Shown here piece by piece: positions 1 to 64,000 of a stretch of DNA of 64,000 bases. The stretch comes from Ilumatobacter sp. (lineage in GTDB: Bacteria > Actinomycetota > Acidimicrobiia > Acidimicrobiales > Ilumatobacteraceae). Where the stretch lies: assembly GCA_035512975.1 (NCBI GenBank), contig DATKCX010000306.1:11372-75371 (forward strand), read 5' to 3'. Position 1 is the first letter of the stretch; every line of letters begins with the position of its first letter. The notes beneath the pieces were generated by a model, which saw nothing but the letters and a program-made list of their open reading frames with translations, did not search any database and was not told the DNA's origin. Both the position numbers and the translations under genes were made by a program.

Positions 1-1007
1 CCTACGACGGGTCGCTCGTGGGCCCATTCACCTGGGCCAACGGGAAGGTTGACGCTGTGCGCACGTACGCAGCCGAGCACGGTATCGATTTGGCAGCGAG
101 CTTTGCCTATTCCGACAGCGTCTACGACACGCCGTTGTTGTCGGCGGTGGGTCATCCGGTCGTTGTCAATCCCGATCCTCGGATGCGGGTCATGGCCTCT
201 GCACGACGTTGGCCGATTCTCAGTCTTGCCGGCGCAGCGAACTCCGGCGGTGCGGTCGAGTCGCTGGGCATGGGAATCCAAAAGCTCGTGCTCACCTTCA
301 GCCGGCCATCGCTGGTTCCCTACGCCGACATCGACATTCACGGAGCAGAGCTGATCCCCAAGACCGGGCCGGTCATTCTGGTCGGCAACCATCGTTCGTA
401 CTTCGATCCGGTCGTGATGGGCATGGTGGTCGCACAGACCGGTCGCACCATGCACGGGCTGGGCAAGAAGGAAGTGTTCGACCTCCCGTTGCTCGGCACG
501 TTCGCTTCGGCGCTCGGCGGCATTCGGGTCGATCGTGCATCTGGCAGCGAGGAACCGCTGCAGGCTGCGGCAGACGTCCTGCAGAACGGCGGGCTCATCG
601 TGATCATGCCGCAAGGCACTATCCCTCGGGGCCCGGCCTTTTTTGACCCTGAGTTGCGGGGTCGGTGGGGTACCGCGCGCCTCGCCCAGATGACCGGCGC
701 ACCCGTGGTCCCTGTCGGGCTGTGGGGTACCGAGAAGGTGTGGCCGCGATCGTCGCGTCTGCCGAAGATGTTCAATATCGCCGACGCCCCGTCGGTCACC
801 GCCACTGTGGGAGAGCCGCTGCGGTTGAAAGGTAAGGATCTCGACGCCGACACCAAGAAGGTCATGAAGGCGATCGCCGCGCTCCTGCCAGCGGCATCAC
901 GGAAGAAGTACCAGCCGACGGCCGAGGAGTTGGCCCGCACGTACCCGCCCGGCTACGCCGGCGATCCGAACGCTGAGAGCGACCGCCGACCCGGCACCGA
1001 CGCGTAA
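1..1007 (+). CDS. HAD-IB phosphatase / 1-acyl-glycerol-3-phosphate acyltransferase (PlsC-like) fusion, 5'-truncated by window edge
   Basis: Frame is open from the window start. HAD-IB C-terminal motif YSDSVYDTPLL..VVVNPD is followed by acyltransferase motifs NHRSYFD (HX4D) and IMPQGT. Confidence 0.85.
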   Translation, partial: YDGSLVGPFTWANGKVDAVRTYAAEHGIDLAASFAYSDSVYDTPLLSAVGHPVVVNPDPRMRVMASARRWPILSLAGAANSGGAVESLGMGIQKLVLTFSRPSLVPYADIDIHGAELIPKTGPVILVGNHRSYFDPVVMGMVVAQTGRTMHGLGKKEVFDLPLLGTFASALGGIRVDRASGSEEPLQAAADVLQNGGLIVIMPQGTIPRGPAFFDPELRGRWGTARLAQMTGAPVVPVGLWGTEKVWPRSSRLPKMFNIADAPSVTATVGEPLRLKGKDLDADTKKVMKAIAALLPAASRKKYQPTAEELARTYPPGYAGDPNAESDRRPGTDA

Positions 1008-1125
1008 ACGCAACCCGAACGAACATTTCGCGGCGAATTTCCGGTGTACGCCGGAATATCCCTTCATGTCGAAGTGGTTACGGGAGTAGTCTCAACCGAG
1101 GCAATGTTTTCCGCGGGAGCGCATC

Positions 1126-1977
1126 ATGGCACAGTTGACGACACACGGCGATGATCGCCGTTGGGTCGCGTCATGGTGGCGGGGCCGCTATGGCTCTCAC
1201 ATGGCGGTTGAGCTGGCATTGTGTGGCGGTTTGTTCATTCTGTACCGATCCATCCGGGGCTTTACGAAAGCTGATCTCGGCGACGCGTTCGCGAACGCTC
1301 GTGGTGTCGTGAACTTCGAAACAATGTTGGGGTTACCGTTCGAAGACAACCTGCAAGGTTGGTTGATCGATCATCCGTCGATCATCAAGATGCTGAATCA
1401 CTACTATCTGTGGTTCCACTTTCCCACGGTGATCGGGCTGCTCGTGTGGTTGTATCTTCGCCACCCGCGCAATTACCAGCCGTTCCGCAACTTGCTGGCA
1501 GCCGTCACGTTCTCGGCGCTCGTCATCCACTTGGTGTACCCGCTGGCCCCGCCCCGCATGATGTACGGATTCGTCGACACGTTGCGTGTGTACGGCCCGA
1601 GCATCTATCCCGCCAACGCGCTCGACGGAGCTGCGAATCAGATTGCGGCGATGCCCTCTTTGCACTTCGGCTGGGCACTCATCGAAGCGATTGCGGTGAT
1701 AGTGGTGCTCACATCGGGTTGGCGTTGGCTGGTGGTCATCCACCCGACGTTGATGGCATTGGCCATCATCGCGACCGCCAACCATTGGTGGATGGACGCT
1801 GCGGCTTCCGCGCTCATCGTTGTCGCTTCGATCCTGGTGTGGCGGGTGTCGAGCGCGTGGGTGGGCGATCGTCGGTGGTCGTGGGCGCTGTTCCGGTTCG
1901 AAACCGAAGCTGGCATCGAGGAACTCGAGTCGTTCGCGAACTCAGCCGAACTGGTCGCCGCCGAACCCATCGATTGA
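1126..1977 (+). CDS. PAP2-superfamily membrane protein (AUR1/inositol-phosphorylceramide-synthase-like)
   Basis: Multiple TM segments; motifs YPLAPPR, AAMPSLHFGWA and ATANHWWMD; GGAG Shine-Dalgarno upstream. Confidence 0.8.
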   Translation: MAQLTTHGDDRRWVASWWRGRYGSHMAVELALCGGLFILYRSIRGFTKADLGDAFANARGVVNFETMLGLPFEDNLQGWLIDHPSIIKMLNHYYLWFHFPTVIGLLVWLYLRHPRNYQPFRNLLAAVTFSALVIHLVYPLAPPRMMYGFVDTLRVYGPSIYPANALDGAANQIAAMPSLHFGWALIEAIAVIVVLTSGWRWLVVIHPTLMALAIIATANHWWMDAAASALIVVASILVWRVSSAWVGDRRWSWALFRFETEAGIEELESFANSAELVAAEPID

Positions 1978-2592
1978 CGCGAATTTCACAACCGGGTCGC
2001 GGGAAAGCTTCGTCGGTTGGTGCACCGGGTAACCGAGACACAGCATCGCCACGATCGCGTGGTGCTCGGGCAAATCGAGCAACACGCCTGCCTCGGGTTC
2101 AGAGCGGCTGAGGAACGTCGTCAGCACGCCGCCCAGGCCGTGCGACCTAGCGGCCAACAGCAGGTTCCAGCAGAACGGGTAGATGGACGCGCCGGGTACC
2201 ACCGCGACGCGATCGAGGTTGCCGTCCGCGGCGACGATGAGTCGCAGATCGGCGGCAACCACCAGCACGACCGGAATCGTGTCGAGCGCGTCGAGTAGTG
2301 GGTTCGGGTGAGCAGCGATATCGGCCGGCGTGACGTAGTCGACAGCATTGAAAGGCGTCTGTCCCTCAGCCGACGCGGTGCGGTATTCGTTCCACGTCGG
2401 CTGCATCAGGGTGCCGAGTTGCCGCCGCAATTCGCGGTCGTTGACCACGGTGACCTTCCACGGCTGTCGATTGCCGCCGGACGGCGCGAATCGTGCGGTG
2501 TCGAGCACGTCGACCAGCACCTCGTTTGCGACCGGCCGATCGGTGAACGACCTGACCGCCCCGGTGGTTCGTAACGCTTCGCGAAGGTCCAT
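1942..2592 (-). CDS. Nitroreductase family protein
   Basis: MDLREALRTTGAVRSF, ARFAPSGGNRQPW and LLLAARSHGLG motifs. Start moved to ATG 2592, which has TACTGT 7 nt upstream. Confidence 0.85.
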   Translation of the reverse strand: MDLREALRTTGAVRSFTDRPVANEVLVDVLDTARFAPSGGNRQPWKVTVVNDRELRRQLGTLMQPTWNEYRTASAEGQTPFNAVDYVTPADIAAHPNPLLDALDTIPVVLVVAADLRLIVAADGNLDRVAVVPGASIYPFCWNLLLAARSHGLGGVLTTFLSRSEPEAGVLLDLPEHHAIVAMLCLGYPVHQPTKLSRDPVVKFASIDGFGGDQFG

Positions 2593-2612
2593 CCGAGCGA
2601 CAGTACTCAGCG

Positions 2613-4886
2613 TCACTCGGCGGCGGCTGCGACCTTTTGACGGACGATGTTCAACGCCGACCCGGCTTCGAACCACTCCACTTGTTCGGGGCTGAACGTG
2701 TGCACGCCTTCGAAGTCGATCGTGGTGCCGTCGGGCTTGACGATCTGGCACCGCACGGGCTTGCCGGGAACCGGTGGCAAGTCGAGCACGCTGATGCGGT
2801 CGTCTTCTTCGATGAGGTCGTAGGTGTCTGGGTCGGCGAACGTCAGCGGCACCATGCCCTGCTTCTTCAGGTTGGTCTCGTGAATGCGGGCGAACGAGCG
2901 GGCGATGGCGACGAGCCCCAGACGGAAGCGCGGCTCCATGGCGGCGTGCTCGCGGCTGGAGCCTTCACCCATGTTGCGGTCGCCGATCACCACCCACGGT
3001 TGGCCAGCCTCGTGGTAGGCCTTGGCCATGTCGGGGAAGCTCTGGCGCTCACCGGTGAGGACGTTCTTACCCATGCCGACGATGCCTTCGTTGTAGGCCG
3101 ACACCGCACCGAGGTACAGATTGCCAGAGATGTTCTCGAGGTGGCCTCGGTACTTCAGCCACGAACCCGCCATCGAGATGTGGTCGGTGGTGAACTTGCC
3201 CTGCGCCTTCACCAGCACCGGCAGCCCGATGTAGTCGTTGCCGTCCCACGCCGGGAACGGTTCGAGCAGTTGCAAACGGTCACTGCTCGGCGACACCGCG
3301 ACCATGACACCCGAGCCGTCGGCTGGGGGAGCGGTGAACGTGTTCTCGCCGGGGTCGTATCCGGCGTCGGGCAGGACCTGCCCGACGGGTCCGTCGAGCC
3401 ACACTTCGGTGCCGTCTGGCGCAATGAGGGGCTCGGTGATGGGGTCGAAGTCGAGACGACCCGAGAGCGCGATGGCCATGACCGTGTCGGGCGAGGTCAC
3501 GAATGCCAGTGTTTGGGCCGAACCGTCGTTGCGCTTCGGGAAGTTGCGGTTGAACGACGTGACGATCGTGTTGGGCACGCTGGTGATCGATTCGGGGCGG
3601 CTCCACTGACCGATGCATGGGCCGCAGGCGTTGGCGAGCACCGTTGCGCCGACCGCTTCCAAGTCGGCCAACAAACCGTCGCGCTCGATGGTGGCGCGGG
3701 TCTGCTCGGACCCTGGTGTGATGAGCAACGGCACCTTGGCGGTGAGCCCCGCCGCGGCAGCCTGGCGAGCGATCGAAGCGGCGCGGGTGATGTCTTCGTA
3801 GGACGAGTTGGTGCAGGAACCGATCAGTGTCGACGACACGTCGATGGGCCAGCCGTTTTCGCTGGCAGCGGCACCGACGCCGTCTTTGCCGATCTTGTGA
3901 GCCAGGTCGGGGGTGTGTGGCCCGTTGATCAGCGGCTTGAGCGTGTTGAGGTCGATCTCGATGAGCTCGTCGTACAGTGCGCCGTCGTCTGGTCGCAGGT
4001 CGGCCGCGACCTGGTCGGCGGCATCGGCGATGGCTTCGCGGCCGGTGGCCTTCAGGTACATGGCCATGTTCTGGTCGTAGCCGAAGACCGACGTGGTGGC
4101 TCCGATCTCGGCACCCATGTTGCAGATCGTGGCTTTGCCGGTGGCCGAGATGGAGTCGGCACCGGTGCCGAAGTACTCGATGATGGCACCGGTGCCACCG
4201 GCGACGGTGAGCTGACGGGCCACCTCCAAGATGACATCTTTCGGGCTCGACCAGCCAGACAGCGTGCCGGTGAGCTTGACGCCGATGACCTTGGGCCAAC
4301 GGACGTTCCACGGGAAGCCGGTCATGACGTCGACGGCGTCAGCTCCACCGACACCAACAGCGACCATGCCGAGTCCGCCGGCGTTCGGGGTGTGGCTGTC
4401 GGTGCCGATCATCATCCCGCCTGGGAAGGCGTAGTTCTCGAGGACGACCTGGTGGATGATGCCAGAACCCGGTCCCCAGAAGCCGATGCCGTACTTCGCC
4501 GACACGGTCATCAGGAAGTCGTAGACCTCTTTGTTGGTGTCGATTGCCACGCCGAGATCTATGGACGCACCGACTTTGGCCTGGATGAGGTGGTCACAAT
4601 GCACGGTCGACGGCACCAGCGCTTCTGGGAGGCCGGCGGTCATGAACTGCAGCAACGCCATCTGGGCGGTGGCGTCTTGCATGGCAACCCGGTCGGGGTT
4701 GAAGTCGTTGTACGTGCCGCCGCGTTCGATGTCGGCGGAGGGGTCGGCGAGGTGGTTGATGAGGATTTTCTCGGCCAGGGTGAGCGGGCGACCGAGTCGC
4801 TCGCGGCCCGCCTGGACGTTGCTGGGGAGCTTGGCGTACACGGCTTCGACGAGAGCGATCGGTGTGGTGGCAGTGACAGTCGGCAT
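2613..4886 (-). CDS. acn: Aconitate hydratase (mitochondrial-type, 757 aa)
   Basis: [52 protein letters not shown] and [10 protein letters not shown] aconitase motifs. Confidence 0.95.
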
Positions 4887-4887
4887 G

Positions 4888-4910
4888 TAGACAACTATAA
4901 TACAAGTCTA
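4888..4910. promoter_or_regulatory. Aconitase -10 box (TATAGT, leaderless) inside a TAGAC..GTCTA inverted repeat; candidate GntR operator
   Basis: Minus strand reads TTGTATTATAGTTGTCTAC-ATG. AT-rich island between divergent acn and gntR. Confidence 0.55.
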
Positions 4911-4974
4911 TGGTGATTGGAAACTCTGCTGACGAAGTGCCCCCGACAGGCCCGTTCGCGTCGGCAGACGCGCC

Positions 4975-5703
4975 GTGACACGCCGAATTCGCTATCAGGA
5001 GATTGCTGACTCGCTGCGCGAACGCGCCCGCGCGGCCGCACCAGGCAGCCTGCTACCCAGCGAGTCGGAGTTGTCGGTGGAGTTCGACGCGAGCAGGGTC
5101 ACGGTGCGTCGTGCCCTCGACATCGTGCGTGACGATGGCTTCATCGCCGCTCGACAGGGGTTCGGCTGGTTCGTGGCCACCGAGCCGGTACGTCAGCGAC
5201 TCGAACGTTTGGGAACGATCGAGGGGCATTTGTTGGAGAGCGGCCGAACGACAGCGCGGCAGGTGATCGAGTTCGCGTTCGTTCCCAGCCCGCCCCATGT
5301 CAGCGACGTGCTGGGTGTGCCGCAGGTGCTGCGTGTCAAGCGCGTCAGCCTGGCCGACGGCGAGCCGTTTGCAGTGGTCACGGTGTGGTGCCCGGCCGAG
5401 TTGGGTGGCAAGTTGTCGCGCGACGACGTCGAACGGCGACCGTTCTACGAACTCCTCGATGTCGAGTTTCGCGGTGCCTCCCAAACCATCGGTGCCGAAG
5501 CAGCAGGTGAGGCCGATGCCGAGCTGCTCGCCGTTCCGGTCGGTGCTCCGTTGCTCACGTGTCGGCGAATCACCACCGATGCGTCGGGGAGCGCTGTATT
5601 GCTGAGCGAGCATCGCTTCCCTGGCCACCGCACCGAGTTCGTCGTTGATCTCCCACACGACGAGCCGAGCATCACACCCAGCGGTCTTCGACTCGTCGAG
5701 TGA
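4975..5703 (+). CDS. GntR family transcriptional regulator (HutC/UTRA type)
   Basis: LPSESELSVEFDASRVTVRRAL wHTH, RQGFGWFV, and a C-terminal UTRA domain. Confidence 0.9.
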   Translation: MTRRIRYQEIADSLRERARAAAPGSLLPSESELSVEFDASRVTVRRALDIVRDDGFIAARQGFGWFVATEPVRQRLERLGTIEGHLLESGRTTARQVIEFAFVPSPPHVSDVLGVPQVLRVKRVSLADGEPFAVVTVWCPAELGGKLSRDDVERRPFYELLDVEFRGASQTIGAEAAGEADAELLAVPVGAPLLTCRRITTDASGSAVLLSEHRFPGHRTEFVVDLPHDEPSITPSGLRLVE

Positions 5704-5760
5704 GATGTGCCCGCTGAGATGTGCCCGCTGAGATGTGCCCGGTGACATGTGCCCGGTGAC
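5702..5760. repeat. 14-bp tandem repeat x4 (GASATGTGCCCGST) beginning in the gntR stop codon
   Basis: Units at 5702, 5716, 5730 and 5744 read directly. Confidence 0.95.
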
Positions 5761-5796
5761 CGAAACTCGGAGCGGACCCGCAGTAGATTCGCTCCG

Positions 5797-7053
5797 GTGG
5801 CCAACCGACGGGCGAGGACGCCGAGCGCTCAACTGATCGTGGTCGCGCTCGTTGTGCTGGCTGGATGTAGCCGAACGGTGGAATCGGCAATCGTCGACAC
5901 CGTCCCGTCGAACTCCGGGCCGCTCGTCACGCTCGTCACCACCACCACCGACGCTGCGACAGTGGTGACGGCGACAACGGCTGCGGTCTCCACGACCGCC
6001 ACACCGACCGCCACCGCCGTACCGAACAGCTCGCCGGAGACGACGACCACGACGATGCCGACGCCGAGCACCACGGCAACCACCACGGTGACCACCACGA
6101 CGACCACCACGACGACCACCACGACGACCACCACGACGACGGTGCCGCCGCTCGACGTGTTCGAACCCACCTGTGTCGTCGAGGTGCAACCAAACGGTTC
6201 GCTGCTCGCCATCATCGACGAGTTCGACGACGATTCTGTCGACGTGGAAACGGTGATGGCCGAGAACGGGCTCGAGAGCGACGTACTCGTGCCACGGCAG
6301 CTGCTGGACATGTGCGTCGACAACGGAATCGACGACATCACGGGCGAGGCGCGCGGCCAACGCAACTCAGCGATCGTTGCGCGTGCTGTCAGGATCCAAC
6401 AGACGAAGTTGAATGAGCTGTTCGCCGGGTACGGCATCAACGAACTGCTGGTCGACGGCATCTCCGGCCCGGTCACGCGGCAGCGACTCTGCGCGTATCG
6501 GCTGGCCGTCGGGCTGCCGGTCAGCACCGACGACATGTCTCCAGGAAGTGCCGAAGAGTCCCAGCTGATGAACACGGCGGTGCTTCCGATTCCATTCAAC
6601 CCGGCGATTCTGGCTGAGCGGTGGATCATCATCGACAAGACGTGTCAGATCATGTTCGTCGGAGAAGGAACCAGCGCTCTGAAGTTCGTGTTCCCCACGT
6701 CGACCGGCGTGGCCGAGTTCGAAACCAGGCTGCAGGAACGCAGCCGGGTCTTCAAGTTCAACCCCGCCGTCGAGAACGGCGGCTGGCACGACAGCCTCAC
6801 GTACCCGGCGGCAGAAGACAATCCTTTGAACGGCAACATGTACAAGCCGCTCTACTTCGACAACGGCCAGGCAATTCACGGCGCGAACAACGTGCCGACC
6901 ACGCCGGCGAGCAAGGGCTGTGCCCGTCTGCGCGTGGAACACATGGATCAGCTGATCGCGTGGCTCGGGCTCGCCGACGCCACCGGTGTCACGCACGATC
7001 GCAACCGCATCAACGTGGCGGTGAACGTCGTGGGTGTGTTCGTGCCGCGTTAG
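5797..7053 (+). CDS. L,D-transpeptidase family lipoprotein with Thr-rich linker, LysM-like and PG-binding-like segments
   Basis: Lipobox VLAGC; poly-Thr; C-terminal YkuD-like AIHG..ASKGCARL. GTG 5797 chosen because TAGATT lies 7 nt upstream (ORF track starts at 5749). Confidence 0.8.
   Translation: MANRRARTPSAQLIVVALVVLAGCSRTVESAIVDTVPSNSGPLVTLVTTTTDAATVVTATTAAVSTTATPTATAVPNSSPETTTTTMPTPSTTATTTVTTTTTTTTTTTTTTTTTVPPLDVFEPTCVVEVQPNGSLLAIIDEFDDDSVDVETVMAENGLESDVLVPRQLLDMCVDNGIDDITGEARGQRNSAIVARAVRIQQTKLNELFAGYGINELLVDGISGPVTRQRLCAYRLAVGLPVSTDDMSPGSAEESQLMNTAVLPIPFNPAILAERWIIIDKTCQIMFVGEGTSALKFVFPTSTGVAEFETRLQERSRVFKFNPAVENGGWHDSLTYPAAEDNPLNGNMYKPLYFDNGQAIHGANNVPTTPASKGCARLRVEHMDQLIAWLGLADATGVTHDRNRINVAVNVVGVFVPR
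6070..6140 (+). repeat. ACC/ACG low-complexity repeat encoding poly-Thr linker
   Basis: (accacgacgacc)n visible in the sequence. Confidence 0.85.
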
Positions 7054-7056
7054 CAG

Positions 7057-7767
7057 CTACGGCGAGCGGTGCTGGAAGGTGCCGCCGTCGAGCGTTGGCA
7101 CCACGGTGCTGATGTCGAGTCGAGCGGCTTCGCGCACGTCATCTCCGTGGCCCCGTTCCCAGAGTTCGCGACCCGATGCGGTGGCCGTGAGCAGATCGAG
7201 CAGCAGCGGTTCCGCGTCGATGAACGCGGCCCGCGCGGCGCGAGCAGCAGGGGAGCAGCACGGTTCGGTGAGGGATCCACCAGGATCGAGCGCCCGAAGG
7301 ACGGCACCGGCCCCGATGAGATCCTCTTCGGCTGGGCGGAGCGATCCGTCCGGCCAACGTTCACCTGCCGCGATGACGCCGATCGGCCCGCCGTTCGCTA
7401 CAGCGGCCGCTGCATTCGCGGCCGCCGACGCATTGCGCAGGCTGGCGGCGATGACCGTCGCACCGGTGGCTGCGGCGGTGAGCGACACCTGCGCTCCATT
7501 CAGCGACCAGAGCTCGAGGTGCCCGCCGGAGTGGGAGCGGATCGTCGCCGGGCTGAGAGCGGCGAGCGAGCCGCTCGACCCGGTTGCCGCTGGTGTGACA
7601 GTGATCCCGCGCTCGGCGGCCACGGTGACGGCGGTGGTGAAACGAAGCACGTCGACGATCATCAGTACCACGCAATCGGCGAGAGCTGCCACGCCCGACG
7701 GGGCCCAGTCGAACCGAAACGAAAACCCGTCTTGAGCGTGCCAGGCCGTGGGTTCGAGCGTGCCCAT
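7057..7767 (-). CDS. 2-phosphosulfolactate phosphatase (ComB) family protein
   Basis: IVDVLRFTT, SLNGA, AGERWPDGSLRPAEEDLIGAG motifs. Confidence 0.85.
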   Translation of the reverse strand: MGTLEPTAWHAQDGFSFRFDWAPSGVAALADCVVLMIVDVLRFTTAVTVAAERGITVTPAATGSSGSLAALSPATIRSHSGGHLELWSLNGAQVSLTAAATGATVIAASLRNASAAANAAAAVANGGPIGVIAAGERWPDGSLRPAEEDLIGAGAVLRALDPGGSLTEPCCSPAARAARAAFIDAEPLLLDLLTATASGRELWERGHGDDVREAARLDISTVVPTLDGGTFQHRSP

Positions 7768-7786
7768 GGGTGCTGCGCTTCGTGCT

Positions 7787-8434
7787 CTACCAGGTGTCCC
7801 AGTGGCTCACTTCGGTGGCCGGCAGACGACTGGCGACCTTGAAATCGGTGCCCATGGTGTAGGCGATGGGGAAGAGGCCCGCCTGGCTGTAACGTTCGAA
7901 CGGGATGCCCAACAGCTCGGCCGCCTGCTCTTCGCCGCCGCCGATGAGGTGCAGCGTGGTCCACGAGGAACCGATACCCCGCTCGCGTAGCGCCAACATG
8001 AAGCTCCACACCGCAGGCAGCAGCGACCCCCAGAACGAGGCACCCATGCCGCCCACCCCGTCGACGGGGCGCCCTTCCAAACAGGGCACCAGCAGCACGG
8101 GAGCACGATGCATGTTCTCGGCGAGGTAGGTCGCCGAGTCGGCCACCTTGTCTGCTGCGGCTGCACGCGGGTCGTCACCGTCGTATTTGGGGCGCGGCTG
8201 GCTGGAGTACCAGGTGAAGTTCTTCAAATAGATTTCCTGGAGCGCCAACTTCTTCGCTTCGTCGGTGACGAACACCCATTGCCAACCCTGACGGTTCGAC
8301 CCGGTTGGTGCCTGCAGTGCGAGTTCGAGACATTCCATGATGATGTCGTGCTCGACGGGACGGTCGAAGTCGAGCCGCTTGCGGACGGATCGAGTGGTGG
8401 CAAGTACTTCATCGGCAGACAGGTCGAGGCGCAT
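7787..8434 (-). CDS. Nitroreductase family protein
   Basis: TTRSVRKRLDF, ALQAPTGSNRQGWQW and ALRERGIGSSWTTLHL motifs. Confidence 0.88.
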   Translation of the reverse strand: MRLDLSADEVLATTRSVRKRLDFDRPVEHDIIMECLELALQAPTGSNRQGWQWVFVTDEAKKLALQEIYLKNFTWYSSQPRPKYDGDDPRAAAADKVADSATYLAENMHRAPVLLVPCLEGRPVDGVGGMGASFWGSLLPAVWSFMLALRERGIGSSWTTLHLIGGGEEQAAELLGIPFERYSQAGLFPIAYTMGTDFKVASRLPATEVSHWDTW

Positions 8435-8568
8435 CGCCCGAGTCTGTCAGGAAGTCCCTCTCGTGCAGAAGGTGAGTGCACGCATGGGTACATGCACTGG
8501 CTACATGCATGAGCACTCATGCTCGACTCGCCGGTATCGTCTGAGGTCCGCGATACGAAGGATCACTC

Positions 8569-8895
8569 ATGGCCCCGCAACCAAAACTCACTCCGCTGCA
8601 AGAGCAAGAAGCTCGCCGCCGTGCTCAGATGGAGGCGAAAGCGTCGAAGACGCCCCGTAACATCTCCGACGAGGAGAAGGCACTTCGGAAAGAGCGCGTT
8701 GCGGCTGCCAAAGAGGCGCTCAAGACATCCGTCGGTCTCAAGGGTGATCATGTCGCTGCCGCTCGCACGGCGCTGAAGACGTACCTGCAGCGTTTGAACG
8801 AGAAGAACCAGCCCGACGACGCGCGCTTCGCCGAGTTGGTCGAGGCACCGTTCAAGTCGCCACCAAAGCGCAACACCAACGACCGTCGCTTCTGA
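8569..8895 (+). CDS. Hypothetical basic helical protein (108 aa)
   Basis: AAGGA SD upstream; GC3-rich codon use; fills the intergenic gap; no recognised domain. Confidence 0.7.
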   Translation: MAPQPKLTPLQEQEARRRAQMEAKASKTPRNISDEEKALRKERVAAAKEALKTSVGLKGDHVAAARTALKTYLQRLNEKNQPDDARFAELVEAPFKSPPKRNTNDRRF

Positions 8896-8995
8896 CGTTT
8901 CGGGAATCAGCGAATAGGTCGTTTCGCTCCCATTGAATCCACCGGTCATTCCGCGAGATCGGCTCGCGGACCACTCGTCTGCGAGACTCGTTGCC

Positions 8996-9814
8996 ATGTC
9001 TGATCGCGTCCTGGTGTCCCTGTCCGACGGCGTCGCAGAGGTGCGCTTCAATCGCGCCGACAAGCGCAATGCTCTCGACGGCGACCAGTTTTTGGCCATT
9101 GCCGACGCCGGTGAACAGGTGAAATCGATGGGCGGCGTGCGCGCGGTCGTGCTCTGCGGCGATGGAGCCTCGTTCTGTGCCGGTCTTGATTTCTCGGTGT
9201 TCGCCGGTATGGCTGGCGGCGAAGCAGGCGCAGAGTCAAGTAGTCGGCCGTCGGGCAACCCGGCTGCCATGGTCGAGGGCAAGATCACGCAGCTCGCGCA
9301 GCAGGTGTGTTGGGTGTGGCAGGAGATCGAAGCCCCCGTCATCGCTGCCGTGCAGGGGCATGCCCTCGGCGGTGGCTGCCAGATCGCGCTGGGGGCCGAT
9401 ATCCGGTTCTCGCGACCCGACACCAAGTGGTCGGTGCGGGAAGTCCATTGGGGATTGATTCCCGACATGACCGGCACGTTCATGTTGTCGCGCTTGGTGC
9501 GCAGCGACATCGCGCGTGAACTGGTGTACACGGCCAAGGTGATCGACGGCAACGAAGCACACGCCATCGGCCTCACCACCCATCTCGCCGACGACCCATA
9601 CGCCGCCGCTCACGCGCTGGCCGGCGAGATTGCCGGTCGCAGCCCACAGGCCGTGCGCGGGGCGAAGGAGCTGTTCAACCGCATGTTCGTGCAGGACGCT
9701 GCCGAACAGTTCGAAGCAGAGCGTCAGGTCATTCGCACGCTGATCGGTACTCCCAACCAGGTGGAAGCCATCACCGCCAACCTGGAAAATCGACCGGCGA
9801 ACTTCACCGACTGA
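8996..9814 (+). CDS. Enoyl-CoA hydratase/isomerase (crotonase) family protein
   Basis: FNRADKRNAL, FCAGLDF, VIAAVQGHALGGGCQIALGADIR and GLIPDM motifs; start refined to ATG 8996. Confidence 0.9.
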   Translation: MSDRVLVSLSDGVAEVRFNRADKRNALDGDQFLAIADAGEQVKSMGGVRAVVLCGDGASFCAGLDFSVFAGMAGGEAGAESSSRPSGNPAAMVEGKITQLAQQVCWVWQEIEAPVIAAVQGHALGGGCQIALGADIRFSRPDTKWSVREVHWGLIPDMTGTFMLSRLVRSDIARELVYTAKVIDGNEAHAIGLTTHLADDPYAAAHALAGEIAGRSPQAVRGAKELFNRMFVQDAAEQFEAERQVIRTLIGTPNQVEAITANLENRPANFTD

Positions 9815-9823
9815 CTCACATGT

Positions 9824-10792
9824 CTATGCGGTGACGTCGTGGGCGGTGTCGTGGGTGGTGGCGTGCTTGTTCTTGGTGAACTGATGCATCACGGCTACCA
9901 CGATCGCTCCGACGATGATGCCGATCACTGCCGAGACGAACGTGTTGAAGACCCATGCCAGCGCGCCGCCGATGCCGCCGACCGACTCGCGGATGTCTTC
10001 TTCGAGATGGTGGACCTCGTCGTACGGGGCGTGCCAACCGAGTTCGTCGGCACCGACCAACAAGATGTGGCCACCCACCCACAACATCGCTGCGGTGCCG
10101 ATGGTGGACAGGCCGGCAAGGAGCTTGGGCATCCCGTGTACGAGCGCAGTACCGATCTTCTGAGATCGACTCGAGTCGCTCTCAGCCAGTCGGAGGCCGA
10201 AGTCGTCCATCTTGACGATGAGGGCAACGACGCCGTACACGATCAACGTGATGAGCAGGGCGACGATCACCAGGATCGCGGCCTTGGCGGCGAGACCTTC
10301 ATCGATGACTTCTTTCAGCGAGATCACCATGATCTCCGCAGACAAGATGAAGTCGGTGCGGATCGCACCGCTGACCATTGCCTCTTCGTGTTCTGGCCCC
10401 ACGGCCGCGGCAGGGAGTTCCTTCGCATGTTCGTGGTGGCTGAACTTCTCGTAGATCTTCTCTGCGCCCTCGAAGCACAAGTAGGTACCGCCGACCATCA
10501 GGATCACTTCGACCAACTTCGGCGATATCTCGCTCAGCAGCAGGGCGGCCGGAAGAATGAACAACAGCTTGTTGCGCAGCGAACCCTTGGCGATGCGCAT
10601 GATCATCGGGAGTTCCCGATCGGCGGTGAAGCCGTGGACGTAGCTGGGGGTCACCGCGGTGTCGTCCACCACGACACCAGCGGCTTTGGCGCTCGCCTTC
10701 CCGGCGGCGGCTCCGACGTCGTCGATGGAAGCTGCTGCCAACTTGGCGAGTGCGGCGATGTCGTCGAGCAGTCCGACAAGCCCCGCGCTCAT
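9824..10792 (-). CDS. DUF808 (YedI-like) inner membrane protein
   Basis: Characteristic LLDDIAALAKLAAASIDDV..KAAGVVVDDTAVTP, RTDFILSAEIM and GTAAMLWVGGHI. Confidence 0.88.
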   Translation of the reverse strand: MSAGLVGLLDDIAALAKLAAASIDDVGAAAGKASAKAAGVVVDDTAVTPSYVHGFTADRELPMIMRIAKGSLRNKLLFILPAALLLSEISPKLVEVILMVGGTYLCFEGAEKIYEKFSHHEHAKELPAAAVGPEHEEAMVSGAIRTDFILSAEIMVISLKEVIDEGLAAKAAILVIVALLITLIVYGVVALIVKMDDFGLRLAESDSSRSQKIGTALVHGMPKLLAGLSTIGTAAMLWVGGHILLVGADELGWHAPYDEVHHLEEDIRESVGGIGGALAWVFNTFVSAVIGIIVGAIVVAVMHQFTKNKHATTHDTAHDVTA

Positions 10793-11028
10793 CGTTCCAT
10801 CTCCGGAACTGACGTGGCTACCCGAGTTCGCATCAGCGAGAGGCTAACGATTCGCGACCGATGTCTGATCACGCAATCGTTTGCATCGAGGCAGGTATCG
10901 CGAGTACCACCGGTCGGGCGAACGTTTTTCATCGGATCAGGCGTGACGCCGTATGCTGTGATTTCCCTCGGGCCAATGTCGTCCCGAACTCCACAAGCCA
11001 AACCCCGACTTTCGTGGAAGTGATCGTG

Positions 11029-14000
11029 ATGACGCCTTCTCAGACTTCAGTGCCTCAGCTGCATGCCCCCGTGGCCACAGGGTTGTACGACCCTCGATTC
11101 GAACACGATGCATGCGGCGTGGCGTTCGTCGCCCACATGAAGGGTATTCGCTCCCACGAGCTCGTGCAGACCGGCCTGATGGCACTCACGAACCTCGAGC
11201 ACCGTGGTGCCACGGGTGCGGAACCTGATACCGGCGATGGTGCGGGCATCTTGCTGCAGATTCCTGACCGACTGCTCCGAGACGCGGTGAACTTCGAATT
11301 GCCTGCTGAGGGTGCGTACGCGGCTGGTATCGCATTCCTACCTCTTGGCGACCATCTCGCGTCGAAAGTGCGTTTGCGCATCGAGGCGATCATGGCGGAG
11401 GAGGGCCTCACGGTGCTGGGGTGGCGTGACGTGCCGGTGAACCCCGATTGTCTGGGCAAGACGGCGCGGGCGACGATGCCCAGATTCCAGCAGGTCTTCG
11501 TGTCGTCACCGGGCGGTGAAACCGGGGTTGACCTCGACCGCCGAACGTACGTCGCCCGCAAGCGGATCGAGCACGAGCACGCCGTTGGTGACACCGAGAT
11601 GTACTTCGCGTCGCTGTCGGCACGAACCATCGTCTACAAGGGGATGCTCACCACGCCTCAGTTGGGCGAGTTCTTCGCCGACCTCACCGACCCACGCATC
11701 GAGAGTGCGTTGCTGCTGGTGCACTCGCGCTTCTCCACCAACACGTTCCCGTCGTGGCCGCTCGCGCACCCATACCGCTACGTGGCGCACAACGGTGAGA
11801 TCAACACGGTGCAGGGCAACCAGAACTGGATGCAGGCCCGCGAGGCCATGGCTGCCAGCCCGCTCCTTGGCGATCTCGAACCGGCGTTCCCGATCTGCAC
11901 GCCTGGTGCTTCCGATACTGCCCGCTTCGACGAAGCGTTGGAGTTGCTGCACCTCGGCGGACGTCCGTTGCATCACGCGGTGCTGATGATGATCCCCGAG
12001 GCATGGGAGAACAATGACGAGATGGATGCCGACCGGCGCGCGTTCTACCGGTTCCACTCCAGCCTGATGGAACCGTGGGACGGCCCGGCCAGCGTCACGT
12101 TCACCGACGGAACGGTGATCGGTGCGGTGCTCGACCGGAATGGTTTGCGCCCCAGCCGTTACTGGGTCACCGACGACGACCTGGTGGTCATGGCGTCGGA
12201 GGTCGGCGTGATCGAGATGCTGCCGTCGAAGGTCGTCAGCAAGGGTCGCTTGCAGCCAGGCCGCATGTTCCTCATCGACACCCGAGAGGGTCGCATCATC
12301 GACGACGAGGAGATCAAGAAGCAACTGGCGTCGGAACATCCCTACGCCGAATGGGTTGCCGACGGCATTGTCGAACTCGACGATCTGCCGGCCCGCGAGC
12401 ATGTCGTGTTCAGCCACGACAGCGTGCTGCGTCGCCAGCAGATGTTCGGCTACACCCACGAAGAGTTGAAGATCATCATCGCTCCGATGGCGCGCGACGC
12501 GGCCGAACCGCTCGGCTCCATGGGAACCGACACGCCACTTGCGGTGCTGTCGTCTCGCCCGCGTTTGCTGTTCGACTACTTCGCGCAGCTGTTCGCGCAG
12601 GTGACGAACCCGCCGCTCGACGCGATCCGTGAAGAGGTGGTCACCTCGGTCGCGTCCACCATCGGCCCTGAAGCGAACCTGCTGCAACCCGGCCCGGAAA
12701 GCTGCCGACAGCTGGCGTTGCCATTCCCGATTCTCGACAACGACGAGCTGGCTCGAATCATTCACGCCAACGACGACGGAAAGTTCCCCGGCTTCGCGTC
12801 GCACGTGGTGAAGGGGCTGTTCCGTGTGGCAGGCGGAGGAGCTGCGCTCGGCACTGCGCTCGACCGAATTTTCGACGAGGTGTCTGGGGCGATCGATCGC
12901 GGTGCGCGCGTGATCGTGCTGAGCGATCGCAACGCCGACTCGGTCGACGCGCCGATTCCATCGCTGCTGCTCACCTCGGCCGTGCACCACCATCTCGTGC
13001 GCACCAAGCAACGCACCAAGGTGGGCCTGGTCGTGGAATGCGGTGATGCGCGCGAAGTGCACCACATGGCGCTGCTCATCGGGTACGGCGCGGGGGCGAT
13101 CAACCCGTACCTGGCGTTCGAATCGATCGAAGATCTCATCGCCGAAGGCATGCATGGCTTGGCGGGTATGGACCCGCAGAAAGCGATCAAGAACTACATC
13201 AAGGCATCCGGCAAGGGCGTGCTGAAAGTGATGTCGAAGATGGGCGTGTCGACCGTTGCGTCATACACCGGTGCCCAGATCTTCGAAGCGGTTGGTCTCG
13301 GCCCCGAACTCGTCGACAAGTACTTCACCGGCACGGTGAGCCGCATCGGAGGGATCGGTCTCGACGTGGTGGCCAAAGCGATCGCCATGCGCCATTCGGT
13401 TGCCAACCCGAAACGGCCCGAAGAACGTGCCCACCGCAAGCTTGAACTCGGCGGCGAGTACCAGTGGCGTCGAGAGGGCGAGCACCATCTGTTCAACCCG
13501 GAGACGGTGTTCAAGTTGCAGCACGCCACGCGAGCGAAGCGGTACGACATCTTCAAGCAGTACACCGCGCTGGTGAACGACCAGTCGACCCAACTCGCCA
13601 CCTTGCGTGGGTTGTTCAAGTTTGCCGACGCCGACACGTCGGGTCGTCAGTCGATCTCGATCGACGACGTGGAGTCGGTCCCCGACATCGTGAAGCGGTT
13701 CTCCACGGGTGCCATGTCGTATGGGTCGATCTCGGCCGAGGCACACGAGACGCTTGCCATCGCGATGAACTCGATCGGTGCCAAGTCGAACACCGGCGAA
13801 GGAGGCGAAGACGCCGAACGGCTTTACGACCCCGAACGCCGCTCGTCGATCAAGCAGGTGGCATCTGGTCGTTTCGGCGTCACCGCTGAATACCTCACGA
13901 ACGCCGACGACATCCAGATCAAGATGGCGCAGGGAGCGAAGCCCGGCGAGGGCGGTCAGCTGCCCGGCCACAAGGTGTATCCATGGATCGCGAAGACGCG

Positions 14001-15612
14001 CCACTCCACGCCTGGCGTTGGCCTCATCAGCCCCCCGCCGCACCACGACATCTATTCGATCGAAGACCTCAAGCAGCTCATTCATGACTTGAAGAACGCC
14101 AACCCAGTGGCCCGGGTACACGTGAAACTCGTCGCCGAGATGGGTGTGGGCACCGTGGCAGCGGGCGTCGCCAAGGCGAAAGCTGACGTGGTGTTGATCT
14201 CAGGTCACGACGGCGGCACCGGTGCCTCGCCGCTCACCTCGTTGAAGCACGCGGGCGGCCCGTGGGAGCTCGGCCTCGCTGAGACACAGCAGACGCTGAT
14301 CCTCAACGGCCTCCGCGACCGCATCGTGGTGCAGGCCGACGGTCAGCTGAAGACCGGCCGAGACGTGGTGGTGGCGGCGCTGCTGGGTGCCGAAGAGTTT
14401 GGTTTCGCCACCGCTCCACTCGTGGTGTCGGGTTGCGTGATGATGCGTGTCTGCCACCTCGATACCTGCCCCGTGGGCGTCGCCACGCAGAACCCCGAAC
14501 TGCGCACGCGGTTCAGTGGCAAGCCCGAGTTCGTGGTGAACTTCTTCGAGTACATCGCCGAAGAGGTTCGCGAAATCATGGCCCAGTTGGGTTTCCGCAC
14601 CGTCGAGGAGATGGTCGGCCAGGTTCGTTCGCTCGACGTTCAACCGGCTGTCGACCATTGGAAAGCGAGCGGGCTCGACATCAGCCCGATCCTCAAGGTG
14701 GTCGAGAACCCCTACCAACAGACGTTCTTCTGCTCCAGCAGTCAGGACCATGGGCTCGACGAGGCGCTCGATCAGGAACTCATCGCTGCCGCTCGCGATG
14801 CCATCGCCGAAGCGATTCCGGTACAGATCAATGTGCCCATTCGAAACGTCCACCGAACCGTTGGCACGCTGCTCGGCCACGAGATCACCAAGGTGTGGAA
14901 GGGCGACGGTCTGCCAGACGGCACGATCGACATCACATTCACCGGCTCGGCCGGACAGAGCTTCGGTGCATTCGTACCGCCGGGTGTCACCATGACACTC
15001 ATCGGAGACGCCAACGACTACGTGGGCAAGGGCTTGTCCGGCGGGCGCATCGTCGTGCGCCCCTCAGACGACGCGACCTTCGTTGCCCAAGATCAGGTGA
15101 TCGCCGGCAACGTCATCGGCTACGGAGCCACCGGCGGCGAGATCTTCTTGCGCGGTGTCGTTGGCGAGCGGTTCTGCGTTCGCAACTCCGGAGCGACAGC
15201 GGTGGTAGAGGGTGTGGGCGACCATGCGTGCGAGTACATGACCGGCGGCCGCGTCGTGGTGCTCGGCGACACGGGTCGTAACTTCGGTGCCGGAATGTCG
15301 GGCGGCATCGCGTATGTGTACGACCGCGACGGCAGCTTTGATCGCCGGGTGAACGTGGGGATGGTGCAGGTGGAGACGCTCGACGACGACGATCGCACGT
15401 TCCTGCGCGACACCGTCGAGGCGCACCTCGAACGAACCGGGTCGGCGGTCGCGTCGCGCATGTTGGCATCGTGGTCGGTGGAGGTCAGCCGGTTCCGCAA
15501 GGTCATGCCCACCGACTACAAGCGGGTCCTCACCGTTATTGCCGATTCGCAAGCAGCCGGCTTGAACGAAGAGCAAACCGTTGAAAAGATCATGGAGGCC
15601 GCCCGTGTCTGA
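11029..15612 (+). CDS. gltB: Glutamate synthase large subunit
   Basis: [12 protein letters not shown] (catalytic Cys), [36 protein letters not shown] and [15 protein letters not shown]. Start refined to ATG 11029. Confidence 0.97.
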
Positions 15613-15639
15613 AGGGATAGTGCCAGGCACTATCCCTTC
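15611..15639. repeat. Perfect 14-bp inverted repeat with GTGCC-A-GGCAC centre (gltB-gltD spacer)
   Basis: GAAGGGATAGTGCC-A-GGCACTATCCCTTC; a second degenerate copy GAAGGGATAG-CA-CTATCTCTTC lies at 15665-15686. Confidence 0.9.
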
Positions 15640-15698
15640 GCGCGGTACGGCGATACAACGAGTTGAAGGGATAGCACTATCTCTTCGGGAGGGCACTG

Positions 15699-17150
15699 AT
15701 GGGTGAGACGACTGGGTTTCTGAAGTGGGATCGTGAACTTCCGCAGTACCGGCCCGTGCCGGTTCGGCTGCGCGACTGGAACGAGGTCTACGAACCGTTC
15801 GCAGAGGACAAACTGCAAACGCAGGCCGGCCGCTGCATGGATTGCGGCATTCCGTTCTGCAACAACGGTTGCCCGTTGGGCAACTTGATTCCCGACTGGA
15901 ACGACATGGTGTACCGGTCGCATTGGGAGCAGGCAATCGACCGTCTGCACGCCACCAACAACTTCCCGGAGTTCACCGGCAGATTGTGCCCGGCTCCGTG
16001 TGAGTCCGCCTGCGTGCTCGGCATCAATCAGCCGCCTGTCGCGATCAAGCAGGTGGAGGTGGAGATCATCGACAAGGCCTTCGCTGAAGGCTGGGTCATC
16101 CCGCACGTGCCGTCGGTGATGACCGGCAAACGGGTGGCGGTCATCGGGTCCGGGCCCGCCGGCCTGGCAGCTGCTCAGCAGCTCACTCGCGCGGGCCATG
16201 ACGTCGTGGTGTTGGAGCGCGCTGACCGCATTGGCGGCCTGTTGCGGTACGGCATCCCTGAGTTCAAGATGGAAAAGCGCCACATCGACCGTCGGCTGGA
16301 ACAGATGTCGGCGGAGGGCACCGAGTTCCGCACCAACGCGGTGGTGGGGGAGAACGTCGACATCACCGTGCTCCAAGCGTCGTACGACGCGCTCGTGCTC
16401 GCCTGTGGTGCCACTCAGTGGCGCGACCTGCCGGTTCCCGGTCGCGAGCTTGCGAACATCCATCAGGCGATGGAGTATCTGCCGCTTGCGAATCGGGTGC
16501 AGATGGGCGACATGGAGTCGTCACCCATCGACGTGCACGGCAAGCACGTCGTCATCATCGGCGGCGGCGACACCGGTGCCGACTGTCTGGGCACCGCTCA
16601 CCGTCAGGGTGCCGCGACTGTCACGCAGCTCGAGATCATGCCGCGACCTCCCGAGGAACGTGCCGTCACCAATCCGTGGCCGCAGTTCGCATTCACCTAC
16701 AAGGTCACCTCAGCCCACGCCGAAGGTGGCGAGCGGGTGTACTCGGTCAACACCGAGCGCTTCGTCGACGACGGCAATGGCAACGTGCGGGCGTTGGTGC
16801 TCCATGAGGTGGAGATGATCGATGGCAAGTTCGAGAAGGTCGAAGGTAGCGACCGCGAGATCCCCGCCGACTACGTATTCCTCGCAATGGGCTTCACGGG
16901 CCCCGAGAAGGGCTCGTGGCTGGACACTTTGGGCGTCGAGTTCGACGCGCGGGGCAACCTGGCTCGTGACAACAACTACGCGTCGAACGTTCCCGGTGTG
17001 TTCGTCGCAGGAGACATGGGTCGCGGTCAGAGCTTGATCGTGTGGGCCATCGCAGAAGGCCGATCAGCGGCGGCCGGTGTCGATCGGTACCTCATGGGCG
17101 AAACGAAACTCCCCGAGCCGATCCCGCCGACCGCGCGTCCGTTGATGTGA
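15699..17150 (+). CDS. gltD: Glutamate synthase small subunit
   Basis: RCMDCGIPFC..GCPLGN, TGRLCPAPCESAC, GSGPAG and GGGDTGADC motifs. Confidence 0.97.
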   Translation: MGETTGFLKWDRELPQYRPVPVRLRDWNEVYEPFAEDKLQTQAGRCMDCGIPFCNNGCPLGNLIPDWNDMVYRSHWEQAIDRLHATNNFPEFTGRLCPAPCESACVLGINQPPVAIKQVEVEIIDKAFAEGWVIPHVPSVMTGKRVAVIGSGPAGLAAAQQLTRAGHDVVVLERADRIGGLLRYGIPEFKMEKRHIDRRLEQMSAEGTEFRTNAVVGENVDITVLQASYDALVLACGATQWRDLPVPGRELANIHQAMEYLPLANRVQMGDMESSPIDVHGKHVVIIGGGDTGADCLGTAHRQGAATVTQLEIMPRPPEERAVTNPWPQFAFTYKVTSAHAEGGERVYSVNTERFVDDGNGNVRALVLHEVEMIDGKFEKVEGSDREIPADYVFLAMGFTGPEKGSWLDTLGVEFDARGNLARDNNYASNVPGVFVAGDMGRGQSLIVWAIAEGRSAAAGVDRYLMGETKLPEPIPPTARPLM

Positions 17151-17186
17151 CCAGTGTCCGGCCCAGTGTCCGGCCCAGTGTCCGGG
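17151..17186. repeat. 12-bp tandem repeat x3 (CCAGTGTCCGGC) directly after the gltD stop
   Basis: Units at 17151, 17163 and 17175. Confidence 0.95.
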
Positions 17187-17233
17187 CGCGGTGGTGCCAC
17201 CATCTTCCTGGCTCTTGGCTCTACGCTGGCCGC

Positions 17234-17887
17234 ATGAATCGGTCTGCGCGTTCCGCCTTCGCACTGGTGCTCGGTGTCGTCCCGTTCCTGGTTCTCGCTG
17301 GCTGCGGCACCGCCGAGGAGGGCACTGCCAACGCGGCGCTGACCCCGATCCAGAACACCAGTTACGTCACGATCGAGCCAGCAACCACCACGAGCACGTT
17401 GCCAGCATCCGCCACCACGCAACCTGGTGCGGGCTCGATCTCGGCCGACCAGCAGTCGTACACGGTGGTGGCAGGCGACACGATGTACGGCATCGCCTCG
17501 AAGCACGGCATCACGCTCGACCAGCTGGTCGAGTACAACCAGATCACGGTCGAGCCGTCACAGTTCCTGATCATTCCCGGCGTCACGGTGCTCGCTATCC
17601 CGCCGGGCTCCAAGGTACCCGGCACCGAGATCGCCGCCAGCACCGACCCCGCAGTCGATCCGGCCACACTGGAAGGCAGCGTCGATCCGGCCACCGCGAC
17701 CACGCTCGGCGTCGGTTGCACCTACGTCATCGTCGCCGGTGACAACCCCAGCAAGGTCTCTTCGAAGTTCGGCATCAACATCGACGCGTTGCAGGGCGCG
17801 AACGCTGACTCGAATGTGGTACAGACCTTCATCGTCGGTGAGACGCTGAAGATTCCCGCCGGTGCCGACTGCTCGGCTGCCGGGTAA
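17234..17887 (+). CDS. LysM-domain lipoprotein (two LysM modules)
   Basis: Lipobox VLAGC; YTVVAGDTMYGIASKHG and YVIVAGDNPSKVSSKFG; TACGCT 6 nt before ATG 17234. Confidence 0.85.
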   Translation: MNRSARSAFALVLGVVPFLVLAGCGTAEEGTANAALTPIQNTSYVTIEPATTTSTLPASATTQPGAGSISADQQSYTVVAGDTMYGIASKHGITLDQLVEYNQITVEPSQFLIIPGVTVLAIPPGSKVPGTEIAASTDPAVDPATLEGSVDPATATTLGVGCTYVIVAGDNPSKVSSKFGINIDALQGANADSNVVQTFIVGETLKIPAGADCSAAG

Positions 17888-17890
17888 GAA

Positions 17891-18889
17891 CTAGTTCCCG
17901 AGGTCCGGCCAGCGGCGTTGCTGTCGACGGCGCAAGCCGGCAGCGCCGAGTTTGCGGTGCTCGCCGAGCTCCCATTGCCTGCGCCATCCGTTGTACTCGG
18001 GGCCAGTCAATGCAGGGTTTGCGCCCCTGGCGGCCCGCTGCGTGGCAGTCCAATAATCGGTGAGGGCTTCATCGCCCAGTCGGGTGACGGCCGCTTCGAT
18101 CCGGGCATTGAATCGACGTGTGTTCTCTCCCTCCTCGGCCATGAGCGGTGCGCCGAAGACGACGTTGGTGCGGCCTGGCTTTGGGCGTTTCATGCCCTTG
18201 CCGAAAATGGCACCGGTGCCGTCGATGAACACGGGGATGACCGCCGCGCCGGTGCGAGCGGACAGGTACGCCGCACCACCTTTGAACTCTTGCCCCCAGC
18301 CATCGGGTGAGCGACCCCCCTCTGGGTAGATCAACAGGCTGTGCCCGTCGGCGAGCAGGTCACGGAACATGTCGGACGACTTCCGCCCGGTGATCTCACG
18401 GTCGATCGGAATGGCGTTCAGCGCCAGCGCCGACATGGCCGCCTTCCACCGCTGATCGAAGAAGTAGTCGGCCGCGGCTGCAACGACGAGGTCATGGCGC
18501 CAACAGGCCGGGATCGCTCGAATCATCAACCCGGTGTCGACATGGCTGTGGTGATTCGGTGCGAAGATCACCGCCGGAGGCGTGTCGAGGCGGGTGAGGT
18601 GGTCGAGGCGATCGAGCCCGGCGACGTCGGGGTTGGCAATGCCACGCACCATGGCCCTGAGTGGGCCCTCGGTGATGGCGATGCGGGCAGCCCTGGCCAG
18701 CGGTTGGCGCGCCCAGGCAGTGTCGTAGTTGGCCCCGAGCATCGACACTTCCGTGGGAACGCTGACGCCTTTGGGCACCGTGGGTGAGCGATACGGAAAG
18801 CCGTAGTTCCGGAGTGGTTTGGCGATGGCGCGCACCGCAGACTCAGCCTTCCCCGCAGCTCGACTGCCAGCCCGCAGATACCGGTTCAT
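17891..18889 (-). CDS. Lysophospholipid/glycerolipid acyltransferase
   Basis: IFAPNHHSHVD (HX4D), AAAADYFF and IYPEGGRS; start refined to ATG 18889. Confidence 0.88.
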   Translation of the reverse strand: MNRYLRAGSRAAGKAESAVRAIAKPLRNYGFPYRSPTVPKGVSVPTEVSMLGANYDTAWARQPLARAARIAITEGPLRAMVRGIANPDVAGLDRLDHLTRLDTPPAVIFAPNHHSHVDTGLMIRAIPACWRHDLVVAAAADYFFDQRWKAAMSALALNAIPIDREITGRKSSDMFRDLLADGHSLLIYPEGGRSPDGWGQEFKGGAAYLSARTGAAVIPVFIDGTGAIFGKGMKRPKPGRTNVVFGAPLMAEEGENTRRFNARIEAAVTRLGDEALTDYWTATQRAARGANPALTGPEYNGWRRQWELGEHRKLGAAGLRRRQQRRWPDLGN

Positions 18890-18907
18890 CGCCCCACCCC
18901 GCACTGA

Positions 18908-18934
18908 CACGCCTGGTGCCTGGCACCAGGCGTG
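18908..18934. repeat. Perfect 13-bp inverted repeat with GTGCC-T-GGCAC centre
   Basis: CACGCCTGGTGCC-T-GGCACCAGGCGTG in the spacer between the LarA-like and acyltransferase genes. Confidence 0.9.
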
Positions 18935-18941
18935 ATCGCGG

Positions 18942-20531
18942 TCATTCGACGTCGGCGACCAGGACGCCGGGGACGTGGAGGTGGGTGATGCTCGGGGAGC
19001 GGCCGACAACATCGGACGCGATCTCGAACGCGTCGTCCATCGTGGAAGCAGGCGTGAAACCCAAACGACGCACGGTGGGTGGGTCGCCGCCGACGATGAT
19101 GACCTTGCCGGCGTGCTGTTGCCCGTGAGCGCCCCAGTACCACGCGTAGAAGGGGTGCACACCGTGGTAGGCGTTGCCGGTGCGGTACAGATGGCGGTAC
19201 CACTCGTCCTCCGCGTACTTCTTCTCCCACTTCTGGCTCATCACCGCAGGGTCGGTGGTGTCGGCCAACACTTCGTCGTAGAAGTCGATGTAGCTCGGAT
19301 GGTGAACCGGGTTGAACTCTTTGTAGGTGGGGTGGGTCATGATCACGACGCCTCCCTCCTTCACGAGCGGTTTGCCGCGGTACATGTTGAACAGGTAGCC
19401 GAGCCCCATGCACATCACGAGGATCGGGTTCATCACGCCCTCGGGGTTGTACGGGCAGATGAACGGAATGCCCATGGTGAGGATGTCGGTCTGGCCGGCG
19501 ACGGGCACGAGGTGCTGTTTGTACACGTGCTCGAGGGTGATCTCGTGTACCGAGGGCGTGAACCCGGCCTGCACGCTGGTGACTTCGTACGGCGATTCGA
19601 TCGAGTGGAAGATCTTGCGCTTGGCGCTGTTCGGCAGCCGGTTGAGCGACTTCGTCGTCGCCAAGTACGTCGCTCGGTCGCGTGCGTTCCATTCCCACTC
19701 GCGCTTGGCCAGGAAGCCGAACGACGACGGAAACGCCTGCGTGTTGATGGTCGTCTCGACTTGGAAGATCTTCGGGCCGTGGTCGCGCAGCACCTTGCCC
19801 ATGCGCCAGATCGACTTGTGCAACGCCGAGTGATCACGGTCGCCCATGAGGCTTCGCGTGTTCTGCAGGGACTCAGGGTTGTGGTGATGGCTGAGGCAGC
19901 GGTAGCTCGCGAGCCCAGTGGTGATCGATTTCCAGCCGCCGTCCATCGCCACCTGATTGAGGTTGGCGTAGACGATGAGATCGCTGTCGGCAGCGCGCTT
20001 GTTGATCTCGAGGATCTCACCGTGGTCGGTGGTGCCGATGACGGCGAGGTTGTCGGGGTCTTCGGCGTCGTGCTGATAGAGCAGCCCGCGCGGATGGAAC
20101 GCGTCAAAAATTCGGTCGCCCAGCACGTGACGCAACTCGTAGTCGTGCATGCGTCGATGCAGCCCGAGCGCGGCGATGATGTGGATGTCGTCCACTCCCG
20201 CTGCGGCAGCGAGGTCGAGCACCGCTTCGATGATTCGCTGCCGGTTGTCGGGTCGGCGCATCTTGGGCAGCGACAAGCTCGCATCGTCGAACACGATGGT
20301 GAGCTTCATGTTCGGCACGAGGAGCGCCGGCAACGGCTCCATGTCGTGGGGGTTGAGGAGTGCGTTGCGAATCGCCCCATCGACGTCGGGGATACCCGGC
20401 AACGGTTCTGGCGGGTAGATCACCCGGCTGCGGTCGGCTGGCAGCTTCTCGAGACTGAAACCCTCACCACGCCAGAAGAGAATCGGCGGGGTGGAACGGT
20501 CGACGTCGAGGACAAATCCAGGGCGAGGCAT
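18942..20531 (-). CDS. Lactate racemase (LarA/DUF2088) domain protein, divergent
   Basis: LarA-like blocks IVFDD, ALGLHRRM, QHDAED, INKRAADSDLIV, DGGWKS and GGVVIMTHP recognised by eye. Confidence 0.75.
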   Translation of the reverse strand: MPRPGFVLDVDRSTPPILFWRGEGFSLEKLPADRSRVIYPPEPLPGIPDVDGAIRNALLNPHDMEPLPALLVPNMKLTIVFDDASLSLPKMRRPDNRQRIIEAVLDLAAAAGVDDIHIIAALGLHRRMHDYELRHVLGDRIFDAFHPRGLLYQHDAEDPDNLAVIGTTDHGEILEINKRAADSDLIVYANLNQVAMDGGWKSITTGLASYRCLSHHHNPESLQNTRSLMGDRDHSALHKSIWRMGKVLRDHGPKIFQVETTINTQAFPSSFGFLAKREWEWNARDRATYLATTKSLNRLPNSAKRKIFHSIESPYEVTSVQAGFTPSVHEITLEHVYKQHLVPVAGQTDILTMGIPFICPYNPEGVMNPILVMCMGLGYLFNMYRGKPLVKEGGVVIMTHPTYKEFNPVHHPSYIDFYDEVLADTTDPAVMSQKWEKKYAEDEWYRHLYRTGNAYHGVHPFYAWYWGAHGQQHAGKVIIVGGDPPTVRRLGFTPASTMDDAFEIASDVVGRSPSITHLHVPGVLVADVE

Positions 20532-21751
20532 CAGTTGTGCTCTTTCGTTTCGCGCATATCAAAGGCGATCTTGACGGCACCCCGGCGACCAGCGGACGAG
20601 GCGTGGGCAATGGCATCGACGTGTTCGCCGAGCCGGTAGGTGGCCGAGAGCAATCGCTCGGCCTCGTAGAAGTTGGCAGTGTCGGCGGCCAAGTCGAAGG
20701 TGCGAGCCGTAGTGCCGTCTGCCATCGTCTCGGTGCCGTAGGTGTAGGCACCTTTGAGTTCGGTTTCGCGGTGCCAGAGGCCAGTGAGATCGAGCTTCAC
20801 GTCTGCGGGCATACCCACCAGCACGACCCGCCCGCGCGGTCGGGTGATCCGGATGGCGTCGGCGATCGAGTCGCTGGAACCGACCGCGTCGATCGTGGCA
20901 TGCGCGCCCGACGACAGGTACTGGCCGCCGGCCGGTGAGTCCCCGATGATGTGGCAACCGACCTCGCGACGTACCGCAAGGTCGAGTTTGCTCGACGGAA
21001 CGACGATGTCGGCACCGACTGCTTTGGCCAGCGCCAACTGATGGGGGTAGCGACCGCCCACCACGATGCGAACTCCTGGCACGTACCGCTTCAGGCCGGC
21101 GATGACCGCGAGGCCGACGGTGCCGGCACCGATCACGGCGACGACAGGATCTTGCGTGTCGCGGAGTACCGCGCCAGCGGTGAGGGCTGCGTGAATGCCG
21201 CCGGCGAGCGGTTCGATCAGGACAGCCCGCTCGTCGGGGACGTCGTCGGGAATGGCGTGGAGCTGAGACTCGTGGGCCCAGAACCATGGCCCCCAACCTC
21301 CTCCGGTGGAACAACAGAACCCGGTCTGCAGCCCAGCTTCCACGCCCGTGCGCGACGTGGTGGCGAGATGCGCGTAGTCGTCGCCATCTGCGGGGCAGGC
21401 ACCATCGAACGGCAGCGCGACGCCGCGGGCGGCATGCCCGAGCACCGGTTCCAACACCACGCGAGATCCGTCATCGAGGTGGCCGACGACCTCGTGGCCG
21501 GGCACGAACGGGAACGACACGAAGTCGTCGAAATAGGTCGACGCATGGCCTTCCACGAGCGACAGGTCGGACCCGCAGATGCCCGCAAGGCGGGTGGTGA
21601 CGCGATGCCAACCGTCGCCGGGGGAGGACGGGTCGTCGACCGATCGATACTCCAGCGGCCCGATTCGAGCTGCGGTGGCCGGCGCAACAGCCGACGCGAT
21701 GCGAGCCATCCCGAACCGAGCCGGAGCCCGCTTCACCTGCAACGCCTTCAT
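20531..21751 (-). CDS. Zinc-binding (MDR) alcohol/polyol dehydrogenase
   Basis: AGICGSD, PGHEVVG, IEPLA and IGAGTVG; TGATG overlap with the LarA-like gene; start refined to ATG 21751. Confidence 0.88.
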   Translation of the reverse strand: MKALQVKRAPARFGMARIASAVAPATAARIGPLEYRSVDDPSSPGDGWHRVTTRLAGICGSDLSLVEGHASTYFDDFVSFPFVPGHEVVGHLDDGSRVVLEPVLGHAARGVALPFDGACPADGDDYAHLATTSRTGVEAGLQTGFCCSTGGGWGPWFWAHESQLHAIPDDVPDERAVLIEPLAGGIHAALTAGAVLRDTQDPVVAVIGAGTVGLAVIAGLKRYVPGVRIVVGGRYPHQLALAKAVGADIVVPSSKLDLAVRREVGCHIIGDSPAGGQYLSSGAHATIDAVGSSDSIADAIRITRPRGRVVLVGMPADVKLDLTGLWHRETELKGAYTYGTETMADGTTARTFDLAADTANFYEAERLLSATYRLGEHVDAIAHASSAGRRGAVKIAFDMRETKEHN

Positions 21752-21768
21752 CGTCCACCCACCAACAT

Positions 21769-21799
21769 GGCGTGGATGGTGTCTGACACAAACCACGCC
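21769..21799. repeat. Imperfect inverted repeat with GTGTC-T-GACAC centre
   Basis: GGCGTGG-ATG-GTGTC-T-GACAC-AAA-CCACGCC in the FAR-HAD/dehydrogenase spacer. Confidence 0.75.
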
Positions 21800-21800
21800 T

Positions 21801-24155
21801 TCATCGGAAGGTCCTCCGGCGTTCGCGTTCTACCATCATTTCGCCGATGGGCAACAACGGCACGGAGGCACCTTTCGACTTCGACCAGTTCTCCACCAAC
21901 CAGCCACGCTTGCGGGCGATGGCGGCCAACCGGGTCTCGGGGTTCACTGCAACGGGGAAACCGACCGCCTCGAACAGCGGCAGGTCCGACGACGAGTCGG
22001 CGTAGGCGACGCACTCGTCGAGCCGAAACCCTTCGGCCGAGCAGTAGTCGGCCAAGATCTGGGCGCGGGCCTCGCCGGTGGGCGGCACGGTCATCATTTC
22101 TCCGGAGTAGGTGCCGTCGGCCTTCACACTCATCTCGGCCGACACGATCTCGTCGAACAAGGGCTTGAGACCGGCGACGTTGAACGACAACGCGCCGGTG
22201 ATCAACACCGTGCGGTGGCCGGCAGCACGATGCTCACGCACTCGCCGCAAGCCCTCTGGGAAGCTCTTCGCCATGATGAGGTGGGTCATCATCTCCCGCG
22301 CATCTTCCTCGATCTGCTCGATCGGCGCGTTCTCGTAGCGGCGGTAGAAGTGGCGCAGGAAGTCGGTGCGGTCGCGGCTGTCGAGTTTCAACAGGCGCGG
22401 CGCCTCCGACATCGTGCGCATGACATAGCGCATGCGCTCGGGCCCGTTCAGGCGGCGGGTGGCGAGGAACGAGTAGCTCTCGACGACGTTCGAGGCGATG
22501 AGCGTGTTCTCGAGGTCGAACGCGGCGACGTGACGCTTCGGGTCGAGCACCTGCTTGCGGAGACGGGTGGCGCGGTCTGGGGTTTGCGACTTGCCCGGAT
22601 TGGACTTCACGCGAGCGTGCTGCACGATCGACGGCAGGTGGATGCCGGTGACGTAGTGCTCCCAGTCGACCGACGCCGGGTTGAAGTTGAACGCGGCTTG
22701 GTCGGCCTCGTCGAGCGAGTTCCACAGCGCCATCAGGTTGTCGACCTGGTAGATCGCTTCGCATTCGGTGTACAGGCCGTAGAGCTCGACGTACTGGAGT
22801 GCGGTGTCGATCTCGGTTCGCTTCGCTTCCAACGTGGCCGCGAACTCAGCTCGCTCACCACGCAGTGGCAGAGCCTGCAACGTCTTTTCGGCGACGTTCA
22901 ACACCTTCTTGGCACGGTCGAGCTGCTGCTGTACTCGGCCACGACCGAGGAAATTCCATTCGGGCACGAGAATCGGCTGACCCTCGTTGTCGTAGAGCGG
23001 GTGCTCGGTGAACCAACCAGAGATGTAGTTGATCATCGCCCGGTACTTGAGCGGGTTGATGCCACCCGACGCGACGTGCGTGATCGCCGGCGCATCTTCA
23101 GGGCCAGCGGCTGCCACAGCAATGATCGCGGCCACGACGATGTCGACCGGAATCACGTCGACGGTGCCTTCCGGCACGCCTGGGAACTCTTTCAGCAGAC
23201 CTCGGGCGTAGCTGATGATGACCGGTTCGGCCATGCGGAACCCACGAATCCAGCCCGGCTTCGGTTCGGCCCAGGCCGACTCGATGATCGAGGGGCGCAC
23301 GATCGACACGGGCACGTTGCCTTTGGAGTCGGTGAGCGCCTGCTCGCCGAGCGCTTTGGTGAACGCGTAGGCGTCTGGCCAACCGACGCTGGCGGCGCGA
23401 GAGCGCCCAGCTTCGACCAACTGATCCTTGACCCAGCGCTCACGGAGCTGCTCGGTCTTGGCGGCGAGCGCCGGGGCACCGGCAGCGCCGAGCTCGTTGC
23501 GGGCCTCTTTGCGGTATCGCACCAACCGCTCCGGTTGGCGGCTGAGCGACTCGGTGTCGCCCCATAACCGACGTGAAGCGGCAACCTCGGACTTCCACGA
23601 CAGGCCGATGTCGAACGGCCCAGCGCTGACCAGTTCTTCTGGGGCGTTGCCGCGCCGGTTGCCGGCGACATAACACGTACTCACCGCAACGAGGTGCGGG
23701 GTGATGCCGAGCTTCTGGCAGAGCTCGACGATGCGAACCGGCCCGAGCAGGTTGATCTCCACCGCTCGGTCGAGTGGCGAGTCGAACGACACCGTCGCCG
23801 CCGAGTGGATGATGGTGTGAGCGGTGGCCCACAGCGCCGTGTCGGCTTCGTTCAAACCGAGACCGTCACGCGACACGTCGCCTGCGACGGTGGTGATGCG
23901 GCGCGCCACCATCTCGTCGAAGGTTTCCGGCGAACCTGGCGCATTGAACTGCTCGCGCAGTCGATCGAACGCATCGTTCTTGAGGAGCTCTTTGCGGGTA
24001 CGTTCCGACGCCGTGGTGCGGCGCCCGTCGCGTACGAGCAGGATGAGCTCACAGTCGGGTACGCCGCGCAACAGCCGTTCTACGAGTGCGGTGCCGACGA
24101 AGCCGGTTCCCCCCGTGACGGCGATGCGCTTGCCAGCGAGCGATGCTGCGATCAC
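21801..24155 (-). CDS. Fatty acyl-CoA reductase (NAD_binding_4 + male-sterility C-term) fused to HAD-IB phosphatase
   Basis: VTGGTGFVG, IHSAATVSFD, YAFTK (YxxxK), IVRPSIIES, DVIPVD and FNPASVDW; then AFDLENTL and YADSSSDLPL..AVNP. Start refined to GTG 24155. Confidence 0.88.
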   Translation of the reverse strand: MIAASLAGKRIAVTGGTGFVGTALVERLLRGVPDCELILLVRDGRRTTASERTRKELLKNDAFDRLREQFNAPGSPETFDEMVARRITTVAGDVSRDGLGLNEADTALWATAHTIIHSAATVSFDSPLDRAVEINLLGPVRIVELCQKLGITPHLVAVSTCYVAGNRRGNAPEELVSAGPFDIGLSWKSEVAASRRLWGDTESLSRQPERLVRYRKEARNELGAAGAPALAAKTEQLRERWVKDQLVEAGRSRAASVGWPDAYAFTKALGEQALTDSKGNVPVSIVRPSIIESAWAEPKPGWIRGFRMAEPVIISYARGLLKEFPGVPEGTVDVIPVDIVVAAIIAVAAAGPEDAPAITHVASGGINPLKYRAMINYISGWFTEHPLYDNEGQPILVPEWNFLGRGRVQQQLDRAKKVLNVAEKTLQALPLRGERAEFAATLEAKRTEIDTALQYVELYGLYTECEAIYQVDNLMALWNSLDEADQAAFNFNPASVDWEHYVTGIHLPSIVQHARVKSNPGKSQTPDRATRLRKQVLDPKRHVAAFDLENTLIASNVVESYSFLATRRLNGPERMRYVMRTMSEAPRLLKLDSRDRTDFLRHFYRRYENAPIEQIEEDAREMMTHLIMAKSFPEGLRRVREHRAAGHRTVLITGALSFNVAGLKPLFDEIVSAEMSVKADGTYSGEMMTVPPTGEARAQILADYCSAEGFRLDECVAYADSSSDLPLFEAVGFPVAVNPETRLAAIARKRGWLVENWSKSKGASVPLLPIGEMMVERERRRTFR

Positions 24156-24164
24156 GGAACACTG

Positions 24165-24180
24165 TCTACCATCTGGTAGA
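24165..24180. promoter_or_regulatory. Candidate TetR operator TCTACCA-TC-TGGTAGA
   Basis: Perfect 7-bp inverted repeat in the 47-bp spacer between the divergent FAR operon and tetR. Confidence 0.65.
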
Positions 24181-24202
24181 GAGACCTGCAATACTGAAGA
24201 CA

Positions 24203-24823
24203 ATGTCATCTCCGACAGTTCGCGAAACGAGCACGCGCCAGCGGATCCTCGACGCCGCGCTCGACTTGTTCGGATCGCGCGGGGTCGACGCCGTCTCACT
24301 CGACGAAATCGCCCGCGAAGTGGGCGTTCGAAAGCAGACCGTGCTGTATTGGTTCGCGTCGAAAGATGAACTGCTCGACGCGGTGCTCGAAGAGGTGGCC
24401 GCAGAACTGATCGTGGTGATCGACGCTGCCGTGCGGTCAGCGGAACCAGATCCGCTCCAGCGCATCGACGCGGTGGTGCGCGCCGTGTTTCGGCCTGCGG
24501 TCCGTCGCCCGGCGATGTTGGGGTTGGTACGTGAACTCACGCGGTTGCCCGAAGCTCACGCGGATCGGCTCCGGGTGCGCGTGCAGCCCCTGGTCGACCG
24601 ATGCGTCGAGTACCTCGAGCAAGAGATGGACAAGGGGCACCTTCGTCGGGCCGATGCGCGCCTGGTGGTCGGTCTGGCCTACGCCACCGTGACAGGAATC
24701 GCCACCGATCGCGAGGTCTTGCGAGCGGTCGGTTGGCAACCGACCACCTCGGGTCTGCGCCACCTGCGGGACGAGTTGCGAGCATTCCTGCGGGCCGCCC
24801 TCGCACCGCCCGCGCCCATCTGA
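24203..24823 (+). CDS. TetR/AcrR family transcriptional regulator
   Basis: TRQRILDAALDLF..SLDEIAREVGVRKQTVLYWFASK HTH. Confidence 0.92.
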   Translation: MSSPTVRETSTRQRILDAALDLFGSRGVDAVSLDEIAREVGVRKQTVLYWFASKDELLDAVLEEVAAELIVVIDAAVRSAEPDPLQRIDAVVRAVFRPAVRRPAMLGLVRELTRLPEAHADRLRVRVQPLVDRCVEYLEQEMDKGHLRRADARLVVGLAYATVTGIATDREVLRAVGWQPTTSGLRHLRDELRAFLRAALAPPAPI

Positions 24824-24863
24824 CGACCGACCGAGGCCTGCCTGGTCACTTCGTCGTTCGTCC

Positions 24864-26003
24864 TCACACGGGAACGGTCGCCGCTCCTGCAGAGGGGGCA
24901 CAGATCCACACCGCCGCCGTGAGTCCGTCGAACTGGTAACGGTCGATCACGGAGCGACCGAACGCTTCGGTGTGTTCCGACGAGACCAGCGCAACCGCGC
25001 AACCAGCGAATCCGCCGCCGGTCATGCGGGCCCCGAGACACCCCGGAGCGTCGAGAGCAATCTCGACGATGTGGTCGAGAGCCGGGGCCGACACCTCGAA
25101 GTCGTCGCGCAAGCTGATGTGACTCTCGCTCATGAGCCGCCCGAACTCGGAGACGTCGTGTCGCTTCAAGGCGTCGACGGCTCGGAGAGTACGAGCGTTG
25201 TCGGTGACCACGTGGCGCGCCCGCCGACGATCGACCGGGTCGGTCACCTGGCTGAGCTGCTCCACGGTGACATCACGGAGGGCCACGACTCCGAGCTCGG
25301 CTACGGCCCGCTCGCACGACGCACGGCGGTCTCCGTACGCTGCCTCGGCCAGCACTCGTCGAGTTCGAGTGTCCATGATGGCCACCGCCGCACCACTCGG
25401 CAGCGGAATCGGCTGCAGTGTCGTGGCCCGACAATCCATCAAGCTTGCATGCCCGGCGACTGCGCCGGCCGAGATGAATTGGTCCATGATGCCGCTCCCG
25501 AGGCCGACGATCTCGTTCTCCACCCGCTGGCTGAGGCGGGCGACTTCGATCGGCGACCAGCTCACGTCGGCACGCGCCAGCAGACCGGTGACCAGTGCCA
25601 CTTCGAGCGCTGCCGACGACGACAGGCTGGCACCGACGGGGATGTCGGTGGCGATCGCCGCCCGCCAGCCGCCGGTACGAATGCCGTGTTCGCGCAGGAG
25701 TGTGACGACCCCTGCGATGTGTCGGGCCCACGGCACGACGGATCGCGGATCGCCGGCCGGGTCGATCTCGAGGTCGCCGAACCCGTCGGATGAGACGATC
25801 ACGGTTCCCGAATCGGGGTCGCCATGGTCGCTCCACGCGATGGCAGTGTCGAACGGCAACGCCATCGGCAGGGCAAACCCCTCGTTGTAGTCGGTGTGTT
25901 CACCGATCAGATTCACCCGCCCCGGTGCCCGCGAGAGGAATCGGGGCGGCCCCCACCGGTGGGCGTGGTCGGTCTTCGCTTGTTCGATGGCTCGATGGTT
26001 CAT
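24864..26003 (-). CDS. galK: Galactokinase
   Basis: APGRVNLIGEHTDYNEG, IPVGASLSSSAALE, GIMDQ and GARMTGGGFAGC; ATGA overlap with the alpha-galactosidase stop. Confidence 0.95.
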   Translation of the reverse strand: MNHRAIEQAKTDHAHRWGPPRFLSRAPGRVNLIGEHTDYNEGFALPMALPFDTAIAWSDHGDPDSGTVIVSSDGFGDLEIDPAGDPRSVVPWARHIAGVVTLLREHGIRTGGWRAAIATDIPVGASLSSSAALEVALVTGLLARADVSWSPIEVARLSQRVENEIVGLGSGIMDQFISAGAVAGHASLMDCRATTLQPIPLPSGAAVAIMDTRTRRVLAEAAYGDRRASCERAVAELGVVALRDVTVEQLSQVTDPVDRRRARHVVTDNARTLRAVDALKRHDVSEFGRLMSESHISLRDDFEVSAPALDHIVEIALDAPGCLGARMTGGGFAGCAVALVSSEHTEAFGRSVIDRYQFDGLTAAVWICAPSAGAATVPV

Positions 26004-28099
26004 GATCGGAGGTGGATCAGCACGGCGGTGTCGGGGTCGACGGCGGGCAACTGAAGGCCGACCGTGGCCAGGGCCGCACCGGTGGCGATCACGCCGCCCG
26101 GTCGACACCATGCAGGCAGCGTGTGCCCCGGCTGTCGGTGTTCGACGCCGGGAACGTTCAGACGTTCCACTCGATAGGCCCGAGCGGGCTCGAGGTCGGG
26201 CAGGAGCAGCGGGGGAGGTGTGAGACTGAATGCGGTGGCGATCAGCGCGAACGACACGATGGCCTCGCTCCGGTCGGGCGCATAGACGCCGTGCGCCACG
26301 TACGCTGCCTCGGTGTCGAACCTGACGGGGTCGCCCCCGTGGAGCAGCGTGCGAAAGCGACGATGCAATGCGACGACGTCGGCGAGCTGTTCGAGTTCGT
26401 CGTCCGACAGCGCGAGCAGGTTGGATTCGATGCCGAGGTGGCCGAACAACGCCGTCGCAGCTCGAAACCCGAGGTCGTGCCGGCGGCCTGTGGTGTGGGA
26501 TCTACGGTCGCCGACGTGGGCACCCATCAGCTCGGGTGGGATCAGCATCGACAGGCCACGCTGGATCGTTTGACGTTCCACGGGGTCGTTGCAGTCGCTC
26601 GCCCACACGCGTTCGGCACGTCGGAGTATTTCGTGGTCGATTCGCGCGCCGCCCGACGCACACGATTCGATCTCGACGTGCGGGTGCCTGGCCCGCAGCT
26701 CGTCGAGCAGTCGATAGACGGCCCGAGTCTGAGCGTGCGTGCCTGCGGCACCGGTGGTGCCGGACGCGGCGATGTGGTCCCGGTTCATGTCCCACTTCAA
26801 GAAGGCGATGTCGTGATCGCGGAGCAGCGCGTCGATCTGACCGAACACGTGTCGATACGCGTCGTGGTGGGTGAGGTCGAGCATGAGCTGATGCCGCGAC
26901 AGCACCGGTTCGTAGCCGTCGGTGGTGAGGGTCCACTCCGGATGCGCCCGGTACAGATCGCTGTCGGGGCTCACCATCTCGGGCTCGACCCACAGACCGA
27001 ACTCCATGCCGAGCCCGCGCACGTGATCGATCAGTGGCGTCAATCCATCCGGAAAGACGTCGGCGGCGACGACCCAGTCTCCGAGGCCGGCACGATCGTT
27101 GCGTCGAGCACCGAACCAACCGTCGTCGAGCACGAACCGTTCGGCACCCACTCGGGCGGCGCGATCAGCGAGCGCCAGCAGCGAGGGCAGTTGCTGCTCG
27201 AAGTAGACGGCCTCCCAAGTGTTCACGATGACGGGTCGTGGGGTCGTCGGGTGGGTCGATCTGGCGCGCAGATGCCGATGGAACTGTTGCGTCGCGGCGG
27301 TCAGACCGTGATCCGAATGCACGCCGATCACCTCCGGTGTGCGGTACGACTCGCCGGGAGCCAAGGCGATCTCGCCCGGGTGCAGCAGTTCCCCGAGCTG
27401 CAGCATTCGCTGACCGTCGGGGAGCCGTTCGGCGAGGATGGTGTGATTGCCGCTCCACGCCAGATGTGCGCCCCACACCGAACCGTCCCACTCTCGATAC
27501 GCGGGTGTACCGGCGAACACGAGCGGCGGATGCTCGTGAGACGTGCGTCCGGTGCGATTCTCGAACGAGTGAGCTCCGTGCGGCCACGCAGTTCGTGTCG
27601 GATGCATCTCGCGCGTCCAGCGACCGCCGAACGTGCCGAGTTCGCCGACGTGCTGGGGGACCGGCAACGTGATGGTCAACGCACCGAGCAGGTAAGGCGC
27701 GCGGCCCACGTTGGTGACCTCGGCCCACACCACCAGTGCTTCGCGCAGTTCGATCGTGACCGCGATGGTCAATCCGGCGATGTCGTCGCGGGCCCGCACC
27801 ACGACGCGCGCGCCATCGGGGTCGAGTTCGTGACCGTCGGGTTCGAACCGGGGAGCCCATGCCGAGCCGCCGGGACGGTGGCCGATCAATCCGGGCCGTC
27901 CGCTGAATCCGGACGCATGTTCTGGCACCACGGCCACGGGTGCCACCACGTCTGCCGCTCCACTGACCAGCGGTCGATCGAGCATCGCTGCATCGAAGCC
28001 ATCGGGGAGGTGGGCTCCCCAGTGCACGATGATCGGCACGCCGGCTGAGACGTCGACGAAGACGTCGCTCGCGTGCCCGTGCAGATGGAGCAGATTCAT
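26000..28099 (-). CDS. Alpha-galactosidase (GH36)
   Basis: NTWEAVYF, FVLDDGWF, FGLWVEPEM, LKWDMNR, ESCASGGAR and WASDCND motifs. Confidence 0.95.
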   Translation of the reverse strand: MNLLHLHGHASDVFVDVSAGVPIIVHWGAHLPDGFDAAMLDRPLVSGAADVVAPVAVVPEHASGFSGRPGLIGHRPGGSAWAPRFEPDGHELDPDGARVVVRARDDIAGLTIAVTIELREALVVWAEVTNVGRAPYLLGALTITLPVPQHVGELGTFGGRWTREMHPTRTAWPHGAHSFENRTGRTSHEHPPLVFAGTPAYREWDGSVWGAHLAWSGNHTILAERLPDGQRMLQLGELLHPGEIALAPGESYRTPEVIGVHSDHGLTAATQQFHRHLRARSTHPTTPRPVIVNTWEAVYFEQQLPSLLALADRAARVGAERFVLDDGWFGARRNDRAGLGDWVVAADVFPDGLTPLIDHVRGLGMEFGLWVEPEMVSPDSDLYRAHPEWTLTTDGYEPVLSRHQLMLDLTHHDAYRHVFGQIDALLRDHDIAFLKWDMNRDHIAASGTTGAAGTHAQTRAVYRLLDELRARHPHVEIESCASGGARIDHEILRRAERVWASDCNDPVERQTIQRGLSMLIPPELMGAHVGDRRSHTTGRRHDLGFRAATALFGHLGIESNLLALSDDELEQLADVVALHRRFRTLLHGGDPVRFDTEAAYVAHGVYAPDRSEAIVSFALIATAFSLTPPPLLLPDLEPARAYRVERLNVPGVEHRQPGHTLPAWCRPGGVIATGAALATVGLQLPAVDPDTAVLIHLRS

Positions 28100-28207
28100 C
28101 GTGACCGAGAGTCTGCCCGGTGTTCGGCGTGCAGTGCGAGCGGCACCAGGAATCCATGGAGATCGAACTCGTAGTCGTCGACCTCCGTCGGTTGGTTCGC
28201 CGTGCTC

Positions 28208-28243
28208 GTCGGGGTGCCGGTCGGGGTGCCAGTCGGGGTGCCG
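28208..28243. repeat. 12-bp tandem repeat x3 (GTCGGGGTGCCR)
   Basis: Units at 28208, 28220 and 28232 in the divergent promoter region. Confidence 0.9.
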
Positions 28244-28269
28244 GCCGTGTCAGGGGACTCGAACACTTT

Positions 28270-28337
28270 GTTCATCTTTCGAAAACTAGCGGTTCATCTT
28301 GACAGCAAACAGCGATTTGTGAAAGTATTCGAAAGTA
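28270..28337 (+). promoter_or_regulatory. Promoter (TTGACA 28299-28304) with repeated GTTCATCTT / GAAAGTA / CTTTC boxes; candidate DeoR operators
   Basis: AT-rich island; GTTCATCTT twice 22 bp apart; GAAAGTA twice 10 bp apart; TTTCGAAA palindrome. Confidence 0.6.
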
Positions 28338-29207
28338 ATGGAACGTCTAGGGGGGCTTCCGGACACCCATCTCCTGCTGGAGGTGCGGTTGGTCCTGATC
28401 CAGCAACTGCTGGAACAACGTGGGTTCGTCCGCGTCCGAGATCTCGCCGAGCGGTTCGGCGTGTCCACCGTGACGGTACGCACCGACTTGCAACTCCTGG
28501 AGGAACGCCAACTCGCGTTCCGTGTGCACGGTGGCGCGATGCCGTTCAACGGCGCACGCGGCGAGCGCACCTTCGAGGAGGTCGCCGAGCGCCAGGCGTC
28601 CGAGAAGATGTCCATCGCGTCGGCCGCCGCAGCACTGGTCGCCAACGGCGAGACCATCGTCATCGATGTCGGCACCACCGCCGCCGCGTTCGCTCAGGCC
28701 ATCGTCGATCGTCTCGATCTGCAAGATCTCACCGTGCTCACGAACGGTCTCAAGATCGCGTTGTTGCTCGAGGCGGCGCACCCGCGCTTCACCATCGTGG
28801 TGACGGGCGGAACCTTGCGCCCGAAGCAGCACTCTCTTGTCGAACCGCAAGCGACCGACATGTTCCGGTCGTTGCGGGTCGACTCAGTGTTCCTCGGCTG
28901 CAACGGTGTGTCCACCGACGGCGGCGTCACGAACATCAACCTCCCCGAGGCCATCGTGAAGCGAGCCATGATCGCCTCCGCCGCTCGGTGCGTGGTGATG
29001 GCCGACAGCACCAAGCTCGGCGTTCGCACGCTCGCGCCGGTGTGTGACCTCGAGCAGATCGATGTGCTGGTCACCGACGGCGGTGCCGATGCCGGCGACC
29101 TCGAGGTCATCAGGGCGCACGGAGTCGACGTCGTCGTCGCCGAGCAGCCCGCAGTACGCGATCGCCGCGTCGAACGCGGCATCGACCAACGATCGTCCGG
29201 GTCCTGA
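28338..29207 (+). CDS. DeoR/GlpR family transcriptional regulator
   Basis: VRDLAERFGVSTVTVRTDL, RVHGGA, IDVGTT, VLTNG and FLGCNG motifs. Confidence 0.93.
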   Translation: MERLGGLPDTHLLLEVRLVLIQQLLEQRGFVRVRDLAERFGVSTVTVRTDLQLLEERQLAFRVHGGAMPFNGARGERTFEEVAERQASEKMSIASAAAALVANGETIVIDVGTTAAAFAQAIVDRLDLQDLTVLTNGLKIALLLEAAHPRFTIVVTGGTLRPKQHSLVEPQATDMFRSLRVDSVFLGCNGVSTDGGVTNINLPEAIVKRAMIASAARCVVMADSTKLGVRTLAPVCDLEQIDVLVTDGGADAGDLEVIRAHGVDVVVAEQPAVRDRRVERGIDQRSSGS

Positions 29208-29295
29208 CCTGGGGGTACCTGGCTCACACGCGTGGGCAGGGGGAGCAAGCGGTGGCGGCGAAGCCGTCACCACGACACACAAGGAGCAGCACATC

Positions 29296-30714
29296 GTGCA
29301 CAAGCGCAGATTGACCGCCGCTGTGGTGGCCATCACGTTCGTCATCGCCGCATGCGGCGACGACGACGACACCACCGCAGACACCACCGCAGACACGACC
29401 GCAGACACGACCGCAGACACAGCGGCCGAGACAGAAGAAACGGCAGAAGAAACCGCGACCACCGCTGGCTCAGCGGCAACCGATGGGGAATCGGCTGACG
29501 GAGCAGTAGAGGTTCGTTGGCGCACGCGTCCCGACAACGACGCCGAGGCGGCCGTGTACGCCGGCATCAGCGATTCCATCGACGAGGCCAACGGCGACGC
29601 GTTCAGCCTCGCCTACGAGCCGGGCAACAACGAGGGCTCGCCCTATCAGGACCAACTCGTCACCGAGATCGCCAACGGCACGGCACCCGACGTGTTCTGG
29701 ATTCCCGGTACCGACATCGCCCGGTTCCAGAGCGAGGGCCTGATCCTCGACCTGGCACCGCTCGCCGCCGAAGACGAGTTCGACACGTCGGAGTTCTACC
29801 CGGAGACGATGTACCACCTCACGTACGATCCCGAGGCCGGCGCGCCGGGCGACAAGTTGTGGGGTCTGCCCCGCGACGTGTCGACCTTTGCGCTGTACAT
29901 CAACAACGACCTCATCGCCGAGGCCGGCGCCGACGACCCGCGCGCCCTCGCCGAAGCAGACGAGTGGAACTGGGAGACCTTCGCAGAGGTGGCCACGCAA
30001 GTGACCGAGCTCGGTGGCGCGAACAAGGGCTTCGCCATGAACAGTTGGTGGGCGAACTACGGCTACTTCTTGAACGCCGCTGGTGGTGGCTTCTTCAACG
30101 AAGATCGCACGGAGTGCGCGCTCGACACCCCCGAGAGCATCGCCGGTTTGACCCAGATGCAGTCGCTGTACGAGGGTGGACTCACCGTCGCCTGGGGCGA
30201 AGACGGAGAAGCGCCGTGGAAGGCCGGGACGGTCGGCATGTTCATCAACGGTCGTTGGGCAACTCCCGGCGCACGCGCCGACGCCGGATTCAACTGGGAC
30301 GTCGTCGAGCTGCCCACCGGACCCGGAGGAACGCAGGGCAACTTCCTGTTCTGGGGTGCCTACGTGGTGAACGCTCAGACCGAACATCCGGAAGAGGCAT
30401 TCGAACTGGTGAAGGAACTCACCAGTTCCGAGACGCAAGCGTCGATCAGCGAACTCGGTGCCAACATCCCGAGCCGCCAGAGTGACGCCGCCATCGACGC
30501 GTTCCTCGGCTTCGCGCCGCCCGAGAACAACCAGGCGTTCATCAGTGCCCTGCAGGATTCGCCGACTGCCGAGGGTCCGCTGTGGGCGGGTGACTGGCCG
30601 AAGTACGACGAGGTCATGGGTGCCGCGATCACCGCAGTTGTGAACGGGGAGCGGACAATCGAGGACTTCGAAGCCAACATCTGTTCCGAAACTGCCGTCG
30701 CCTTCGAGGGCTGA
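29296..30714 (+). CDS. Sugar ABC transporter substrate-binding lipoprotein
   Basis: AAGGAG SD at 29281; lipobox VIAAC; APDVFW and WGLPRDVSTFALYINNDL (SBP family 1). Confidence 0.92.
   Translation: MHKRRLTAAVVAITFVIAACGDDDDTTADTTADTTADTTADTAAETEETAEETATTAGSAATDGESADGAVEVRWRTRPDNDAEAAVYAGISDSIDEANGDAFSLAYEPGNNEGSPYQDQLVTEIANGTAPDVFWIPGTDIARFQSEGLILDLAPLAAEDEFDTSEFYPETMYHLTYDPEAGAPGDKLWGLPRDVSTFALYINNDLIAEAGADDPRALAEADEWNWETFAEVATQVTELGGANKGFAMNSWWANYGYFLNAAGGGFFNEDRTECALDTPESIAGLTQMQSLYEGGLTVAWGEDGEAPWKAGTVGMFINGRWATPGARADAGFNWDVVELPTGPGGTQGNFLFWGAYVVNAQTEHPEEAFELVKELTSSETQASISELGANIPSRQSDAAIDAFLGFAPPENNQAFISALQDSPTAEGPLWAGDWPKYDEVMGAAITAVVNGERTIEDFEANICSETAVAFEG
29368..29420 (+). repeat. 12-bp tandem repeat x4 encoding (DTTA)n linker
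   Basis: gacaccaccgca / gacacgaccgca units. Confidence 0.9.
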
Positions 30715-30723
30715 TTCAACCTC

Positions 30724-30773
30724 GCATCGGGGTCGGCGACCAGCTCGTCGATCATGGTCGTCGACCCCGATGC
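30724..30773 (+). terminator. 19-bp intercistronic stem-loop after the SBP gene (mRNA stabiliser or partial terminator)
   Basis: GCATCGGGGTCGGCGACCA pairs with TGGTCGTCGACCCCGATGC (one G-U); no U-tract. Confidence 0.7.
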
Positions 30774-30811
30774 TCGATCTTTCGAATATTTCGCTGACCG
30801 GGGGAGGCAAT

Positions 30812-32527
30812 GTGAAACCGAGCACGACATTGATTGATGTCACGAGTGACGTGATGGCACCCTTACCACGGGCCGTACAACCGACCGCCGAGTCGTTCGC
30901 CAAGCTGGCGCGGATCCTCTCGATCTGGCATGCGATCGGTGCCGTCACGTGCGTGATCGGGCTGTTGCTCGCCAGCCGAGGTGGCGACGACCAGTTGCCG
31001 TGGATGCCGCGATTCGCACTCCAGGGTTTCTTCGTCCTTGCCACGTTGGCGAACGTCGCCTCGGCGTACGGCATCGTCACCACGAAACAGTGGGCTCGTT
31101 CGGCGTCGCTCGTGGTGAACTACCTCCTCGCGGTCGTCGCCGGCGTCGCCACGTTGCACCAGATCAACGCATTCCGCGCCCTCGGCAACCTGGGCGACGG
31201 GCTGTACAAGGCGTTCGTGCCATTCCTGTTCGTGCTGCTCGGCCTCATCGTGGTGCTGGTCGCTCTGCAGCTCCTCGCCGATCGCCCGACCGCACCGACC
31301 CTGCTGCGGGTGAAGCGCGCCGGATGGATCTTCACTGCGGCGGCGGGCGTCTGGTTCGTGGTGAAGGCCGACCCGACCGGCATGCTCAGCAAGCTCGGGG
31401 ACAGCGTCATGAAACCGTTGACGCTGGGTTGCTTGGCCATCACCCTGGGCGCCGCATTCGCTTGTAGAGCGATGTGGTCGCGATCGGCGGCGCGGTACTT
31501 CGGCACGTCGCGCGCCGCCGAGGAAGCGTTGAGCGGGCTGGCGTTCTTGTCGCCGAACCTGCTCGGATTCTCGGTGTTCTTCGCGTTCCCCCTGCTGTTC
31601 TCGTTGTGGGTGAGCCTCTTCGACTGGAAGACCACGAACACCGGCAAGGACTTCATCGGGCTCGACAACTACGCACGGGCGTTGTCGCTCGACATCTCCG
31701 GTGCCAGCACGGCTGGTGCCGGCACCGAGGTCCTCAAACCCGGGTACCAGGTGCTGATGCACCTCGACTGGTTCGGGAACAACTGGGTGCTCGGTGCCCG
31801 CGACGTCGAGTTCTGGCTGTCACTTCGGAACATCACGGTGTTCCTCGTGCTGGCGGTGCCGCTGTCGGTCATCCCCGCATTGGTGCTGTCGAGCATCCTC
31901 GCATCACGCCTGCCGGGCATGAAGGTGTTCAGGACGATCTATTTCATCCCGTCGGTCGCCGGGGTGATCGGTGTGGCGATCATCTGGGGTCAGATGTTCG
32001 ACGCCACGATCGGCTGGATCAACTATCTGCTCGACCTCGTCGGATTGTCGGAACCTGGGCAAGGCCACGGGTGGCTGTCTCAGCGCAGCACGGCGCTGTA
32101 CGCGATGGTGGTCGTGTTCGCCTGGATGAACTTCGGTTTCAACACCGTGTTGTACTTGGCGGGCCATCAGGGAATCCCGAAAGAGTTGTACGAAGCCGCC
32201 GAGATCGATGGTGCCAACGTGTGGCAGGTGTTCAAGAGGATCACGGTGCCGCAGCTCCGCAACACCACGTTCTACGTGCTGGTCACCACGTCGATTCTCG
32301 CCCTGCAGTTGTTCGACGTGGTCTGGATCCTGTCGCGTCCCGAACCCGGCGGGCCCAACAACGCCACGACGACGCCGGTGCTGGCGCTGTACGAGGAGGC
32401 GTTCACGAACAACAGTCAGGGCTACGCGTCGGCCCTGGCATGGATCTTGTTCCTCATCATCTTCGGGTTCACGTTCTTCCAGTTCCGACAGCAGCGCGAT
32501 GAAGCCACCAGTGGAGGTGTGTCATGA
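30812..32527 (+). CDS. Carbohydrate ABC transporter permease with long N-terminal membrane extension
   Basis: FRTIYFIPSV and LYEAAEIDGA..VFKRITVP (EAA loop); GGAGG SD before GTG 30812. Confidence 0.9.
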   Translation: MKPSTTLIDVTSDVMAPLPRAVQPTAESFAKLARILSIWHAIGAVTCVIGLLLASRGGDDQLPWMPRFALQGFFVLATLANVASAYGIVTTKQWARSASLVVNYLLAVVAGVATLHQINAFRALGNLGDGLYKAFVPFLFVLLGLIVVLVALQLLADRPTAPTLLRVKRAGWIFTAAAGVWFVVKADPTGMLSKLGDSVMKPLTLGCLAITLGAAFACRAMWSRSAARYFGTSRAAEEALSGLAFLSPNLLGFSVFFAFPLLFSLWVSLFDWKTTNTGKDFIGLDNYARALSLDISGASTAGAGTEVLKPGYQVLMHLDWFGNNWVLGARDVEFWLSLRNITVFLVLAVPLSVIPALVLSSILASRLPGMKVFRTIYFIPSVAGVIGVAIIWGQMFDATIGWINYLLDLVGLSEPGQGHGWLSQRSTALYAMVVVFAWMNFGFNTVLYLAGHQGIPKELYEAAEIDGANVWQVFKRITVPQLRNTTFYVLVTTSILALQLFDVVWILSRPEPGGPNNATTTPVLALYEEAFTNNSQGYASALAWILFLIIFGFTFFQFRQQRDEATSGGVS

Positions 32528-33729
32528 GTGTGAAGCGCAAAGGGCCCAAGGCGACCGCCATCCGGGCGCTCACATACGTCGTGCTCGTGATGGTGGCGCT
32601 CGTCGTGATCTTTCCGTTCGCGGTTGCGCTGACCACGTCGTTCAAGAACAACGACGACATCTTCCGATACCCACCCACGCTGATTCCGCGCGAAGCGGCC
32701 ACCATCGCCGCCGATCAGGTCGGTGCCGAGGGCGAAGCGTTGCCGCTGTACACCCTGCCCGACGCGCCGGGCAGCTTCGCGCTGATCGATCCCGACGTGT
32801 CGGTGGCCGAGTTCCGGCCGCTCGACGATCTCGACCGCGTGCTCACCCTCGATGCATCGGCCGGTGAACGCACCGGTGCCACCGTGACGATCGACGGCGA
32901 CGAAGAAGACGTGTTCCTCATCGAAGCCGACGGCGGAGTGATCGAGGCCTATCGATCTCGGCTGACGTCGGGAGGTCTGTTCCAGAACGTCGACGACCCC
33001 GCCGACACCGAACTCGGGCTGGTCAATTTCGCTGAGCCCGTCGAGCAGTTCGGTGCGCGAACCGAGAACTTCAGCGACGTGTGGACCGACAAGGAACTCG
33101 GCCGGTCGTTGAGCAACACGGTCCTCGTGACCTTCGCGGTGGTGATCGGCCAGATCGTCACGTCGATCCTCGGTGGCTACGCGTTCGCGCGCATCGACTT
33201 CAAGGGTCGCAACGGGCTGTTCATGCTCTATCTCGGCTCCGTCATGGTGCCGTTCGTCGTGCTGATCATCCCGCTGTTCCAGCTGATGTTGCAGTTCGGT
33301 TGGCTCGACAACCTGTCGGCCCTGATCATCCCGTTCGCCTTCACCGCCTACGGCACCTTCCTGATGCGGCAGTTCTTCGTGGGCATCCCGAAGGAGATCG
33401 AGGAAGCCGCCCTGCTCGACAACGCGTCGCGTTCGAAGATCCTGTGGAGGATCATGGTGCCACTGGCCCGACCGGCGATCGCCACGTTGGCGACCTTCGG
33501 CTTCCTGTACGCGTGGAACTCGTTCTTCTGGCCGCTCGTCATCATCAACTCGGGTAACCCGGAGGGTCGCGTGTTGTCGCTCACGCTGTCGACGTTGGGC
33601 GGCAGGTCGAGCACCGACATCAACCTGGTGTTCGCCGGCGCAGTGATCGCGATGACACCACCGATCCTGGTCTTTCTGTTCGCACAGCGCTATTTCGTCG
33701 AGAACTCCGCGTCGAGCGGACTCAAGTAA
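32524..33729 (+). CDS. Carbohydrate ABC transporter permease with extracytoplasmic insertion
   Basis: GGYAFARIDFKGR, IEEAALLDNA EAA loop and AWNSFFWPL; ATGA coupling to the previous gene. Confidence 0.92.
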   Translation: MSVKRKGPKATAIRALTYVVLVMVALVVIFPFAVALTTSFKNNDDIFRYPPTLIPREAATIAADQVGAEGEALPLYTLPDAPGSFALIDPDVSVAEFRPLDDLDRVLTLDASAGERTGATVTIDGDEEDVFLIEADGGVIEAYRSRLTSGGLFQNVDDPADTELGLVNFAEPVEQFGARTENFSDVWTDKELGRSLSNTVLVTFAVVIGQIVTSILGGYAFARIDFKGRNGLFMLYLGSVMVPFVVLIIPLFQLMLQFGWLDNLSALIIPFAFTAYGTFLMRQFFVGIPKEIEEAALLDNASRSKILWRIMVPLARPAIATLATFGFLYAWNSFFWPLVIINSGNPEGRVLSLTLSTLGGRSSTDINLVFAGAVIAMTPPILVFLFAQRYFVENSASSGLK

Positions 33730-33738
33730 GGAATCACC

Positions 33739-34914
33739 ATGGCTGCAGTCACGTTCACCACGGTCACCAAGGAATACAAGGGTGATGGCCCGCGGGCGGT
33801 CGACTCGCTCGACCTCGAGATCGACGACGGCGAGTTCATGGTGCTCGTCGGACCGTCGGGGTGCGGCAAGTCCACGGCGCTGCGCATGATCGCCGGGCTG
33901 GAGGAGGTCAGCGCAGGCGAGTTGCGCATCGGCGACCGCGTCGTCAACGACGTGCCTCCGGGCGATCGCGACATCGCCATGGTGTTCCAGAACTACGCCT
34001 TGTATCCGCACATGACGGTGCGCGCCAACATCGGCTTCGCACTCGAAGTGGCCAAGGTGCCCAAGGCCGAGATCAAGAAGCGGACCGAGCAAGCAGCAGA
34101 GATGCTGGGCCTCGGTGAGTACCTCGATCGCCTTCCCAAAGCGTTGTCGGGCGGTCAACGCCAACGTGTGGCGATGGGCCGCGCCATCGTGCGGAGCCCG
34201 CAGGTCTTCCTCATGGACGAGCCGCTGTCGAACCTCGACGCCAAGCTGCGCGTACAGATGCGCTCGGAGATCATCCGATTGCAGAAGCAGCTCGGCACCA
34301 CCATGGTGTACGTCACCCACGACCAGGTGGAGGCAATGACCATGGGACATCGGGTGGCCGTGATGCGCAAGGGCGTGCTGCAACAGGTGGCACCCCCGCA
34401 GGAGCTGTATCAGCGTCCGGCCAATCTCTTCGTCGCCGCGTTCATCGGTAGCCCGGCCATGAACCTCATTCGTGGTCAACTCGGCGGCACCGCCGATCGG
34501 CCGATCGTCACCTTCGCGCAGCACTCGCTGGCCATCGACGAGCGGGCGATCGAGCGATACCCGCGCATCCGCGAACGGCTCGGATCCAACGTCATCCTGG
34601 GCACGCGTCCCGAGCACTTCGCAATGGACGGCGACATCGACGTGCCCGACGACCAGAAGATCACCCTCCACATCGACCTCGCAGAAGCGATGGGCGCGGA
34701 GGTGCATTTGCACGCCACCCTCGACGTGCCCCCGGTCGAAGTGGAGGGGGCGCAGAATGACGACGAGGCCGATGACATCACACAGGGAGCGACCAAGGTG
34801 ATCGCACGCGTGGAAGGCGTGCACGTCGTCGACACCGGCGACCAGGTCACATTGGCAGTGAAGACCCACCTCGCGCACTTCTTCGACCCGGCCACGGGCG
34901 ATCCCTTGCGCTGA
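33739..34914 (+). CDS. Sugar ABC transporter ATP-binding protein (MsmK/MalK type)
   Basis: GPSGCGKS, LSGGQRQR, DEPLSNLDAKLR and VTHDQVEA. Confidence 0.95.
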   Translation: MAAVTFTTVTKEYKGDGPRAVDSLDLEIDDGEFMVLVGPSGCGKSTALRMIAGLEEVSAGELRIGDRVVNDVPPGDRDIAMVFQNYALYPHMTVRANIGFALEVAKVPKAEIKKRTEQAAEMLGLGEYLDRLPKALSGGQRQRVAMGRAIVRSPQVFLMDEPLSNLDAKLRVQMRSEIIRLQKQLGTTMVYVTHDQVEAMTMGHRVAVMRKGVLQQVAPPQELYQRPANLFVAAFIGSPAMNLIRGQLGGTADRPIVTFAQHSLAIDERAIERYPRIRERLGSNVILGTRPEHFAMDGDIDVPDDQKITLHIDLAEAMGAEVHLHATLDVPPVEVEGAQNDDEADDITQGATKVIARVEGVHVVDTGDQVTLAVKTHLAHFFDPATGDPLR

Positions 34915-34957
34915 GTTCCTCCCGACACATCCGAGCACCACGCACTTCCAGGACACC

Positions 34958-35821
34958 ATGGACCGACAGCCAGAAGCCAGAACAGACCCCGTGCTCGGCA
35001 CCGTCGTACACGTCGTCGGCACTCGCCAAGCCCGCCCCAACCTCCCGGCGTCCGGTTGCCCGTTCTGTGTCGGCGGGCGCGAGGCACCAGACCCCTACGA
35101 CGTTCGATGGTTCACCAACCGTTGGCCGGCGATGGAGGGTGGGCGATGCGAGGTGGTGCTGTATTCGCCCATTCACGACGCCACCTTGCCGACACTCGGC
35201 GTCGAGGGCGTCCGGAAGGTCATCGATCTCTGGGCCGACCGCACCGAGCAGCTCGGGCGTCGCGACGACGTCGACTACGTGCTCGTGTTCGAGAATCGTG
35301 GTGCTGAGGTCGGAGCGACCATCGCCCATCCGCATGGTCAGATCTATGCGTACGACCACGTGCCCGTGCGTCAGGCCCGCCGCCTGGCCGCAGGCTGGGC
35401 TCCCGACAAGGCCCCCGACGACCGGCTGGTGAGCGACGGAGATGGCTGGCGCGCGTGGGTGCCGTATGCGCCGACGTTTCCCGTCTCGGTCGAGATTGCA
35501 CCGACCGATCGCGTGCCCGACCTGACCGTGCTCGACGATGCAGGACGTGACGGTTTCGCCGCCATGCTCACCGACGTCCTCGCACGTCTCGATCGGCTGC
35601 ACGGGCAGCCGTTGCCGTACATGATGTGGCTCAATCAACGTCCCACCACCGGGTCGGCCACGCTGGCCGGCTACGACGAAGCGTGGTTCAACGTCGAGAT
35701 CGTCTCGCCTTGGCGGAGCGCTGGCGTGCAGCGATTCATCGCCGCAGCCGAGGTTGCGAGCGAGGAGTTCTTCAACCCTGTCGTGCCGGAAGACGTGGCG
35801 ACCCGGTTGCGTTCCACGTGA
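34958..35821 (+). CDS. galT: Galactose-1-phosphate uridylyltransferase (compact GalT)
   Basis: CPFC, FENRGAEVG and HPHGQ catalytic motif; located in the gal locus. Confidence 0.85.
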   Translation: MDRQPEARTDPVLGTVVHVVGTRQARPNLPASGCPFCVGGREAPDPYDVRWFTNRWPAMEGGRCEVVLYSPIHDATLPTLGVEGVRKVIDLWADRTEQLGRRDDVDYVLVFENRGAEVGATIAHPHGQIYAYDHVPVRQARRLAAGWAPDKAPDDRLVSDGDGWRAWVPYAPTFPVSVEIAPTDRVPDLTVLDDAGRDGFAAMLTDVLARLDRLHGQPLPYMMWLNQRPTTGSATLAGYDEAWFNVEIVSPWRSAGVQRFIAAAEVASEEFFNPVVPEDVATRLRST

Positions 35822-38724
35822 TCCCGGTCATCGGCGAGCTGCGCCCGTGGCTCGATCCGACACAACTCGAGATGCATCGTCTCCCGATGCGATCGTCATT
35901 GCCGGCGGGCGACGGTCTCCGTCGTTCGCTCGACGGCAACTGGCTTCTCAGGCTGTTCGACCACCCTGACTTGGTGCCGGCGGGTGCCGTCCGTGGTGCC
36001 ACGCCGGAGCCGAATCGTCAGTGGCAGGCGGTTGCCGTGCCCGGTAACTGGACGCTGCAAGTCGACGGCGACGCGCCGCACTACACCAACGTCCAGATGC
36101 CGTTTCCCGGGCCGCCACCGGTGCTGCCGGAGCGCAACCCCACCGGGGTGTACCGGCGCTCGTTCACCGTGCCGCACGGCTGGTCCGGACGACGCGTCGT
36201 CGTGCACGTGGGCGGTGCCGAGAGCGTCCACGCCGTGTACGTGAACGACCGATTCGTGGGCTACGGCACCGACAGTCGGCTGCCGAGCGAGTACGACATC
36301 ACCGACGTGGTGCAGACCGGCGCGAATCACATCGCCGTGGTGGTGATGCGCTACAGCGCCCACAGCTACATCGAGGACCAGGACCAGTGGTGGATGGCGG
36401 GTCTCCATCGCCACGTCTTCATCGAAGCCCGCGCCGAGGTGGATGTCGCCGACGTCGCGATCGTGGCCGACTACGACCCGGCGGCACGCACGGGCGTGCT
36501 CACGGCGCTGACGACGGTCTCGTTCGGCACCGCTCCTGCTCCCGGATACACCGTTCGAACTCGCGTGGAGACGCTGGGTGGGCGACGGGTGGGGGTGGGC
36601 GCGCATCAACAGGTGCCGCACGAGCACGCCGCACCGTACGTGTTCCAGGGGCATCGCGTGGTGGCGTCGTGGCCGGCGCTGCGCGTGGAACCGTGGAGCG
36701 CCGAGTCGCCCACGTTGTACCGAGTGGTGATCGAGTTGCTCGGTCCGGACGACCAAGTGATCGACCACACAGATCAACGCATCGGCTTCCGACGCGTCGA
36801 GGTTCGCGACCGCCAGCTCCTCGTCAACGACCAGCCGATCTGGGTGTTCGGCGTCAATCGTCACGACCATCATCCCGACCGCGGCAAAGCGGTCACCGTG
36901 GACGACATGCGGGCGGATCTCGTCGCGATGCGCGCGCACAACATCACGGCGATCCGGACGTCGCACTATCCGAACGATCCGGCGTTCCTCGACTTGTGCG
37001 ACGAGTTGGGTTTCTACGTCGTCGCGGAAGCCAACATCGAGAGCCACGGCTACAACGACTCGTTGTGCAACGACGCTCGGTACCGAGCAGCCTGGCTCGA
37101 TCGTGGCGCGCGAATGGTCACACGCGACCGCAACCATCCGTCGGTGATCATCTGGAGCCTGGGCAACGAGAGCGGCTACGGCGTGAATCACGACGCGCTC
37201 GCCGGCTGGATCCGCAAGGCCGACCCGACGCGACCGGTGCAGTACGAAGACGCCACCCGGGTGGAGGGTTGGCTCGACGGTGGCCGAGCTGCGACCGACA
37301 TCGTCTGCCCGATGTACCCGTCGATCGCGGCCATCGCGGAGTACGCCCTCAACCCGCTGGCTGACCGTCCGTTGATCATGTGCGAGTACAGCCACGCGAT
37401 GGGCAACTCCAATGGTTCGCTGGCCGACTACTGGCACACGATCACGACGACGCCTGGCCTGCAGGGTGGGTTCCTGTGGGAATGGAAGGATCACACACTC
37501 CGCCGTCGCGGGCCCGACGGAGTTTCCCGCCTCGCGTACGGCGGCCAGTTCGGCGACACACCGCACGACTGCAATTTCGTCGCCGACGGCATGATGTCGG
37601 CCGATCTCGAACCTCGACCGGCGCTGCGTGAAGTGGCGTGGGTGTACCGACCGGTGACCGTCACGGCCGTCGGTGACGAGTTGCAGATCGAAAATCGGCA
37701 GTCGTTTCTCGGGCTCGGTTGGTTGAGGGCGCGCTGGGAGCATCTCGTCGACGGATCGCCGGTGGCGTCGGGACGACTCGACCTGCCGGACATCGCTCCG
37801 CGCACCTCTGCCAGGGTGCCCATGCCGAGCTTCGGTGCGGGGTGCGAAGGTGATTCGGAACGTTCGCTCGTGGTGCGGTGGGAACTGCAGCGTCGGGCGT
37901 GGTGGGCACCGGCAGGGCACGTCGTGGCGTGGGATGAGGTGACGCTCGGTGGCGAACGCTCGGCACCCGTTCCCGTTCGCGTTCCCGTTCGTGTTTCCGG
38001 GGGCGAGCCGATCGGCATGCTGTTGACGTCGGGACCCGAGCTCAACCTGTGGCGGGCAGCCACCGACAACGACGGATTCAAGCTGATGCCCGACCTGGCC
38101 GTGCGGCTGCGCATCGGGGGGCAAGCGCTTCGGCGGTGGCAGGAGGCGGGTGTCGACCGACTCGATCCAGCCGATCTCGTCCACCACCGTTCGCAGGTGC
38201 ACGACGACGAGCACGGCACCACGTACCGGCACGTCGTCGAGGTGCCAGAGGATCTGGCGGATCTGGCGCGAGTGGGAGTGATGTTCACCGTGTCGGGTCG
38301 GTTCGATCGAATGCGGTGGTTCGGGCGCGGACCACACGAGAACTACCCGGATCGTCGTAGCTCAGCGATGCTCGCTGTGTGGGAGGCCGACATCGACGCA
38401 TGCCCCTACCTGATTCCGCAGGAGTTCGGCCTGCGGACCGACTGTCGGTGGCTGGAGCTGATCGATCGGGTCTCGGGGCAACGGGTGCGCGTCGATGCCC
38501 AATCGGATGCACTCCACATGTCGGTCACCCGACACCTGCCGGCCGATCTGTTCGCCGCCGCGCATGTCGACGACCTGAGGTCACGCGACGACGTGGTCGT
38601 GTGCATCGATGTGGCGCACCGGGGCGTGGGCACTGCCAGTTGCGGCCCCGATGTGCTGGAGCCGTATCGCATCCCGGCCGGCCGTCACGAGTTCGCGTAC
38701 CGACTGTCCGCGAGCCGGGGCTAG
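35818..38724 (+). CDS. lacZ: Beta-galactosidase (GH2, LacZ-like)
   Basis: GVNRHD, IRTSHYP, WSLGNES (acid/base Glu) and MCEYSHAMGNS (nucleophile Glu); GTGA overlap with the galT stop. Confidence 0.93.
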   Translation: MIPVIGELRPWLDPTQLEMHRLPMRSSLPAGDGLRRSLDGNWLLRLFDHPDLVPAGAVRGATPEPNRQWQAVAVPGNWTLQVDGDAPHYTNVQMPFPGPPPVLPERNPTGVYRRSFTVPHGWSGRRVVVHVGGAESVHAVYVNDRFVGYGTDSRLPSEYDITDVVQTGANHIAVVVMRYSAHSYIEDQDQWWMAGLHRHVFIEARAEVDVADVAIVADYDPAARTGVLTALTTVSFGTAPAPGYTVRTRVETLGGRRVGVGAHQQVPHEHAAPYVFQGHRVVASWPALRVEPWSAESPTLYRVVIELLGPDDQVIDHTDQRIGFRRVEVRDRQLLVNDQPIWVFGVNRHDHHPDRGKAVTVDDMRADLVAMRAHNITAIRTSHYPNDPAFLDLCDELGFYVVAEANIESHGYNDSLCNDARYRAAWLDRGARMVTRDRNHPSVIIWSLGNESGYGVNHDALAGWIRKADPTRPVQYEDATRVEGWLDGGRAATDIVCPMYPSIAAIAEYALNPLADRPLIMCEYSHAMGNSNGSLADYWHTITTTPGLQGGFLWEWKDHTLRRRGPDGVSRLAYGGQFGDTPHDCNFVADGMMSADLEPRPALREVAWVYRPVTVTAVGDELQIENRQSFLGLGWLRARWEHLVDGSPVASGRLDLPDIAPRTSARVPMPSFGAGCEGDSERSLVVRWELQRRAWWAPAGHVVAWDEVTLGGERSAPVPVRVPVRVSGGEPIGMLLTSGPELNLWRAATDNDGFKLMPDLAVRLRIGGQALRRWQEAGVDRLDPADLVHHRSQVHDDEHGTTYRHVVEVPEDLADLARVGVMFTVSGRFDRMRWFGRGPHENYPDRRSSAMLAVWEADIDACPYLIPQEFGLRTDCRWLELIDRVSGQRVRVDAQSDALHMSVTRHLPADLFAAAHVDDLRSRDDVVVCIDVAHRGVGTASCGPDVLEPYRIPAGRHEFAYRLSASRG

Positions 38725-38760
38725 TTGCCAGGTTGGGCTCGTTGCCAGGTTGGGCTAGTT
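38718..38760. repeat. 17-bp tandem repeat x2.5 spanning two convergent stop codons
   Basis: GGGCTAGTTGCCAGGTT / GGGCTCGTTGCCAGGTT / GGGCTAGTT. Confidence 0.9.
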
Positions 38761-40299
38761 GACGGCGCGATCCGTGCCTTCCCAGAACGGGGCTCTGAGC
38801 TCGCGTTTGAGGATCTTGCCAGGCCCAGATTTGGGGAGCGGGTCGGTCTGGAACGACACCGACTTGGGCACCTTGTACGAGGCGATGAGTTCGCGGCAGT
38901 GGGCGATGAGTTCCACCTCGGTCAGATCGTGTTCATCGCGGAGCACCACCACAGCGTGAACCGCTTCGCCCCATCGCTCGTCGGGCACACCGATCACCGT
39001 GGCTTCCAGCACCGACGGATGTTGGTAGATGGCGTCTTCCACCTCGGTGCAGTACACGTTCTCGCCACCCGACACGATCATGTCTTTGGCGCGATCGACC
39101 AGGTACAGGTAGCCATCTTCGTCGAGATATCCCACATCACCGGTGCGATACCAGCCGTCTGCACTGAGCGCGGCGGCAGTCTGTTCGGGTTTGTTCCAGT
39201 AGCCCGCCATCACGTTCGGCCCGCGCACTGCCACCTCCCCAATTCCTGTAACCGGCCCAATTCCTGTAACCGGCCCAACTCCTGCAACCGGGTCGACGAT
39301 GGCGACTTCGATGCCGGGGTACGCCCGGCCGCAACTGCGACCACGGTCGGTGCCGAGGTACGTCTCTTCGTGGCGATTGATCGTGGTCAGTGGCGACAAC
39401 TCTGTCGCTCCGTACAGGTGAATCAGCTCGCAGCCGACGAGTTCGCTCGTACGGCGCAGCACCTTCTGGGTGACAGGGGAGGCGCCGTGCGACAGCCATC
39501 GCAGGGAGGACACGTCGGTTGGCTGGTTCGTCAACGCTTCGCACACTGCCGACATCATCGTGGGCACGAGAAGTACACCGGTGACCCGTTCAGAGGCAAT
39601 GACGTCGAGGGTCTGGTGAGGTTCGAACGCAGGCAGGATGATGTTCGCCGCGCCAGCCCACGCGATCGCATACACGTACGCAACGCCTGCGGCGTGGAAC
39701 ATCGGTGCCACCGTGAGATAGCGGTCGTCGTGCTCGAACGGCTGCACCAGTTGCGAGTGCACGGCGTTGGCCATCAGGTTGCGATGACTCAGCATGACTC
39801 CCTTCGAGGTGCCCGTGGTTCCTCCGGTGTAGAACAAACCAGCGATCGAATCCGGCGTGAGTTCCGGTGGTGTGAACTCGGCTGGATCGGCGGCGGCGAT
39901 GCGCTCGCCATAGTCGTTGCGACCATCCACCGTGTCGAGTCGAATCACTTGATCCACGAGGTCGGCCAGACCGCCGGGGTCGCGGTCACAGATCAACACG
40001 CTGGCACCGGCATCGGCGGTGGCGTAGGCGAGTTCGGGCTCCGCCCACCGTGTGTTGTGGGGAACGATCACCCTGCCGGCGGACGGGACGCCGATGAACA
40101 ACTCGAGGTACCGGTCGGAGTTGTTGGCCCACAACGCGATGCGGTCACCAGGCTCGCTGAGCGAAGACAGGAGTGCACCCACCCGATCGACGCGATCGGC
40201 GAGCTCTCGATAGGTCTGGGTACGACCCCCACACACCGTTGCCGTGCGACCTGGATGCTGTGCCAACGCATGTCGCATCGGCTCACGAACGGTGTACAT
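38755..40299 (-). CDS. Long-chain fatty acid-CoA ligase (AMP-binding)
   Basis: YTGGTTGTSKG, YGATE, YRTGD, IVSGGENVY and KSGPGKILK. Confidence 0.92.
   Translation of the reverse strand: MYTVREPMRHALAQHPGRTATVCGGRTQTYRELADRVDRVGALLSSLSEPGDRIALWANNSDRYLELFIGVPSAGRVIVPHNTRWAEPELAYATADAGASVLICDRDPGGLADLVDQVIRLDTVDGRNDYGERIAAADPAEFTPPELTPDSIAGLFYTGGTTGTSKGVMLSHRNLMANAVHSQLVQPFEHDDRYLTVAPMFHAAGVAYVYAIAWAGAANIILPAFEPHQTLDVIASERVTGVLLVPTMMSAVCEALTNQPTDVSSLRWLSHGASPVTQKVLRRTSELVGCELIHLYGATELSPLTTINRHEETYLGTDRGRSCGRAYPGIEVAIVDPVAGVGPVTGIGPVTGIGEVAVRGPNVMAGYWNKPEQTAAALSADGWYRTGDVGYLDEDGYLYLVDRAKDMIVSGGENVYCTEVEDAIYQHPSVLEATVIGVPDERWGEAVHAVVVLRDEHDLTEVELIAHCRELIASYKVPKSVSFQTDPLPKSGPGKILKRELRAPFWEGTDRAVN
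39238..39291 (-). repeat. 18-bp in-frame tandem repeat x3 (VTGIGP) inside the CoA ligase
   Basis: aattcctgtaaccggccc twice plus a degenerate third copy. Confidence 0.9.
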
Positions 40300-41081
40300 C
40301 AGCCACCTGAGGAAGACGGATCGATGCGGGCTTGCAGCACCACTTCGTCAGACCGTTCGGCAACGCCCTCGTTCTGAACGGTGATCAGCAGCGTTGGGTA
40401 GTCGTCGGTGGTGACGCCGGCCCACAAGATGATCTGGCCGTCGCCTCCGCGCATGTGGAACGTTCCGGCGCTCACGTTGCTTCCGGATTGCCGGTTCATC
40501 CACGCCTCGTAGTACGTGCCCGGCTCGGCGGGCGGTAAGCCGACGACGTCGAGACGAATCCACGTGCCGAGCGCCAAGTCGCTCACCTCCGCGGTGGCGG
40601 TGGAACTCGGTGCACCCGCTGGAGGTGTCATCGCCACCACGAAGTCGCCGGTGATGGTGCCGGGAATGGTGCCGGGGATTGCTTCGGTGGCGGGTGAGTC
40701 GCCATCGTCGATGATGGAGTAGGACGCGATCGCGATCGCGGCTGCGGCGACCCCGAGGGCAATCGGCTCCAGCCGGCGACGCAGCGCGCCAGCGCGCTGC
40801 CGGGAACGTGTTGGCGGCCTGCGATCCATGAGTAGTCGTTCATCTGCTTGCGATTCGCGACGAATGGCCGCGACGATCTCGTCGGCAGTGGGCAACGACC
40901 CGGCTGGTTCGTCGGAGTCCCACACCGCATCAAGCCGCAGCAAGTGCGCGATCGAGCCGCCGTCGAGCGCGTTCGCACCATCATTCATCTGGGCATCCAT
41001 CTGGGCATCGATCTGGGCATCCATCTGGGCATCCATCTGGGCATCGATGTCGTCGTCTCGAGGATCAAGCGGGTGGGTCAT
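40299..41081 (-). CDS. Anti-sigma factor (RskA-like), single TM
   Basis: TM LGVAAAAIAIASY; C-terminal GLPPAEPGTYYEAWM..VSAGTF; coupled to the ECF gene by ATGA. Confidence 0.82.
   Translation of the reverse strand: MTHPLDPRDDDIDAQMDAQMDAQIDAQMDAQMNDGANALDGGSIAHLLRLDAVWDSDEPAGSLPTADEIVAAIRRESQADERLLMDRRPPTRSRQRAGALRRRLEPIALGVAAAAIAIASYSIIDDGDSPATEAIPGTIPGTITGDFVVAMTPPAGAPSSTATAEVSDLALGTWIRLDVVGLPPAEPGTYYEAWMNRQSGSNVSAGTFHMRGGDGQIILWAGVTTDDYPTLLITVQNEGVAERSDEVVLQARIDPSSSGG
40986..41045 (-). repeat. 12-bp tandem repeat x5 encoding (DAQM/I)
   Basis: catctgggcatc units at 40986-41045. Confidence 0.95.
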
Positions 41082-41695
41082 TGCTGGTGCTCCGTGTTGT
41101 GTTCACTCATCACTACGGTCTGACTCTCGGATTGGTTCGCCGGAGCCATGTGGGCGAGTGCGGCAGCGAGTTGCCGATGCGCACGGTGAGATCGAGACTT
41201 CACCGTGCCCACGGGAATGCCGAGCCGCTCGGCGATCTGCTCGTGGGGGAGCCCTTCGTGATGGCTCATGCGGATCACGTCGCGCAGTTCCGCCGGCAAC
41301 TCGTCGACGGCGCGCCGCACTTCGAACGCTTCCCAGGTTCGCTCGAGACCCACAGGCATCACGGGGACGTCGACTTCAGGGGCGTGATCACGGTGCGCCG
41401 GGCGGTGCTCCCGGCGGGCAATGTCGATCGCGGCGTGCCGGGCGATCGAGTACAGCCACGGCCCCATGCCGCGTTCCGGGTCGCGTTGATCGGCATCGTC
41501 GCGCACGGTCGCCGCGGCACGCCACGCTTTGAGCATGGTGTCTTGCACCGCCTCGGCGACGAGTTCCGAATCACCCAGAATCGAACGGGCTACGGCACCG
41601 ATCGCTCCGCCGTACCGCTCATAGACCAGGCGTACAGCGGCCTCGTCGCCGTCGCGAAATCGGGCGGTGAGATCGTCGATGCCGTGCGCCCACAT
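41078..41695 (-). CDS. ECF RNA polymerase sigma-70 factor (SigK-like)
   Basis: AEAVQDTMLKAW, WLYSIARHAAID and IAERLGIPVGTVKSR. Confidence 0.92.
   Translation of the reverse strand: MWAHGIDDLTARFRDGDEAAVRLVYERYGGAIGAVARSILGDSELVAEAVQDTMLKAWRAAATVRDDADQRDPERGMGPWLYSIARHAAIDIARREHRPAHRDHAPEVDVPVMPVGLERTWEAFEVRRAVDELPAELRDVIRMSHHEGLPHEQIAERLGIPVGTVKSRSHRAHRQLAAALAHMAPANQSESQTVVMSEHNTEHQQ
41114..41140 (-). promoter_or_regulatory. Candidate ECF promoter GCGAACCAA-N14-CGTA inside the sigma gene 3' end, facing the anti-sigma gene
   Basis: Minus strand reads GCGAACCAATCCGAGAGTCAGACCGTA; same layout as 41736-41762. Confidence 0.65.
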
Positions 41696-41735
41696 GGGTG
41701 CTCATCCTGGCGCACGGAAGAAACATCGGCAAGGC

Positions 41736-41762
41736 GCGAACCAAACCGGCGATCGGTGCGTA
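41736..41762 (+). promoter_or_regulatory. Candidate ECF promoter GCGAACCAA-N14-CGTA upstream of the lipoprotein
   Basis: GCGAACCAAACCGGCGATCGGTGCGTA, 9 nt before ATG 41772. Confidence 0.65.
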
Positions 41763-41771
41763 TGGAGGGGT

Positions 41772-42800
41772 ATGAATCGTTCATCGCTCTCTCCACACCA
41801 ATTCCGTCTGTCCTCCTCGTTGCGCTCCGTCATCGCCGCGGGCGCGTTGCTCGCGATCTCGGCCTGCGGCGGTGACGACGAGTCGACCGCCACCACAGCG
41901 GACGCAGTCGTCGCGACAACCGGGGCCGCAGCCACGACCGAAGCGGTGAGTGCTGACGCCGCACCCACGGTGGCGCTTGCCACCACATCGTTGGGTGACG
42001 TCTTGGTCGACGCCGACGGCTTCACGTTGTACGGGTTCACGCCAGACAGCGGCGGTGTCCCCACCTGCTACGACGTCTGCGCCGCCGACTGGCCGCCCAC
42101 GATTGTCGAATCGGTCGACGCCGTCACCATCGGCGACGGCCTCGATGCCTCCATGTTCACCACGGTCGAACGCGACGACGGCGCACTGCAGATCGCTGTC
42201 GACGGTTGGCCGCTGTACTCGTTCGCTGGCGACCAAGGTCCTGGCGATGTCAACGGTCAAGGCGTCGGTGGCATCTGGTACGTCGTCAACGCAGACGGAG
42301 CGATGCTCGTACCCGACAGCGAGGCATCGGCCACCACGGCGGTCGCGAGTCTCGATGACCTGTACAACCAGGGCGACGCGTCTGCGAGCGACGATGACAG
42401 TGCCGCAGATGACAGTGCCGCAGATGACGGTGCCGCAAATGACGGTGCCGCAGTCGTGGGCGTCGCGACCACGCCGGTGGGCGAGGTGTTGGTCAACCCG
42501 GCCGGTTTCACCATCTACGGCTTTGTGCCCGACGAAGGCGGCGTTCCCACGTGCTACGACCAGTGCGCAGCAAACTGGCCGCCCGTGATCGTGGACACAG
42601 CCACGATCGACGCTGGTGACGAGTTCGACCCGGCGATGTTCGACACGGTGGAGCGCACCGATGGTGCGCGGCAACTCACCGTGGGTGGATGGCCGGTCTA
42701 CTTGTTCGTCGGTGACGTAGGTCCCGGCGACGCCAGCGGACATGGCGCGGGTGGCACCTGGTTCGCCGTGAACAGCGATGGTGTCCCCGTCGACATGTGA
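41772..42800 (+). CDS. COG4315-type secreted-repeat lipoprotein (Yx[FWY]xxD motif, duplicated module)
   Basis: Lipobox AISAC; two copies of GFTLYGFTPD..CYDxCAAxWPP..GWPLY/VY.F.GD.GPGD. Confidence 0.85.
   Translation: MNRSSLSPHQFRLSSSLRSVIAAGALLAISACGGDDESTATTADAVVATTGAAATTEAVSADAAPTVALATTSLGDVLVDADGFTLYGFTPDSGGVPTCYDVCAADWPPTIVESVDAVTIGDGLDASMFTTVERDDGALQIAVDGWPLYSFAGDQGPGDVNGQGVGGIWYVVNADGAMLVPDSEASATTAVASLDDLYNQGDASASDDDSAADDSAADDGAANDGAAVVGVATTPVGEVLVNPAGFTIYGFVPDEGGVPTCYDQCAANWPPVIVDTATIDAGDEFDPAMFDTVERTDGARQLTVGGWPVYLFVGDVGPGDASGHGAGGTWFAVNSDGVPVDM
42393..42452 (+). repeat. 15-bp tandem repeat x4 (DDSAA/DDGAA linker)
   Basis: gatgacagtgccgca-type units. Confidence 0.9.
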
Positions 42801-42818
42801 GACATGTGCGACATGTGA
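42792..42818. repeat. 9-bp tandem repeat x3 (GACATGTGM) overlapping the lipoprotein stop
   Basis: gacatgtga gacatgtgc gacatgtga. Confidence 0.9.
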
Positions 42819-42836
42819 AGAGTCGCGGCGAAACGG

Positions 42837-44252
42837 CTAATGCAGCAGCTTCTTCTGCACCTTGCCCATGGCATTGCGTGGGAGTTCGCTCACGATGCGA
42901 ATCTCGCGAGGTCGTTTGTGGACCGACAACAAACTGGCCACATGGCTGATCAGCGTGGCCGAATCACAACCTGCGCCAACAACCACCGCAACCACACGTT
43001 CCCCGAGGTCGTCGTCCGGCACGCCGATGACGGCGGCCTCGGTAACGGAAGCGTGGGTCAACAGCGCCGCCTCGACTTCGCCCGCTCCGACCTTGTAGCC
43101 GCCGGTCTTGATGATGTCGATCGACGATCGCCCAACCACCCGGTGAAAGCCGTCCCCGTCGATGACGACCGAATCGCCGGTGATGAACCATCCGTCGGCG
43201 GTGGTGGATTCCGCCGTTGCGTCTGGTCGATTGAGGTAGCCGGTGCACAACGTCGGCCCAGTGACCTCCAACCCGCCGATCGTTTCGCCGTCGTGTGGCA
43301 GGGCGTTGCCGTCGTCGTCCCGAAGCCGCGTCTGTATTCGGGCGAGTGGTGTGCCCACGCATCCGGGGCGGCGTTCGCCGTCGGCTCGGGTGCTCAGCGT
43401 GATCAGCGTTTCGGTCATGCCGTAACGCTCGACCGGTACCTGCCCGATCGTTGCCTGCATCTGTTCGAACACCGCAACGGGCAGCGGGGCGCTGCCCGAC
43501 ACGAGCAACCGACTCGGAGCCAGCGCAGCAGCCGCCGATGAGTCGGCAACCACCCGTGACCACACGGTCGGAACGCCGAAGAACATGGTGGCACCGAGGT
43601 TGTGTGCCGCCTCGGCGTAGCGCTCGGGGGTGGGTTTGCCGGTGTGGACCACACGTGAGCCCACCCGCAGAGCGCCGAGGATGCCGAGGATCAGTCCGTG
43701 CACGTGGAACAACGGCAGCCCGTGGGCGAGCGTGTCGTCGGGGGTCCACGCCCAGGCTGCTGCGAGCGCGTCGAGGTCGGCTGCAATCGCGCGGTGGGAG
43801 ATCATCACACCCTTCGGCAGACCGGTGGTGCCCGACGTGTACATGATGATCGCCGTGTCGGCGACATCCACGACGGGTGCCACATGCGAAACGGATCGCA
43901 TCGCGTTGGTAGGGACGGTCAGCCGGTGGAGTGCGGCTTCTGGCCAATCGGGACTTCCCAGGACCACGGTTGCACCCGAGTCGCGCAGGATGTGCTCGCG
44001 TTCCATCGGGCCGGCGTCGTCAGGCACCGGCACGATGGGGATCCCCCAGCGCATGCATGCCGCGACCGCGATGATCGTGTCGAGCTTGGCGGTACCGGGC
44101 ACCGCGACTGCCGGAGCGCCGAGCAGTTGCGCGCCGAGTGCGTCGGCGCGAGCGGCGAGGTGTTCCCACGATGTGGCCTCGCCCCCGACGATCACCGACC
44201 GGTCGGAGTCGGCACGCAGGCCGTGCCCGTTGAGTGCGGTGAGGATGCTCAT
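42837..44252 (-). CDS. Acyl-CoA synthetase (MatB-like AMP-binding)
   Basis: YTSGTTGLPKG, LPLFHVHG, ERYGMTET, FITGD and PRNAMGKVQK; TACCCT upstream of the ATG. Confidence 0.9.
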   Translation of the reverse strand: MSILTALNGHGLRADSDRSVIVGGEATSWEHLAARADALGAQLLGAPAVAVPGTAKLDTIIAVAACMRWGIPIVPVPDDAGPMEREHILRDSGATVVLGSPDWPEAALHRLTVPTNAMRSVSHVAPVVDVADTAIIMYTSGTTGLPKGVMISHRAIAADLDALAAAWAWTPDDTLAHGLPLFHVHGLILGILGALRVGSRVVHTGKPTPERYAEAAHNLGATMFFGVPTVWSRVVADSSAAAALAPSRLLVSGSAPLPVAVFEQMQATIGQVPVERYGMTETLITLSTRADGERRPGCVGTPLARIQTRLRDDDGNALPHDGETIGGLEVTGPTLCTGYLNRPDATAESTTADGWFITGDSVVIDGDGFHRVVGRSSIDIIKTGGYKVGAGEVEAALLTHASVTEAAVIGVPDDDLGERVVAVVVGAGCDSATLISHVASLLSVHKRPREIRIVSELPRNAMGKVQKKLLH

Positions 44253-44358
44253 CGCAGTTCAGGGTAGAGAACGCCGCGCCATCAGGGTAAGCCGGGTGCG
44301 TAGGTTGCTAGTCGGCCAACAACTTTCCAAGACTGATCGCGACTGGCAGACTCGTCGC

Positions 44359-44991
44359 ATGCCGGTCCCCACGCGTCAAGCGGAACGCACCGAGCGTTCG
44401 ACGGAAGCGCTGCTCGACGCTGCCGCCGAACTCATCGCAGAAGGTGGACTGGCGTCGATGACCTTCGCCGCGATCGGCGAACGGGCCGGTTACAGCAGAG
44501 GTTTGGTGACCGCCCGGTTCGGTTCACGCGCTGGTCTGGTGAACGCCCTCGTGAGCCGAACCTGGGGACAGTTCCACGTGCGCCGTGCCGCGATCACGCA
44601 GGCTGGCCAACCCGCCTTCGCTCGCTTGATGTCACTCGTCACCGCGATCCGTCAGTACGCACAGGAAGATCCACGGAACGTGCGGGCGCTGTTCGCCTTG
44701 ATGTTCGAGGCGCTCGGACCCGACGAAGCGTTGCGTGAACGAATGGCACAGTTCCACCAGGCGATGCGCGACGACATCGCAGCGCTCGTCGAGGCAGGGC
44801 GCGCCGACGGGTCGATCAGCCCATCGATCGATCCACAGGCGACAGCTTTGATCCTCGTGGCACTGCTGCGCGGTCTCGCGTACCAATGGATGCTCGACCC
44901 CGTGTCGGTCGACCTCGCCGCCGCATACGACGTGATCCACGAACAAGTGGGCAATGCGCTCGCCGCCCCCGACCGTTCGAAGTCGTCGTGA
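44359..44991 (+). CDS. TetR/AcrR family transcriptional regulator
   Basis: LLDAAAELIAEGG..TFAAIGERAGYSRGLVTARFG HTH; start refined to ATG 44359. Confidence 0.9.
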   Translation: MPVPTRQAERTERSTEALLDAAAELIAEGGLASMTFAAIGERAGYSRGLVTARFGSRAGLVNALVSRTWGQFHVRRAAITQAGQPAFARLMSLVTAIRQYAQEDPRNVRALFALMFEALGPDEALRERMAQFHQAMRDDIAALVEAGRADGSISPSIDPQATALILVALLRGLAYQWMLDPVSVDLAAAYDVIHEQVGNALAAPDRSKSS

Positions 44992-44993
44992 CG

Positions 44994-46088
44994 TCAGTGC
45001 TTGATGTTGCGTCGCCGGCGCGCGTGCCGCTCGAGTGCCAGTTCGACCAGTCGGTCGATGATCTGCGGGTACGTCCAACCGCTCGCGATCAGCAGTTTCG
45101 GGTACATCGAGATGGGGGTGAACCCGGGCATCGTGTTCACCTCGTTGCACAGGAATCCACGCCCCGGTGAGCCGTCGGCGGCGCGTTCTTCGAGGAAGAA
45201 GTCGCATCGGGCAAGACCTTCGCAGCGCAGCGCCCGGTACACACGCAACGCCAGTTCCTGCACCTCGGCGGTCTGGTCGGTGGTGAGCGCAGCAGGGATC
45301 ACGCCGCTCGACACATCGTTGATGTACTTGTCGTCGTAGCTGTAGAACTCGTCACCGGGGATGATCTCACCGGGCACCGACACCTCAAGGTCGTGGTTGC
45401 CGATCACCGCCAGTTCGATCTCGCGGCCGACGATGCCTTCTTCGACCACGATCCACTCGTCGTAGGTGAGCGCATGATCGATTGCCGCACCCAACTCGTC
45501 GACCGTGTGCGCTTTGGTGACTCCCACCGACGATCCCATGTTGGCCGGCTTGACGAAACACGGCAGCCCGAGGTCTTCCGCCAGCTGGGCCGGAAGGCTG
45601 GGCGTGATCTGGTGCTCGGCAAAGGCACGAAACCGTGCCTGTGGGATGTTGTTGGCGAGCAATACTTGCTTTGCCATTGCTTTGTCCATGCCCACCGCAG
45701 AGCCGAGCACGCCGGCACCGGCGTACGCGACGTTGGCGAGCTCGAGCAGACCTTGCACCGTGCCGTCTTCGCCCATGGGGCCGTGCAGGAGGGGCAGCAC
45801 CACGGTCTGCTCGACGCTGTCGGTGATCGTGTCGACCATGTTCGACGTGGAGAGCGAATCGCCCTCCGGGTTCAAGCGGCCCGGCAGCGCCGATGGGCCA
45901 GCGGAGAGGGCCGCGGCTGCCTCGGTGGCGAGCGACCATTGCCCCGACGTGGAGATGCCAACCGGAGTGATCCGGTAACGGCTGGGGTCGGCAGCTGCCA
46001 ACACGTGTGCCGCGGTTGTGCAACTCACGTCGTGTTCGGCCGATTGCCCGCCGAACAGCACCACCAGATGAATGCGCTCGTCGCTCAC
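44994..46088 (-). CDS. ddl: D-alanine--D-alanine ligase
   Basis: LFGGQSAEHDVS, LHGPMGEDGTVQG, FVKPANMGSSVG, FYSYDDKY and EVNTMPGFT; start refined to GTG 46088. Confidence 0.95.
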   Translation of the reverse strand: MSDERIHLVVLFGGQSAEHDVSCTTAAHVLAAADPSRYRITPVGISTSGQWSLATEAAAALSAGPSALPGRLNPEGDSLSTSNMVDTITDSVEQTVVLPLLHGPMGEDGTVQGLLELANVAYAGAGVLGSAVGMDKAMAKQVLLANNIPQARFRAFAEHQITPSLPAQLAEDLGLPCFVKPANMGSSVGVTKAHTVDELGAAIDHALTYDEWIVVEEGIVGREIELAVIGNHDLEVSVPGEIIPGDEFYSYDDKYINDVSSGVIPAALTTDQTAEVQELALRVYRALRCEGLARCDFFLEERAADGSPGRGFLCNEVNTMPGFTPISMYPKLLIASGWTYPQIIDRLVELALERHARRRRNIKH

Positions 46089-46095
46089 GTGCGCG

Positions 46096-46105
46096 ACGGT
46101 ACCGT
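46096..46105. promoter_or_regulatory. Palindrome ACGGTACCGT giving TACCGT -10 boxes on both strands for ddl and murF
   Basis: 7 nt to the ddl GTG (minus) and 8 nt to the murF ATG (plus); only 25 bp between the starts. Confidence 0.6.
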
Positions 46106-46113
46106 TCCTTGCT

Positions 46114-47439
46114 ATGCGAATGCTGGCATCCCAAGTGGCCGAAGCAGCCGGCGGAGCGGTCGTCGGCCCAGACGTCGTCATCGAAGGTGCCTCGTTCGAT
46201 TCGCGCACGATCGTTGCCGGCCAGCTGTTCGTGCCACTCATCGCAGAGCGCGACGGCCATGAGTTCATTTCGCGAGCCGTCGAAGGCGGGGCCGTGGCGT
46301 ATCTGACCAGTCGGGGCCGGACCGCTTCGTTGGGTGCGACGGCGATCTTGGTGGACGACACCGCCGACGCGCTCATGCGGTTGGCGGCTTGGGGGCGTCA
46401 GCGCCTGCCCGGCCCGGTGGTCGCCGTCACCGGCAGCGTCGGAAAGACGAGCACGAAGGATCTCGTGCGCGCCGCGTTGGCACCGACGTTTCGAGTCGCC
46501 GCCAACGAACGCAGCTACAACAACGAGCAGGGCCTACCGGTCACCGTGCTCGGAGCTCCCGACGACACCGAGGTGTTGGTGGTGGAGATGGGAATGCGCG
46601 GGTTCGGCGAGATCACCCGCCTCTGTGACGTTGCCCGACCGAGCATCGGCGTCGTCACCGCCGTCGCTGGTGCCCACACCGAGCGCGTCGGCGGCATCGA
46701 GGGTGTCGCCGTGGCAAAACGCGAACTCGTGGAGGCGTTGCCGGCAGGCGGCGTGGCAGTGCTCAATGGTGACGATGCACGCGTGGCCGCGATGGCCGCG
46801 TACACCGATGCCACGGTCGTCATGTACGGCCGGTTGAGCCATCGCACCGTCGACGAGGTCATCGTTGTCGTGGCCGACCTCGAGCTCGACGCCTTCGCCC
46901 GGCCACGCTTCACTGTGCAGACACCATGGGGGAGTGAACGAGTCGAGTTGTCGGTCAGTGGTGAACACATGGCGTTCAACGCTGCTGCCGCGATCGCCGT
47001 CGCCGGCGTACTGCACGGGTCGATCGAAGCGGCGGTGGCCGCGCTTGAACACGCGAAGGTGTCAGCGCACCGGATGCAGGTGGGTCGCGCGTTGTCGGGC
47101 GCGACAATCGTCGACGATGCCTACAACGCGAACCCCGACTCCATGCGAGCTGCATTGAACGCGCTGGCGGCCATGTCTGCCAGGCGTCGCGTCGCTGTGC
47201 TCGGCCGGATGGCCGAACTCGACGATCCCGAAGCCGGACACCGGCAGGTTGCCGCCGACGCCGCCGAGCGCCGTATCGAGCTGATCGCAGTGGGCACAGA
47301 CCTGTACGGCGTCGAGCCGGCAGCCGACACCGCGAGCGCAGTTGCGGCCGTCGGCGAACTCAACGACGGCGACGCCGTGTTGGTCAAAGCCAGCAACAGC
47401 GCCGAACTCTGGCACGTGGCCGAAGCGCTCCTCGGGTGA
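46114..47439 (+). CDS. murF: UDP-MurNAc-tripeptide--D-Ala-D-Ala ligase
   Basis: VAVTGSVGKTSTK, NNEQGLP, EMGM, DDAYNANPDSM and LVKASN. Confidence 0.93.
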   Translation: MRMLASQVAEAAGGAVVGPDVVIEGASFDSRTIVAGQLFVPLIAERDGHEFISRAVEGGAVAYLTSRGRTASLGATAILVDDTADALMRLAAWGRQRLPGPVVAVTGSVGKTSTKDLVRAALAPTFRVAANERSYNNEQGLPVTVLGAPDDTEVLVVEMGMRGFGEITRLCDVARPSIGVVTAVAGAHTERVGGIEGVAVAKRELVEALPAGGVAVLNGDDARVAAMAAYTDATVVMYGRLSHRTVDEVIVVVADLELDAFARPRFTVQTPWGSERVELSVSGEHMAFNAAAAIAVAGVLHGSIEAAVAALEHAKVSAHRMQVGRALSGATIVDDAYNANPDSMRAALNALAAMSARRRVAVLGRMAELDDPEAGHRQVAADAAERRIELIAVGTDLYGVEPAADTASAVAAVGELNDGDAVLVKASNSAELWHVAEALLG

Positions 47440-47441
47440 GG

Positions 47442-48758
47442 TCAGTTCACCGTTGACGGGAGCCCGAACGGGCCAACCGGCCTGAACTGTTCGCCGCCCA
47501 TGTCGACGGGCAGGAAGTCGTTTGCGGTGAGTTTGTCGAGACCGATCCATCCTGCCAACGCGAGCGCGAACCCGGCACCGACGAGCAGCACCGCCGTTGC
47601 TCCGTAGGCGTCCATGATCGGCCCGGCGATGACCAGCCCGACGGGCACGCTGCCGCCGAACGACATGAACCACACGGGCATGGTGGCAGCGCGCTCGTTG
47701 TCGGCCAAGTTCTGTTGGACGAGCGAGGCAAGCGACGTGGCGACGACGAAGTACGAGAAACCCAACACCGCGCCCACCGGGTAGGCCCAGTCCACGCTGG
47801 GAACGAGCGCGAACGTCGCCAGCGACACGGAAAAGGCGACGAAGCCCAGCTGAACCAGGCGTCGCTTGTCGATCGCTCGGAAGATCGAGCCGACCGAGAG
47901 CGCGCCGGCGAACGCTCCCAGGCCCCACACGATGTACACCGCCTTGTAGGTGCCGCTCGTGGCAGCAACGTCCCAGTTCATCCGAGCGATCGACGGGAAC
48001 AGCCCCACGTACGGCAACGAGATGATGGAGAACAGCGACATCGCGATCATCGAGCGGCGCAACACTGCTCGACGGCGGGCGATGCCGAGGCCGGTGACGA
48101 GTGCTCGAAACGGAGACCGATCTTGAGTCACCGAGGTGGTGCGCGGCAGATCGACCACGAGCAGTGGGAAGATCAGAAACAAGAACGTGCCAGCGTTGAC
48201 CAACAACAAGCCGGCCACTCCGAAACCCCACCAGGCCAGCAGTGCCGCGAGTGCCGGCCCGAGGATGCGGCTGCCGTTCAACATGGCGGAGTTGAGGCTG
48301 ATCGCGCCAGGCAGATCGGCCCGGCCGACCAGCATCGGCATTGCCGACGAGAGCGCCGGGCTGTTCACGGTGTTGGCGATGCCGATCAGTGCCTGCAACA
48401 CGAACAGCGTCCACAAGGGCAGGTCGCGCCACACCGCAAACGCGATCACCACCGACAGTGCGAGCATGGTGAGCTGCATGGCGATCATCAACCGTCGCCG
48501 GTCCACCCGGTCAGCGAGCACACCGGCAGGCAGCGACAACAGCAGTTGGGGTCCCAACTGCATGAAGAACAGCAGTCCCACGAGACCGGCCGATCCGGTT
48601 CGATCGTCGACGTAGGCAGGCAAGGTGAACGACTGCATCCAACTCCCCACAGCCGACAAGCCCGTTCCCATGAAGAACAGCCGGAATGCTGGGTAGGACC
48701 AGGCCGCACGAATGGAACCAGGTCGATGCTGGTGCGGCGAGTGTGTGATGGTCGTCAT
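47442..48758 (-). CDS. MFS transporter
   Basis: About 12 TMs; AGVLADRVDRRR motif A; start refined to ATG 48758. Confidence 0.88.
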   Translation of the reverse strand: MTTITHSPHQHRPGSIRAAWSYPAFRLFFMGTGLSAVGSWMQSFTLPAYVDDRTGSAGLVGLLFFMQLGPQLLLSLPAGVLADRVDRRRLMIAMQLTMLALSVVIAFAVWRDLPLWTLFVLQALIGIANTVNSPALSSAMPMLVGRADLPGAISLNSAMLNGSRILGPALAALLAWWGFGVAGLLLVNAGTFLFLIFPLLVVDLPRTTSVTQDRSPFRALVTGLGIARRRAVLRRSMIAMSLFSIISLPYVGLFPSIARMNWDVAATSGTYKAVYIVWGLGAFAGALSVGSIFRAIDKRRLVQLGFVAFSVSLATFALVPSVDWAYPVGAVLGFSYFVVATSLASLVQQNLADNERAATMPVWFMSFGGSVPVGLVIAGPIMDAYGATAVLLVGAGFALALAGWIGLDKLTANDFLPVDMGGEQFRPVGPFGLPSTVN

Positions 48759-48876
48759 CTGGTCGTGGGGGGTCTGGGGGTCCGATTGGGTTGACCCGTC
48801 GGTCAAGTTACCGAATTGGGCACCTGAATCGCGCGACACTTCTCGGATGGTCAGCGCTGACGGTCCGAGAACCACC

Positions 48877-48912
48877 GGGTCCACCACTGGGTCCACGTCT
48901 GGGTCCACCTCT
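48877..48912. repeat. 12-bp degenerate tandem repeat x3 (GGGTCCACNNCT)
   Basis: Units at 48877, 48889 and 48901. Confidence 0.8.
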
Positions 48913-48972
48913 AGGTCGGGAGCGCTCGCAGGGATTCCTCGGATCGACCGTGCGCCGACGTGTCGCACGATC

Positions 48973-49077
48973 ATGGGAACGTACGCCGAGTGCCCACTGT
49001 GTGGCAGCGACCTGTTTCCCGAACATGCTCATTTCCGCTGCCCTGGGTGCGGATGGCGTGACAGCTGCTGCGACTGA
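48973..49077 (+). CDS. 34-aa Cys-rich zinc-ribbon-like microprotein
   Basis: MGTYAECPLCGSDLFPEHAHFRCPGCGWRDSCCD; two CPxCG motifs; stop 12 nt before the next gene. Confidence 0.65.
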   Translation: MGTYAECPLCGSDLFPEHAHFRCPGCGWRDSCCD

Positions 49078-49089
49078 CGCGAGGCTGGC

Positions 49090-49749
49090 GTGATGGACCA
49101 CACCAAGGTTTCGGCTCCACAGTTCGACTCCATGACGGGGCTCGACGATTGGCGTTACGAGTTGGGAGCGATCCACGCTTCGTTTCGAGCTGGCTCGTTT
49201 CCGGATGCCGCCAAGTTGGCAGCTGCGATTGCCGACGCGGCCGAAGCCCATCAGCACCACCCCGACATCGACATCCGTTATCCCGATCGCGTGATCGTGC
49301 GCTTCATCACGCACGCTGTCGAGAACCTCACGCAGCTCGATGTCGACCTCGCGCGTGTCGTGGCAGAGCTCGCGGTGGGAGCGGGGGCTACGTCGGAACC
49401 GACCTTGATCACCACGCTCGAACTGGCCATCGACGCCATCGACATCGACGCCATCCGCCCGTTCTGGACGGCGGTGTTGGGCTACCGGCAAGACACCTAC
49501 GGCAATCTCGTCGACCCGCTCGGTCGTGGTCCGGCACTGTGGTTCCAACAGATGGATGAGCCGCGGCCGCAGCGCAACCGCATCCACTTCGACATCAGCG
49601 TTCCCCACGACGTTGCCGACGATCGAATCGCAGCGGCCTTGGCCGCAGGTGGCACGATGGTCAGCGACCGCCATGCCCGTGCGTTCTGGGTGCTCGCAGA
49701 TGCGGAAGGCAACGAAATCTGCGTCTGCACCTGGCAAGACCGCAGCTAG
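49090..49749 (+). CDS. Pterin-4a-carbinolamine dehydratase-like domain fused to VOC/glyoxalase domain
   Basis: HHPDIDIRY..FITH (PCD) plus FWTAVLGY..LWFQQM..RNRIHFD..LADAEGNEICV (VOC). Confidence 0.85.
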   Translation: MMDHTKVSAPQFDSMTGLDDWRYELGAIHASFRAGSFPDAAKLAAAIADAAEAHQHHPDIDIRYPDRVIVRFITHAVENLTQLDVDLARVVAELAVGAGATSEPTLITTLELAIDAIDIDAIRPFWTAVLGYRQDTYGNLVDPLGRGPALWFQQMDEPRPQRNRIHFDISVPHDVADDRIAAALAAGGTMVSDRHARAFWVLADAEGNEICVCTWQDRS

Positions 49750-50789
49750 CCGAGCACCAGGTCGGCGAGCACTGGGAGGAGGCCGGCGGGGCCGCCCACG
49801 AGCAGCGTGGTCAGGCACGTCTCTTCCCACCGCGCGAGGTCGTCTCGGATCTTGTCGGGCGGCCCGATGATCGCGACGTCCTCGACCATTTCGAGAGGGA
49901 TGATCGCCGCAGCTTCCTGCTTCTTGCCTTGCAGGTACAGCTCTTGCACCTGCAGGGCGATGTGTTCCCATCCCATTCGGGCGAACACGTCGAAATGGAA
50001 GTTCACCTCACGTGCCCCCATGCCGCCTGCGTACAACGCGACGAACGGGCGAATCATGTCGGCGCACGCTTCGATGTCGTCGCCCGGGATGATCGTCACG
50101 GGCGCAGCGATCTCGAATCGCTCTGCCTTCTCGACCTCGCCGCTCGCTTCGAACCCCGACTGGAGTCGGTCGCGGTACCACGCGTCCTCCTTCGGCGAAA
50201 AGAACAAGGGCAACCAGCCGTCGCAGATCTCCGCCGCGAGCGACACGTTTTTCGGGCCTTCAGCTCCGAGGAAGATCGGGATGTCGTTGCGCAGCGGATG
50301 AACCGTGGACTTGAGTGCCTTGCCGATCCCGAGCCCGTCGTCGCCCGAGTACGGCATGTCGTAGTGCTTGCCATGGAACTCGACAGGCCGGTCGCGACGC
50401 ATGATCGAGCGCACGATCTCGACGTACTCGCGGGTGCGTTCGAGTGGACGCGGATACGGCTCCCCGTACCACCCTTCCACGACCTGCGGGCCCGACGCAC
50501 CGATTCCCAGAATGAACCGGCCGCCCGATAGGTGGTCGAGTGTGAGGGCTGCCATCGCCGTTGCCGCAGGCGTGCGTGCCGACATTTGCACGATTGCGGT
50601 GCCGAGCTTCACCCGCTCCGTTGAGGCACCCCACCACGCGAGCGGCGTCAGAGCATCGGACCCGTACGCCTCGGCCGACCACACCGAGTCGAATCCGAGC
50701 GAGTCAGCTGCCTGGATGGCTTCCACCGCCCCAGCAGGCGGACCTGACGACCAGTATCCGGCGGTGTAGCCGAGTTTGAGCGATGTCAT
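49746..50789 (-). CDS. LLM-class F420-dependent oxidoreductase
   Basis: WSAEAYGSDA, LDHLSGGRFILGIGASGPQVVEGW and IFLGAEGPKN; start refined to ATG 50789. Confidence 0.9.
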   Translation of the reverse strand: MTSLKLGYTAGYWSSGPPAGAVEAIQAADSLGFDSVWSAEAYGSDALTPLAWWGASTERVKLGTAIVQMSARTPAATAMAALTLDHLSGGRFILGIGASGPQVVEGWYGEPYPRPLERTREYVEIVRSIMRRDRPVEFHGKHYDMPYSGDDGLGIGKALKSTVHPLRNDIPIFLGAEGPKNVSLAAEICDGWLPLFFSPKEDAWYRDRLQSGFEASGEVEKAERFEIAAPVTIIPGDDIEACADMIRPFVALYAGGMGAREVNFHFDVFARMGWEHIALQVQELYLQGKKQEAAAIIPLEMVEDVAIIGPPDKIRDDLARWEETCLTTLLVGGPAGLLPVLADLVLG

Positions 50790-50982
50790 GGGCAGATCGT
50801 GCCAGATGGACGCTCCTCTTCGAAAGGCGATGGTAAGGTGGCTGAACAGTGTCACGTCGTGGCGATCGCGGTATGTGGTCCCGACGATTCGCCGTGAAGC
50901 GATGTTTCACTACGTGGTCGAAGGATGCGCCGACTGGCAGTGTCCTTCGGCCACGACTGTTTCTCGACCGTAGGCTCACGGC

Positions 50983-51630
50983 ATCAGTTCGTATTACGAG
51001 ATCCTCGGCGTGCCGGAGACCGCAACCCCCGACGACGTTCGCGTCGCGTACCGCCGACTGATGCGAACCATTCACCCTGACGTGGCGGCCACCCATGTCA
51101 GCAGCTACGCCCACTCGGCGTCGGCAGTCAACGAGGCATATCGGGTGTTGGTGGACCCGTCGAGGCGGTTTGAGTATGACCGTGCACTCCGCTCGACCGG
51201 CAGCGCTGCTCCCTTCAATTCATCCGGCAATTCATCCGGCAATTCATCCGGCAATTCTTCGGCGAGCTACTCGGCGACGCCGGGTGATCCGCTCGACTGG
51301 GATTCGTTCGTGCCGCCGCGCCCCGCCGCCGACACCCGGCGCGCGCCATGGCGAGCCGTGATCGCAGTGTTGGTAGCGGCGGCAGCCGGGGTCGTGGTGT
51401 TGTCGGCCATCACCAAACCGTCGGTACCGCGTCCGCCAGATGGCGTGTTGCAGGCCGGGTCCTGCGTCACGATCGAATCGAACGGAGACGCGAAAGAGAC
51501 GACCTGCACTGGGTCGGACGACATCGTGATGCGGGTGTTGGTGGCGCTCGACGAGATGTGTCCGCAAGGCACCATCGGACACCGTGATCGCCAGGGGATG
51601 GGCATGGCGTGTATCGAGATCGACTCGTGA
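50983..51630 (+). CDS. J-domain (DnaJ-type) membrane protein with C-terminal Cys-containing extracellular domain; probable non-canonical ATC start
   Basis: SYYEILGV..AYRRL..HPD..VNEAYRVL..YD J-domain extends upstream of the ORF-track GTG 51010 to an in-frame TAG at 50971; TM AVIAVLVAAAAGVVVL. Confidence 0.8.
   Translation: MSSYYEILGVPETATPDDVRVAYRRLMRTIHPDVAATHVSSYAHSASAVNEAYRVLVDPSRRFEYDRALRSTGSAAPFNSSGNSSGNSSGNSSASYSATPGDPLDWDSFVPPRPAADTRRAPWRAVIAVLVAAAAGVVVLSAITKPSVPRPPDGVLQAGSCVTIESNGDAKETTCTGSDDIVMRVLVALDEMCPQGTIGHRDRQGMGMACIEIDS
51217..51263 (+). repeat. 12-bp tandem repeat x4 encoding (NSSG)
   Basis: aattcatccggc units. Confidence 0.92.
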
Positions 51631-52082
51631 GCGGCGGCGGCCGGGGTTCGATGGCCACCATCGTCGGGCTGGTGCTCGTCGCGCTCGCCGCGCTCGCGGT
51701 GATGATCGCGATCGCTGTTGTGGTGTCGGGCCAATCGACATCGGTGTTCGATCTGCAAACGGGAGACTGCTTCGTGTTGCCCATCGACGGAGACGACACG
51801 TCGTTCGACCAGGTGGAACCGGTCGCGTGTAGCGAACCGCACGACGCAGAAGTGTTTGCCACCGGGCAACTCAACCCCGACCAAGATCGCGACTATCCCA
51901 CCGATGAGATGTTGTTCGGCGAACTCGACGCTCGGTGCGCCGTTGGCTCCGTCCCAGCTCAGTTCGGTCGGTTGCCCGTCGGCCCCAACGAGGCGTCATG
52001 GGACCCGCTGGGCGGTCGCTTCATCTGTGTCGCGGTGCCATTCGGCGGGGATCTGGTGTCGGCTCCGATCGCTGAGTTCTGA
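51627..52082 (+). CDS. Septum-formation-domain family membrane protein
   Basis: N-terminal TM; LQTGDCF..VACSEPHDAEVF..C..SW..GGRFICV; GTGA coupling to the J-domain gene. Confidence 0.75.
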   Translation: MSGGGRGSMATIVGLVLVALAALAVMIAIAVVVSGQSTSVFDLQTGDCFVLPIDGDDTSFDQVEPVACSEPHDAEVFATGQLNPDQDRDYPTDEMLFGELDARCAVGSVPAQFGRLPVGPNEASWDPLGGRFICVAVPFGGDLVSAPIAEF

Positions 52083-52159
52083 GCGGCAGCCGGGTCACGG
52101 CAACCGAGTCGGGTGACGACGTGAATCGCTCAGCGCGCTGATAACGTTGCCAGCCTCAT

Positions 52160-52236
52160 GGGCGGTTAGCTCAGTTGGTTAGAGCACTGCCTTCACACGG
52201 CAGGGGTCGGGGGTTCGAGTCCCTTATCGCCCACCA
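52160..52236 (+). tRNA. tRNA-Val (anticodon CAC)
   Basis: Acceptor GGGCGGT/ATCGCCC; anticodon arm CTGCC-TTCACAC-GGCAG; GGTTCGAGTCC T-arm; encoded CCA. Confidence 0.97.
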
Positions 52237-52238
52237 AC

Positions 52239-52282
52239 AAAACCCCAGGTCAGAGGCTGAGCCTCTCGTGGCCTGGGGTTTT
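52239..52282 (+). terminator. Intrinsic terminator after tRNA-Val
   Basis: AAAACCCCAGG..CCTGGGGTTTT stem with inner AGAGGC/GCCTCT. Confidence 0.8.
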
Positions 52283-52330
52283 CGAATGCCCATCGTTCGG
52301 GCAGGGGCGTACTGCGGTTAGATTCGCGGT

Positions 52331-52960
52331 GTGTCCAAACTCTGCGAACGCCCCGGCTGTTCCGAGCCTGGCGCTGCCGTTTACGGCATGGTTCCAGAGG
52401 ACTTGTTGTTCTGGATCGTCGCCACCGACACCGACACGCCCTTCGATGCGAAGCTGCTGTGCCGTCGGCACGCCGACGCGATGGTGGTGCCTCGCGGCTG
52501 GACGCTCGACGATCGCCGGCAGCCGACACCGAGCCTGTTCCAGACCCGCCGATACGAGACGAGAGCGTCAGCACAAACGCAGGCCCAGATGCAGGCACCT
52601 CCCAGGGTCGCAGCGACGATGGAGACATCGATTCCCCCGTCCACTCGGCGGCAGGTTCGACAGGCGGCAGCTCACGCTGTCGAGCAGCTGCAGATCGATG
52701 GCACAGGCCCAATTGCCCGGCCATCGGCCGACGTGATCGCGGCGATCGACGAACCAGATCACACCGAAAGCCTTGCCGAACGAACAGAGGAAGTCGCTCT
52801 GGAAACAGCGGTCCACGAGGCGGCTACGCCAGATTCAGATGCCACGAACTTCAGCGAGTGGCGACCCGAGTTCGACACCGACGACGACCTCGACGGGCTG
52901 CTCGAGACCAAGAGCCCCCTGTTGTCACGCGCGTTCCGCGGCGTCGCGCGTCAGCGTTGA
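52331..52960 (+). CDS. DUF3499-like Zn-finger protein with long disordered C-terminus
   Basis: CERPGC..LCRRHADAMVVPRGW; TAGATT 6 nt before the GTG. Confidence 0.72.
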   Translation: MSKLCERPGCSEPGAAVYGMVPEDLLFWIVATDTDTPFDAKLLCRRHADAMVVPRGWTLDDRRQPTPSLFQTRRYETRASAQTQAQMQAPPRVAATMETSIPPSTRRQVRQAAAHAVEQLQIDGTGPIARPSADVIAAIDEPDHTESLAERTEEVALETAVHEAATPDSDATNFSEWRPEFDTDDDLDGLLETKSPLLSRAFRGVARQR

Positions 52961-52973
52961 CGCCGCGATCGAC

Positions 52974-53432
52974 GTGCGTTCCAGCCAGTCAGTCACGGTC
53001 AACGCACCGCCGCATGTGGTGTTTCCATTCGTGGATTCGCTCGATCGGTATCCGGCTTGGCTGCCGCTCGTCCACAACGTCGAGGTGACCGAATCGGCCC
53101 AGGGCGAAGTGGGGCCGGCATGGATGGTCGAGATTCGTGCCCGAGTGGGGCCGTTCGCTCGGTCGAAGCGGTTGCGAATGCTCCGCACCGCCCATGTCGA
53201 TGGTCGCGTCGCGGAGTTCGAGCGCGCCGAACTCGACGGCCGTGAGCACGCACGGTGGGCCATGCTGGCCGAGTTGACCGAGACCGGCGACGGATCGACC
53301 ACCCTCACCATGCACCTCGCATACGACGGTGCCCTGTGGGGAGGCGCGCTGCTGGAGCGAGTGCTCGACGAGGAGATCAAACGCGGCCGCACCGGTCTTG
53401 CCTCGCTCGTCCGCGACTCGCCTATCCGCTGA
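52974..53432 (+). CDS. SRPBCC (polyketide cyclase/START) family protein
   Basis: VTVNAPPHVVFPFVDSLDRYPAWLP and helix-grip layout; start refined to GTG 52974. Confidence 0.8.
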   Translation: MRSSQSVTVNAPPHVVFPFVDSLDRYPAWLPLVHNVEVTESAQGEVGPAWMVEIRARVGPFARSKRLRMLRTAHVDGRVAEFERAELDGREHARWAMLAELTETGDGSTTLTMHLAYDGALWGGALLERVLDEEIKRGRTGLASLVRDSPIR

Positions 53433-54222
53433 GCCTCCAGGCAGTGAGTCGACCGTCGCCGCGACGCTCGAGCTGAAGCGGCATGCGGAAGCAGTCGCTG
53501 AGGGTGTCGCTCGTGAGGGTCTGAGCGATCGGACCCTGCGCCAGCGCCGATCCATCGCGAAGCAGCAACGCATGTGTCACGCCAGCCGGCACCTCGTCGA
53601 CATGGTGGGTGACGAGCACGAAGGGTGCCGCCTGGGTTGCCAGCACGTCGAGCGCGGCGACGAGCTGTTCGCGGCCGCCGAGGTCGAGCCGGGCAGACGG
53701 TTCGTCGAGCAAGATGACATCGGGATCGTTCATGAGCGTGCGCGCCAGAAACACGCGCTGTTGTTCGCCCGACGACAACGTGGCGATCGAACGGTCGCGG
53801 TACGCGCCAACTTCCATACGATCCAGACAGTCGACCGCGCGGGCGCGGTCTTCGGCGTTGTACCGGTGCCACCACGGTTCCAACGCCGCGTACTTCGCGG
53901 TCATCACCACGTCGGTCGCGGTGAGATCAGTTCGAAATTGCGCGGCGAGTGCGGCAGATGCGTATCCCACGCGGCGTCGCAGCACTCGCACGTCGGTGCG
54001 TCCCAACTGCTCGCCGAGCACGTGCACGGTGCCCGTTGACGGGTGTTCGTACATCGAAGCGATTCGCAACAAGGTCGTCTTACCGCTGCCGTTCGCGCCG
54101 AGCACCAACCAATGTTCGCCGGGATGCACCCGGAACGTCACGTCATCGAGGATGCGTCGCTCGTTTCGAACGAACGAGATGTGTTCCAGTCGGAGCACCG
54201 CATCCAGCTGATCGTCATGCAC
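53422..54222 (-). CDS. Stand-alone ABC ATP-binding protein (ModF/YlmA-like)
   Basis: LGANGSGKT, LSSGEQQR, LLDEP and VTHHVDE; start refined to GTG 54222. Confidence 0.88.
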   Translation of the reverse strand: MHDDQLDAVLRLEHISFVRNERRILDDVTFRVHPGEHWLVLGANGSGKTTLLRIASMYEHPSTGTVHVLGEQLGRTDVRVLRRRVGYASAALAAQFRTDLTATDVVMTAKYAALEPWWHRYNAEDRARAVDCLDRMEVGAYRDRSIATLSSGEQQRVFLARTLMNDPDVILLDEPSARLDLGGREQLVAALDVLATQAAPFVLVTHHVDEVPAGVTHALLLRDGSALAQGPIAQTLTSDTLSDCFRMPLQLERRGDGRLTAWRLSG

Positions 54223-54294
54223 GGCTGCCGAACCTACCGAAACAACGCTCCGATCACCTCGTCGTCGGTCTCTCACCCGTTACGCTCGCGGCAC

Positions 54295-55530
54295 ATGAAG
54301 ACGCACGCACGTCGCTCCGGCCGCAGGTTGCGCGGCGCTGGCGTGGCCGCGGTGTTGCTGATGTGGGTCACCGTACCCGTCCACGCGCAAACCAGCGACG
54401 AAGCCGCCCAGCAGGCGGCAGCTGAGATCGCCGCGGCGCGTGATCGAGCAAATGCTGCAGCAGAGGCGTACTTCGAGGCCGAATCGCAGCTGGGTTTTCT
54501 CGAACTCGACCGGCAGCAGCTCGCCACCGATGTCTCGAACCTGGAAACGGCGGTCGAGGAACTCGAGGCAGCTGTCGCCCAAGTGGCCGTGGAGCGCTTC
54601 GTCAGCAGTGGGTCGACCGGGATCCCGTTGCTCACAGATGTGCGGGCACCCACCGCGCAAATGCACGGCGACGTGCTGGCAGCAGTCGCTGCCGAGTCGA
54701 GTGCGGTCACGGTCGATGATTACGACGCGGCGCTCGATGCGTTGGCCGACAAACGTGCTGAGTTGGTCGATGCGGAGGCCGCACTCGAACAACACAAACT
54801 CGACCTTCTCGACCTGCAGAAAGATGCTGAGGCCGAAGTGGAGCGGCTGCGCGACATCGAAGACGAACGTCTCGCCGACGAAGCAGTTCAGGCCGCGCTT
54901 GCCGCGATGCAGCTGGAACAGGCGCGTCAGTACGAAGAATTGCAGCGGCGCCAAGCCGAAGCAGCACGTACGAACGATGCGGTCACCGCGGTCGCGTCGG
55001 ACGGAAACCCTGCCGTGATGACCGGGCTGGTCCAGGGGATCACCACCGGCAATCAAGGAGCGAGCGGTGGGGCCGCGGGTGGCCGCACCGGAGGGGGAGG
55101 TTTCGGGAACGACCCGCGCCTCGGTGGCAATGGGTTCACCGATTCCATCATCTGCCCCGTGGTCGGCAGTTCGGCGTACGGCGACACGTGGGGAGCACCG
55201 CGCAGCGGCGGTCGCCGCCACCAAGGAGTCGACATGCTCGCACCGACCGGCACGCCACTACAGGCCGTGGTGTCGGGATCGGTCACACAGGGCAGTAATC
55301 GTCTCGGGGGAGTCACGCTGTCGTTGTTTGGCGACAACGGCAACCGCTACTACTACGCACACTTGGCGGCATACGAAGGTTTGAGCGGCCGGGTCGAGCA
55401 AGCACAAGTGATCGGCTACGTCGGCGACTCCGGAAATGCCATCGGAACGCCACACCTGCACTTCGAGATTCGTCCCGGCGGCGGGGTGCCGGTGAACCCT
55501 TACCCGTCGGTGCTCGCTGCCGGTTGCTGA
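54295..55530 (+). CDS. M23 family peptidase with N-terminal coiled coil (murein hydrolase/activator)
   Basis: Signal peptide; coiled coil; HQGVD and YYAHL..HLHFE; TACGCT upstream of ATG 54295. Confidence 0.88.
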   Translation: MKTHARRSGRRLRGAGVAAVLLMWVTVPVHAQTSDEAAQQAAAEIAAARDRANAAAEAYFEAESQLGFLELDRQQLATDVSNLETAVEELEAAVAQVAVERFVSSGSTGIPLLTDVRAPTAQMHGDVLAAVAAESSAVTVDDYDAALDALADKRAELVDAEAALEQHKLDLLDLQKDAEAEVERLRDIEDERLADEAVQAALAAMQLEQARQYEELQRRQAEAARTNDAVTAVASDGNPAVMTGLVQGITTGNQGASGGAAGGRTGGGGFGNDPRLGGNGFTDSIICPVVGSSAYGDTWGAPRSGGRRHQGVDMLAPTGTPLQAVVSGSVTQGSNRLGGVTLSLFGDNGNRYYYAHLAAYEGLSGRVEQAQVIGYVGDSGNAIGTPHLHFEIRPGGGVPVNPYPSVLAAGC

Positions 55531-56582
55531 CGACTCAGCTTGACCGAAACCGGCTGCCCTGCAGCCAGCTGCCCGCACGCGGCGTCGATGTCGGTGCCTC
55601 GGTTCTGTCGCACCGTAGCGTTCGCTCCCAACGCCTCGAGCTGATCGCGAAACTGATGCACCCGTTTCAACGACGAGCCCCGCGTGGGGTACCCGGGGGT
55701 GGGGTTGAGCGGAATCAGGTTGACGTGGGCGTGGGGTCGTAGCCGTCGGCAGAGAGCGGCCAGTTCGGTGGCATCGCTGTCGCGGTCGTTCACGCCGTCG
55801 ATCATCGCCCACTCGAAGCTGACCCGGCGGTGGCGTGCGACGAGGTAGTCGTTGCACGCCTTCATCAGATCCTCGATGGGATAGCGCTTGTTGATCGGCA
55901 CCAGTTCGTCGCGCAAGCGATCGTTCGCGGCGTGCAGCGACACCGCCAGGTTCACCGGTAGCGGTCGCTCAGCGAGCTTGCGGATCCCTGGAATGATTCC
56001 CACCGTGCTGATGGTGATGTGGCGAGCCGACAATCCGATGTCGGCGTGCAGCCGTTCCACAGATGACCACACCGTTGCCTCGTTGGCCATTGGCTCGCCC
56101 ATGCCCATGTACACCACGTTGGACACGCGCCGGTCGAGCGCGCGGGCTCGTCGGCTGGCTCGCACAACCTGCTCGACGATCTCACCAGTGGTGAGATGCC
56201 GCGTGAAGCCGGCTTGCCCGGTGGCACAGAATCCGCATGCCATCGCGCACCCGGCTTGACTGGAGATGCACACCGTCGCTCGGTCGCGGTACAACATCAG
56301 CACGGTCTCGACTCGGCTCCCACCTTCGAGTTCCCACAGGAACTTGATGGTGTCGCCGCGATCGTTCACCGACTCGGTCACTGGCGTCAACGCACTGGGC
56401 AAAACCACTGCGAGCTCCGCACGCAGTGGTTTGGGGAGGTTCGTCCACTCGTCTGGCTCGGTGTAGTGCTCGTACAGCCCGCTCCACACTTGGTCGAGCC
56501 GATACCGGGGGGTGCCGGCCAGCATCTCTCCGAGTTGTGCGCGATCGACGTCGTATCGGGTTGGCGCAGCGCTGGCGGACAT
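55500..56582 (-). CDS. rlmN: Dual-specificity RNA methyltransferase RlmN
   Basis: CISSQAGCAMACGFC, MGMGEP, SLHA and IDAACGQL. Confidence 0.96.
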   Translation of the reverse strand: MSASAAPTRYDVDRAQLGEMLAGTPRYRLDQVWSGLYEHYTEPDEWTNLPKPLRAELAVVLPSALTPVTESVNDRGDTIKFLWELEGGSRVETVLMLYRDRATVCISSQAGCAMACGFCATGQAGFTRHLTTGEIVEQVVRASRRARALDRRVSNVVYMGMGEPMANEATVWSSVERLHADIGLSARHITISTVGIIPGIRKLAERPLPVNLAVSLHAANDRLRDELVPINKRYPIEDLMKACNDYLVARHRRVSFEWAMIDGVNDRDSDATELAALCRRLRPHAHVNLIPLNPTPGYPTRGSSLKRVHQFRDQLEALGANATVRQNRGTDIDAACGQLAAGQPVSVKLSRQQPAASTDG

Positions 56583-56590
56583 CGAAGGGT

Positions 56591-58450
56591 TCAGAACAGT
56601 TCGGCGGCGAGGGTCTCGTACTGGGCGATCCGGTCACGAACGACGTCGGCGCTGGCGTGCCAGAACGCCGCGTCGGTCACGTCGAGATCGAATGCCCGGC
56701 CGAGTTCCTCGGCGGTGTCCATGCCGGCACGCGACAGCAGGTCGGAATATCCGGAGCGGAATTTCTCGGGGTCGTCGACGTATCGCGAGTAGAGGCCGAG
56801 CCCGAAGAGCATGCCGTACGTGTATGGCCAGTTGTAGAAATGCGAGGCGTAGTAGTGCGACTTCAACAGCCACATGTACGGGTGCCTGGTGCTGAGATCG
56901 ATGCCGTCTCCGTACGCCCGCTGTTGGCTGTCCAGCATCAACTCGTTGAGCTCGCTGACACCGAGTGACCGCCGCTGACGGCGCGCGAACAGCTCGGTCT
57001 CGAACAGCACCCGAGACTGGATGTCGACGACGACTTGGTTGGTTCCGGCGAGGTCGACGTCGAGCAGCGCGAGTCGATCGGCACCCTGAAGACGAGCCAG
57101 CCCAGACTCCACGGCGAGCGTCTCGCAGAAGATGCTCGCCGTCTCGGCCAAGGCCATGGGCAGCCGGCGTTGCAGAGCGGTGCGGCCCGCGAGCGTGGTG
57201 TTGTGGTAGGCGTGGCCGAGTTCGTGGGCGGTGGTTTGCGCCGACTCGACCGATCCCGACCAGTTCAGCAGCACCAGCGAACGGTCGTCGAAGAACGACA
57301 TGCAGAACGCTCCGCCGACCTTGCCTTCACGCGGCGAGGCATCGATCCATTGCTCGTGCAGCGCACGGTCGACCAAGCCCCCGAGCTCGGCGCTGTAGTC
57401 GGTGAACGCGCTGCGTACCCAATCGAGGCCCTCAGCCCACGAGATCGACGAGGCGATGTCGGGAAGCGGCGCGATGAGATCGCTCCAGGGCAAGCCACCC
57501 GCGTGACCGTGCACTCGAGCCTTGGTGCGCATCCATTGCTGGAGGTCGGGGAGCAACGCGTTGATCGCCTCGTTCATTGCGTCGAACGTCGGGCGGCTGA
57601 CGCTGTTCGCATACAACGACGCGTCCAGCGGCGACGACCAGTGACGGCGGGTGTTGACCGTGTTCGCTTCGCCTTTGATTGCGTTGAGCGCTGCGGCGAC
57701 CGAGGTGGCGATCTGCGGCCACGCGACCATCTCGGCGTCGTAGGCCGCTTGGCGGACCCTGGCGTCGGGGTCGGTGGCCAGACCGCGCACTGCAGGCATG
57801 GGGAGCGTCTGCTGGGTGCCGTCGGGAAACGTGACCGACGCCGACAGTTGTGACGTGAGGTCACCTTGCAGCCGCGACCAAGCTGACGAGCCGGTGGTGG
57901 ACAGCGCTGCGTAGAGACCTTCCTCCGGCTCGCTCATCTGGTGTGCGGCGCGTTCGGCGAGGCGGGTGAGCGGACCGAGATGTTCGCCGACCTGTGTGCT
58001 GACCGTTGCGAGCTCGTCGACCCCGAGCGCATGCACCCAGTCGGCCAATCGGGCGAAGAGCGGCGTGAGGTCCGACTCGGTGACTTCGAGTTGGCCCAGC
58101 AGCGATTGCGCTTGCTCGTTGCGCGAATCGGTGGTGACCGACGCATACACGGTGGCGGCAGTGGTGTTGAGGTCGTCGGACACCCGGTTGAGATCGGCGA
58201 TCGCGGCATCGGCGGCGACCCCGTCAGCCGCGGTGACCGCACGTGGTTCGATGGCCCGAATGTTGTGTTCGTCGAACGTGGCGACCAATCGAGTGGTCTC
58301 GGAGCCGGATCGTTCCATCGCGTCTCGGAAACTCTGCGCATCGAGCGACTCGTGCATGTCGGTGACGCTCCAACGCGGCAGATGATCGGTATCCGTGGTG
58401 CCGGTGTTCGTCGCATCAAGGCCGGTGTTCTTCGCATCAAGGTTGGTCAT
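56591..58450 (-). CDS. pepF: M3B oligoendopeptidase F
   Basis: GKVGGAFCM, AHELGHAYH, LAETASIFCE and FYNWPYTYG; start refined to ATG 58450. Confidence 0.9.
   Translation of the reverse strand: MTNLDAKNTGLDATNTGTTDTDHLPRWSVTDMHESLDAQSFRDAMERSGSETTRLVATFDEHNIRAIEPRAVTAADGVAADAAIADLNRVSDDLNTTAATVYASVTTDSRNEQAQSLLGQLEVTESDLTPLFARLADWVHALGVDELATVSTQVGEHLGPLTRLAERAAHQMSEPEEGLYAALSTTGSSAWSRLQGDLTSQLSASVTFPDGTQQTLPMPAVRGLATDPDARVRQAAYDAEMVAWPQIATSVAAALNAIKGEANTVNTRRHWSSPLDASLYANSVSRPTFDAMNEAINALLPDLQQWMRTKARVHGHAGGLPWSDLIAPLPDIASSISWAEGLDWVRSAFTDYSAELGGLVDRALHEQWIDASPREGKVGGAFCMSFFDDRSLVLLNWSGSVESAQTTAHELGHAYHNTTLAGRTALQRRLPMALAETASIFCETLAVESGLARLQGADRLALLDVDLAGTNQVVVDIQSRVLFETELFARRQRRSLGVSELNELMLDSQQRAYGDGIDLSTRHPYMWLLKSHYYASHFYNWPYTYGMLFGLGLYSRYVDDPEKFRSGYSDLLSRAGMDTAEELGRAFDLDVTDAAFWHASADVVRDRIAQYETLAAELF
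58403..58444 (-). repeat. 21-bp tandem duplication at the pepF N-terminus
   Basis: ggtgttcgtcgcatcaaggcc / ggtgttcttcgcatcaaggtt (NLDAKNT-GLDATNT). Confidence 0.85.
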
Positions 58451-59387
58451 GTGTGCTCCCGATGAGTGAGGTGACAGTGCCTCCGTAGGCCCGCCTGGTG
58501 CGGTGGACCGTGAAGCCGAGTGAACGGTACAGGGACAGCGCTGGCGCGTTGTCGTCATCGACATAGAGAGTCGCTGCACTGATGCCGCGCGCTGCGATCG
58601 AGTCGAGCCCGGCGAGTGTGAGCTGTTTGCCGAGGCCACGCCCGTGAAAGTCTGGGTGTACGGCGATGACGTAGATCTCGCCGTGTCGTTGATCGGCGGG
58701 GAGGTCGAGGCCGTGGATCTTCGTCCAGCAGAACGCGGCCATGCGGCCGTCGATCTCATGCACTCGGAACCCGGTTGGGTCGAACCATGGTTCGGCTTGA
58801 CGGAGTGCCAACGTGGCGACGGTCCAACCGCCTTGTTCCCCGTGCTCGGCGAACGCCGAGTTGTTGACGCGTACCCAAGCTGCATCGTCGTCCCCGACCA
58901 CGAAGTCCCGCGTGGTGACGATGGCGTGTTGGTCGAGTGGCAACGCCGCGTGCATCTCGTGTAGTTGGCGCCGAAGCACGAGACCTCGCTCGGTACACAC
59001 GTCGGCGAGCGCTTGCCCGATGGGATTGACGTCGACCCACGCGACCAGCTCGCCGCCACCGGCGCGTTGGAACGCATCGATCGCAGTTTCGGCGGTGTCG
59101 CGGGCCAACCGCGCCACCCCGGGCGGCCCCGCTGCGGCGCGCGGATGAACGACGATTTCCAACGATGACTCGTGGTTTGCCGCAGATATCTGCCCGTACG
59201 CAACGGTTCCAATGCCGTCGGCAACCCGCACGGCGATGAATCCGGGGCTGCCGCCGCGTTGCAGGTCGAGCCACAGGTGGTCGCTGAGGGGCCTCTCGCC
59301 GTCGACTGCAGCGACGTCGTGCATGAACGACGTCAGGATATTGACGTCGGCTTCCGCCGGAAATACCGCCACGTCGACCACATACAT
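58437..59387 (-). CDS. mshD: Mycothiol synthase (tandem GNAT)
   Basis: DGERPLSDH, AFAEHGEQGGW, EPWFDP, FCWTKIH, GEIYVIAVHP and LYVDDDN; TACCCT 7 nt before ATG 59387. Confidence 0.9.
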   Translation of the reverse strand: MYVVDVAVFPAEADVNILTSFMHDVAAVDGERPLSDHLWLDLQRGGSPGFIAVRVADGIGTVAYGQISAANHESSLEIVVHPRAAAGPPGVARLARDTAETAIDAFQRAGGGELVAWVDVNPIGQALADVCTERGLVLRRQLHEMHAALPLDQHAIVTTRDFVVGDDDAAWVRVNNSAFAEHGEQGGWTVATLALRQAEPWFDPTGFRVHEIDGRMAAFCWTKIHGLDLPADQRHGEIYVIAVHPDFHGRGLGKQLTLAGLDSIAARGISAATLYVDDDNAPALSLYRSLGFTVHRTRRAYGGTVTSLIGSTHDQP

Positions 59388-59525
59388 ACTGAGCAGGGTA
59401 TCCAAGCGCCGGGGTGCCCGCCTGGGCCAGCGCCCGTTCGCGACCGAGCTCCAACCCCGGCAATTCATTTCTGGTTCAATCTTTCGTGATGTAGTTGAAG
59501 ATGGCAGCTTCGTCTGAGACAATGA

Positions 59526-59633
59526 GGGTCCAGGTTCCCGCCACCTGGATCGGCGCTGGACAGGTCTCCGCCGGCCTGTCCGCCCATGGTGTAGCGGCCC
59601 CTCGGCTTCGGCCGGGGGGTCGCTCCCGTTTTT
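59526..59633 (+). ncRNA. Candidate small RNA: two 9-bp hairpins with CCGCC loops plus UUCG terminator
   Basis: Stems 59527-35/59543-51, 59558-66/59573-81 and 59594-606/59611-23; all mismatches are G-U on the plus strand; T-tract at 59629-33. Confidence 0.55.
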
Positions 59634-59663
59634 CCGGCATTTGCCCGGCAATTTGCCGTGCAG

Positions 59664-59885
59664 TTAGCTGCCGAGAGTTTTGAGGGTGCGTTTCAACGCT
59701 CGCGTGCTCATCAGGATCTGTCGCTCGGCTTCATGCAGTGCAGTGACCACGTCATCTCGGTTGGTGCCAAGAAACGGCTCTGCGAGCGCGGCGACTCGAT
59801 CTCGTTGGCGCTCGATCATGTCGGTGATCACCAGCAGTTCGGCGACGAGGGAGTCGGTGTTCGGTGCTGGCAACTTCGATGGCAT
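59664..59885 (-). CDS. Small hypothetical helical protein
   Basis: Amphipathic two-helix sequence; TACGGT 7 nt before ATG 59885. Confidence 0.65.
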   Translation of the reverse strand: MPSKLPAPNTDSLVAELLVITDMIERQRDRVAALAEPFLGTNRDDVVTALHEAERQILMSTRALKRTLKTLGS

Positions 59886-59991
59886 CTTCGTCACCGTATC
59901 GTCGCCGTATCGTCACGGTATTCGGGGGCAAGTCCGTGGCAGGTTCGGAACCGGCTAGGTCGGCAGAGACTCGCTCGGTAGCCTCCACACA

Positions 59992-61086
59992 GTGATTCCG
60001 GTACGTGACGACCTGAAAGCCCTCGACGGCTACCACAGTCCCCAGGTCGACGTCGAGGTTCGGCTCAACACCAACGAGTCACCGCTGCCGCCGCCCGATG
60101 CATTCCGTGACGCCCTCGCTGCAGAGATGTCGCGCATCGAGTGGCACCGGTATCCGGATCGCGAGGCCACCGAACTTCGAGAGGCGATCGGTGCCATGCA
60201 CGGTGTGCCCGCATCGATGGTGTTTCCTGCGAATGGCTCCAACGAGGTGTTGCAGACGATCCTCCTCGCCTACGCCGGCCCGGGTCGCACGGTCGCCACG
60301 TTCGAGCCGAGCTATCAGATGCACTCCCAGATCGCCCGCGTCGTCGGTTCCACCGTGGCCGAAGGCGAGCGGGCGGCCGACTTCACCCTGTCATCGGTGG
60401 AGATGCGACGAGTGGTCACCGAGTCGAATCCGCACGTCACGTTTCTCACGTCGCCCAACAACCCCACCGGCCTCGTCGAGCCCCGCGAGCGAGTCCTCGA
60501 GTTGCTCGACATCTCCAACGGCCTGGTCGTGGCCGACGAGGCGTACGCCCAGTTCGCCGACTGGTCGGCTCTCGATCTCATCGACGAGTCACGTCCTTTG
60601 GTGGTCACGCGCACCTTTTCGAAGACGTGGAGCATGGCCGGGGTGCGTCTGGGTTATGCCATCGGCCCGACGTGGTTTGTTCGGGAACTCGACAAGGTCG
60701 TCTTGCCGTACCACCTCGATGCCGCGAAGCAGTTGGCGGGCCGTATCGCGCTGCGATTCGTCGATGACATGAACGACCGTGTGCGGCTCATCGTCGGTGA
60801 ACGTGAACGTATCTCTGCAGCCATGCGTTCGATGCCGATCGAGGTCACTCCCAGCGGTGCCAACTTCGTGCTGTTCCGCCCGCTCACGGTGGGAGGACGC
60901 GACCTGTGGCAGCGGCTGCTCGATCAGAGTGTGCTGGTCCGCGACTGCTCGGGGTGGCCGCGCCTCGCCGACTGTCTGCGGGTCACCGTCGGCACCCCTC
61001 AAGAAAACGATCGATTCCTCGCAGCACTCGCAACCAGTCTCGCCACTCACGTCGAGGGTGACACGAACGGAGCCACGCCCACATGA
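59992..61086 (+). CDS. hisC: Histidinol-phosphate aminotransferase
   Basis: LNTNESP, NGSNEVL, SPNNPTG, DEAY and RTFSKTWSMAGVRLGY; TAGCCT 7 nt before the GTG. Confidence 0.95.
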   Translation: MIPVRDDLKALDGYHSPQVDVEVRLNTNESPLPPPDAFRDALAAEMSRIEWHRYPDREATELREAIGAMHGVPASMVFPANGSNEVLQTILLAYAGPGRTVATFEPSYQMHSQIARVVGSTVAEGERAADFTLSSVEMRRVVTESNPHVTFLTSPNNPTGLVEPRERVLELLDISNGLVVADEAYAQFADWSALDLIDESRPLVVTRTFSKTWSMAGVRLGYAIGPTWFVRELDKVVLPYHLDAAKQLAGRIALRFVDDMNDRVRLIVGERERISAAMRSMPIEVTPSGANFVLFRPLTVGGRDLWQRLLDQSVLVRDCSGWPRLADCLRVTVGTPQENDRFLAALATSLATHVEGDTNGATPT

Positions 61087-61676
61087 GCCGAACCGCAGAT
61101 CGATCCCGCGTCACCAACGAGACATCGATCGAGGTCTCGATCGACCTCGATGGAACCGGCACGACGAACATCTCGACGGGCATTCCGTTCTACGACCACA
61201 TGCTCGACCAGCTCGGTCGGCACAGCGGGTTCGACCTCACGGTGCGGGCGGTCGGCGACCTGCACATCGACACGCACCACACGGTGGAAGACGTCGCCAT
61301 TTCGCTCGGCGAGGCGTTCCGCGAGGCGCTCGGCGACAAGTCGGGAATCCGCCGATTCGCGAGCGGACGATTCCCGCTCGACGAGGCTCTCATCGATGTT
61401 GCACTCGACCTGTCGGGACGCGCGCACGTGGAGTGGTTGGTGCCGCTGCCGGAGGTATTGCCGATGGGTAACCCACCGTTCGATCCGCAGCTCGCGGAGC
61501 ACGCTGTCACGTCGTTTGCGAACGCTGCTGCGATGACGTTGCACGTTGAACTCGTTCGGGGCCGTAATGTGCATCACATCATCGAGGCCACCTTCAAAGG
61601 TTTGGCGCGATCGCTGCGCGACGCCGTTCGCGTCGATCAGCCGGGCGGAGTGCCGTCCACCAAAGGGACGTTGTGA
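61083..61676 (+). CDS. hisB: Imidazoleglycerol-phosphate dehydratase
   Basis: FYDHML, DTHHTVED and NVHHIIEATFK. Confidence 0.97.
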   Translation: MSRTADRSRVTNETSIEVSIDLDGTGTTNISTGIPFYDHMLDQLGRHSGFDLTVRAVGDLHIDTHHTVEDVAISLGEAFREALGDKSGIRRFASGRFPLDEALIDVALDLSGRAHVEWLVPLPEVLPMGNPPFDPQLAEHAVTSFANAAAMTLHVELVRGRNVHHIIEATFKGLARSLRDAVRVDQPGGVPSTKGTL

Positions 61677-62311
61677 CCGCACCGGTGGTGGCCGTTCTCG
61701 ACTACGGCATCGGCAACCTGCATTCCGCGCAGAAGGCACTCGAGAAGATGGGTGCCGACGCACGCCTCACCGCCGATCCCGAGCTCGTGGCATCCGCCGA
61801 CGGGGTCGTCTTGCCTGGTGTGGGTGCGTTCGGTGCCTGTATGTCGGCGCTGCGTGCGGCCGGCCTGGAACAGCCCACGCTCGACGCCGCGGCATCGGGC
61901 CGACCATTTCTCGGCATCTGCGTCGGCATGCAGATGCTGTTCGATGGCAGCGACGAAGACGACACGTCCATCGGCTTGGGGATCATTCCGGGGAGCATTC
62001 AGTGGATTCCGGCCGGCGTGAAGCGACCTCAGATGCAATGGAACCGTCTCGAACTGTTGCTGCCCGACGACGCCATGTTGGTCGAGTTGGGTGACGACCC
62101 GTGGGTGTATTTCGTCCACTCGCTGCACGGTGTGCCGGTAGATCCGGCCGTGGTCGCGGCGACCTGCCAGTACGGAGGCGTGGTGAACGCGGCGTTTCGT
62201 CAGGGGAACGTGTTCGCGACGCAGTTCCACCCCGAGAAGTCGGGCACGACCGGGCTGAAGTTGTTGCGCAACTTCGTCGCGGTGTGCGCACGCAAGGGTG
62301 TCTCGGCATGA
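61673..62311 (+). CDS. hisH: Imidazole glycerol phosphate synthase, glutaminase subunit
   Basis: DYGIGNL, LPGVGAF, GICVGMQ, YFVHS and QFHPEKS. Confidence 0.97.
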   Translation: MTAPVVAVLDYGIGNLHSAQKALEKMGADARLTADPELVASADGVVLPGVGAFGACMSALRAAGLEQPTLDAAASGRPFLGICVGMQMLFDGSDEDDTSIGLGIIPGSIQWIPAGVKRPQMQWNRLELLLPDDAMLVELGDDPWVYFVHSLHGVPVDPAVVAATCQYGGVVNAAFRQGNVFATQFHPEKSGTTGLKLLRNFVAVCARKGVSA

Positions 62312-63033
62312 CGGTCGACTTGTACCCAGCCATCGATCTGCGCGGCGGCAAGGTGGTCCGACTCACCGAAGGCGACTACGCGGCCGAGACGATCTACGGA
62401 GACGACCCGGTCGCTGTTGCAGCGTCGTTCGCGGATGCAGGCGCGCCGTGGGTGCACGTCGTCGACCTCGACGCGGCGCGTTCGGGAGACCCGGTGAATC
62501 GTTCGGTGGTCGCAGCCATCGCCGCTCGACTCGCCGGGCGGGCGAACCTGCAGAACGGTGGCGGCGTCCGCACGCTCGAAGACGCCCGTGCCCTCGCTGA
62601 CGCCGGTGTCACACGGGTCGTCATGGGTTCGGCCGCCATCGCCGACCCGGATCTCGTCGCGACGGTCAGCGCCATCGTGCCGGTTGCGGTGGGTCTCGAT
62701 CATCGCGACGGTGAACTCGCAGTACACGGCTGGACCGCAGGCAGCGGGATGCAACTCGACGATGCACTGCACCTGTTTCCCACGGCTGCGGCGTTCGTCA
62801 TCACCGACATCTCCCGCGACGGTCGCCTCACGGGCCCCGACGTCGACGGGCTCGCCGCCGCCGTTCGCGCCACCTCGATTCCGGTGATCGCCAGCGGGGG
62901 CGTGTCGTCACTGGCCGACATCGAGGCGCTCGCCGCGATCGATGGGCTTGGCGGCATCATCACTGGCAAAGCGATCTACGAAGGTCGGTTTTCGGTCGTC
63001 GACGCGATCTCCCGACTGGCGGCGCGATCATGA
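62308..63033 (+). CDS. hisA: ProFAR isomerase
   Basis: [39 protein letters not shown] and IASGGV; start at ATG 62308. Confidence 0.95.
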
Positions 63034-63046
63034 AGTCGGTGCGGGC

Positions 63047-63826
63047 GTGAAGGTGGCACGTGTCATTCCGTGTCTCGACGTCACCGCCGGTCGCGTGGTC
63101 AAGGGCACCAACTTCGTCGACCTGCGAGATGCCGGTGATCCGGTGGAACTGGCCGCGAGATATGACGCGGAGGGTGCCGACGAGCTGGTGTTTCTCGACA
63201 TCACGGCATCCTCAGATGATCGAGCGACCACGATCGACATGGTGTATCGCGTGGCGGAGCAGGTGTACATCCCGTTCACGGTCGGCGGCGGTATTCGCTC
63301 ACTCGAAGATGCCCGCCGCATGCTGCGCGCCGGAGCCGACAAGGTCAGTCTGAACACCGCCGCGGTGCAACGCCCCGAACTCATCAGTGAGATCGCCGCC
63401 GAGTTCGGTTCGCAGTGCGTCGTGTGCGCCATCGACGCCAAGCGTCGCGATGTCGATGACCCGAGCAAGGGTTTCGAAGTGTTCTTGCACGGAGGTCGCA
63501 CCGCCACGGGCATCGACGCGGTGGAGTGGGCGCAGCGTGCGGGGCTGCTCGGCGCTGGTGAGTTGTTGCTCACCTCGATGGATCGCGATGGCACCCGCAT
63601 CGGGTTCGATCACGTGCTCACTCGCACGATCGCCGACGCGGTCAACGTGCCGGTGATCGCCAGCGGGGGAGTTGGCACGCTGCAGCATCTGGTCGACGGT
63701 GTGGTGGAAGGCGGAGCGGACGCGGTGCTCGCCGCATCGATCTTCCACTTCCGCGAACACACTGTCGCCGACGCGAAACACGCCATGTTGGCTGCGGGGA
63801 TCACGGTTCGACCGCCGAGTACCTGA
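63047..63826 (+). CDS. hisF: Imidazole glycerol phosphate synthase, cyclase subunit
   Basis: [30 protein letters not shown] and LTSMDRDG; start at GTG 63047. Confidence 0.97.
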
Positions 63827-64000
63827 GCGCTTCGTCCAAATTTGCGCGAACAGTGGTCGTTCCATCACTACTTGCGCGATTCTGCGACGTTTTGCGTCGG
63901 GTATCGGTACGGTCCGCGCGGTGACGTCGACCGCCTTGCGCAGCACCCACCTTTCCTTCTCCCGCCCGACCTGCGCAGGCCGGTGATGGGATCGGTCGCT

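Follow-up and report, generated by a model that had tools for sequence, protein, structure and literature searches.

Since 2014, myxobacterial alkyl ether lipids have been known to come mainly via the elb genes, without AGPS. The genes elbA–E correspond to MXAN_1531–1527 (PMC13012113), which makes elbC MXAN_1529, a gene listed as a group 15 LarA homologue (Desguin et al., 2020); ElbB is a HAD protein, and ElbD holds fatty acyl-CoA reductase (FAR) and AGPAT domains (PMC9131029). Formation of alkyl and vinyl ether lipids requires elbD and probably elbE, and disruption of AGPS has only a minor effect (PMC9131029), which leaves the ether-forming step of the elb pathway unassigned; a 2026 figure of the operon gives ElbC no function (PMC13012113). 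The AGPS route itself is represented by peroxisomal FAR1, GNPAT, AGPS, and alkyl-DHAP reductase, and by MXAN_1676–1674. Genomic neighbors of three groups of LarA homologues have also been tabulated (Desguin Table S1, PMC7583248): AGPAT (88%), HAD (88%), MDR (88%), and thioester reductase (50%) for group 14; two SDRs, HAD, and acyl-CoA synthetase for group 15; and AGPAT and HAD for group 16.

The window analyzed here, a 64-kb stretch of DNA from Ilumatobacter sp., contains an operon of four minus-strand genes encoding a FAR-HAD fusion, a Zn-MDR, a LarA-family protein, and a PlsC-type acyltransferase (Table 1). ORF calls and Pfam domains placed all four genes and the TetR gene where the original prediction had them, and the TGATG overlap between the MDR stop and the LarA-like start was read in the sequence as aacTGATGcct. 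The predicted 47-bp gap between TetR and FAR-HAD also holds, given a FAR-HAD start at GTG 24155; this start is backed by a GTG/ATG-ATC-GCC N-terminus kept in 48 orthologous loci, and the other candidate, ATG 24209, would run into the TetR gene. The palindrome in this gap lies 10 bp upstream of the FAR-HAD start, and, of 48 intergenic regions from orthologous loci, about 42 have TCTACCAnnTGGTAGA or a near variant at the same position; a divergent TetR orthologue was present in 51 of 59 related Acidimicrobiia loci. A TetR repressor on the palindrome would hold the operon off until a lipid-type signal comes. Sugar-utilization genes flank the operon, and the flanking genes are not kept with it in related loci.

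Table 1. Features of the Ilumatobacter sp. operon and its divergent regulator, in positions of the window.
Feature	Coordinates	Strand	Details
FAR-HAD fusion, 784 aa	21801-24155	-	GTG start; NAD_binding_4 1.8e-60, Sterile 2e-08, HAD PF12710 1.5e-25 (Pfam)
Zn-MDR, polyol-dehydrogenase / ketose-reductase type, 406 aa, accessory	20531-21751	-	ADH_zinc_N 1.3e-14, ADH_N 2.8e-08 (Pfam)
LarA homologue (LarAH14/15/16 family), 529 aa	18942-20531	-	Lar_N PF09861 5e-35 (Pfam)
PlsC/AGPAT-type acyltransferase, 332 aa	17891-18889	-	PF01553 5.2e-15; HX4D = H113-D118
TetR-family regulator, divergent	24203-24823	+	TetR_N 3e-15; TetR_C_24
Perfect palindrome TCTACCAtcTGGTAGA, candidate TetR operator	24165-24180		Inside the 47-bp TetR/FAR-HAD gap

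Synteny was assessed in 80 related Acidimicrobiia loci. The FAR-HAD gene was upstream and on the same strand in all loci with enough flanking DNA (60/60), and the acyltransferase gene was downstream of the LarA homologue in all 72; this gene arrangement is far beyond chance. The MDR gene was present in 48 of 60 loci and missing from the other 12, where no gene stands in for it. The core is thus three genes, FAR-HAD, the LarA homologue, and the acyltransferase; the predicted four-gene operon stands as a block that is syntenic across Acidimicrobiia, with its MDR gene reduced to an accessory. Mean identities were 73.8% for the LarA homologue, 69.7% for FAR-HAD, 60.8% for the acyltransferase, and 55.6% for the MDR, and the LarA homologue, the most conserved operon protein, ranked top in 33 of 37 loci. 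Compared with the nearest genome, it differs by one amino-acid change in 429 codons, against 130 nucleotide changes.

The three other proteins carry well-kept motifs. The fatty acyl-CoA reductase part of FAR-HAD (aa 9-515, nt 24131-22611) matched the fatty acyl-CoA reductase in PDB 7eoz (E 7e-66), and its TGxTGFxG motif, S159, Y263, and K267 were invariant in 63 sequences. The HAD-IB phosphatase-like part (aa 541-757, nt 22535-21885) has motif I as F-D547-L-E549-N-T, with D720/D724 invariant. The closest PDB entries to the MDR were ketose reductase 1e3j (5e-19) and sorbitol dehydrogenase 1pl6, and its Zn ligands C59, H86, E87, and E180 were invariant in 60 sequences. The closest to the acyltransferase was 5kym, Thermotoga maritima PlsC; H113x4D118 and P-E-G-G-R-S were invariant in 66 sequences, and no membrane span was predicted for this protein (hydropathy maximum, 1.24).

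Like the elb cluster (Lorenzen et al., 2014; PMC9131029; PMC13012113), the operon encodes a FAR-type reductase, an AGPAT-type acyltransferase, and COG0560/PF12710 HAD domains, and neither holds AGPS. An ElbC homologue (48% identical to MXAN_1529) adjoins the FAR and AGPAT-type domains in the same operon, and the counterpart of the HAD protein ElbB, assigned by family label, is the PF12710 domain fused to FAR, COG0560 being linked to groups 14, 15, and 16. The parts are joined differently, with a FAR-ACS-ACP-AT megaprotein (ElbD) and a free HAD in elb, but a FAR-HAD fusion and a free acyltransferase in Ilumatobacter sp. The elb cluster also has two SDR "NAD-dependent epimerase/dehydratase" genes, ElbA and ElbE, in whose place the operon has the Zn-MDR (80% of loci); conversely, the TetR with its conserved candidate operator is a feature of the Ilumatobacter sp. 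operon as compared with elb. Judged by its genes, the operon is related to the Myxococcus elb cluster but rearranged. The original prediction had proposed a Myxococcus elb link, and the link proved both right and stronger than stated, since ElbC itself belongs to the LarA homologues and shares 48% identity with the Ilumatobacter sp. protein.

Several differences count against an elb-type reading. The ACS (AMP-binding) and ACP domains of ElbD have no counterpart in the operon, and a Pfam search found no AMP-binding or PP-binding domain in the four operon proteins. No separate SDR gene corresponding to ElbE, which is required in M. xanthus, is present in the operon. In all Acidimicrobiia copies, HAD motif I has Glu where the general acid/base Asp is expected. 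Two AMP-binding genes lie 15-20 kb from the operon and are unlinked to it.

The same domains recur, fused differently, in other lineages. One locus (L081) has the order MDR, LarA homologue, DAG-kinase, FAR-AT fusion, HAD, and PlsY; the Ilumatobacter sp. parts are 34, 31, 38, 48, and 36% identical to their counterparts there, with 31% for the HAD part against the free HAD, and the FAR-AT fusion resembles MXAN_1675. A JGI contig carries a LarA homologue, then an ElbD-like FAR+AMP-binding+ACP+AT gene, then an SDR, and two further loci (L088 and L089) have the order FAR-HAD, (MDR), LarA homologue, and acyltransferase. There is also a close correspondence with group 14 (Frankia Franean1_4168 "LarAH14", YM304_22240, and Acidimicrobium ferrooxidans Afer_1430), in which the family, the signature D-L-H-gap-gap-x-K-H, and the AGPAT, HAD, MDR, and thioester-reductase neighbors are the same and nothing essential differs. 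The pathway had been predicted to be unrecognized, which is half right: the co-occurrence of groups 14–16 with AGPAT, HAD, MDR, and thioester-reductase COGs was already tabulated, but it was left uninterpreted there (PMC7583248). The AGPS route shares a FAR, a GNPAT/AGPAT-type acyltransferase, and a ketoreductase with the operon, and the slot of AGPS in MXAN_1676–1674 is the operon position of the LarA homologue; AGPS is FAD-dependent, whereas the exchange catalyst proposed here would have another fold and cofactor. No AGPS (FAD_binding_4 + FAD-oxidase_C) was found in the operon or the scanned ORFs of the window, and the predicted absence of AGPS, PlsA/Ger, and larBCE was borne out within its 64 kb.

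On balance, the operon probably represents the Acidimicrobiia form of an elb-type, AGPS-independent 1-O-alkyl glycerolipid pathway in which the LarA homologue would form the ether by hydride borrowing. This reading draws on what was observed: the genes present and how well they are conserved, their homology with elbC and with the domains of ElbD and ElbB, and the retained cofactor-anchoring residues.

The LarA homologue scored 854.9 bits against NCBIfam NF052592, for which the curated equivalog cut-off is 740 bits, and covered model positions 1-520 of 520; by sequence, the 529-aa protein is a member of the LarAH14/15/16 family and a new member of the group 14 type. It is the orthologue of Ilumatobacter coccineus YM304_22240, with 63% identity to Frankia LarAH14 over the first 199 residues, and its match to MXAN_1529 had an E value of 4e-128. 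The AF2 model (pLDDT 95.8) has the predicted two-domain LarA fold, and the top 19 Foldseek matches in the PDB were all LarA-family chains, with 9q3k the best (TM 0.79/0.87). The reference cofactor residues, in LarA_Lp numbering, are Asp72, His108, Lys184 (the covalent tether), and His200 (a Ni ligand). D83, H125, K201, and H217 (K+16 spacing) align with D73, H115, K195, and H211 of 9q2u; in alignments these four are invariant in the Acidimicrobiia and myxobacterial clades, and they co-vary across 42 homologues. With the cofactor-anchoring Asp/His/Lys/His kept, the residues of a putative nickel-pincer nucleotide (NPN) site are in place.

The substrate side is different. The alignment shows a deletion at His174/Phe175 and Leu86 in place of Arg75; it contains no equivalents of the carboxylate-binding Arg75, Gln295, and Lys298 or of the second catalytic His174, in keeping with the group 14 signature D-L-H-gap-gap-Q-K-H...N (Desguin Table S3). 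Frankia LarAH14 was inactive in seven racemase/epimerase assays and had no 2-hydroxy-acid racemase activity (Desguin et al., 2020). Action as a plain 2-hydroxy-acid racemase, which the original prediction had named as one outcome that would tell against it, is disfavored by both these losses and the Frankia result, and a canonical 2-hydroxy-acid racemase/epimerase identity was rejected on the missing second His and carboxylate-binding residues. NF052592 is named "NPN-dependent hydroxyacid isomerase," although the one member that was assayed proved inactive and the family's function is given as unknown.

Use of the cofactor by every family member is less clear. The homologue in L088 has H125R/K201A/H216L and that in L089 has H125N/H216L/H217Q, and both are still in the same operon; the operon is thus retained with homologues lacking His125, Lys201, and His217 (L088, L089, and Desguin group 16), so the pathway may be able to run without cofactor chemistry. 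Group 16 LarA homologues probably do not use NPN (Desguin et al., 2020), and no larB, larC, or larE was found by ORF domain scan in the window, which counts against the NPN reading, or among the group 14–16 neighbors (Desguin Table S1, PMC7583248). These points would suit a pathway that makes ether or fatty-alcohol lipids with the LarA homologue serving as a scaffold that needs no NPN, as a subunit that binds lipid or substrate, or as a regulatory partner for FAR and the acyltransferase; formation of the ether bond would then fall to the reductase and acyltransferase together or to an enzyme encoded elsewhere. We consider this unlikely: the four anchoring residues are invariant in both clades, the constraint on the LarA homologue, the strongest in the operon, is of the kind usually seen for an enzyme active site, and the degenerate copies may be paralogues, as Frankia genomes carry genes of group 14 as well as of group 16 (Desguin et al., 2020).

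Somewhat less probable is a fatty-alcohol or fatty-aldehyde lipid with no glycerol ether, such as wax-type esters, acylated alkanols, or long-chain 1,2-diol lipids derived from 2-hydroxy fatty acids, with the LarA homologue isomerizing or oxidizing a secondary alcohol, e.g., C2 of a 2-hydroxyacyl chain. The FAR bears a Sterile domain, characterized LarA enzymes work at C2 of 2-hydroxy acids, and the operon has no head-group or CDP-alcohol genes; set against this, the carboxylate-binding residues of the 2-hydroxy-acid LarAs are missing, the HAD domain and, in L081, PlsY and the DAG-kinase-like gene suggest a glycerol-phosphate backbone, and the homologous elb cluster is genetically tied to alkylglycerol lipids (PMC9131029). 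Membership in wax-ester synthesis (FAR + WS/DGAT) was rejected, the acyltransferase being of the PF01553 PlsC type with HX4D and EGGR rather than WS/DGAT.

Comparison with group 17 bears on a further, still more doubtful role, that of a backbone isomerase converting sn-glycerol-3-phosphate to sn-glycerol-1-phosphate, or otherwise epimerizing a polyol- or sugar-phosphate, to provide the acyltransferase with an atypical backbone or head group to acylate. LarA_Sp and LarA_Bw (9q2u/9q3k and 9q3j) are the best PDB sequence and fold matches (E 8e-32 for sequence), and, like the Ilumatobacter sp. protein, they are roughly 500 aa with one catalytic His, a Lys tether, and a His ligand; these closest solved relatives bound a phosphorylated ligand and sit among glycolytic/triose-phosphate genes (PMC12611868), the MDR is polyol-dehydrogenase-like, and HAD phosphatases work on small phosphate esters. 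Group 17 is only 21-23% identical to the Ilumatobacter sp. protein, lies among glycolytic and sugar genes rather than lipid genes, and replaces His174 by Asn and Arg75 by Lys, where the Ilumatobacter sp. protein has a deleted loop and Leu. Against the isomerase role, established LarA stereo-inversion needs two opposed acid/base residues, the second of which is deleted here, and this role leaves nothing for the FAR, which is fused or adjoining in every architecture. A catabolic operon for TetR-controlled use or remodeling of exogenous lysolipids, alkylglycerols, or fatty alcohols is very improbable: local TetR-type repressors often govern catabolic or efflux operons and the neighbors are sugar-utilization genes, but FAR and PlsC-type acyltransferases are biosynthetic, those neighbors are not kept across related loci, and the homologous elb genes are biosynthetic (PMC9131029).

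Under the preferred elb-type ether-lipid pathway, the product and all of the enzyme roles are inferred, most of all the assignment of ether formation to the LarA homologue. The FAR domain would convert acyl-CoA to fatty aldehyde or alcohol, and the PlsC-type acyltransferase would add an acyl group to a glycerol-phosphate backbone. The tethered nickel-pincer nucleotide of the LarA homologue, the equivalent of ElbC, would take a hydride from the backbone C2-OH; the transient 2-keto (DHAP-like) intermediate would have a reactive C1 at which O-alkyl replaces O-acyl or a free OH, and the hydride would then be given back. Having one catalytic His but lacking a second base, the protein would work on one face only, as an isomerase or exchange enzyme and not a racemase. 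Where present, the ketose-reductase-type MDR may reduce released alkyl- or acyl-DHAP, and the HAD domain would take off the phosphate. As the FAR, acyltransferase, and HAD have ordinary predicted activities, the unusual step is left for the LarA homologue, and this ElbC-equivalent orphan enzyme is the leading candidate for ether-bond formation. The broader proposal that LarAH14/15 proteins, including ElbC, are nickel-pincer enzymes forming the glycerolipid alkyl ether via transient C2-OH oxidation is tentative and, at present, somewhat doubtful.

Other points counting against this scheme are that aldehyde, not alcohol, was seen in M. xanthus; that the M. xanthus insertions reviewed were in elbA, elbB, elbD, and elbE, with none in elbC (PMC9131029); that Pontiella has ElbD homologues, yet ether lipids were not detected there (PMC11868695); and that no report of an ether lipid in Acidimicrobiia was found in the searchable literature. 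The original interpretation was thus partly supported: its elb link, non-racemase assignment, and absences within the window stand, but its mapping of one enzyme to each step is weakened, the MDR, proposed as the alkyl-DHAP reductase, being missing in 20% of loci.

If the scheme is true, LarAH14/15 would be a non-flavin, non-radical analogue of AGPS, with the first LarA-family reaction that is neither racemization nor epimerization and the first role in lipid synthesis for the nickel-pincer cofactor. Recognition of ElbC as a LarA homologue provides a concrete candidate for ether-bond formation, together with a minimal system in which to test it, the FAR-HAD, LarA homologue, and acyltransferase core kept across a whole actinobacterial class. 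Surveys querying full-length ElbD, AGPS, or Ger may under-detect the split architecture, and Acidimicrobiia, abundant in marine, freshwater, sludge, and sponge habitats, would join the possible sources of non-isoprenoid alkylglycerol biomarkers.

The four co-oriented minus-strand genes facing a divergent TetR gene that the original prediction described were recovered as open reading frames with the Pfam domains tabulated below: a fatty acyl-CoA reductase fused to a HAD phosphatase (FAR-HAD), a Zn-dependent dehydrogenase (MDR), a LarA homologue (LarAH), and a PlsC-type acyltransferase (AT). The TGATG overlap, read from the sequence, is shared by the MDR stop and the LarAH start; the remaining intergenic gaps are 49 and 52 bp, and the ATG of TetR lies, as had been stated, 47 bp from the FAR-HAD GTG at 24155, a start supported by the orthologues, whose N-termini share a conserved (G/A)TG-ATC-GCC. 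No terminator-like site above chance level was found inside the gene block, a promoter scan gave no sigma-70-type site, and no transmembrane span was predicted in any of the four operon proteins. The palindrome TCTACCAnnTGGTAGA in the TetR/FAR-HAD gap is present in ∼42 of 48 orthologous intergenic regions and, from sequence, is a good candidate for the TetR operator. The flanks are unrelated to the operon, with gltB, gltD, and a LysM protein on one side and, on the other, galactoside-utilisation genes: galK, a GH36 alpha-galactosidase, a DeoR regulator, a sugar ABC transporter (binding protein, two permeases, MalK-type ATPase), and a GH2 beta-galactosidase. This block lacks synteny with the operon in other genomes, and a functional tie of the operon to gltBD or to the galactoside genes, neither being syntenic elsewhere, was rejected.

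Features of the operon and of other loci in the window
Feature	Position	Strand	Domains or remarks
AT	17891-18889	-	Pfam PF01553
LarAH	18942-20531	-	Pfam Lar_N (5e-35)
MDR	20531-21751	-	Pfam ADH_N, ADH_zinc_N
FAR-HAD	21801-24155	-	Pfam NAD_binding_4 (1.8e-60), Sterile/FAR_C region, PF12710 HAD
HAD motif I	22507-22524	-	F-D-L-E-N-T, FAR-HAD aa 545-550
Palindrome TCTACCAnnTGGTAGA	24165-24180		candidate TetR operator
TetR	24203-24823	+	Pfam TetR_N
HAD-AGPAT fusion	3-1007	+	PF12710, PF01553; start truncated
PAP2_3 phosphatase	1126-1977	+	
Galactoside-utilisation genes	24864-38724		
AMP-binding protein	38755-40299		acyl-CoA-synthetase-like
AMP-binding protein	42837-44252		acyl-CoA-synthetase-like
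ABC ATPase	53422-54276	-	
314-aa protein	54280-55224	-	no family
Radical SAM protein	55500-56582	-	
877-aa protein	56591-59224	-	C-terminus matching Peptidase_M3

To place the operon among other genomes, one genome per species was scanned with a 12-sequence LarAH alignment as query, a 42-sequence alignment being too diverse. There were at least 600 matches, the best 80 of which were all from Acidimicrobiia, including Ilumatobacter nonamiensis, Aquihabitans sp. G128 (NZ_CP077604), Salinilacustrithrix flava (NZ_CP133888), Ca. Microthrix, and the sponge symbiont Ca. Poriferisocius; wider taxa were therefore sampled through contigs encoding other homologues. Close homologues carried the names Ilumatobacter or Ilumatobacteraceae, and the nearest public genome among the matches listed was a MAG contig (L019) with ∼84% nucleotide identity. 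Its LarAH gene differs from that of the window at 130 of 1287 bases; 117 of these differences fall in third codon positions, and there is 1 amino-acid change in 429 codons. A 2-nt indel, probably an assembly error, frameshifts this gene in L019 (6334-7921, against 18942-20531 in the window).

Neighbours were counted in those of the best 80 of the at least 600 matches that had sufficient flanking DNA. FAR-HAD lay upstream on the same strand in 60 of 60 loci and the acyltransferase downstream of LarAH in 72 of 72, so that the gene block is kept across Acidimicrobiia; a divergent TetR was present in 51 of 59 loci and MDR in 48 of 60. In the MDR-less Acidimicrobiia loci (L041, L042, L044-L046, L052, L057, L065, L068, L072, L075, L077, L079, L080), FAR-HAD and the LarA homologue are immediate neighbours, and a search for a substitute reductase beside the operon found none. 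Because MDR is missing in 12 of 60 loci without a nearby substitute, FAR-HAD, LarAH, and AT form the conserved core. Mean identity to the orthologues was 73.8% for LarAH, 69.7% for FAR-HAD, 60.8% for AT, 58.0% for TetR, and 55.6% for MDR; of the operon proteins, the LarA homologue is the most strongly constrained.

The same domains recur in other architectures. One contig of a more distant homologue (L081, LarAH 48% identical) encodes MDR, LarAH, a DAG-kinase-like protein, a 791-aa FAR-AT fusion, a free HAD, and PlsY, all of these parts being homologous to window proteins, and a JGI contig encodes LarAH followed by a 1561-aa ElbD-like protein (FAR, AMP-binding, ACP, and AT) and an SDR. A second contig, L088, keeps the window order of FAR-HAD, MDR, LarAH (7634-9253), and AT, and a third, L089, has TetR followed by FAR-HAD, LarAH (7001-8536), and AT. 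That FAR is fused alternatively to HAD, to AT, or to everything argues that these activities share one pathway. The context of P0132, a LarAH homologue that shares 40% identity and has Asn at position 400, is archaeal-looking and non-lipid, so the lipid link is confined to groups 14-16 of the LarA homologues rather than extending to all those of ∼500 aa. The homologue P0128 has only a flavoprotein upstream, and the contigs of P0124, P0125, P0135, and P0140 were too short for gene context.

LarAH scored 854.9 bits against the NCBIfam family NF052592 (“LarAH14/15/16 family”; cut-off 740). Group 14 includes Ilumatobacter coccineus YM304_22240, Acidimicrobium ferrooxidans Afer_1430, and Frankia Franean1_4168 (LarAH14), the last of which was inactive in all seven racemase/epimerase assays, and the function of the group was given as “unknown function” (Desguin et al., 2020, PMC7583248). 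Identity between the window protein and the first 199 residues of LarAH14 is 63%, and the residue pattern of the window protein is consistent with the group 14 signature (Table S3, PMC7583248). The closest solved structures were the single-histidine enzymes LarA_Sp and LarA_Bw (sequence E-value 8e-32), and an AlphaFold model (pLDDT 95.8) superposed on 9q3k with TM scores of 0.79/0.87. By alignment to 9q2u, D83 corresponds to the ribose-binding Asp, H125 to the catalytic His, K201 to the Lys tethering the nickel-pincer nucleotide (NPN), and H217 to the K+16 His, a nickel ligand in LarA; the loop bearing His174 (Asn185 in LarA_Sp) is deleted, and Leu86 occupies the Arg75/Lys76 position. The published LarA_Sp numbers D73, K76, H115, N185, and K195 (PMC12611868) fit the residue count of chain 9q2u. 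The Ni ligand named there as “His221” does not: that count puts Phe at 221 and makes H211 the K+16 histidine, so the published number may be a numbering slip. Given this mismatch, the K+16 spacing was used for the ligand.

Among 42 homologues (28-48% identity), D83, H125, K201, and H217 are either all kept or mostly lost jointly, and they are invariant in the clade containing the window LarAH. The LarAH of L088 carries H125R, K201A, and H216L and that of L089 H125N/H216L/H217Q; both have lost cofactor-anchoring residues, yet stay in a FAR-HAD/(MDR)/LarAH/AT operon. A simple lactate or 2-hydroxy-acid racemase, the reading named in advance as damaging to the ether-lipid proposal, was rejected on the deleted His174 loop, the Leu at the Arg75 position, and the inactivity of LarAH14.

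In FAR, the TGxTGFxG motif, Ser159, Tyr263, and Lys267 are invariant (n = 63 sequences), and the closest structure is the fatty acyl-CoA reductase 7eoz (7e-66). The HAD domain is of type IB (TIGR01490, 3.5e-27). HAD phosphatases have a general acid/base Asp at nucleophile+2; here motif I has Glu instead in 63/63 Acidimicrobiia sequences (orthologues within L001-L080), and the domain may have an altered chemistry. DxDGT, the canonical form, is found in the free HAD of L081 and in the L088 FAR-HAD. In MDR the catalytic Zn ligands (Cys59, His86, Glu87, and Glu180) are retained. The protein is similar to ketose reductase and to sorbitol, xylitol, and idonate dehydrogenases, enzymes that convert a secondary alcohol with CH2-O groups on either side to a C2 ketone and back. 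The acyltransferase has HX4D and PEGGRS motifs, with T. maritima PlsC as its closest structure. The HAD-AGPAT fusion at the window start, ∼17 kb from the operon and next to a PAP2_3 phosphatase gene, pairs a HAD with an acyltransferase for a second time in the genome and is probably a housekeeping PlsC-type enzyme.

The main line of the ether-lipid interpretation gained support from homology to the Myxococcus xanthus elb locus. MXAN_1531 to MXAN_1527 are elbABCDE (PMC13012113) with MXAN_1528 as elbD, so the group 15 member MXAN_1529 (PMC7583248) is elbC, a “protein of unknown function” beside elbD (PMC9131029); the window LarAH aligns with it over 387 residues at 48% identity (E 4e-128). ElbB is a HAD protein and ElbD combines FAR, ACS, ACP, and AGPAT domains; alkyl and vinyl ether lipids are strongly lowered by elbD disruption and lowered by elbE disruption, AGPS (alkyl-DHAP synthase) disruption has a minor effect, and no elbC mutant is described in that review of elb genetics (PMC9131029). 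An elbD-dependent iso-15:0 aldehyde, but no fatty alcohol, was observed in M. xanthus. ElbD homologues are no guarantee of ether lipids (PMC11868695). No paper in the literature search linked ether lipids to LarA or to the nickel-pincer cofactor, nor did the search yield any work on such lipids from Acidimicrobiia. Alkylglycerols of the 1-O type would escape routine FAME profiling. The claim that the cluster was unrecognised held in part: the co-occurrence was tabulated in 2020, but without interpretation, with COG0204 AGPAT, COG0560 HAD, and COG1063 MDR each at 88% and COG3320 thioester reductase at 50% beside group 14, two COG0451 SDRs, COG0560, and COG1022 acyl-CoA synthetase beside group 15, and COG0204 and COG0560 beside group 16 (Table S1, PMC7583248). 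Judged by homology, the cluster is an architectural variant of the elb-type system, new as architecture.

Ether-lipid synthesis has as ordinary parts a FAR, a glycerol-phosphate acyltransferase, and a phosphatase, and LarA chemistry reversibly abstracts hydride from a C-OH carbon. The part still wanting is an enzyme that makes an ether of an sn-1 ester or hydroxyl. LarAH, the most constrained protein and the only one of the core left without an ordinary role, is a candidate for this step. Having a single catalytic His and lacking a carboxylate site, it would approach a non-acid alcohol from one face and hand the hydride back with no inversion; for such proteins, hydride transfer “to an adjacent site” has been suggested (Desguin et al., 2020, PMC7583248). 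LarAH would borrow the hydride at C2 of the glycerol-phosphate backbone, in one of two variants. In the first, 1-acyl-G3P would be oxidised to bound 1-acyl-DHAP, a fatty alcohol would attack C1 of the alpha-acyloxy-ketone, and hydride return would give 1-alkyl-G3P, which fits the MDR-less loci because an external reductase is not needed. In the second, fatty aldehyde and G3P would form a hemiacetal and, after dehydration, the C2 hydride would pass to the alkyl C1, giving alkyl-DHAP for reduction by MDR (ElbE in myxobacteria), which is in keeping with the M. xanthus aldehyde. HAD would dephosphorylate afterwards in either variant, and in standard culture the operon would be silenced by TetR sitting on the palindrome.

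All larger ORFs of the 64-kb window were searched, and no AGPS was found, as the original prediction had held, nor PlsA/Ger or WS/DGAT; a wax-ester synthase system was rejected on the lack of WS/DGAT and on an acyltransferase nearest PlsC. Two AMP-binding genes flank an ECF sigma/RskA-type anti-sigma pair and a Lipoprotein_15 repeat protein, and could be a source of acyl-CoA, with no linkage to the operon. A separate co-oriented block (53422-59224) could be a peptide-modification cluster. The search also found no larB, larC, or larE (NPN biosynthesis) in the window. This result and the retention of the operon in lineages with a degenerate LarAH cofactor site are among the weak points of the ether-lipid reading, whose assigned product and enzymology are putative. 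Its value lies in a specific candidate for an AGPS-independent ether-forming enzyme, which would give the orphan LarAH14/15/16 family its first plausible function.

What the first reader, a model, noticed from the sequence alone, without database searches (positions are those of the whole stretch)
18942..20531. LarA-fold protein keeps some cofactor-binding motifs but loses substrate residues; no larBCE nearby
Seen by motif matching only: ALGLHRR (LarA ATGxHR, His108-like), DGGWKS (GGRKS, the Lys that tethers the nickel-pincer cofactor) and LSHHHNP (possible His200-like Ni ligand). The DxTRP Arg and the His before AGxSGG are replaced (DDASLS, NQVAM). No larB, larC or larE lies in this 64 kb. 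Inference: different chemistry or substrate (lipid or glycerophosphate), possibly a different or trans-supplied cofactor.
Basis: partly seen in the sequence, partly recalled or inferred. Interest (0 to 1): 0.6.

Follow-up and report, generated by a model that had tools for sequence, protein, structure and literature searches.

The report
ElbC-type LarA homolog in ether-lipid operon
This gene encodes a lactate-racemase-like enzyme of an already catalogued but uncharacterised subgroup, and its gene neighbours match the myxobacterial ether-lipid (elb) operon, which suggests a testable role for a nickel cofactor in making bacterial ether lipids.

Summary
ORF 18942-20531 (-) encodes a 529-aa LarA-fold protein that keeps Asp72, His108, Lys184 and His200 equivalents (D83, H125, K201, H217). 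It lacks the His174, Arg75 and Lys298 equivalents.

It is not a new kind. It scores above cut-off for NCBIfam NF052592 (LarAH14/15/16) and matches published LarAH group 14. That group's missing His174 and its PlsC/HAD/ADH/thioester-reductase context are in print. The Frankia member was inactive on seven hydroxyacid assays.

larB-larC and larE lie on other contigs of the same genome. In 61 genomes of the class, this gene, the neighbouring reductase and larC occur together in the same 11.

The added point: outside Actinomycetota the same family sits in HAD - LarAH - [FAR-ACS-ACP-acyltransferase] - SDR clusters. That is the Myxococcus elbABCDE ether-lipid operon. elbC (MXAN_1529, "unknown function") is listed as a group 15 LarAH. 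The window operon (FAR-HAD, Zn-ADH, LarAH, PlsC-like) is a rearranged elb cluster.

Best reading: a nickel-pincer-dependent, single-histidine hydride-shuttle enzyme acting on a glycerol-phosphate lipid precursor, possibly the unknown ether-forming step. Biochemistry is untested. Six genomes keep the enzyme without larBCE.

The parts
18942..20531 (-). LarA homolog, group 14 / ElbC-type (P0001, 529 aa). Key codons: D83 20283-20285, H125 20157-20159, K201 19929-19931, H217 19881-19883.
20531..21751 (-). Zn-dependent medium-chain dehydrogenase of the polyol-dehydrogenase type (P0002). The ORF runs to 21796; the likely start is M16 at 21751. Its stop overlaps the LarAH start by one base at 20531.
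   Evidence: tblastn matches in relatives begin at residues 5-19 in most loci. The gene is absent from 16 of 62 Acidimicrobiia loci.
21801..24209 (-). Fusion of a fatty acyl reductase (NAD_binding_4 + Sterile) with a HAD-IB phosphatase (P0004). The ORF runs to 24299; the likely start is M31 at 24209.
   Evidence: It is the genome's only hit to an ElbD FAR domain and the best hit to an ElbB-like HAD.
17891..18889 (-). PlsC/AGPAT-like acyltransferase (P0003). The ORF runs to 19162; the likely start is M92 at 18889. The HX4D motif is present.
   Evidence: It is the genome's best hit to the ElbD acyltransferase domain. Relatives align from residue ~93 onward.
24203..24823 (+). Divergent TetR-family regulator. 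The ORF begins at 24143; the likely start is the ATG at 24203.

Best explanation
The gene encodes an ElbC-type member of the LarA superfamily (published LarAH group 14). [quoted passage not shown] The cofactor would be tethered at K201, with H217 as the nickel ligand. The enzyme would work with its operon partners as a split version of the myxobacterial elb ether-lipid cluster: FAR-HAD fusion, optional Zn-dehydrogenase and PlsC-like acyltransferase.

Shown here:
- Family membership, the fold and the retained or lost residues.
- The conserved operon.
- Equivalence of the operon's domains to ElbB, ElbC and ElbD.
- Co-occurrence with larC.

Inferred mechanism: with one catalytic histidine (H125) and no carboxylate-binding Arg or Lys, the enzyme does not racemise a 2-hydroxyacid. 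Instead it borrows a hydride from the C2 hydroxyl carbon of a glycerol-3-phosphate-type substrate. The transient ketone then allows ether formation at C1, in one of two ways:
- (A) Condensation with the fatty aldehyde from the reductase, with the hydride returned to the alkyl C1'. This gives 1-O-alkyl-DHAP, which the Zn-dehydrogenase (or ElbE in myxobacteria) then reduces.
- (B) An AGPS-like swap of acyl for fatty alcohol, with the hydride returned to C2.
The acyltransferase then acylates sn-2 and the HAD domain removes the phosphate.

My odds: family membership 0.97; NPN-dependent 0.75; the operon makes alkyl ether glycerolipids 0.6; this protein is itself the ether-forming step 0.25-0.3.
For: Family and fold: NF052592 scores 854.9 bits against a cut-off of 740. 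Foldseek's top hit is 9q3k_A, TM 0.79/0.86.

Residues: D82, D83, H125, R126, K201, S202, H217, H329, Y361, N368, H411, Y414, Y449 and H459 are invariant in 19 of 19 diverse sequences of the His/Lys-keeping subgroup. They are also kept in 18 of 18 further loci.

Cofactor genes in the same genome: larC 379.8 bits, larB 245.3 bits, larE 295.9 bits, all above cut-off. This is the genome's only Lar_N gene.

Co-occurrence: in 61 genomes of the class, the same 11 hold NF052592 above cut-off, the FAR domain (E<=1e-20) and larC. One genome holds larC alone, and 49 hold none of the three. In 301 genomes of the phylum, 67 of 73 with the gene have larC, against 148 of 228 without it.

Synteny: FAR-HAD lies upstream in 61 of 62 Acidimicrobiia loci with enough flank, and a PlsC-like gene downstream in 70 of 73. 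All three partner genes (FAR-HAD, Zn-dehydrogenase, PlsC-like) flank LarAH in 12 of 13 above-cut-off loci fetched from across the phylum; in the thirteenth (L104) no PlsC-like gene was found.

Elb link: in 80 metagenome loci of relatives 43-49% identical, a stand-alone HAD lies upstream in 63 of 66, a FAR domain downstream in 35 of 47, and a PlsC domain further downstream in 22 of 27. In both loci annotated by Pfam, the downstream gene is one FAR-AMP-binding-PP-binding-acyltransferase protein followed by an NAD-epimerase/SDR. The LarAHs of those two loci also pass NF052592 (790.7 and 838.2 bits).

Literature:
- elbABCDE = MXAN_1531 to MXAN_1527 (PMC13012113).
- elbB is a HAD, elbC is of unknown function, elbD is FAR-ACS-ACP-AGPAT, elbE is an NAD-epimerase (PMC9131029).
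- MXAN_1529 is listed as a group 15 LarAH (PMC7583248 Dataset S2).

The ElbB-like HAD, ElbD FAR and ElbD acyltransferase queries each find their best own-genome hit in the genes flanking this ORF.

The nearest solved relatives (group 17) sit beside triose-phosphate genes. That fits a phosphorylated three-carbon backbone rather than a hydroxyacid.
Against: - No biochemical activity is known for any group 14/15 member. Frankia LarAH14, supplied with NPN, was inactive in all seven assays tried; these were hydroxyacid assays only.
- No elbC mutant is described in the passages I read. The primary elb paper was not available.
- Six of 73 genomes with the gene have no larC (G014, G074, G116, G183, G222, G287, all one family). 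The five tested have no larB or larE above cut-off either. The two fetched (G014, G183) still keep every key residue.
- ElbD homologs do not guarantee ether lipids. Pontiella has one but no ether lipids were detected (PMC11868695).
- I found no report of ether lipids in Acidimicrobiia; one combined search was made.
- The actinobacterial operon lacks the ACS and ACP domains. It uses a Zn-dehydrogenase where myxobacteria have an SDR, and the Zn-dehydrogenase is missing in 16 of 62 loci.
- The chemical steps are inference only.
Confidence: 0.55

Rival explanations
1. It is an NPN-dependent racemase or epimerase of a still untested 2-hydroxyacid (for example a 2-hydroxy fatty acid or a glycerate-type acid), as the NCBIfam name 'hydroxyacid isomerase' implies. 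It would feed that acid into lipid synthesis.
For: All characterised LarA homologs act on 2-hydroxyacids. The NF052592 description says so. NPN-binding residues and one catalytic His are kept.
Against: The second catalytic His is absent. The Arg75 position is Leu/Ile/Val and the Lys298 position is Asn across groups 14 and 15. Arg75 binds the substrate carboxylate, and Lys298 is listed among the catalytic residues. Frankia LarAH14 was inactive on all seven hydroxyacid reactions tried. Desguin et al. themselves suggest that such groups may not invert a stereocentre.
Confidence: 0.12
2. It is NPN-independent: a scaffold, a lipid- or substrate-binding subunit, or an enzyme using another cofactor. 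The retained Lys and His residues would then serve a different role.
For: Six of 73 genomes keep an intact gene and no larC. The two loci fetched (G014, G183) also keep the full operon, and the five genomes tested lack larB and larE as well. Paralogs of the group 16 type have lost the His108 and Lys184 equivalents yet persist.
Against: H125, K201 and H217 are invariant across phyla. Phyletic agreement with larC in the class is near-perfect, 60 of 61 genomes concordant, in genomes where this is the only LarA-family gene found. The closest solved relative binds NPN covalently at the equivalent Lys.
Confidence: 0.1
3. It is NPN-dependent and lipid-related, but the operon makes something other than ether lipids. 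Examples are fatty alcohol or aldehyde-derived esters, an unusual lysophospholipid, or a stereo-inverted glycerophosphate backbone.
For: Only elbD, and possibly elbE, have been tied genetically to ether lipids. The actinobacterial cluster lacks ACS and ACP and has a different dehydrogenase. No ether lipids are on record for this class in my one search.
Against: The FAR, HAD, LarAH and acyltransferase modules are the same four that travel together in elb clusters across phyla. Full stereo-inversion would normally need two bases, and only one His is kept.
Confidence: 0.2

Closest known systems
LarAH14 of Frankia sp. (Franean1_4168), group 14 of Desguin et al. 2020
   Same: Same NCBIfam family. 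Same residue pattern at the LarA signature positions: D, I/L in place of R75, H, no H174, K, H, and N in place of K298. Same gene context: PlsC 88%, HAD 88%, COG1063 dehydrogenase 88%, thioester reductase 50%.
   Different: Different class of Actinomycetota. The Frankia enzyme was purified and tested with no activity found. The window's protein is untested.
ElbC (MXAN_1529) of Myxococcus xanthus, LarAH group 15, in the elbABCDE ether-lipid operon
   Same: The family model's name covers groups 14, 15 and 16. ElbC-position genes in two elb-like loci and a representative (P0131) whose 90% cluster includes a Myxococcales MAG protein pass its cut-off; MXAN_1529 itself was not scored. Same retained and lost residues. 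Neighbours carry the same HAD, FAR and acyltransferase modules.
   Different: In myxobacteria the FAR and acyltransferase are domains of one ElbD protein with ACS and ACP, the HAD is separate, and the extra reductase is an SDR. Here FAR is fused to HAD, the acyltransferase is separate, there is no ACS or ACP, and the extra reductase is a Zn-dehydrogenase. Relatives of this type are about 43-49% identical to P0001.
Single-histidine LarA homologs LarA_Sp and LarA_Bw (group 17; PDB 9Q3K/9Q2U and 9Q3J)
   Same: Best sequence and structure matches among solved proteins: E=7.8e-32 and TM 0.79/0.86. One catalytic His, the NPN Lys and the Ni His are kept. H459 and Y361 align with their active-site His401 and Tyr307. 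Substrate unknown, with a context pointing to phosphorylated small molecules.
   Different: They have Asn at the His174 position and Lys at the Arg75 position. This protein has a shortened loop and Leu. About 22% identity. Their gene context is glycolytic, not lipid.
Lactate racemase LarA of Lactiplantibacillus plantarum (PDB 5HUQ)
   Same: Two-domain fold (TM 0.66/0.79). Asp72, His108, Lys184 and His200 equivalents are present.
   Different: His174, Arg75 and Lys298 equivalents are missing. NF033504 scores 71 bits against a cut-off of 460. The protein is about 100 residues longer.
Alkyl-DHAP synthase (AGPS), a functional analogue only
   Same: If the bold reading is right, both enzymes create the sn-1 alkyl ether using chemistry that needs a C2 ketone.
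   Different: Unrelated FAD enzyme. No homology is claimed, and the comparison is inference.

Membership tests
LarA superfamily (DUF2088, NPN-utilising fold) | Lar_N domain and the two-domain LarA fold | tested here: met
   Pfam PF09861 E=5e-35. AF2 model pLDDT 95.1. Ranks 1-19 of the Foldseek PDB search (17 rows printed) are all LarA-family structures, counting T. maritima 4nar, whose membership is my inference.
LarA superfamily (DUF2088, NPN-utilising fold) | NPN-binding residues: Lys184 (tether), His200 (Ni ligand), Asp72 | tested here: met
   K201, H217 and D83 align with Lys195, His211 and Asp73 of holo LarA_Sp. They are invariant in 19 of 19 sequences.
LarA superfamily (DUF2088, NPN-utilising fold) | Bound nickel-pincer nucleotide | not testable with these tools
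   Only indirect evidence: larB, larC and larE are in the genome, and larC co-occurs with the gene.
Canonical 2-hydroxyacid racemases/epimerases (LarA, Mar, GntE and others) | Two catalytic histidines (His108 and His174) | tested here: not met
   H125 is present. There is no His or Asn at the His174 position and the loop is shorter. Group 14 rows show '-' there.
Canonical 2-hydroxyacid racemases/epimerases (LarA, Mar, GntE and others) | Arg75 (binds the substrate carboxylate) and the catalytic Lys298 | tested here: not met
   L86 falls at the Arg75 position. N368 falls at the Lys298 position; I mapped this by eye from the Frankia row of Dataset S2. NF033504 scores 71 bits against 460.
NCBIfam NF052592 LarAH14/15/16 (published LarAH group 14) | Full-length score above the curated cut-off | tested here: met
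   854.9 bits against 740, profile positions 1-520.
NCBIfam NF052592 LarAH14/15/16 (published LarAH group 14) | Group 14 gene context: PlsC, HAD, COG1063 dehydrogenase, thioester reductase | tested here: met
   Conserved in relatives.
ElbC of elb-type ether-lipid clusters | Same protein family as the gene at the elbC position | tested here: met
   LarAHs beside ElbD-like genes score 790.7 and 838.2 bits on NF052592. MXAN_1529 is a group 15 LarAH and is elbC by the locus-tag order. M. xanthus DNA itself was not examined.
ElbC of elb-type ether-lipid clusters | Clustered with ElbB (HAD) and with the FAR and acyltransferase modules of ElbD | tested here: met
   The architecture is split and lacks ACS and ACP.
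ElbC of elb-type ether-lipid clusters | Required for, or active in, ether-lipid synthesis | not testable with these tools
   In the passages read, genetics exist for elbD and elbE only.

The most novel reading that the evidence does not exclude
ElbC/LarAH14 is the missing AGPS-independent ether-bond-forming enzyme of bacteria. It would use the nickel-pincer cofactor to borrow a hydride from C2 of glycerol-3-phosphate and return it after condensation with a fatty aldehyde (or after an acyl-for-alkyl swap). That would make it the first NPN enzyme in lipid biosynthesis and the first with a non-hydroxyacid substrate. It would also mean that nickel and larBCE are needed for aerobic ether-lipid and plasmalogen synthesis in myxobacteria, many Actinomycetota and other phyla.
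Probability: 0.25. Interest if true: 0.85.

Novelty: new member of a known kind. Interest (0 to 1): 0.6.

Why it matters
Two open questions meet at this gene family. LarA researchers do not know what the homologs lacking the second catalytic histidine do (groups 14, 15 and 17). Ether-lipid researchers do not know how the main, ElbD-dependent myxobacterial pathway makes the alkyl ether bond without AGPS, and they list ElbC as a protein of unknown function.

ElbC is a LarA homolog with intact NPN-binding residues. Recognising this gives both fields a concrete experiment, and it predicts a nickel and larBCE requirement for ether-lipid synthesis. elbD is already used as a metagenomic marker for ether-lipid producers, so the role of elbC also affects how such surveys are read.

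The window's gene itself is one ordinary member of a very large and highly conserved family. More than 4,730 relatives were found at E<=0.001 among 8,000 scored candidates.

Tried and rejected
The narrower A3 and A4 worked. The genome-contig scan returned only Acidimicrobiia, so other phyla were reached through metagenome contigs and unnamed G handles.
- Literature searches that gave nothing:
  - 'DUF2088' + 'acyltransferase' + 'lipid'
  - 'lactate racemase' + 'fatty acyl-CoA reductase' + 'acyltransferase' + 'gene cluster'
  - 'ElbC' + 'racemase'
  - 'MXAN_1529'
  - 'nickel-pincer' + 'ether lipid', which gave one unrelated paper
- 'ElbC' alone appears in the relevant sense only in the 2022 review.
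- The primary elb paper (Lorenzen et al. 2014; the DOI was recalled from memory) is not held. What I say about it comes from reviews.
- A sponge-symbiont elb preprint mentions neither Acidimicrobiia nor LarA.
- A search for the plasmalogen desaturase CarF (PF10520) in the own genome found nothing. The control rang in no genome either, so this is uninformative.
- Pfam annotation of further neighbours in L057 and L104 added nothing to the pathway.
- Longer relatives were checked for informative fusions. One fragment joins a LarAH C-terminus to an acyltransferase domain (P0210), and one joins LarAH to a chlorophyll a/b-binding domain (P0207). Both may be gene-calling artefacts.
- A glycerophosphate racemase reading was considered and ranked low, because only one catalytic His remains.
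- No complex prediction was run, because I claim no protein-protein binding.
- Residue positions could not be inspected in 3D, because model coordinates are not exposed.
Full report
**1. What is there**

The window is about 65% G+C. ORF 18942-20531 on the minus strand encodes a 529-residue protein, P0001. It is the third gene of a four-gene minus-strand operon:
- P0004, a fatty acyl reductase (NAD_binding_4 plus Sterile) fused to a HAD-IB phosphatase.
- P0002, a Zn-dependent dehydrogenase of the polyol-dehydrogenase type.
- P0001.
- P0003, a PlsC/AGPAT-like acyltransferase.

A TetR regulator is transcribed divergently. The dehydrogenase stop overlaps the P0001 start by one base. The flanking genes are glutamate synthase, a LysM protein, galactokinase and a melibiase. 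I judge them unrelated to the operon.

**2.

P0001 matches Pfam Lar_N (E=5e-35). It matches NCBIfam NF052592 'LarAH_14_15_16' over its full length, at 854.9 bits against a cut-off of 740. The lactate racemase model NF033504 reaches only 71 bits against 460.

An AlphaFold2 model built on 46 sequences is very confident (pLDDT 95.1). Ranks 1-19 of the Foldseek PDB search (17 rows printed) are all LarA-family structures, counting T. maritima 4nar, whose membership is my inference. They are led by the single-histidine enzyme 9q3k_A (TM 0.79/0.86). L. plantarum LarA 5huq_A scores 0.66/0.79.

I combined the HMMER alignment to LarA_Sp with that paper's residue numbering. This gives the following equivalences:
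- D83 = Asp73 (Asp72 of LarA).
- H125 = the catalytic His115 (His108).
- K201 = the NPN-tethering Lys195 (Lys184).
- H217 = the nickel ligand His211 (His200).
- L86 sits where Arg75/Lys76 would be.
- The loop that carries His174 (Asn185 in LarA_Sp) is four residues shorter and has neither His nor Asn.

**3. It is a published subgroup**

Desguin et al. 2020 (PMC7583248) sorted 354 LarA homologs into 25 groups. I read passages of the main text, all of supplement 2, and rows of supplement 1.

Group 14 is associated with COG0204 PlsC (88%), COG0560 HAD (88%), COG1063 (88%) and COG3320 thioester reductase (50%) (Table S1). That is exactly this operon.

The Frankia group 14 rows in Dataset S2 read D, I, H, -, -, L, K, H ... 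N at the positions of D72, R75, H108, H174, F175, F176, K184, H200 ... K298. P0001 shows the same pattern.

Purified Frankia LarAH14 showed none of the seven activities tested. The authors remark that groups lacking H174 and K298 may catalyse another hydride-mediated reaction. Gatreddi et al. 2025 (PMC12611868; abstract and sections 2.1, 2.4-2.6 read) restate that groups 14 and 15 lack the His174 equivalent.

The function is listed as unknown.

**4. Two classes within the family**

An alignment of 46 diverse relatives splits in two.
- 19 sequences, including P0001, keep GLHR(R/K), GG(W/H)KS and HH(N). In these, D82, D83, H125, R126, K201, S202, H217, H329, Y361, N368, H411, Y414, Y449 and H459 are invariant.
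- The rest have lost the His108 and Lys184 equivalents. They resemble the Frankia group 16 row and score below the NF052592 cut-off (544 and 572 bits for the two tested).

P0001 belongs to the cofactor-competent class. H459 and Y361 align with His401 and Tyr307, two of the residues around the unidentified ligand in LarA_Sp.

**5. The cofactor pathway is present in trans and co-varies**

The genome is a 462-contig assembly, 94.7% complete.
- larB (245.3 bits) and larC (379.8 bits) lie next to each other on contig C374.
- larE (295.9 bits) lies on C84. All three are above cut-off, and none is on the window's contig.
- P0001 is the only Lar_N gene found in the genome, so it is the only known client for the cofactor.

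In 61 genomes sampled from the class:
- The same 11 carry NF052592 above cut-off, the FAR domain of P0004 (E<=1e-20) and larC.
- One genome carries larC alone.
- 49 carry none of the three.

In 301 genomes sampled from the phylum:
- 73 carry the gene above cut-off, and 67 of these have larC.
- Of the 228 without the gene, 148 have larC.
- These phylum counts include ten genomes flagged as unpublished. G088, G148 and G226 are among the 73.

Against the reading: the six exceptions are G014, G074, G116, G183, G222 and G287, all in one family.
- The five tested (92-98% complete) also lack larB and larE above cut-off.
- The two fetched (G014, G183) keep the whole operon and every key residue.
- Kin are not independent, so none of these counts is a statistical test.

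**6. The operon is conserved**

Among 80 Acidimicrobiia loci, as counted:
- FAR-HAD lies upstream on the same strand in 61 of 62 loci with at least 3.7 kb of flank.
- The Zn-dehydrogenase lies between FAR-HAD and LarAH in 46 of these 62 and is absent in 16.
- A PlsC-like gene follows in 70 of 73 loci with at least 1 kb of flank.

Among 13 above-cut-off loci fetched from genomes across the phylum, 12 have all three partner genes next to LarAH. In L104 the LarAH is separated from the dehydrogenase by an insert, and no PlsC-like gene was found. Three below-cut-off homologs (L113-L115) lack the context.

**7. The link to ether lipids**

Relatives 43-49% identical were fetched from metagenome contigs. 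They show a different arrangement of the same modules:
- A stand-alone HAD lies upstream in 63 of 66 loci (within 400 bp in 50).
- A FAR domain lies downstream in 35 of 47.
- A PlsC domain lies further downstream in 22 of 27.
- The Zn-dehydrogenase was found in none of the 80.

Two loci were annotated by Pfam (L164 and L132). In both, the downstream gene is a single protein of about 1,500 residues with NAD_binding_4/Sterile, AMP-binding, PP-binding and acyltransferase domains. It is followed by an NAD-dependent epimerase/SDR. The LarAHs of these loci pass NF052592 (790.7 and 838.2 bits). So does a representative (P0131) whose 90% cluster includes a Myxococcales MAG protein (759.6 bits).

This is the architecture of the M. 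xanthus elbABCDE operon. A 2022 review (PMC9131029, passages read) describes it as follows:
- elbA and elbE are NAD-dependent epimerase/dehydratase genes.
- elbB is a HAD-like phosphohydrolase.
- elbC is 'a protein of unknown function'.
- elbD is FAR-ACS-ACP-AGPAT.

A 2026 paper (PMC13012113, figure legend read) gives the locus tags as MXAN_1531 (elbA) to MXAN_1527 (elbE), and assigns no function to ElbC. elbD = MXAN_1528 is confirmed elsewhere. Dataset S2 of Desguin et al. lists MXAN_1529 and eleven other myxobacterial proteins as LarAH group 15. They show the same D / L,V / H / - / K / H / N pattern.

Hence ElbC is a LarA homolog of the same NCBIfam family as P0001.

Queries taken from L164 support module-by-module equivalence:
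- The ElbD FAR domain has its only own-genome hit in P0004.
- The ElbB-like HAD has its best hit in the C-terminus of P0004. The margin is narrow, 84.6 against 74.2 bits for the next hit.
- The ElbD acyltransferase domain has its best hit in P0003, 66.6 against 41.9 bits.

I did not examine M. xanthus DNA itself.

**8. Is the link in print?**

- No paper in the searchable library holds both 'ElbC' and 'racemase'.
- 'MXAN_1529' occurs in no main text.
- 'nickel-pincer' with 'ether lipid' gives one unrelated paper.
- The relevant use of 'ElbC' occurs only in the 2022 review.
- The primary elb paper was not available, and bioRxiv supplements are closed, so an earlier mention cannot be excluded.

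**9. How it probably works**

Established for LarA: the substrate's C2 hydride moves to C4 of the NPN pyridinium while a histidine takes the hydroxyl proton, and a second histidine on the other face completes the inversion.

P0001 has one such histidine. It has no counterpart of Arg75, which binds the carboxylate, or of the catalytic Lys298. A 2-hydroxyacid substrate and full racemisation are therefore unlikely.

The partners supply a fatty aldehyde or alcohol (FAR), an acyl transfer to a glycerol-phosphate-type acceptor (PlsC-like), a phosphatase (HAD) and a ketone/alcohol dehydrogenase. In M. xanthus an elbD-dependent fatty aldehyde was seen but no fatty alcohol, and how the ElbD route forms the ether remains open. 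The nearest solved relatives sit among triose-phosphate genes.

My inference is that ElbC-type enzymes transiently oxidise C2 of a glycerol-3-phosphate-type substrate and use the ketone to form the sn-1 ether. There are two variants:
- (A) Condensation with the aldehyde, with the hydride returned to the alkyl C1'. The product is alkyl-DHAP, which the Zn-dehydrogenase or ElbE then reduces.
- (B) An acyl-for-alkyl exchange, with the hydride returned to C2.

Every chemical step here is inference. The isotope experiment under next steps separates A from B.

**10. Verdict**

- The gene is a new member of a known, uncharacterised subgroup.
- The added value is the identification of this subgroup with ElbC of ether-lipid clusters. 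That turns 'function unknown' into a specific, testable proposal.
- The six genomes without larBCE, and the absence of any biochemical or genetic data on ElbC-type proteins, keep confidence moderate.

Noticed in passing
window 3-1007 (+) and 1126-1977 (+): An ORF cut by the window start combines the end of a HAD domain with a PlsC-type acyltransferase domain (a HAD-acyltransferase fusion). It is followed by a PAP2-family phosphatase. This is a second lipid-phosphate module, about 17 kb from the operon.
   Followed up: partly
window 24203-24209: The likely start codons of the divergent TetR gene (ATG at 24203) and of the FAR-HAD gene (ATG on the minus strand, 24209-24207) overlap within ATGTCAT. 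That leaves no intergenic region. Either one start is elsewhere or both mRNAs are leaderless.
   Followed up: no
G014, G074, G116, G183, G222, G287 (one family of the phylum); loci L105, L106: These genomes have no larC, and the five tested also lack larB and larE above cut-off. The two fetched (G014, G183) keep the full operon and an intact LarAH with all key residues.
   Followed up: partly
P0130, P0133 and about 25 other representatives in alignment A1: A sister class of the family has lost the His108, Lys184 and mostly the His200 equivalents. It resembles published group 16 and scores below the NF052592 cut-off. These may be pseudo-enzymes or may use another chemistry.
   Followed up: partly
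G300 contig C16 (locus L112): larC lies about 10.5 kb from the LarAH gene on the same strand of the same contig. Of the loci fetched, this is the only one where I saw a cofactor gene near the operon.
   Followed up: no
P0207 (947 aa) and P0210 (420 aa) from the representative library: P0207 joins a LarAH-family region to a chlorophyll a/b-binding domain, which hints at a eukaryotic algal copy or a merged gene call. P0210 joins a LarAH C-terminal piece to an acyltransferase domain.
   Followed up: no
Many genomes of three families of the phylum sample: A second LarA-like gene of about 465-500 aa matches NF052592 only weakly (E about 1e-40 to 1e-70, in two pieces). It often occurs in the same genomes as the group 14 gene.
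   Followed up: no
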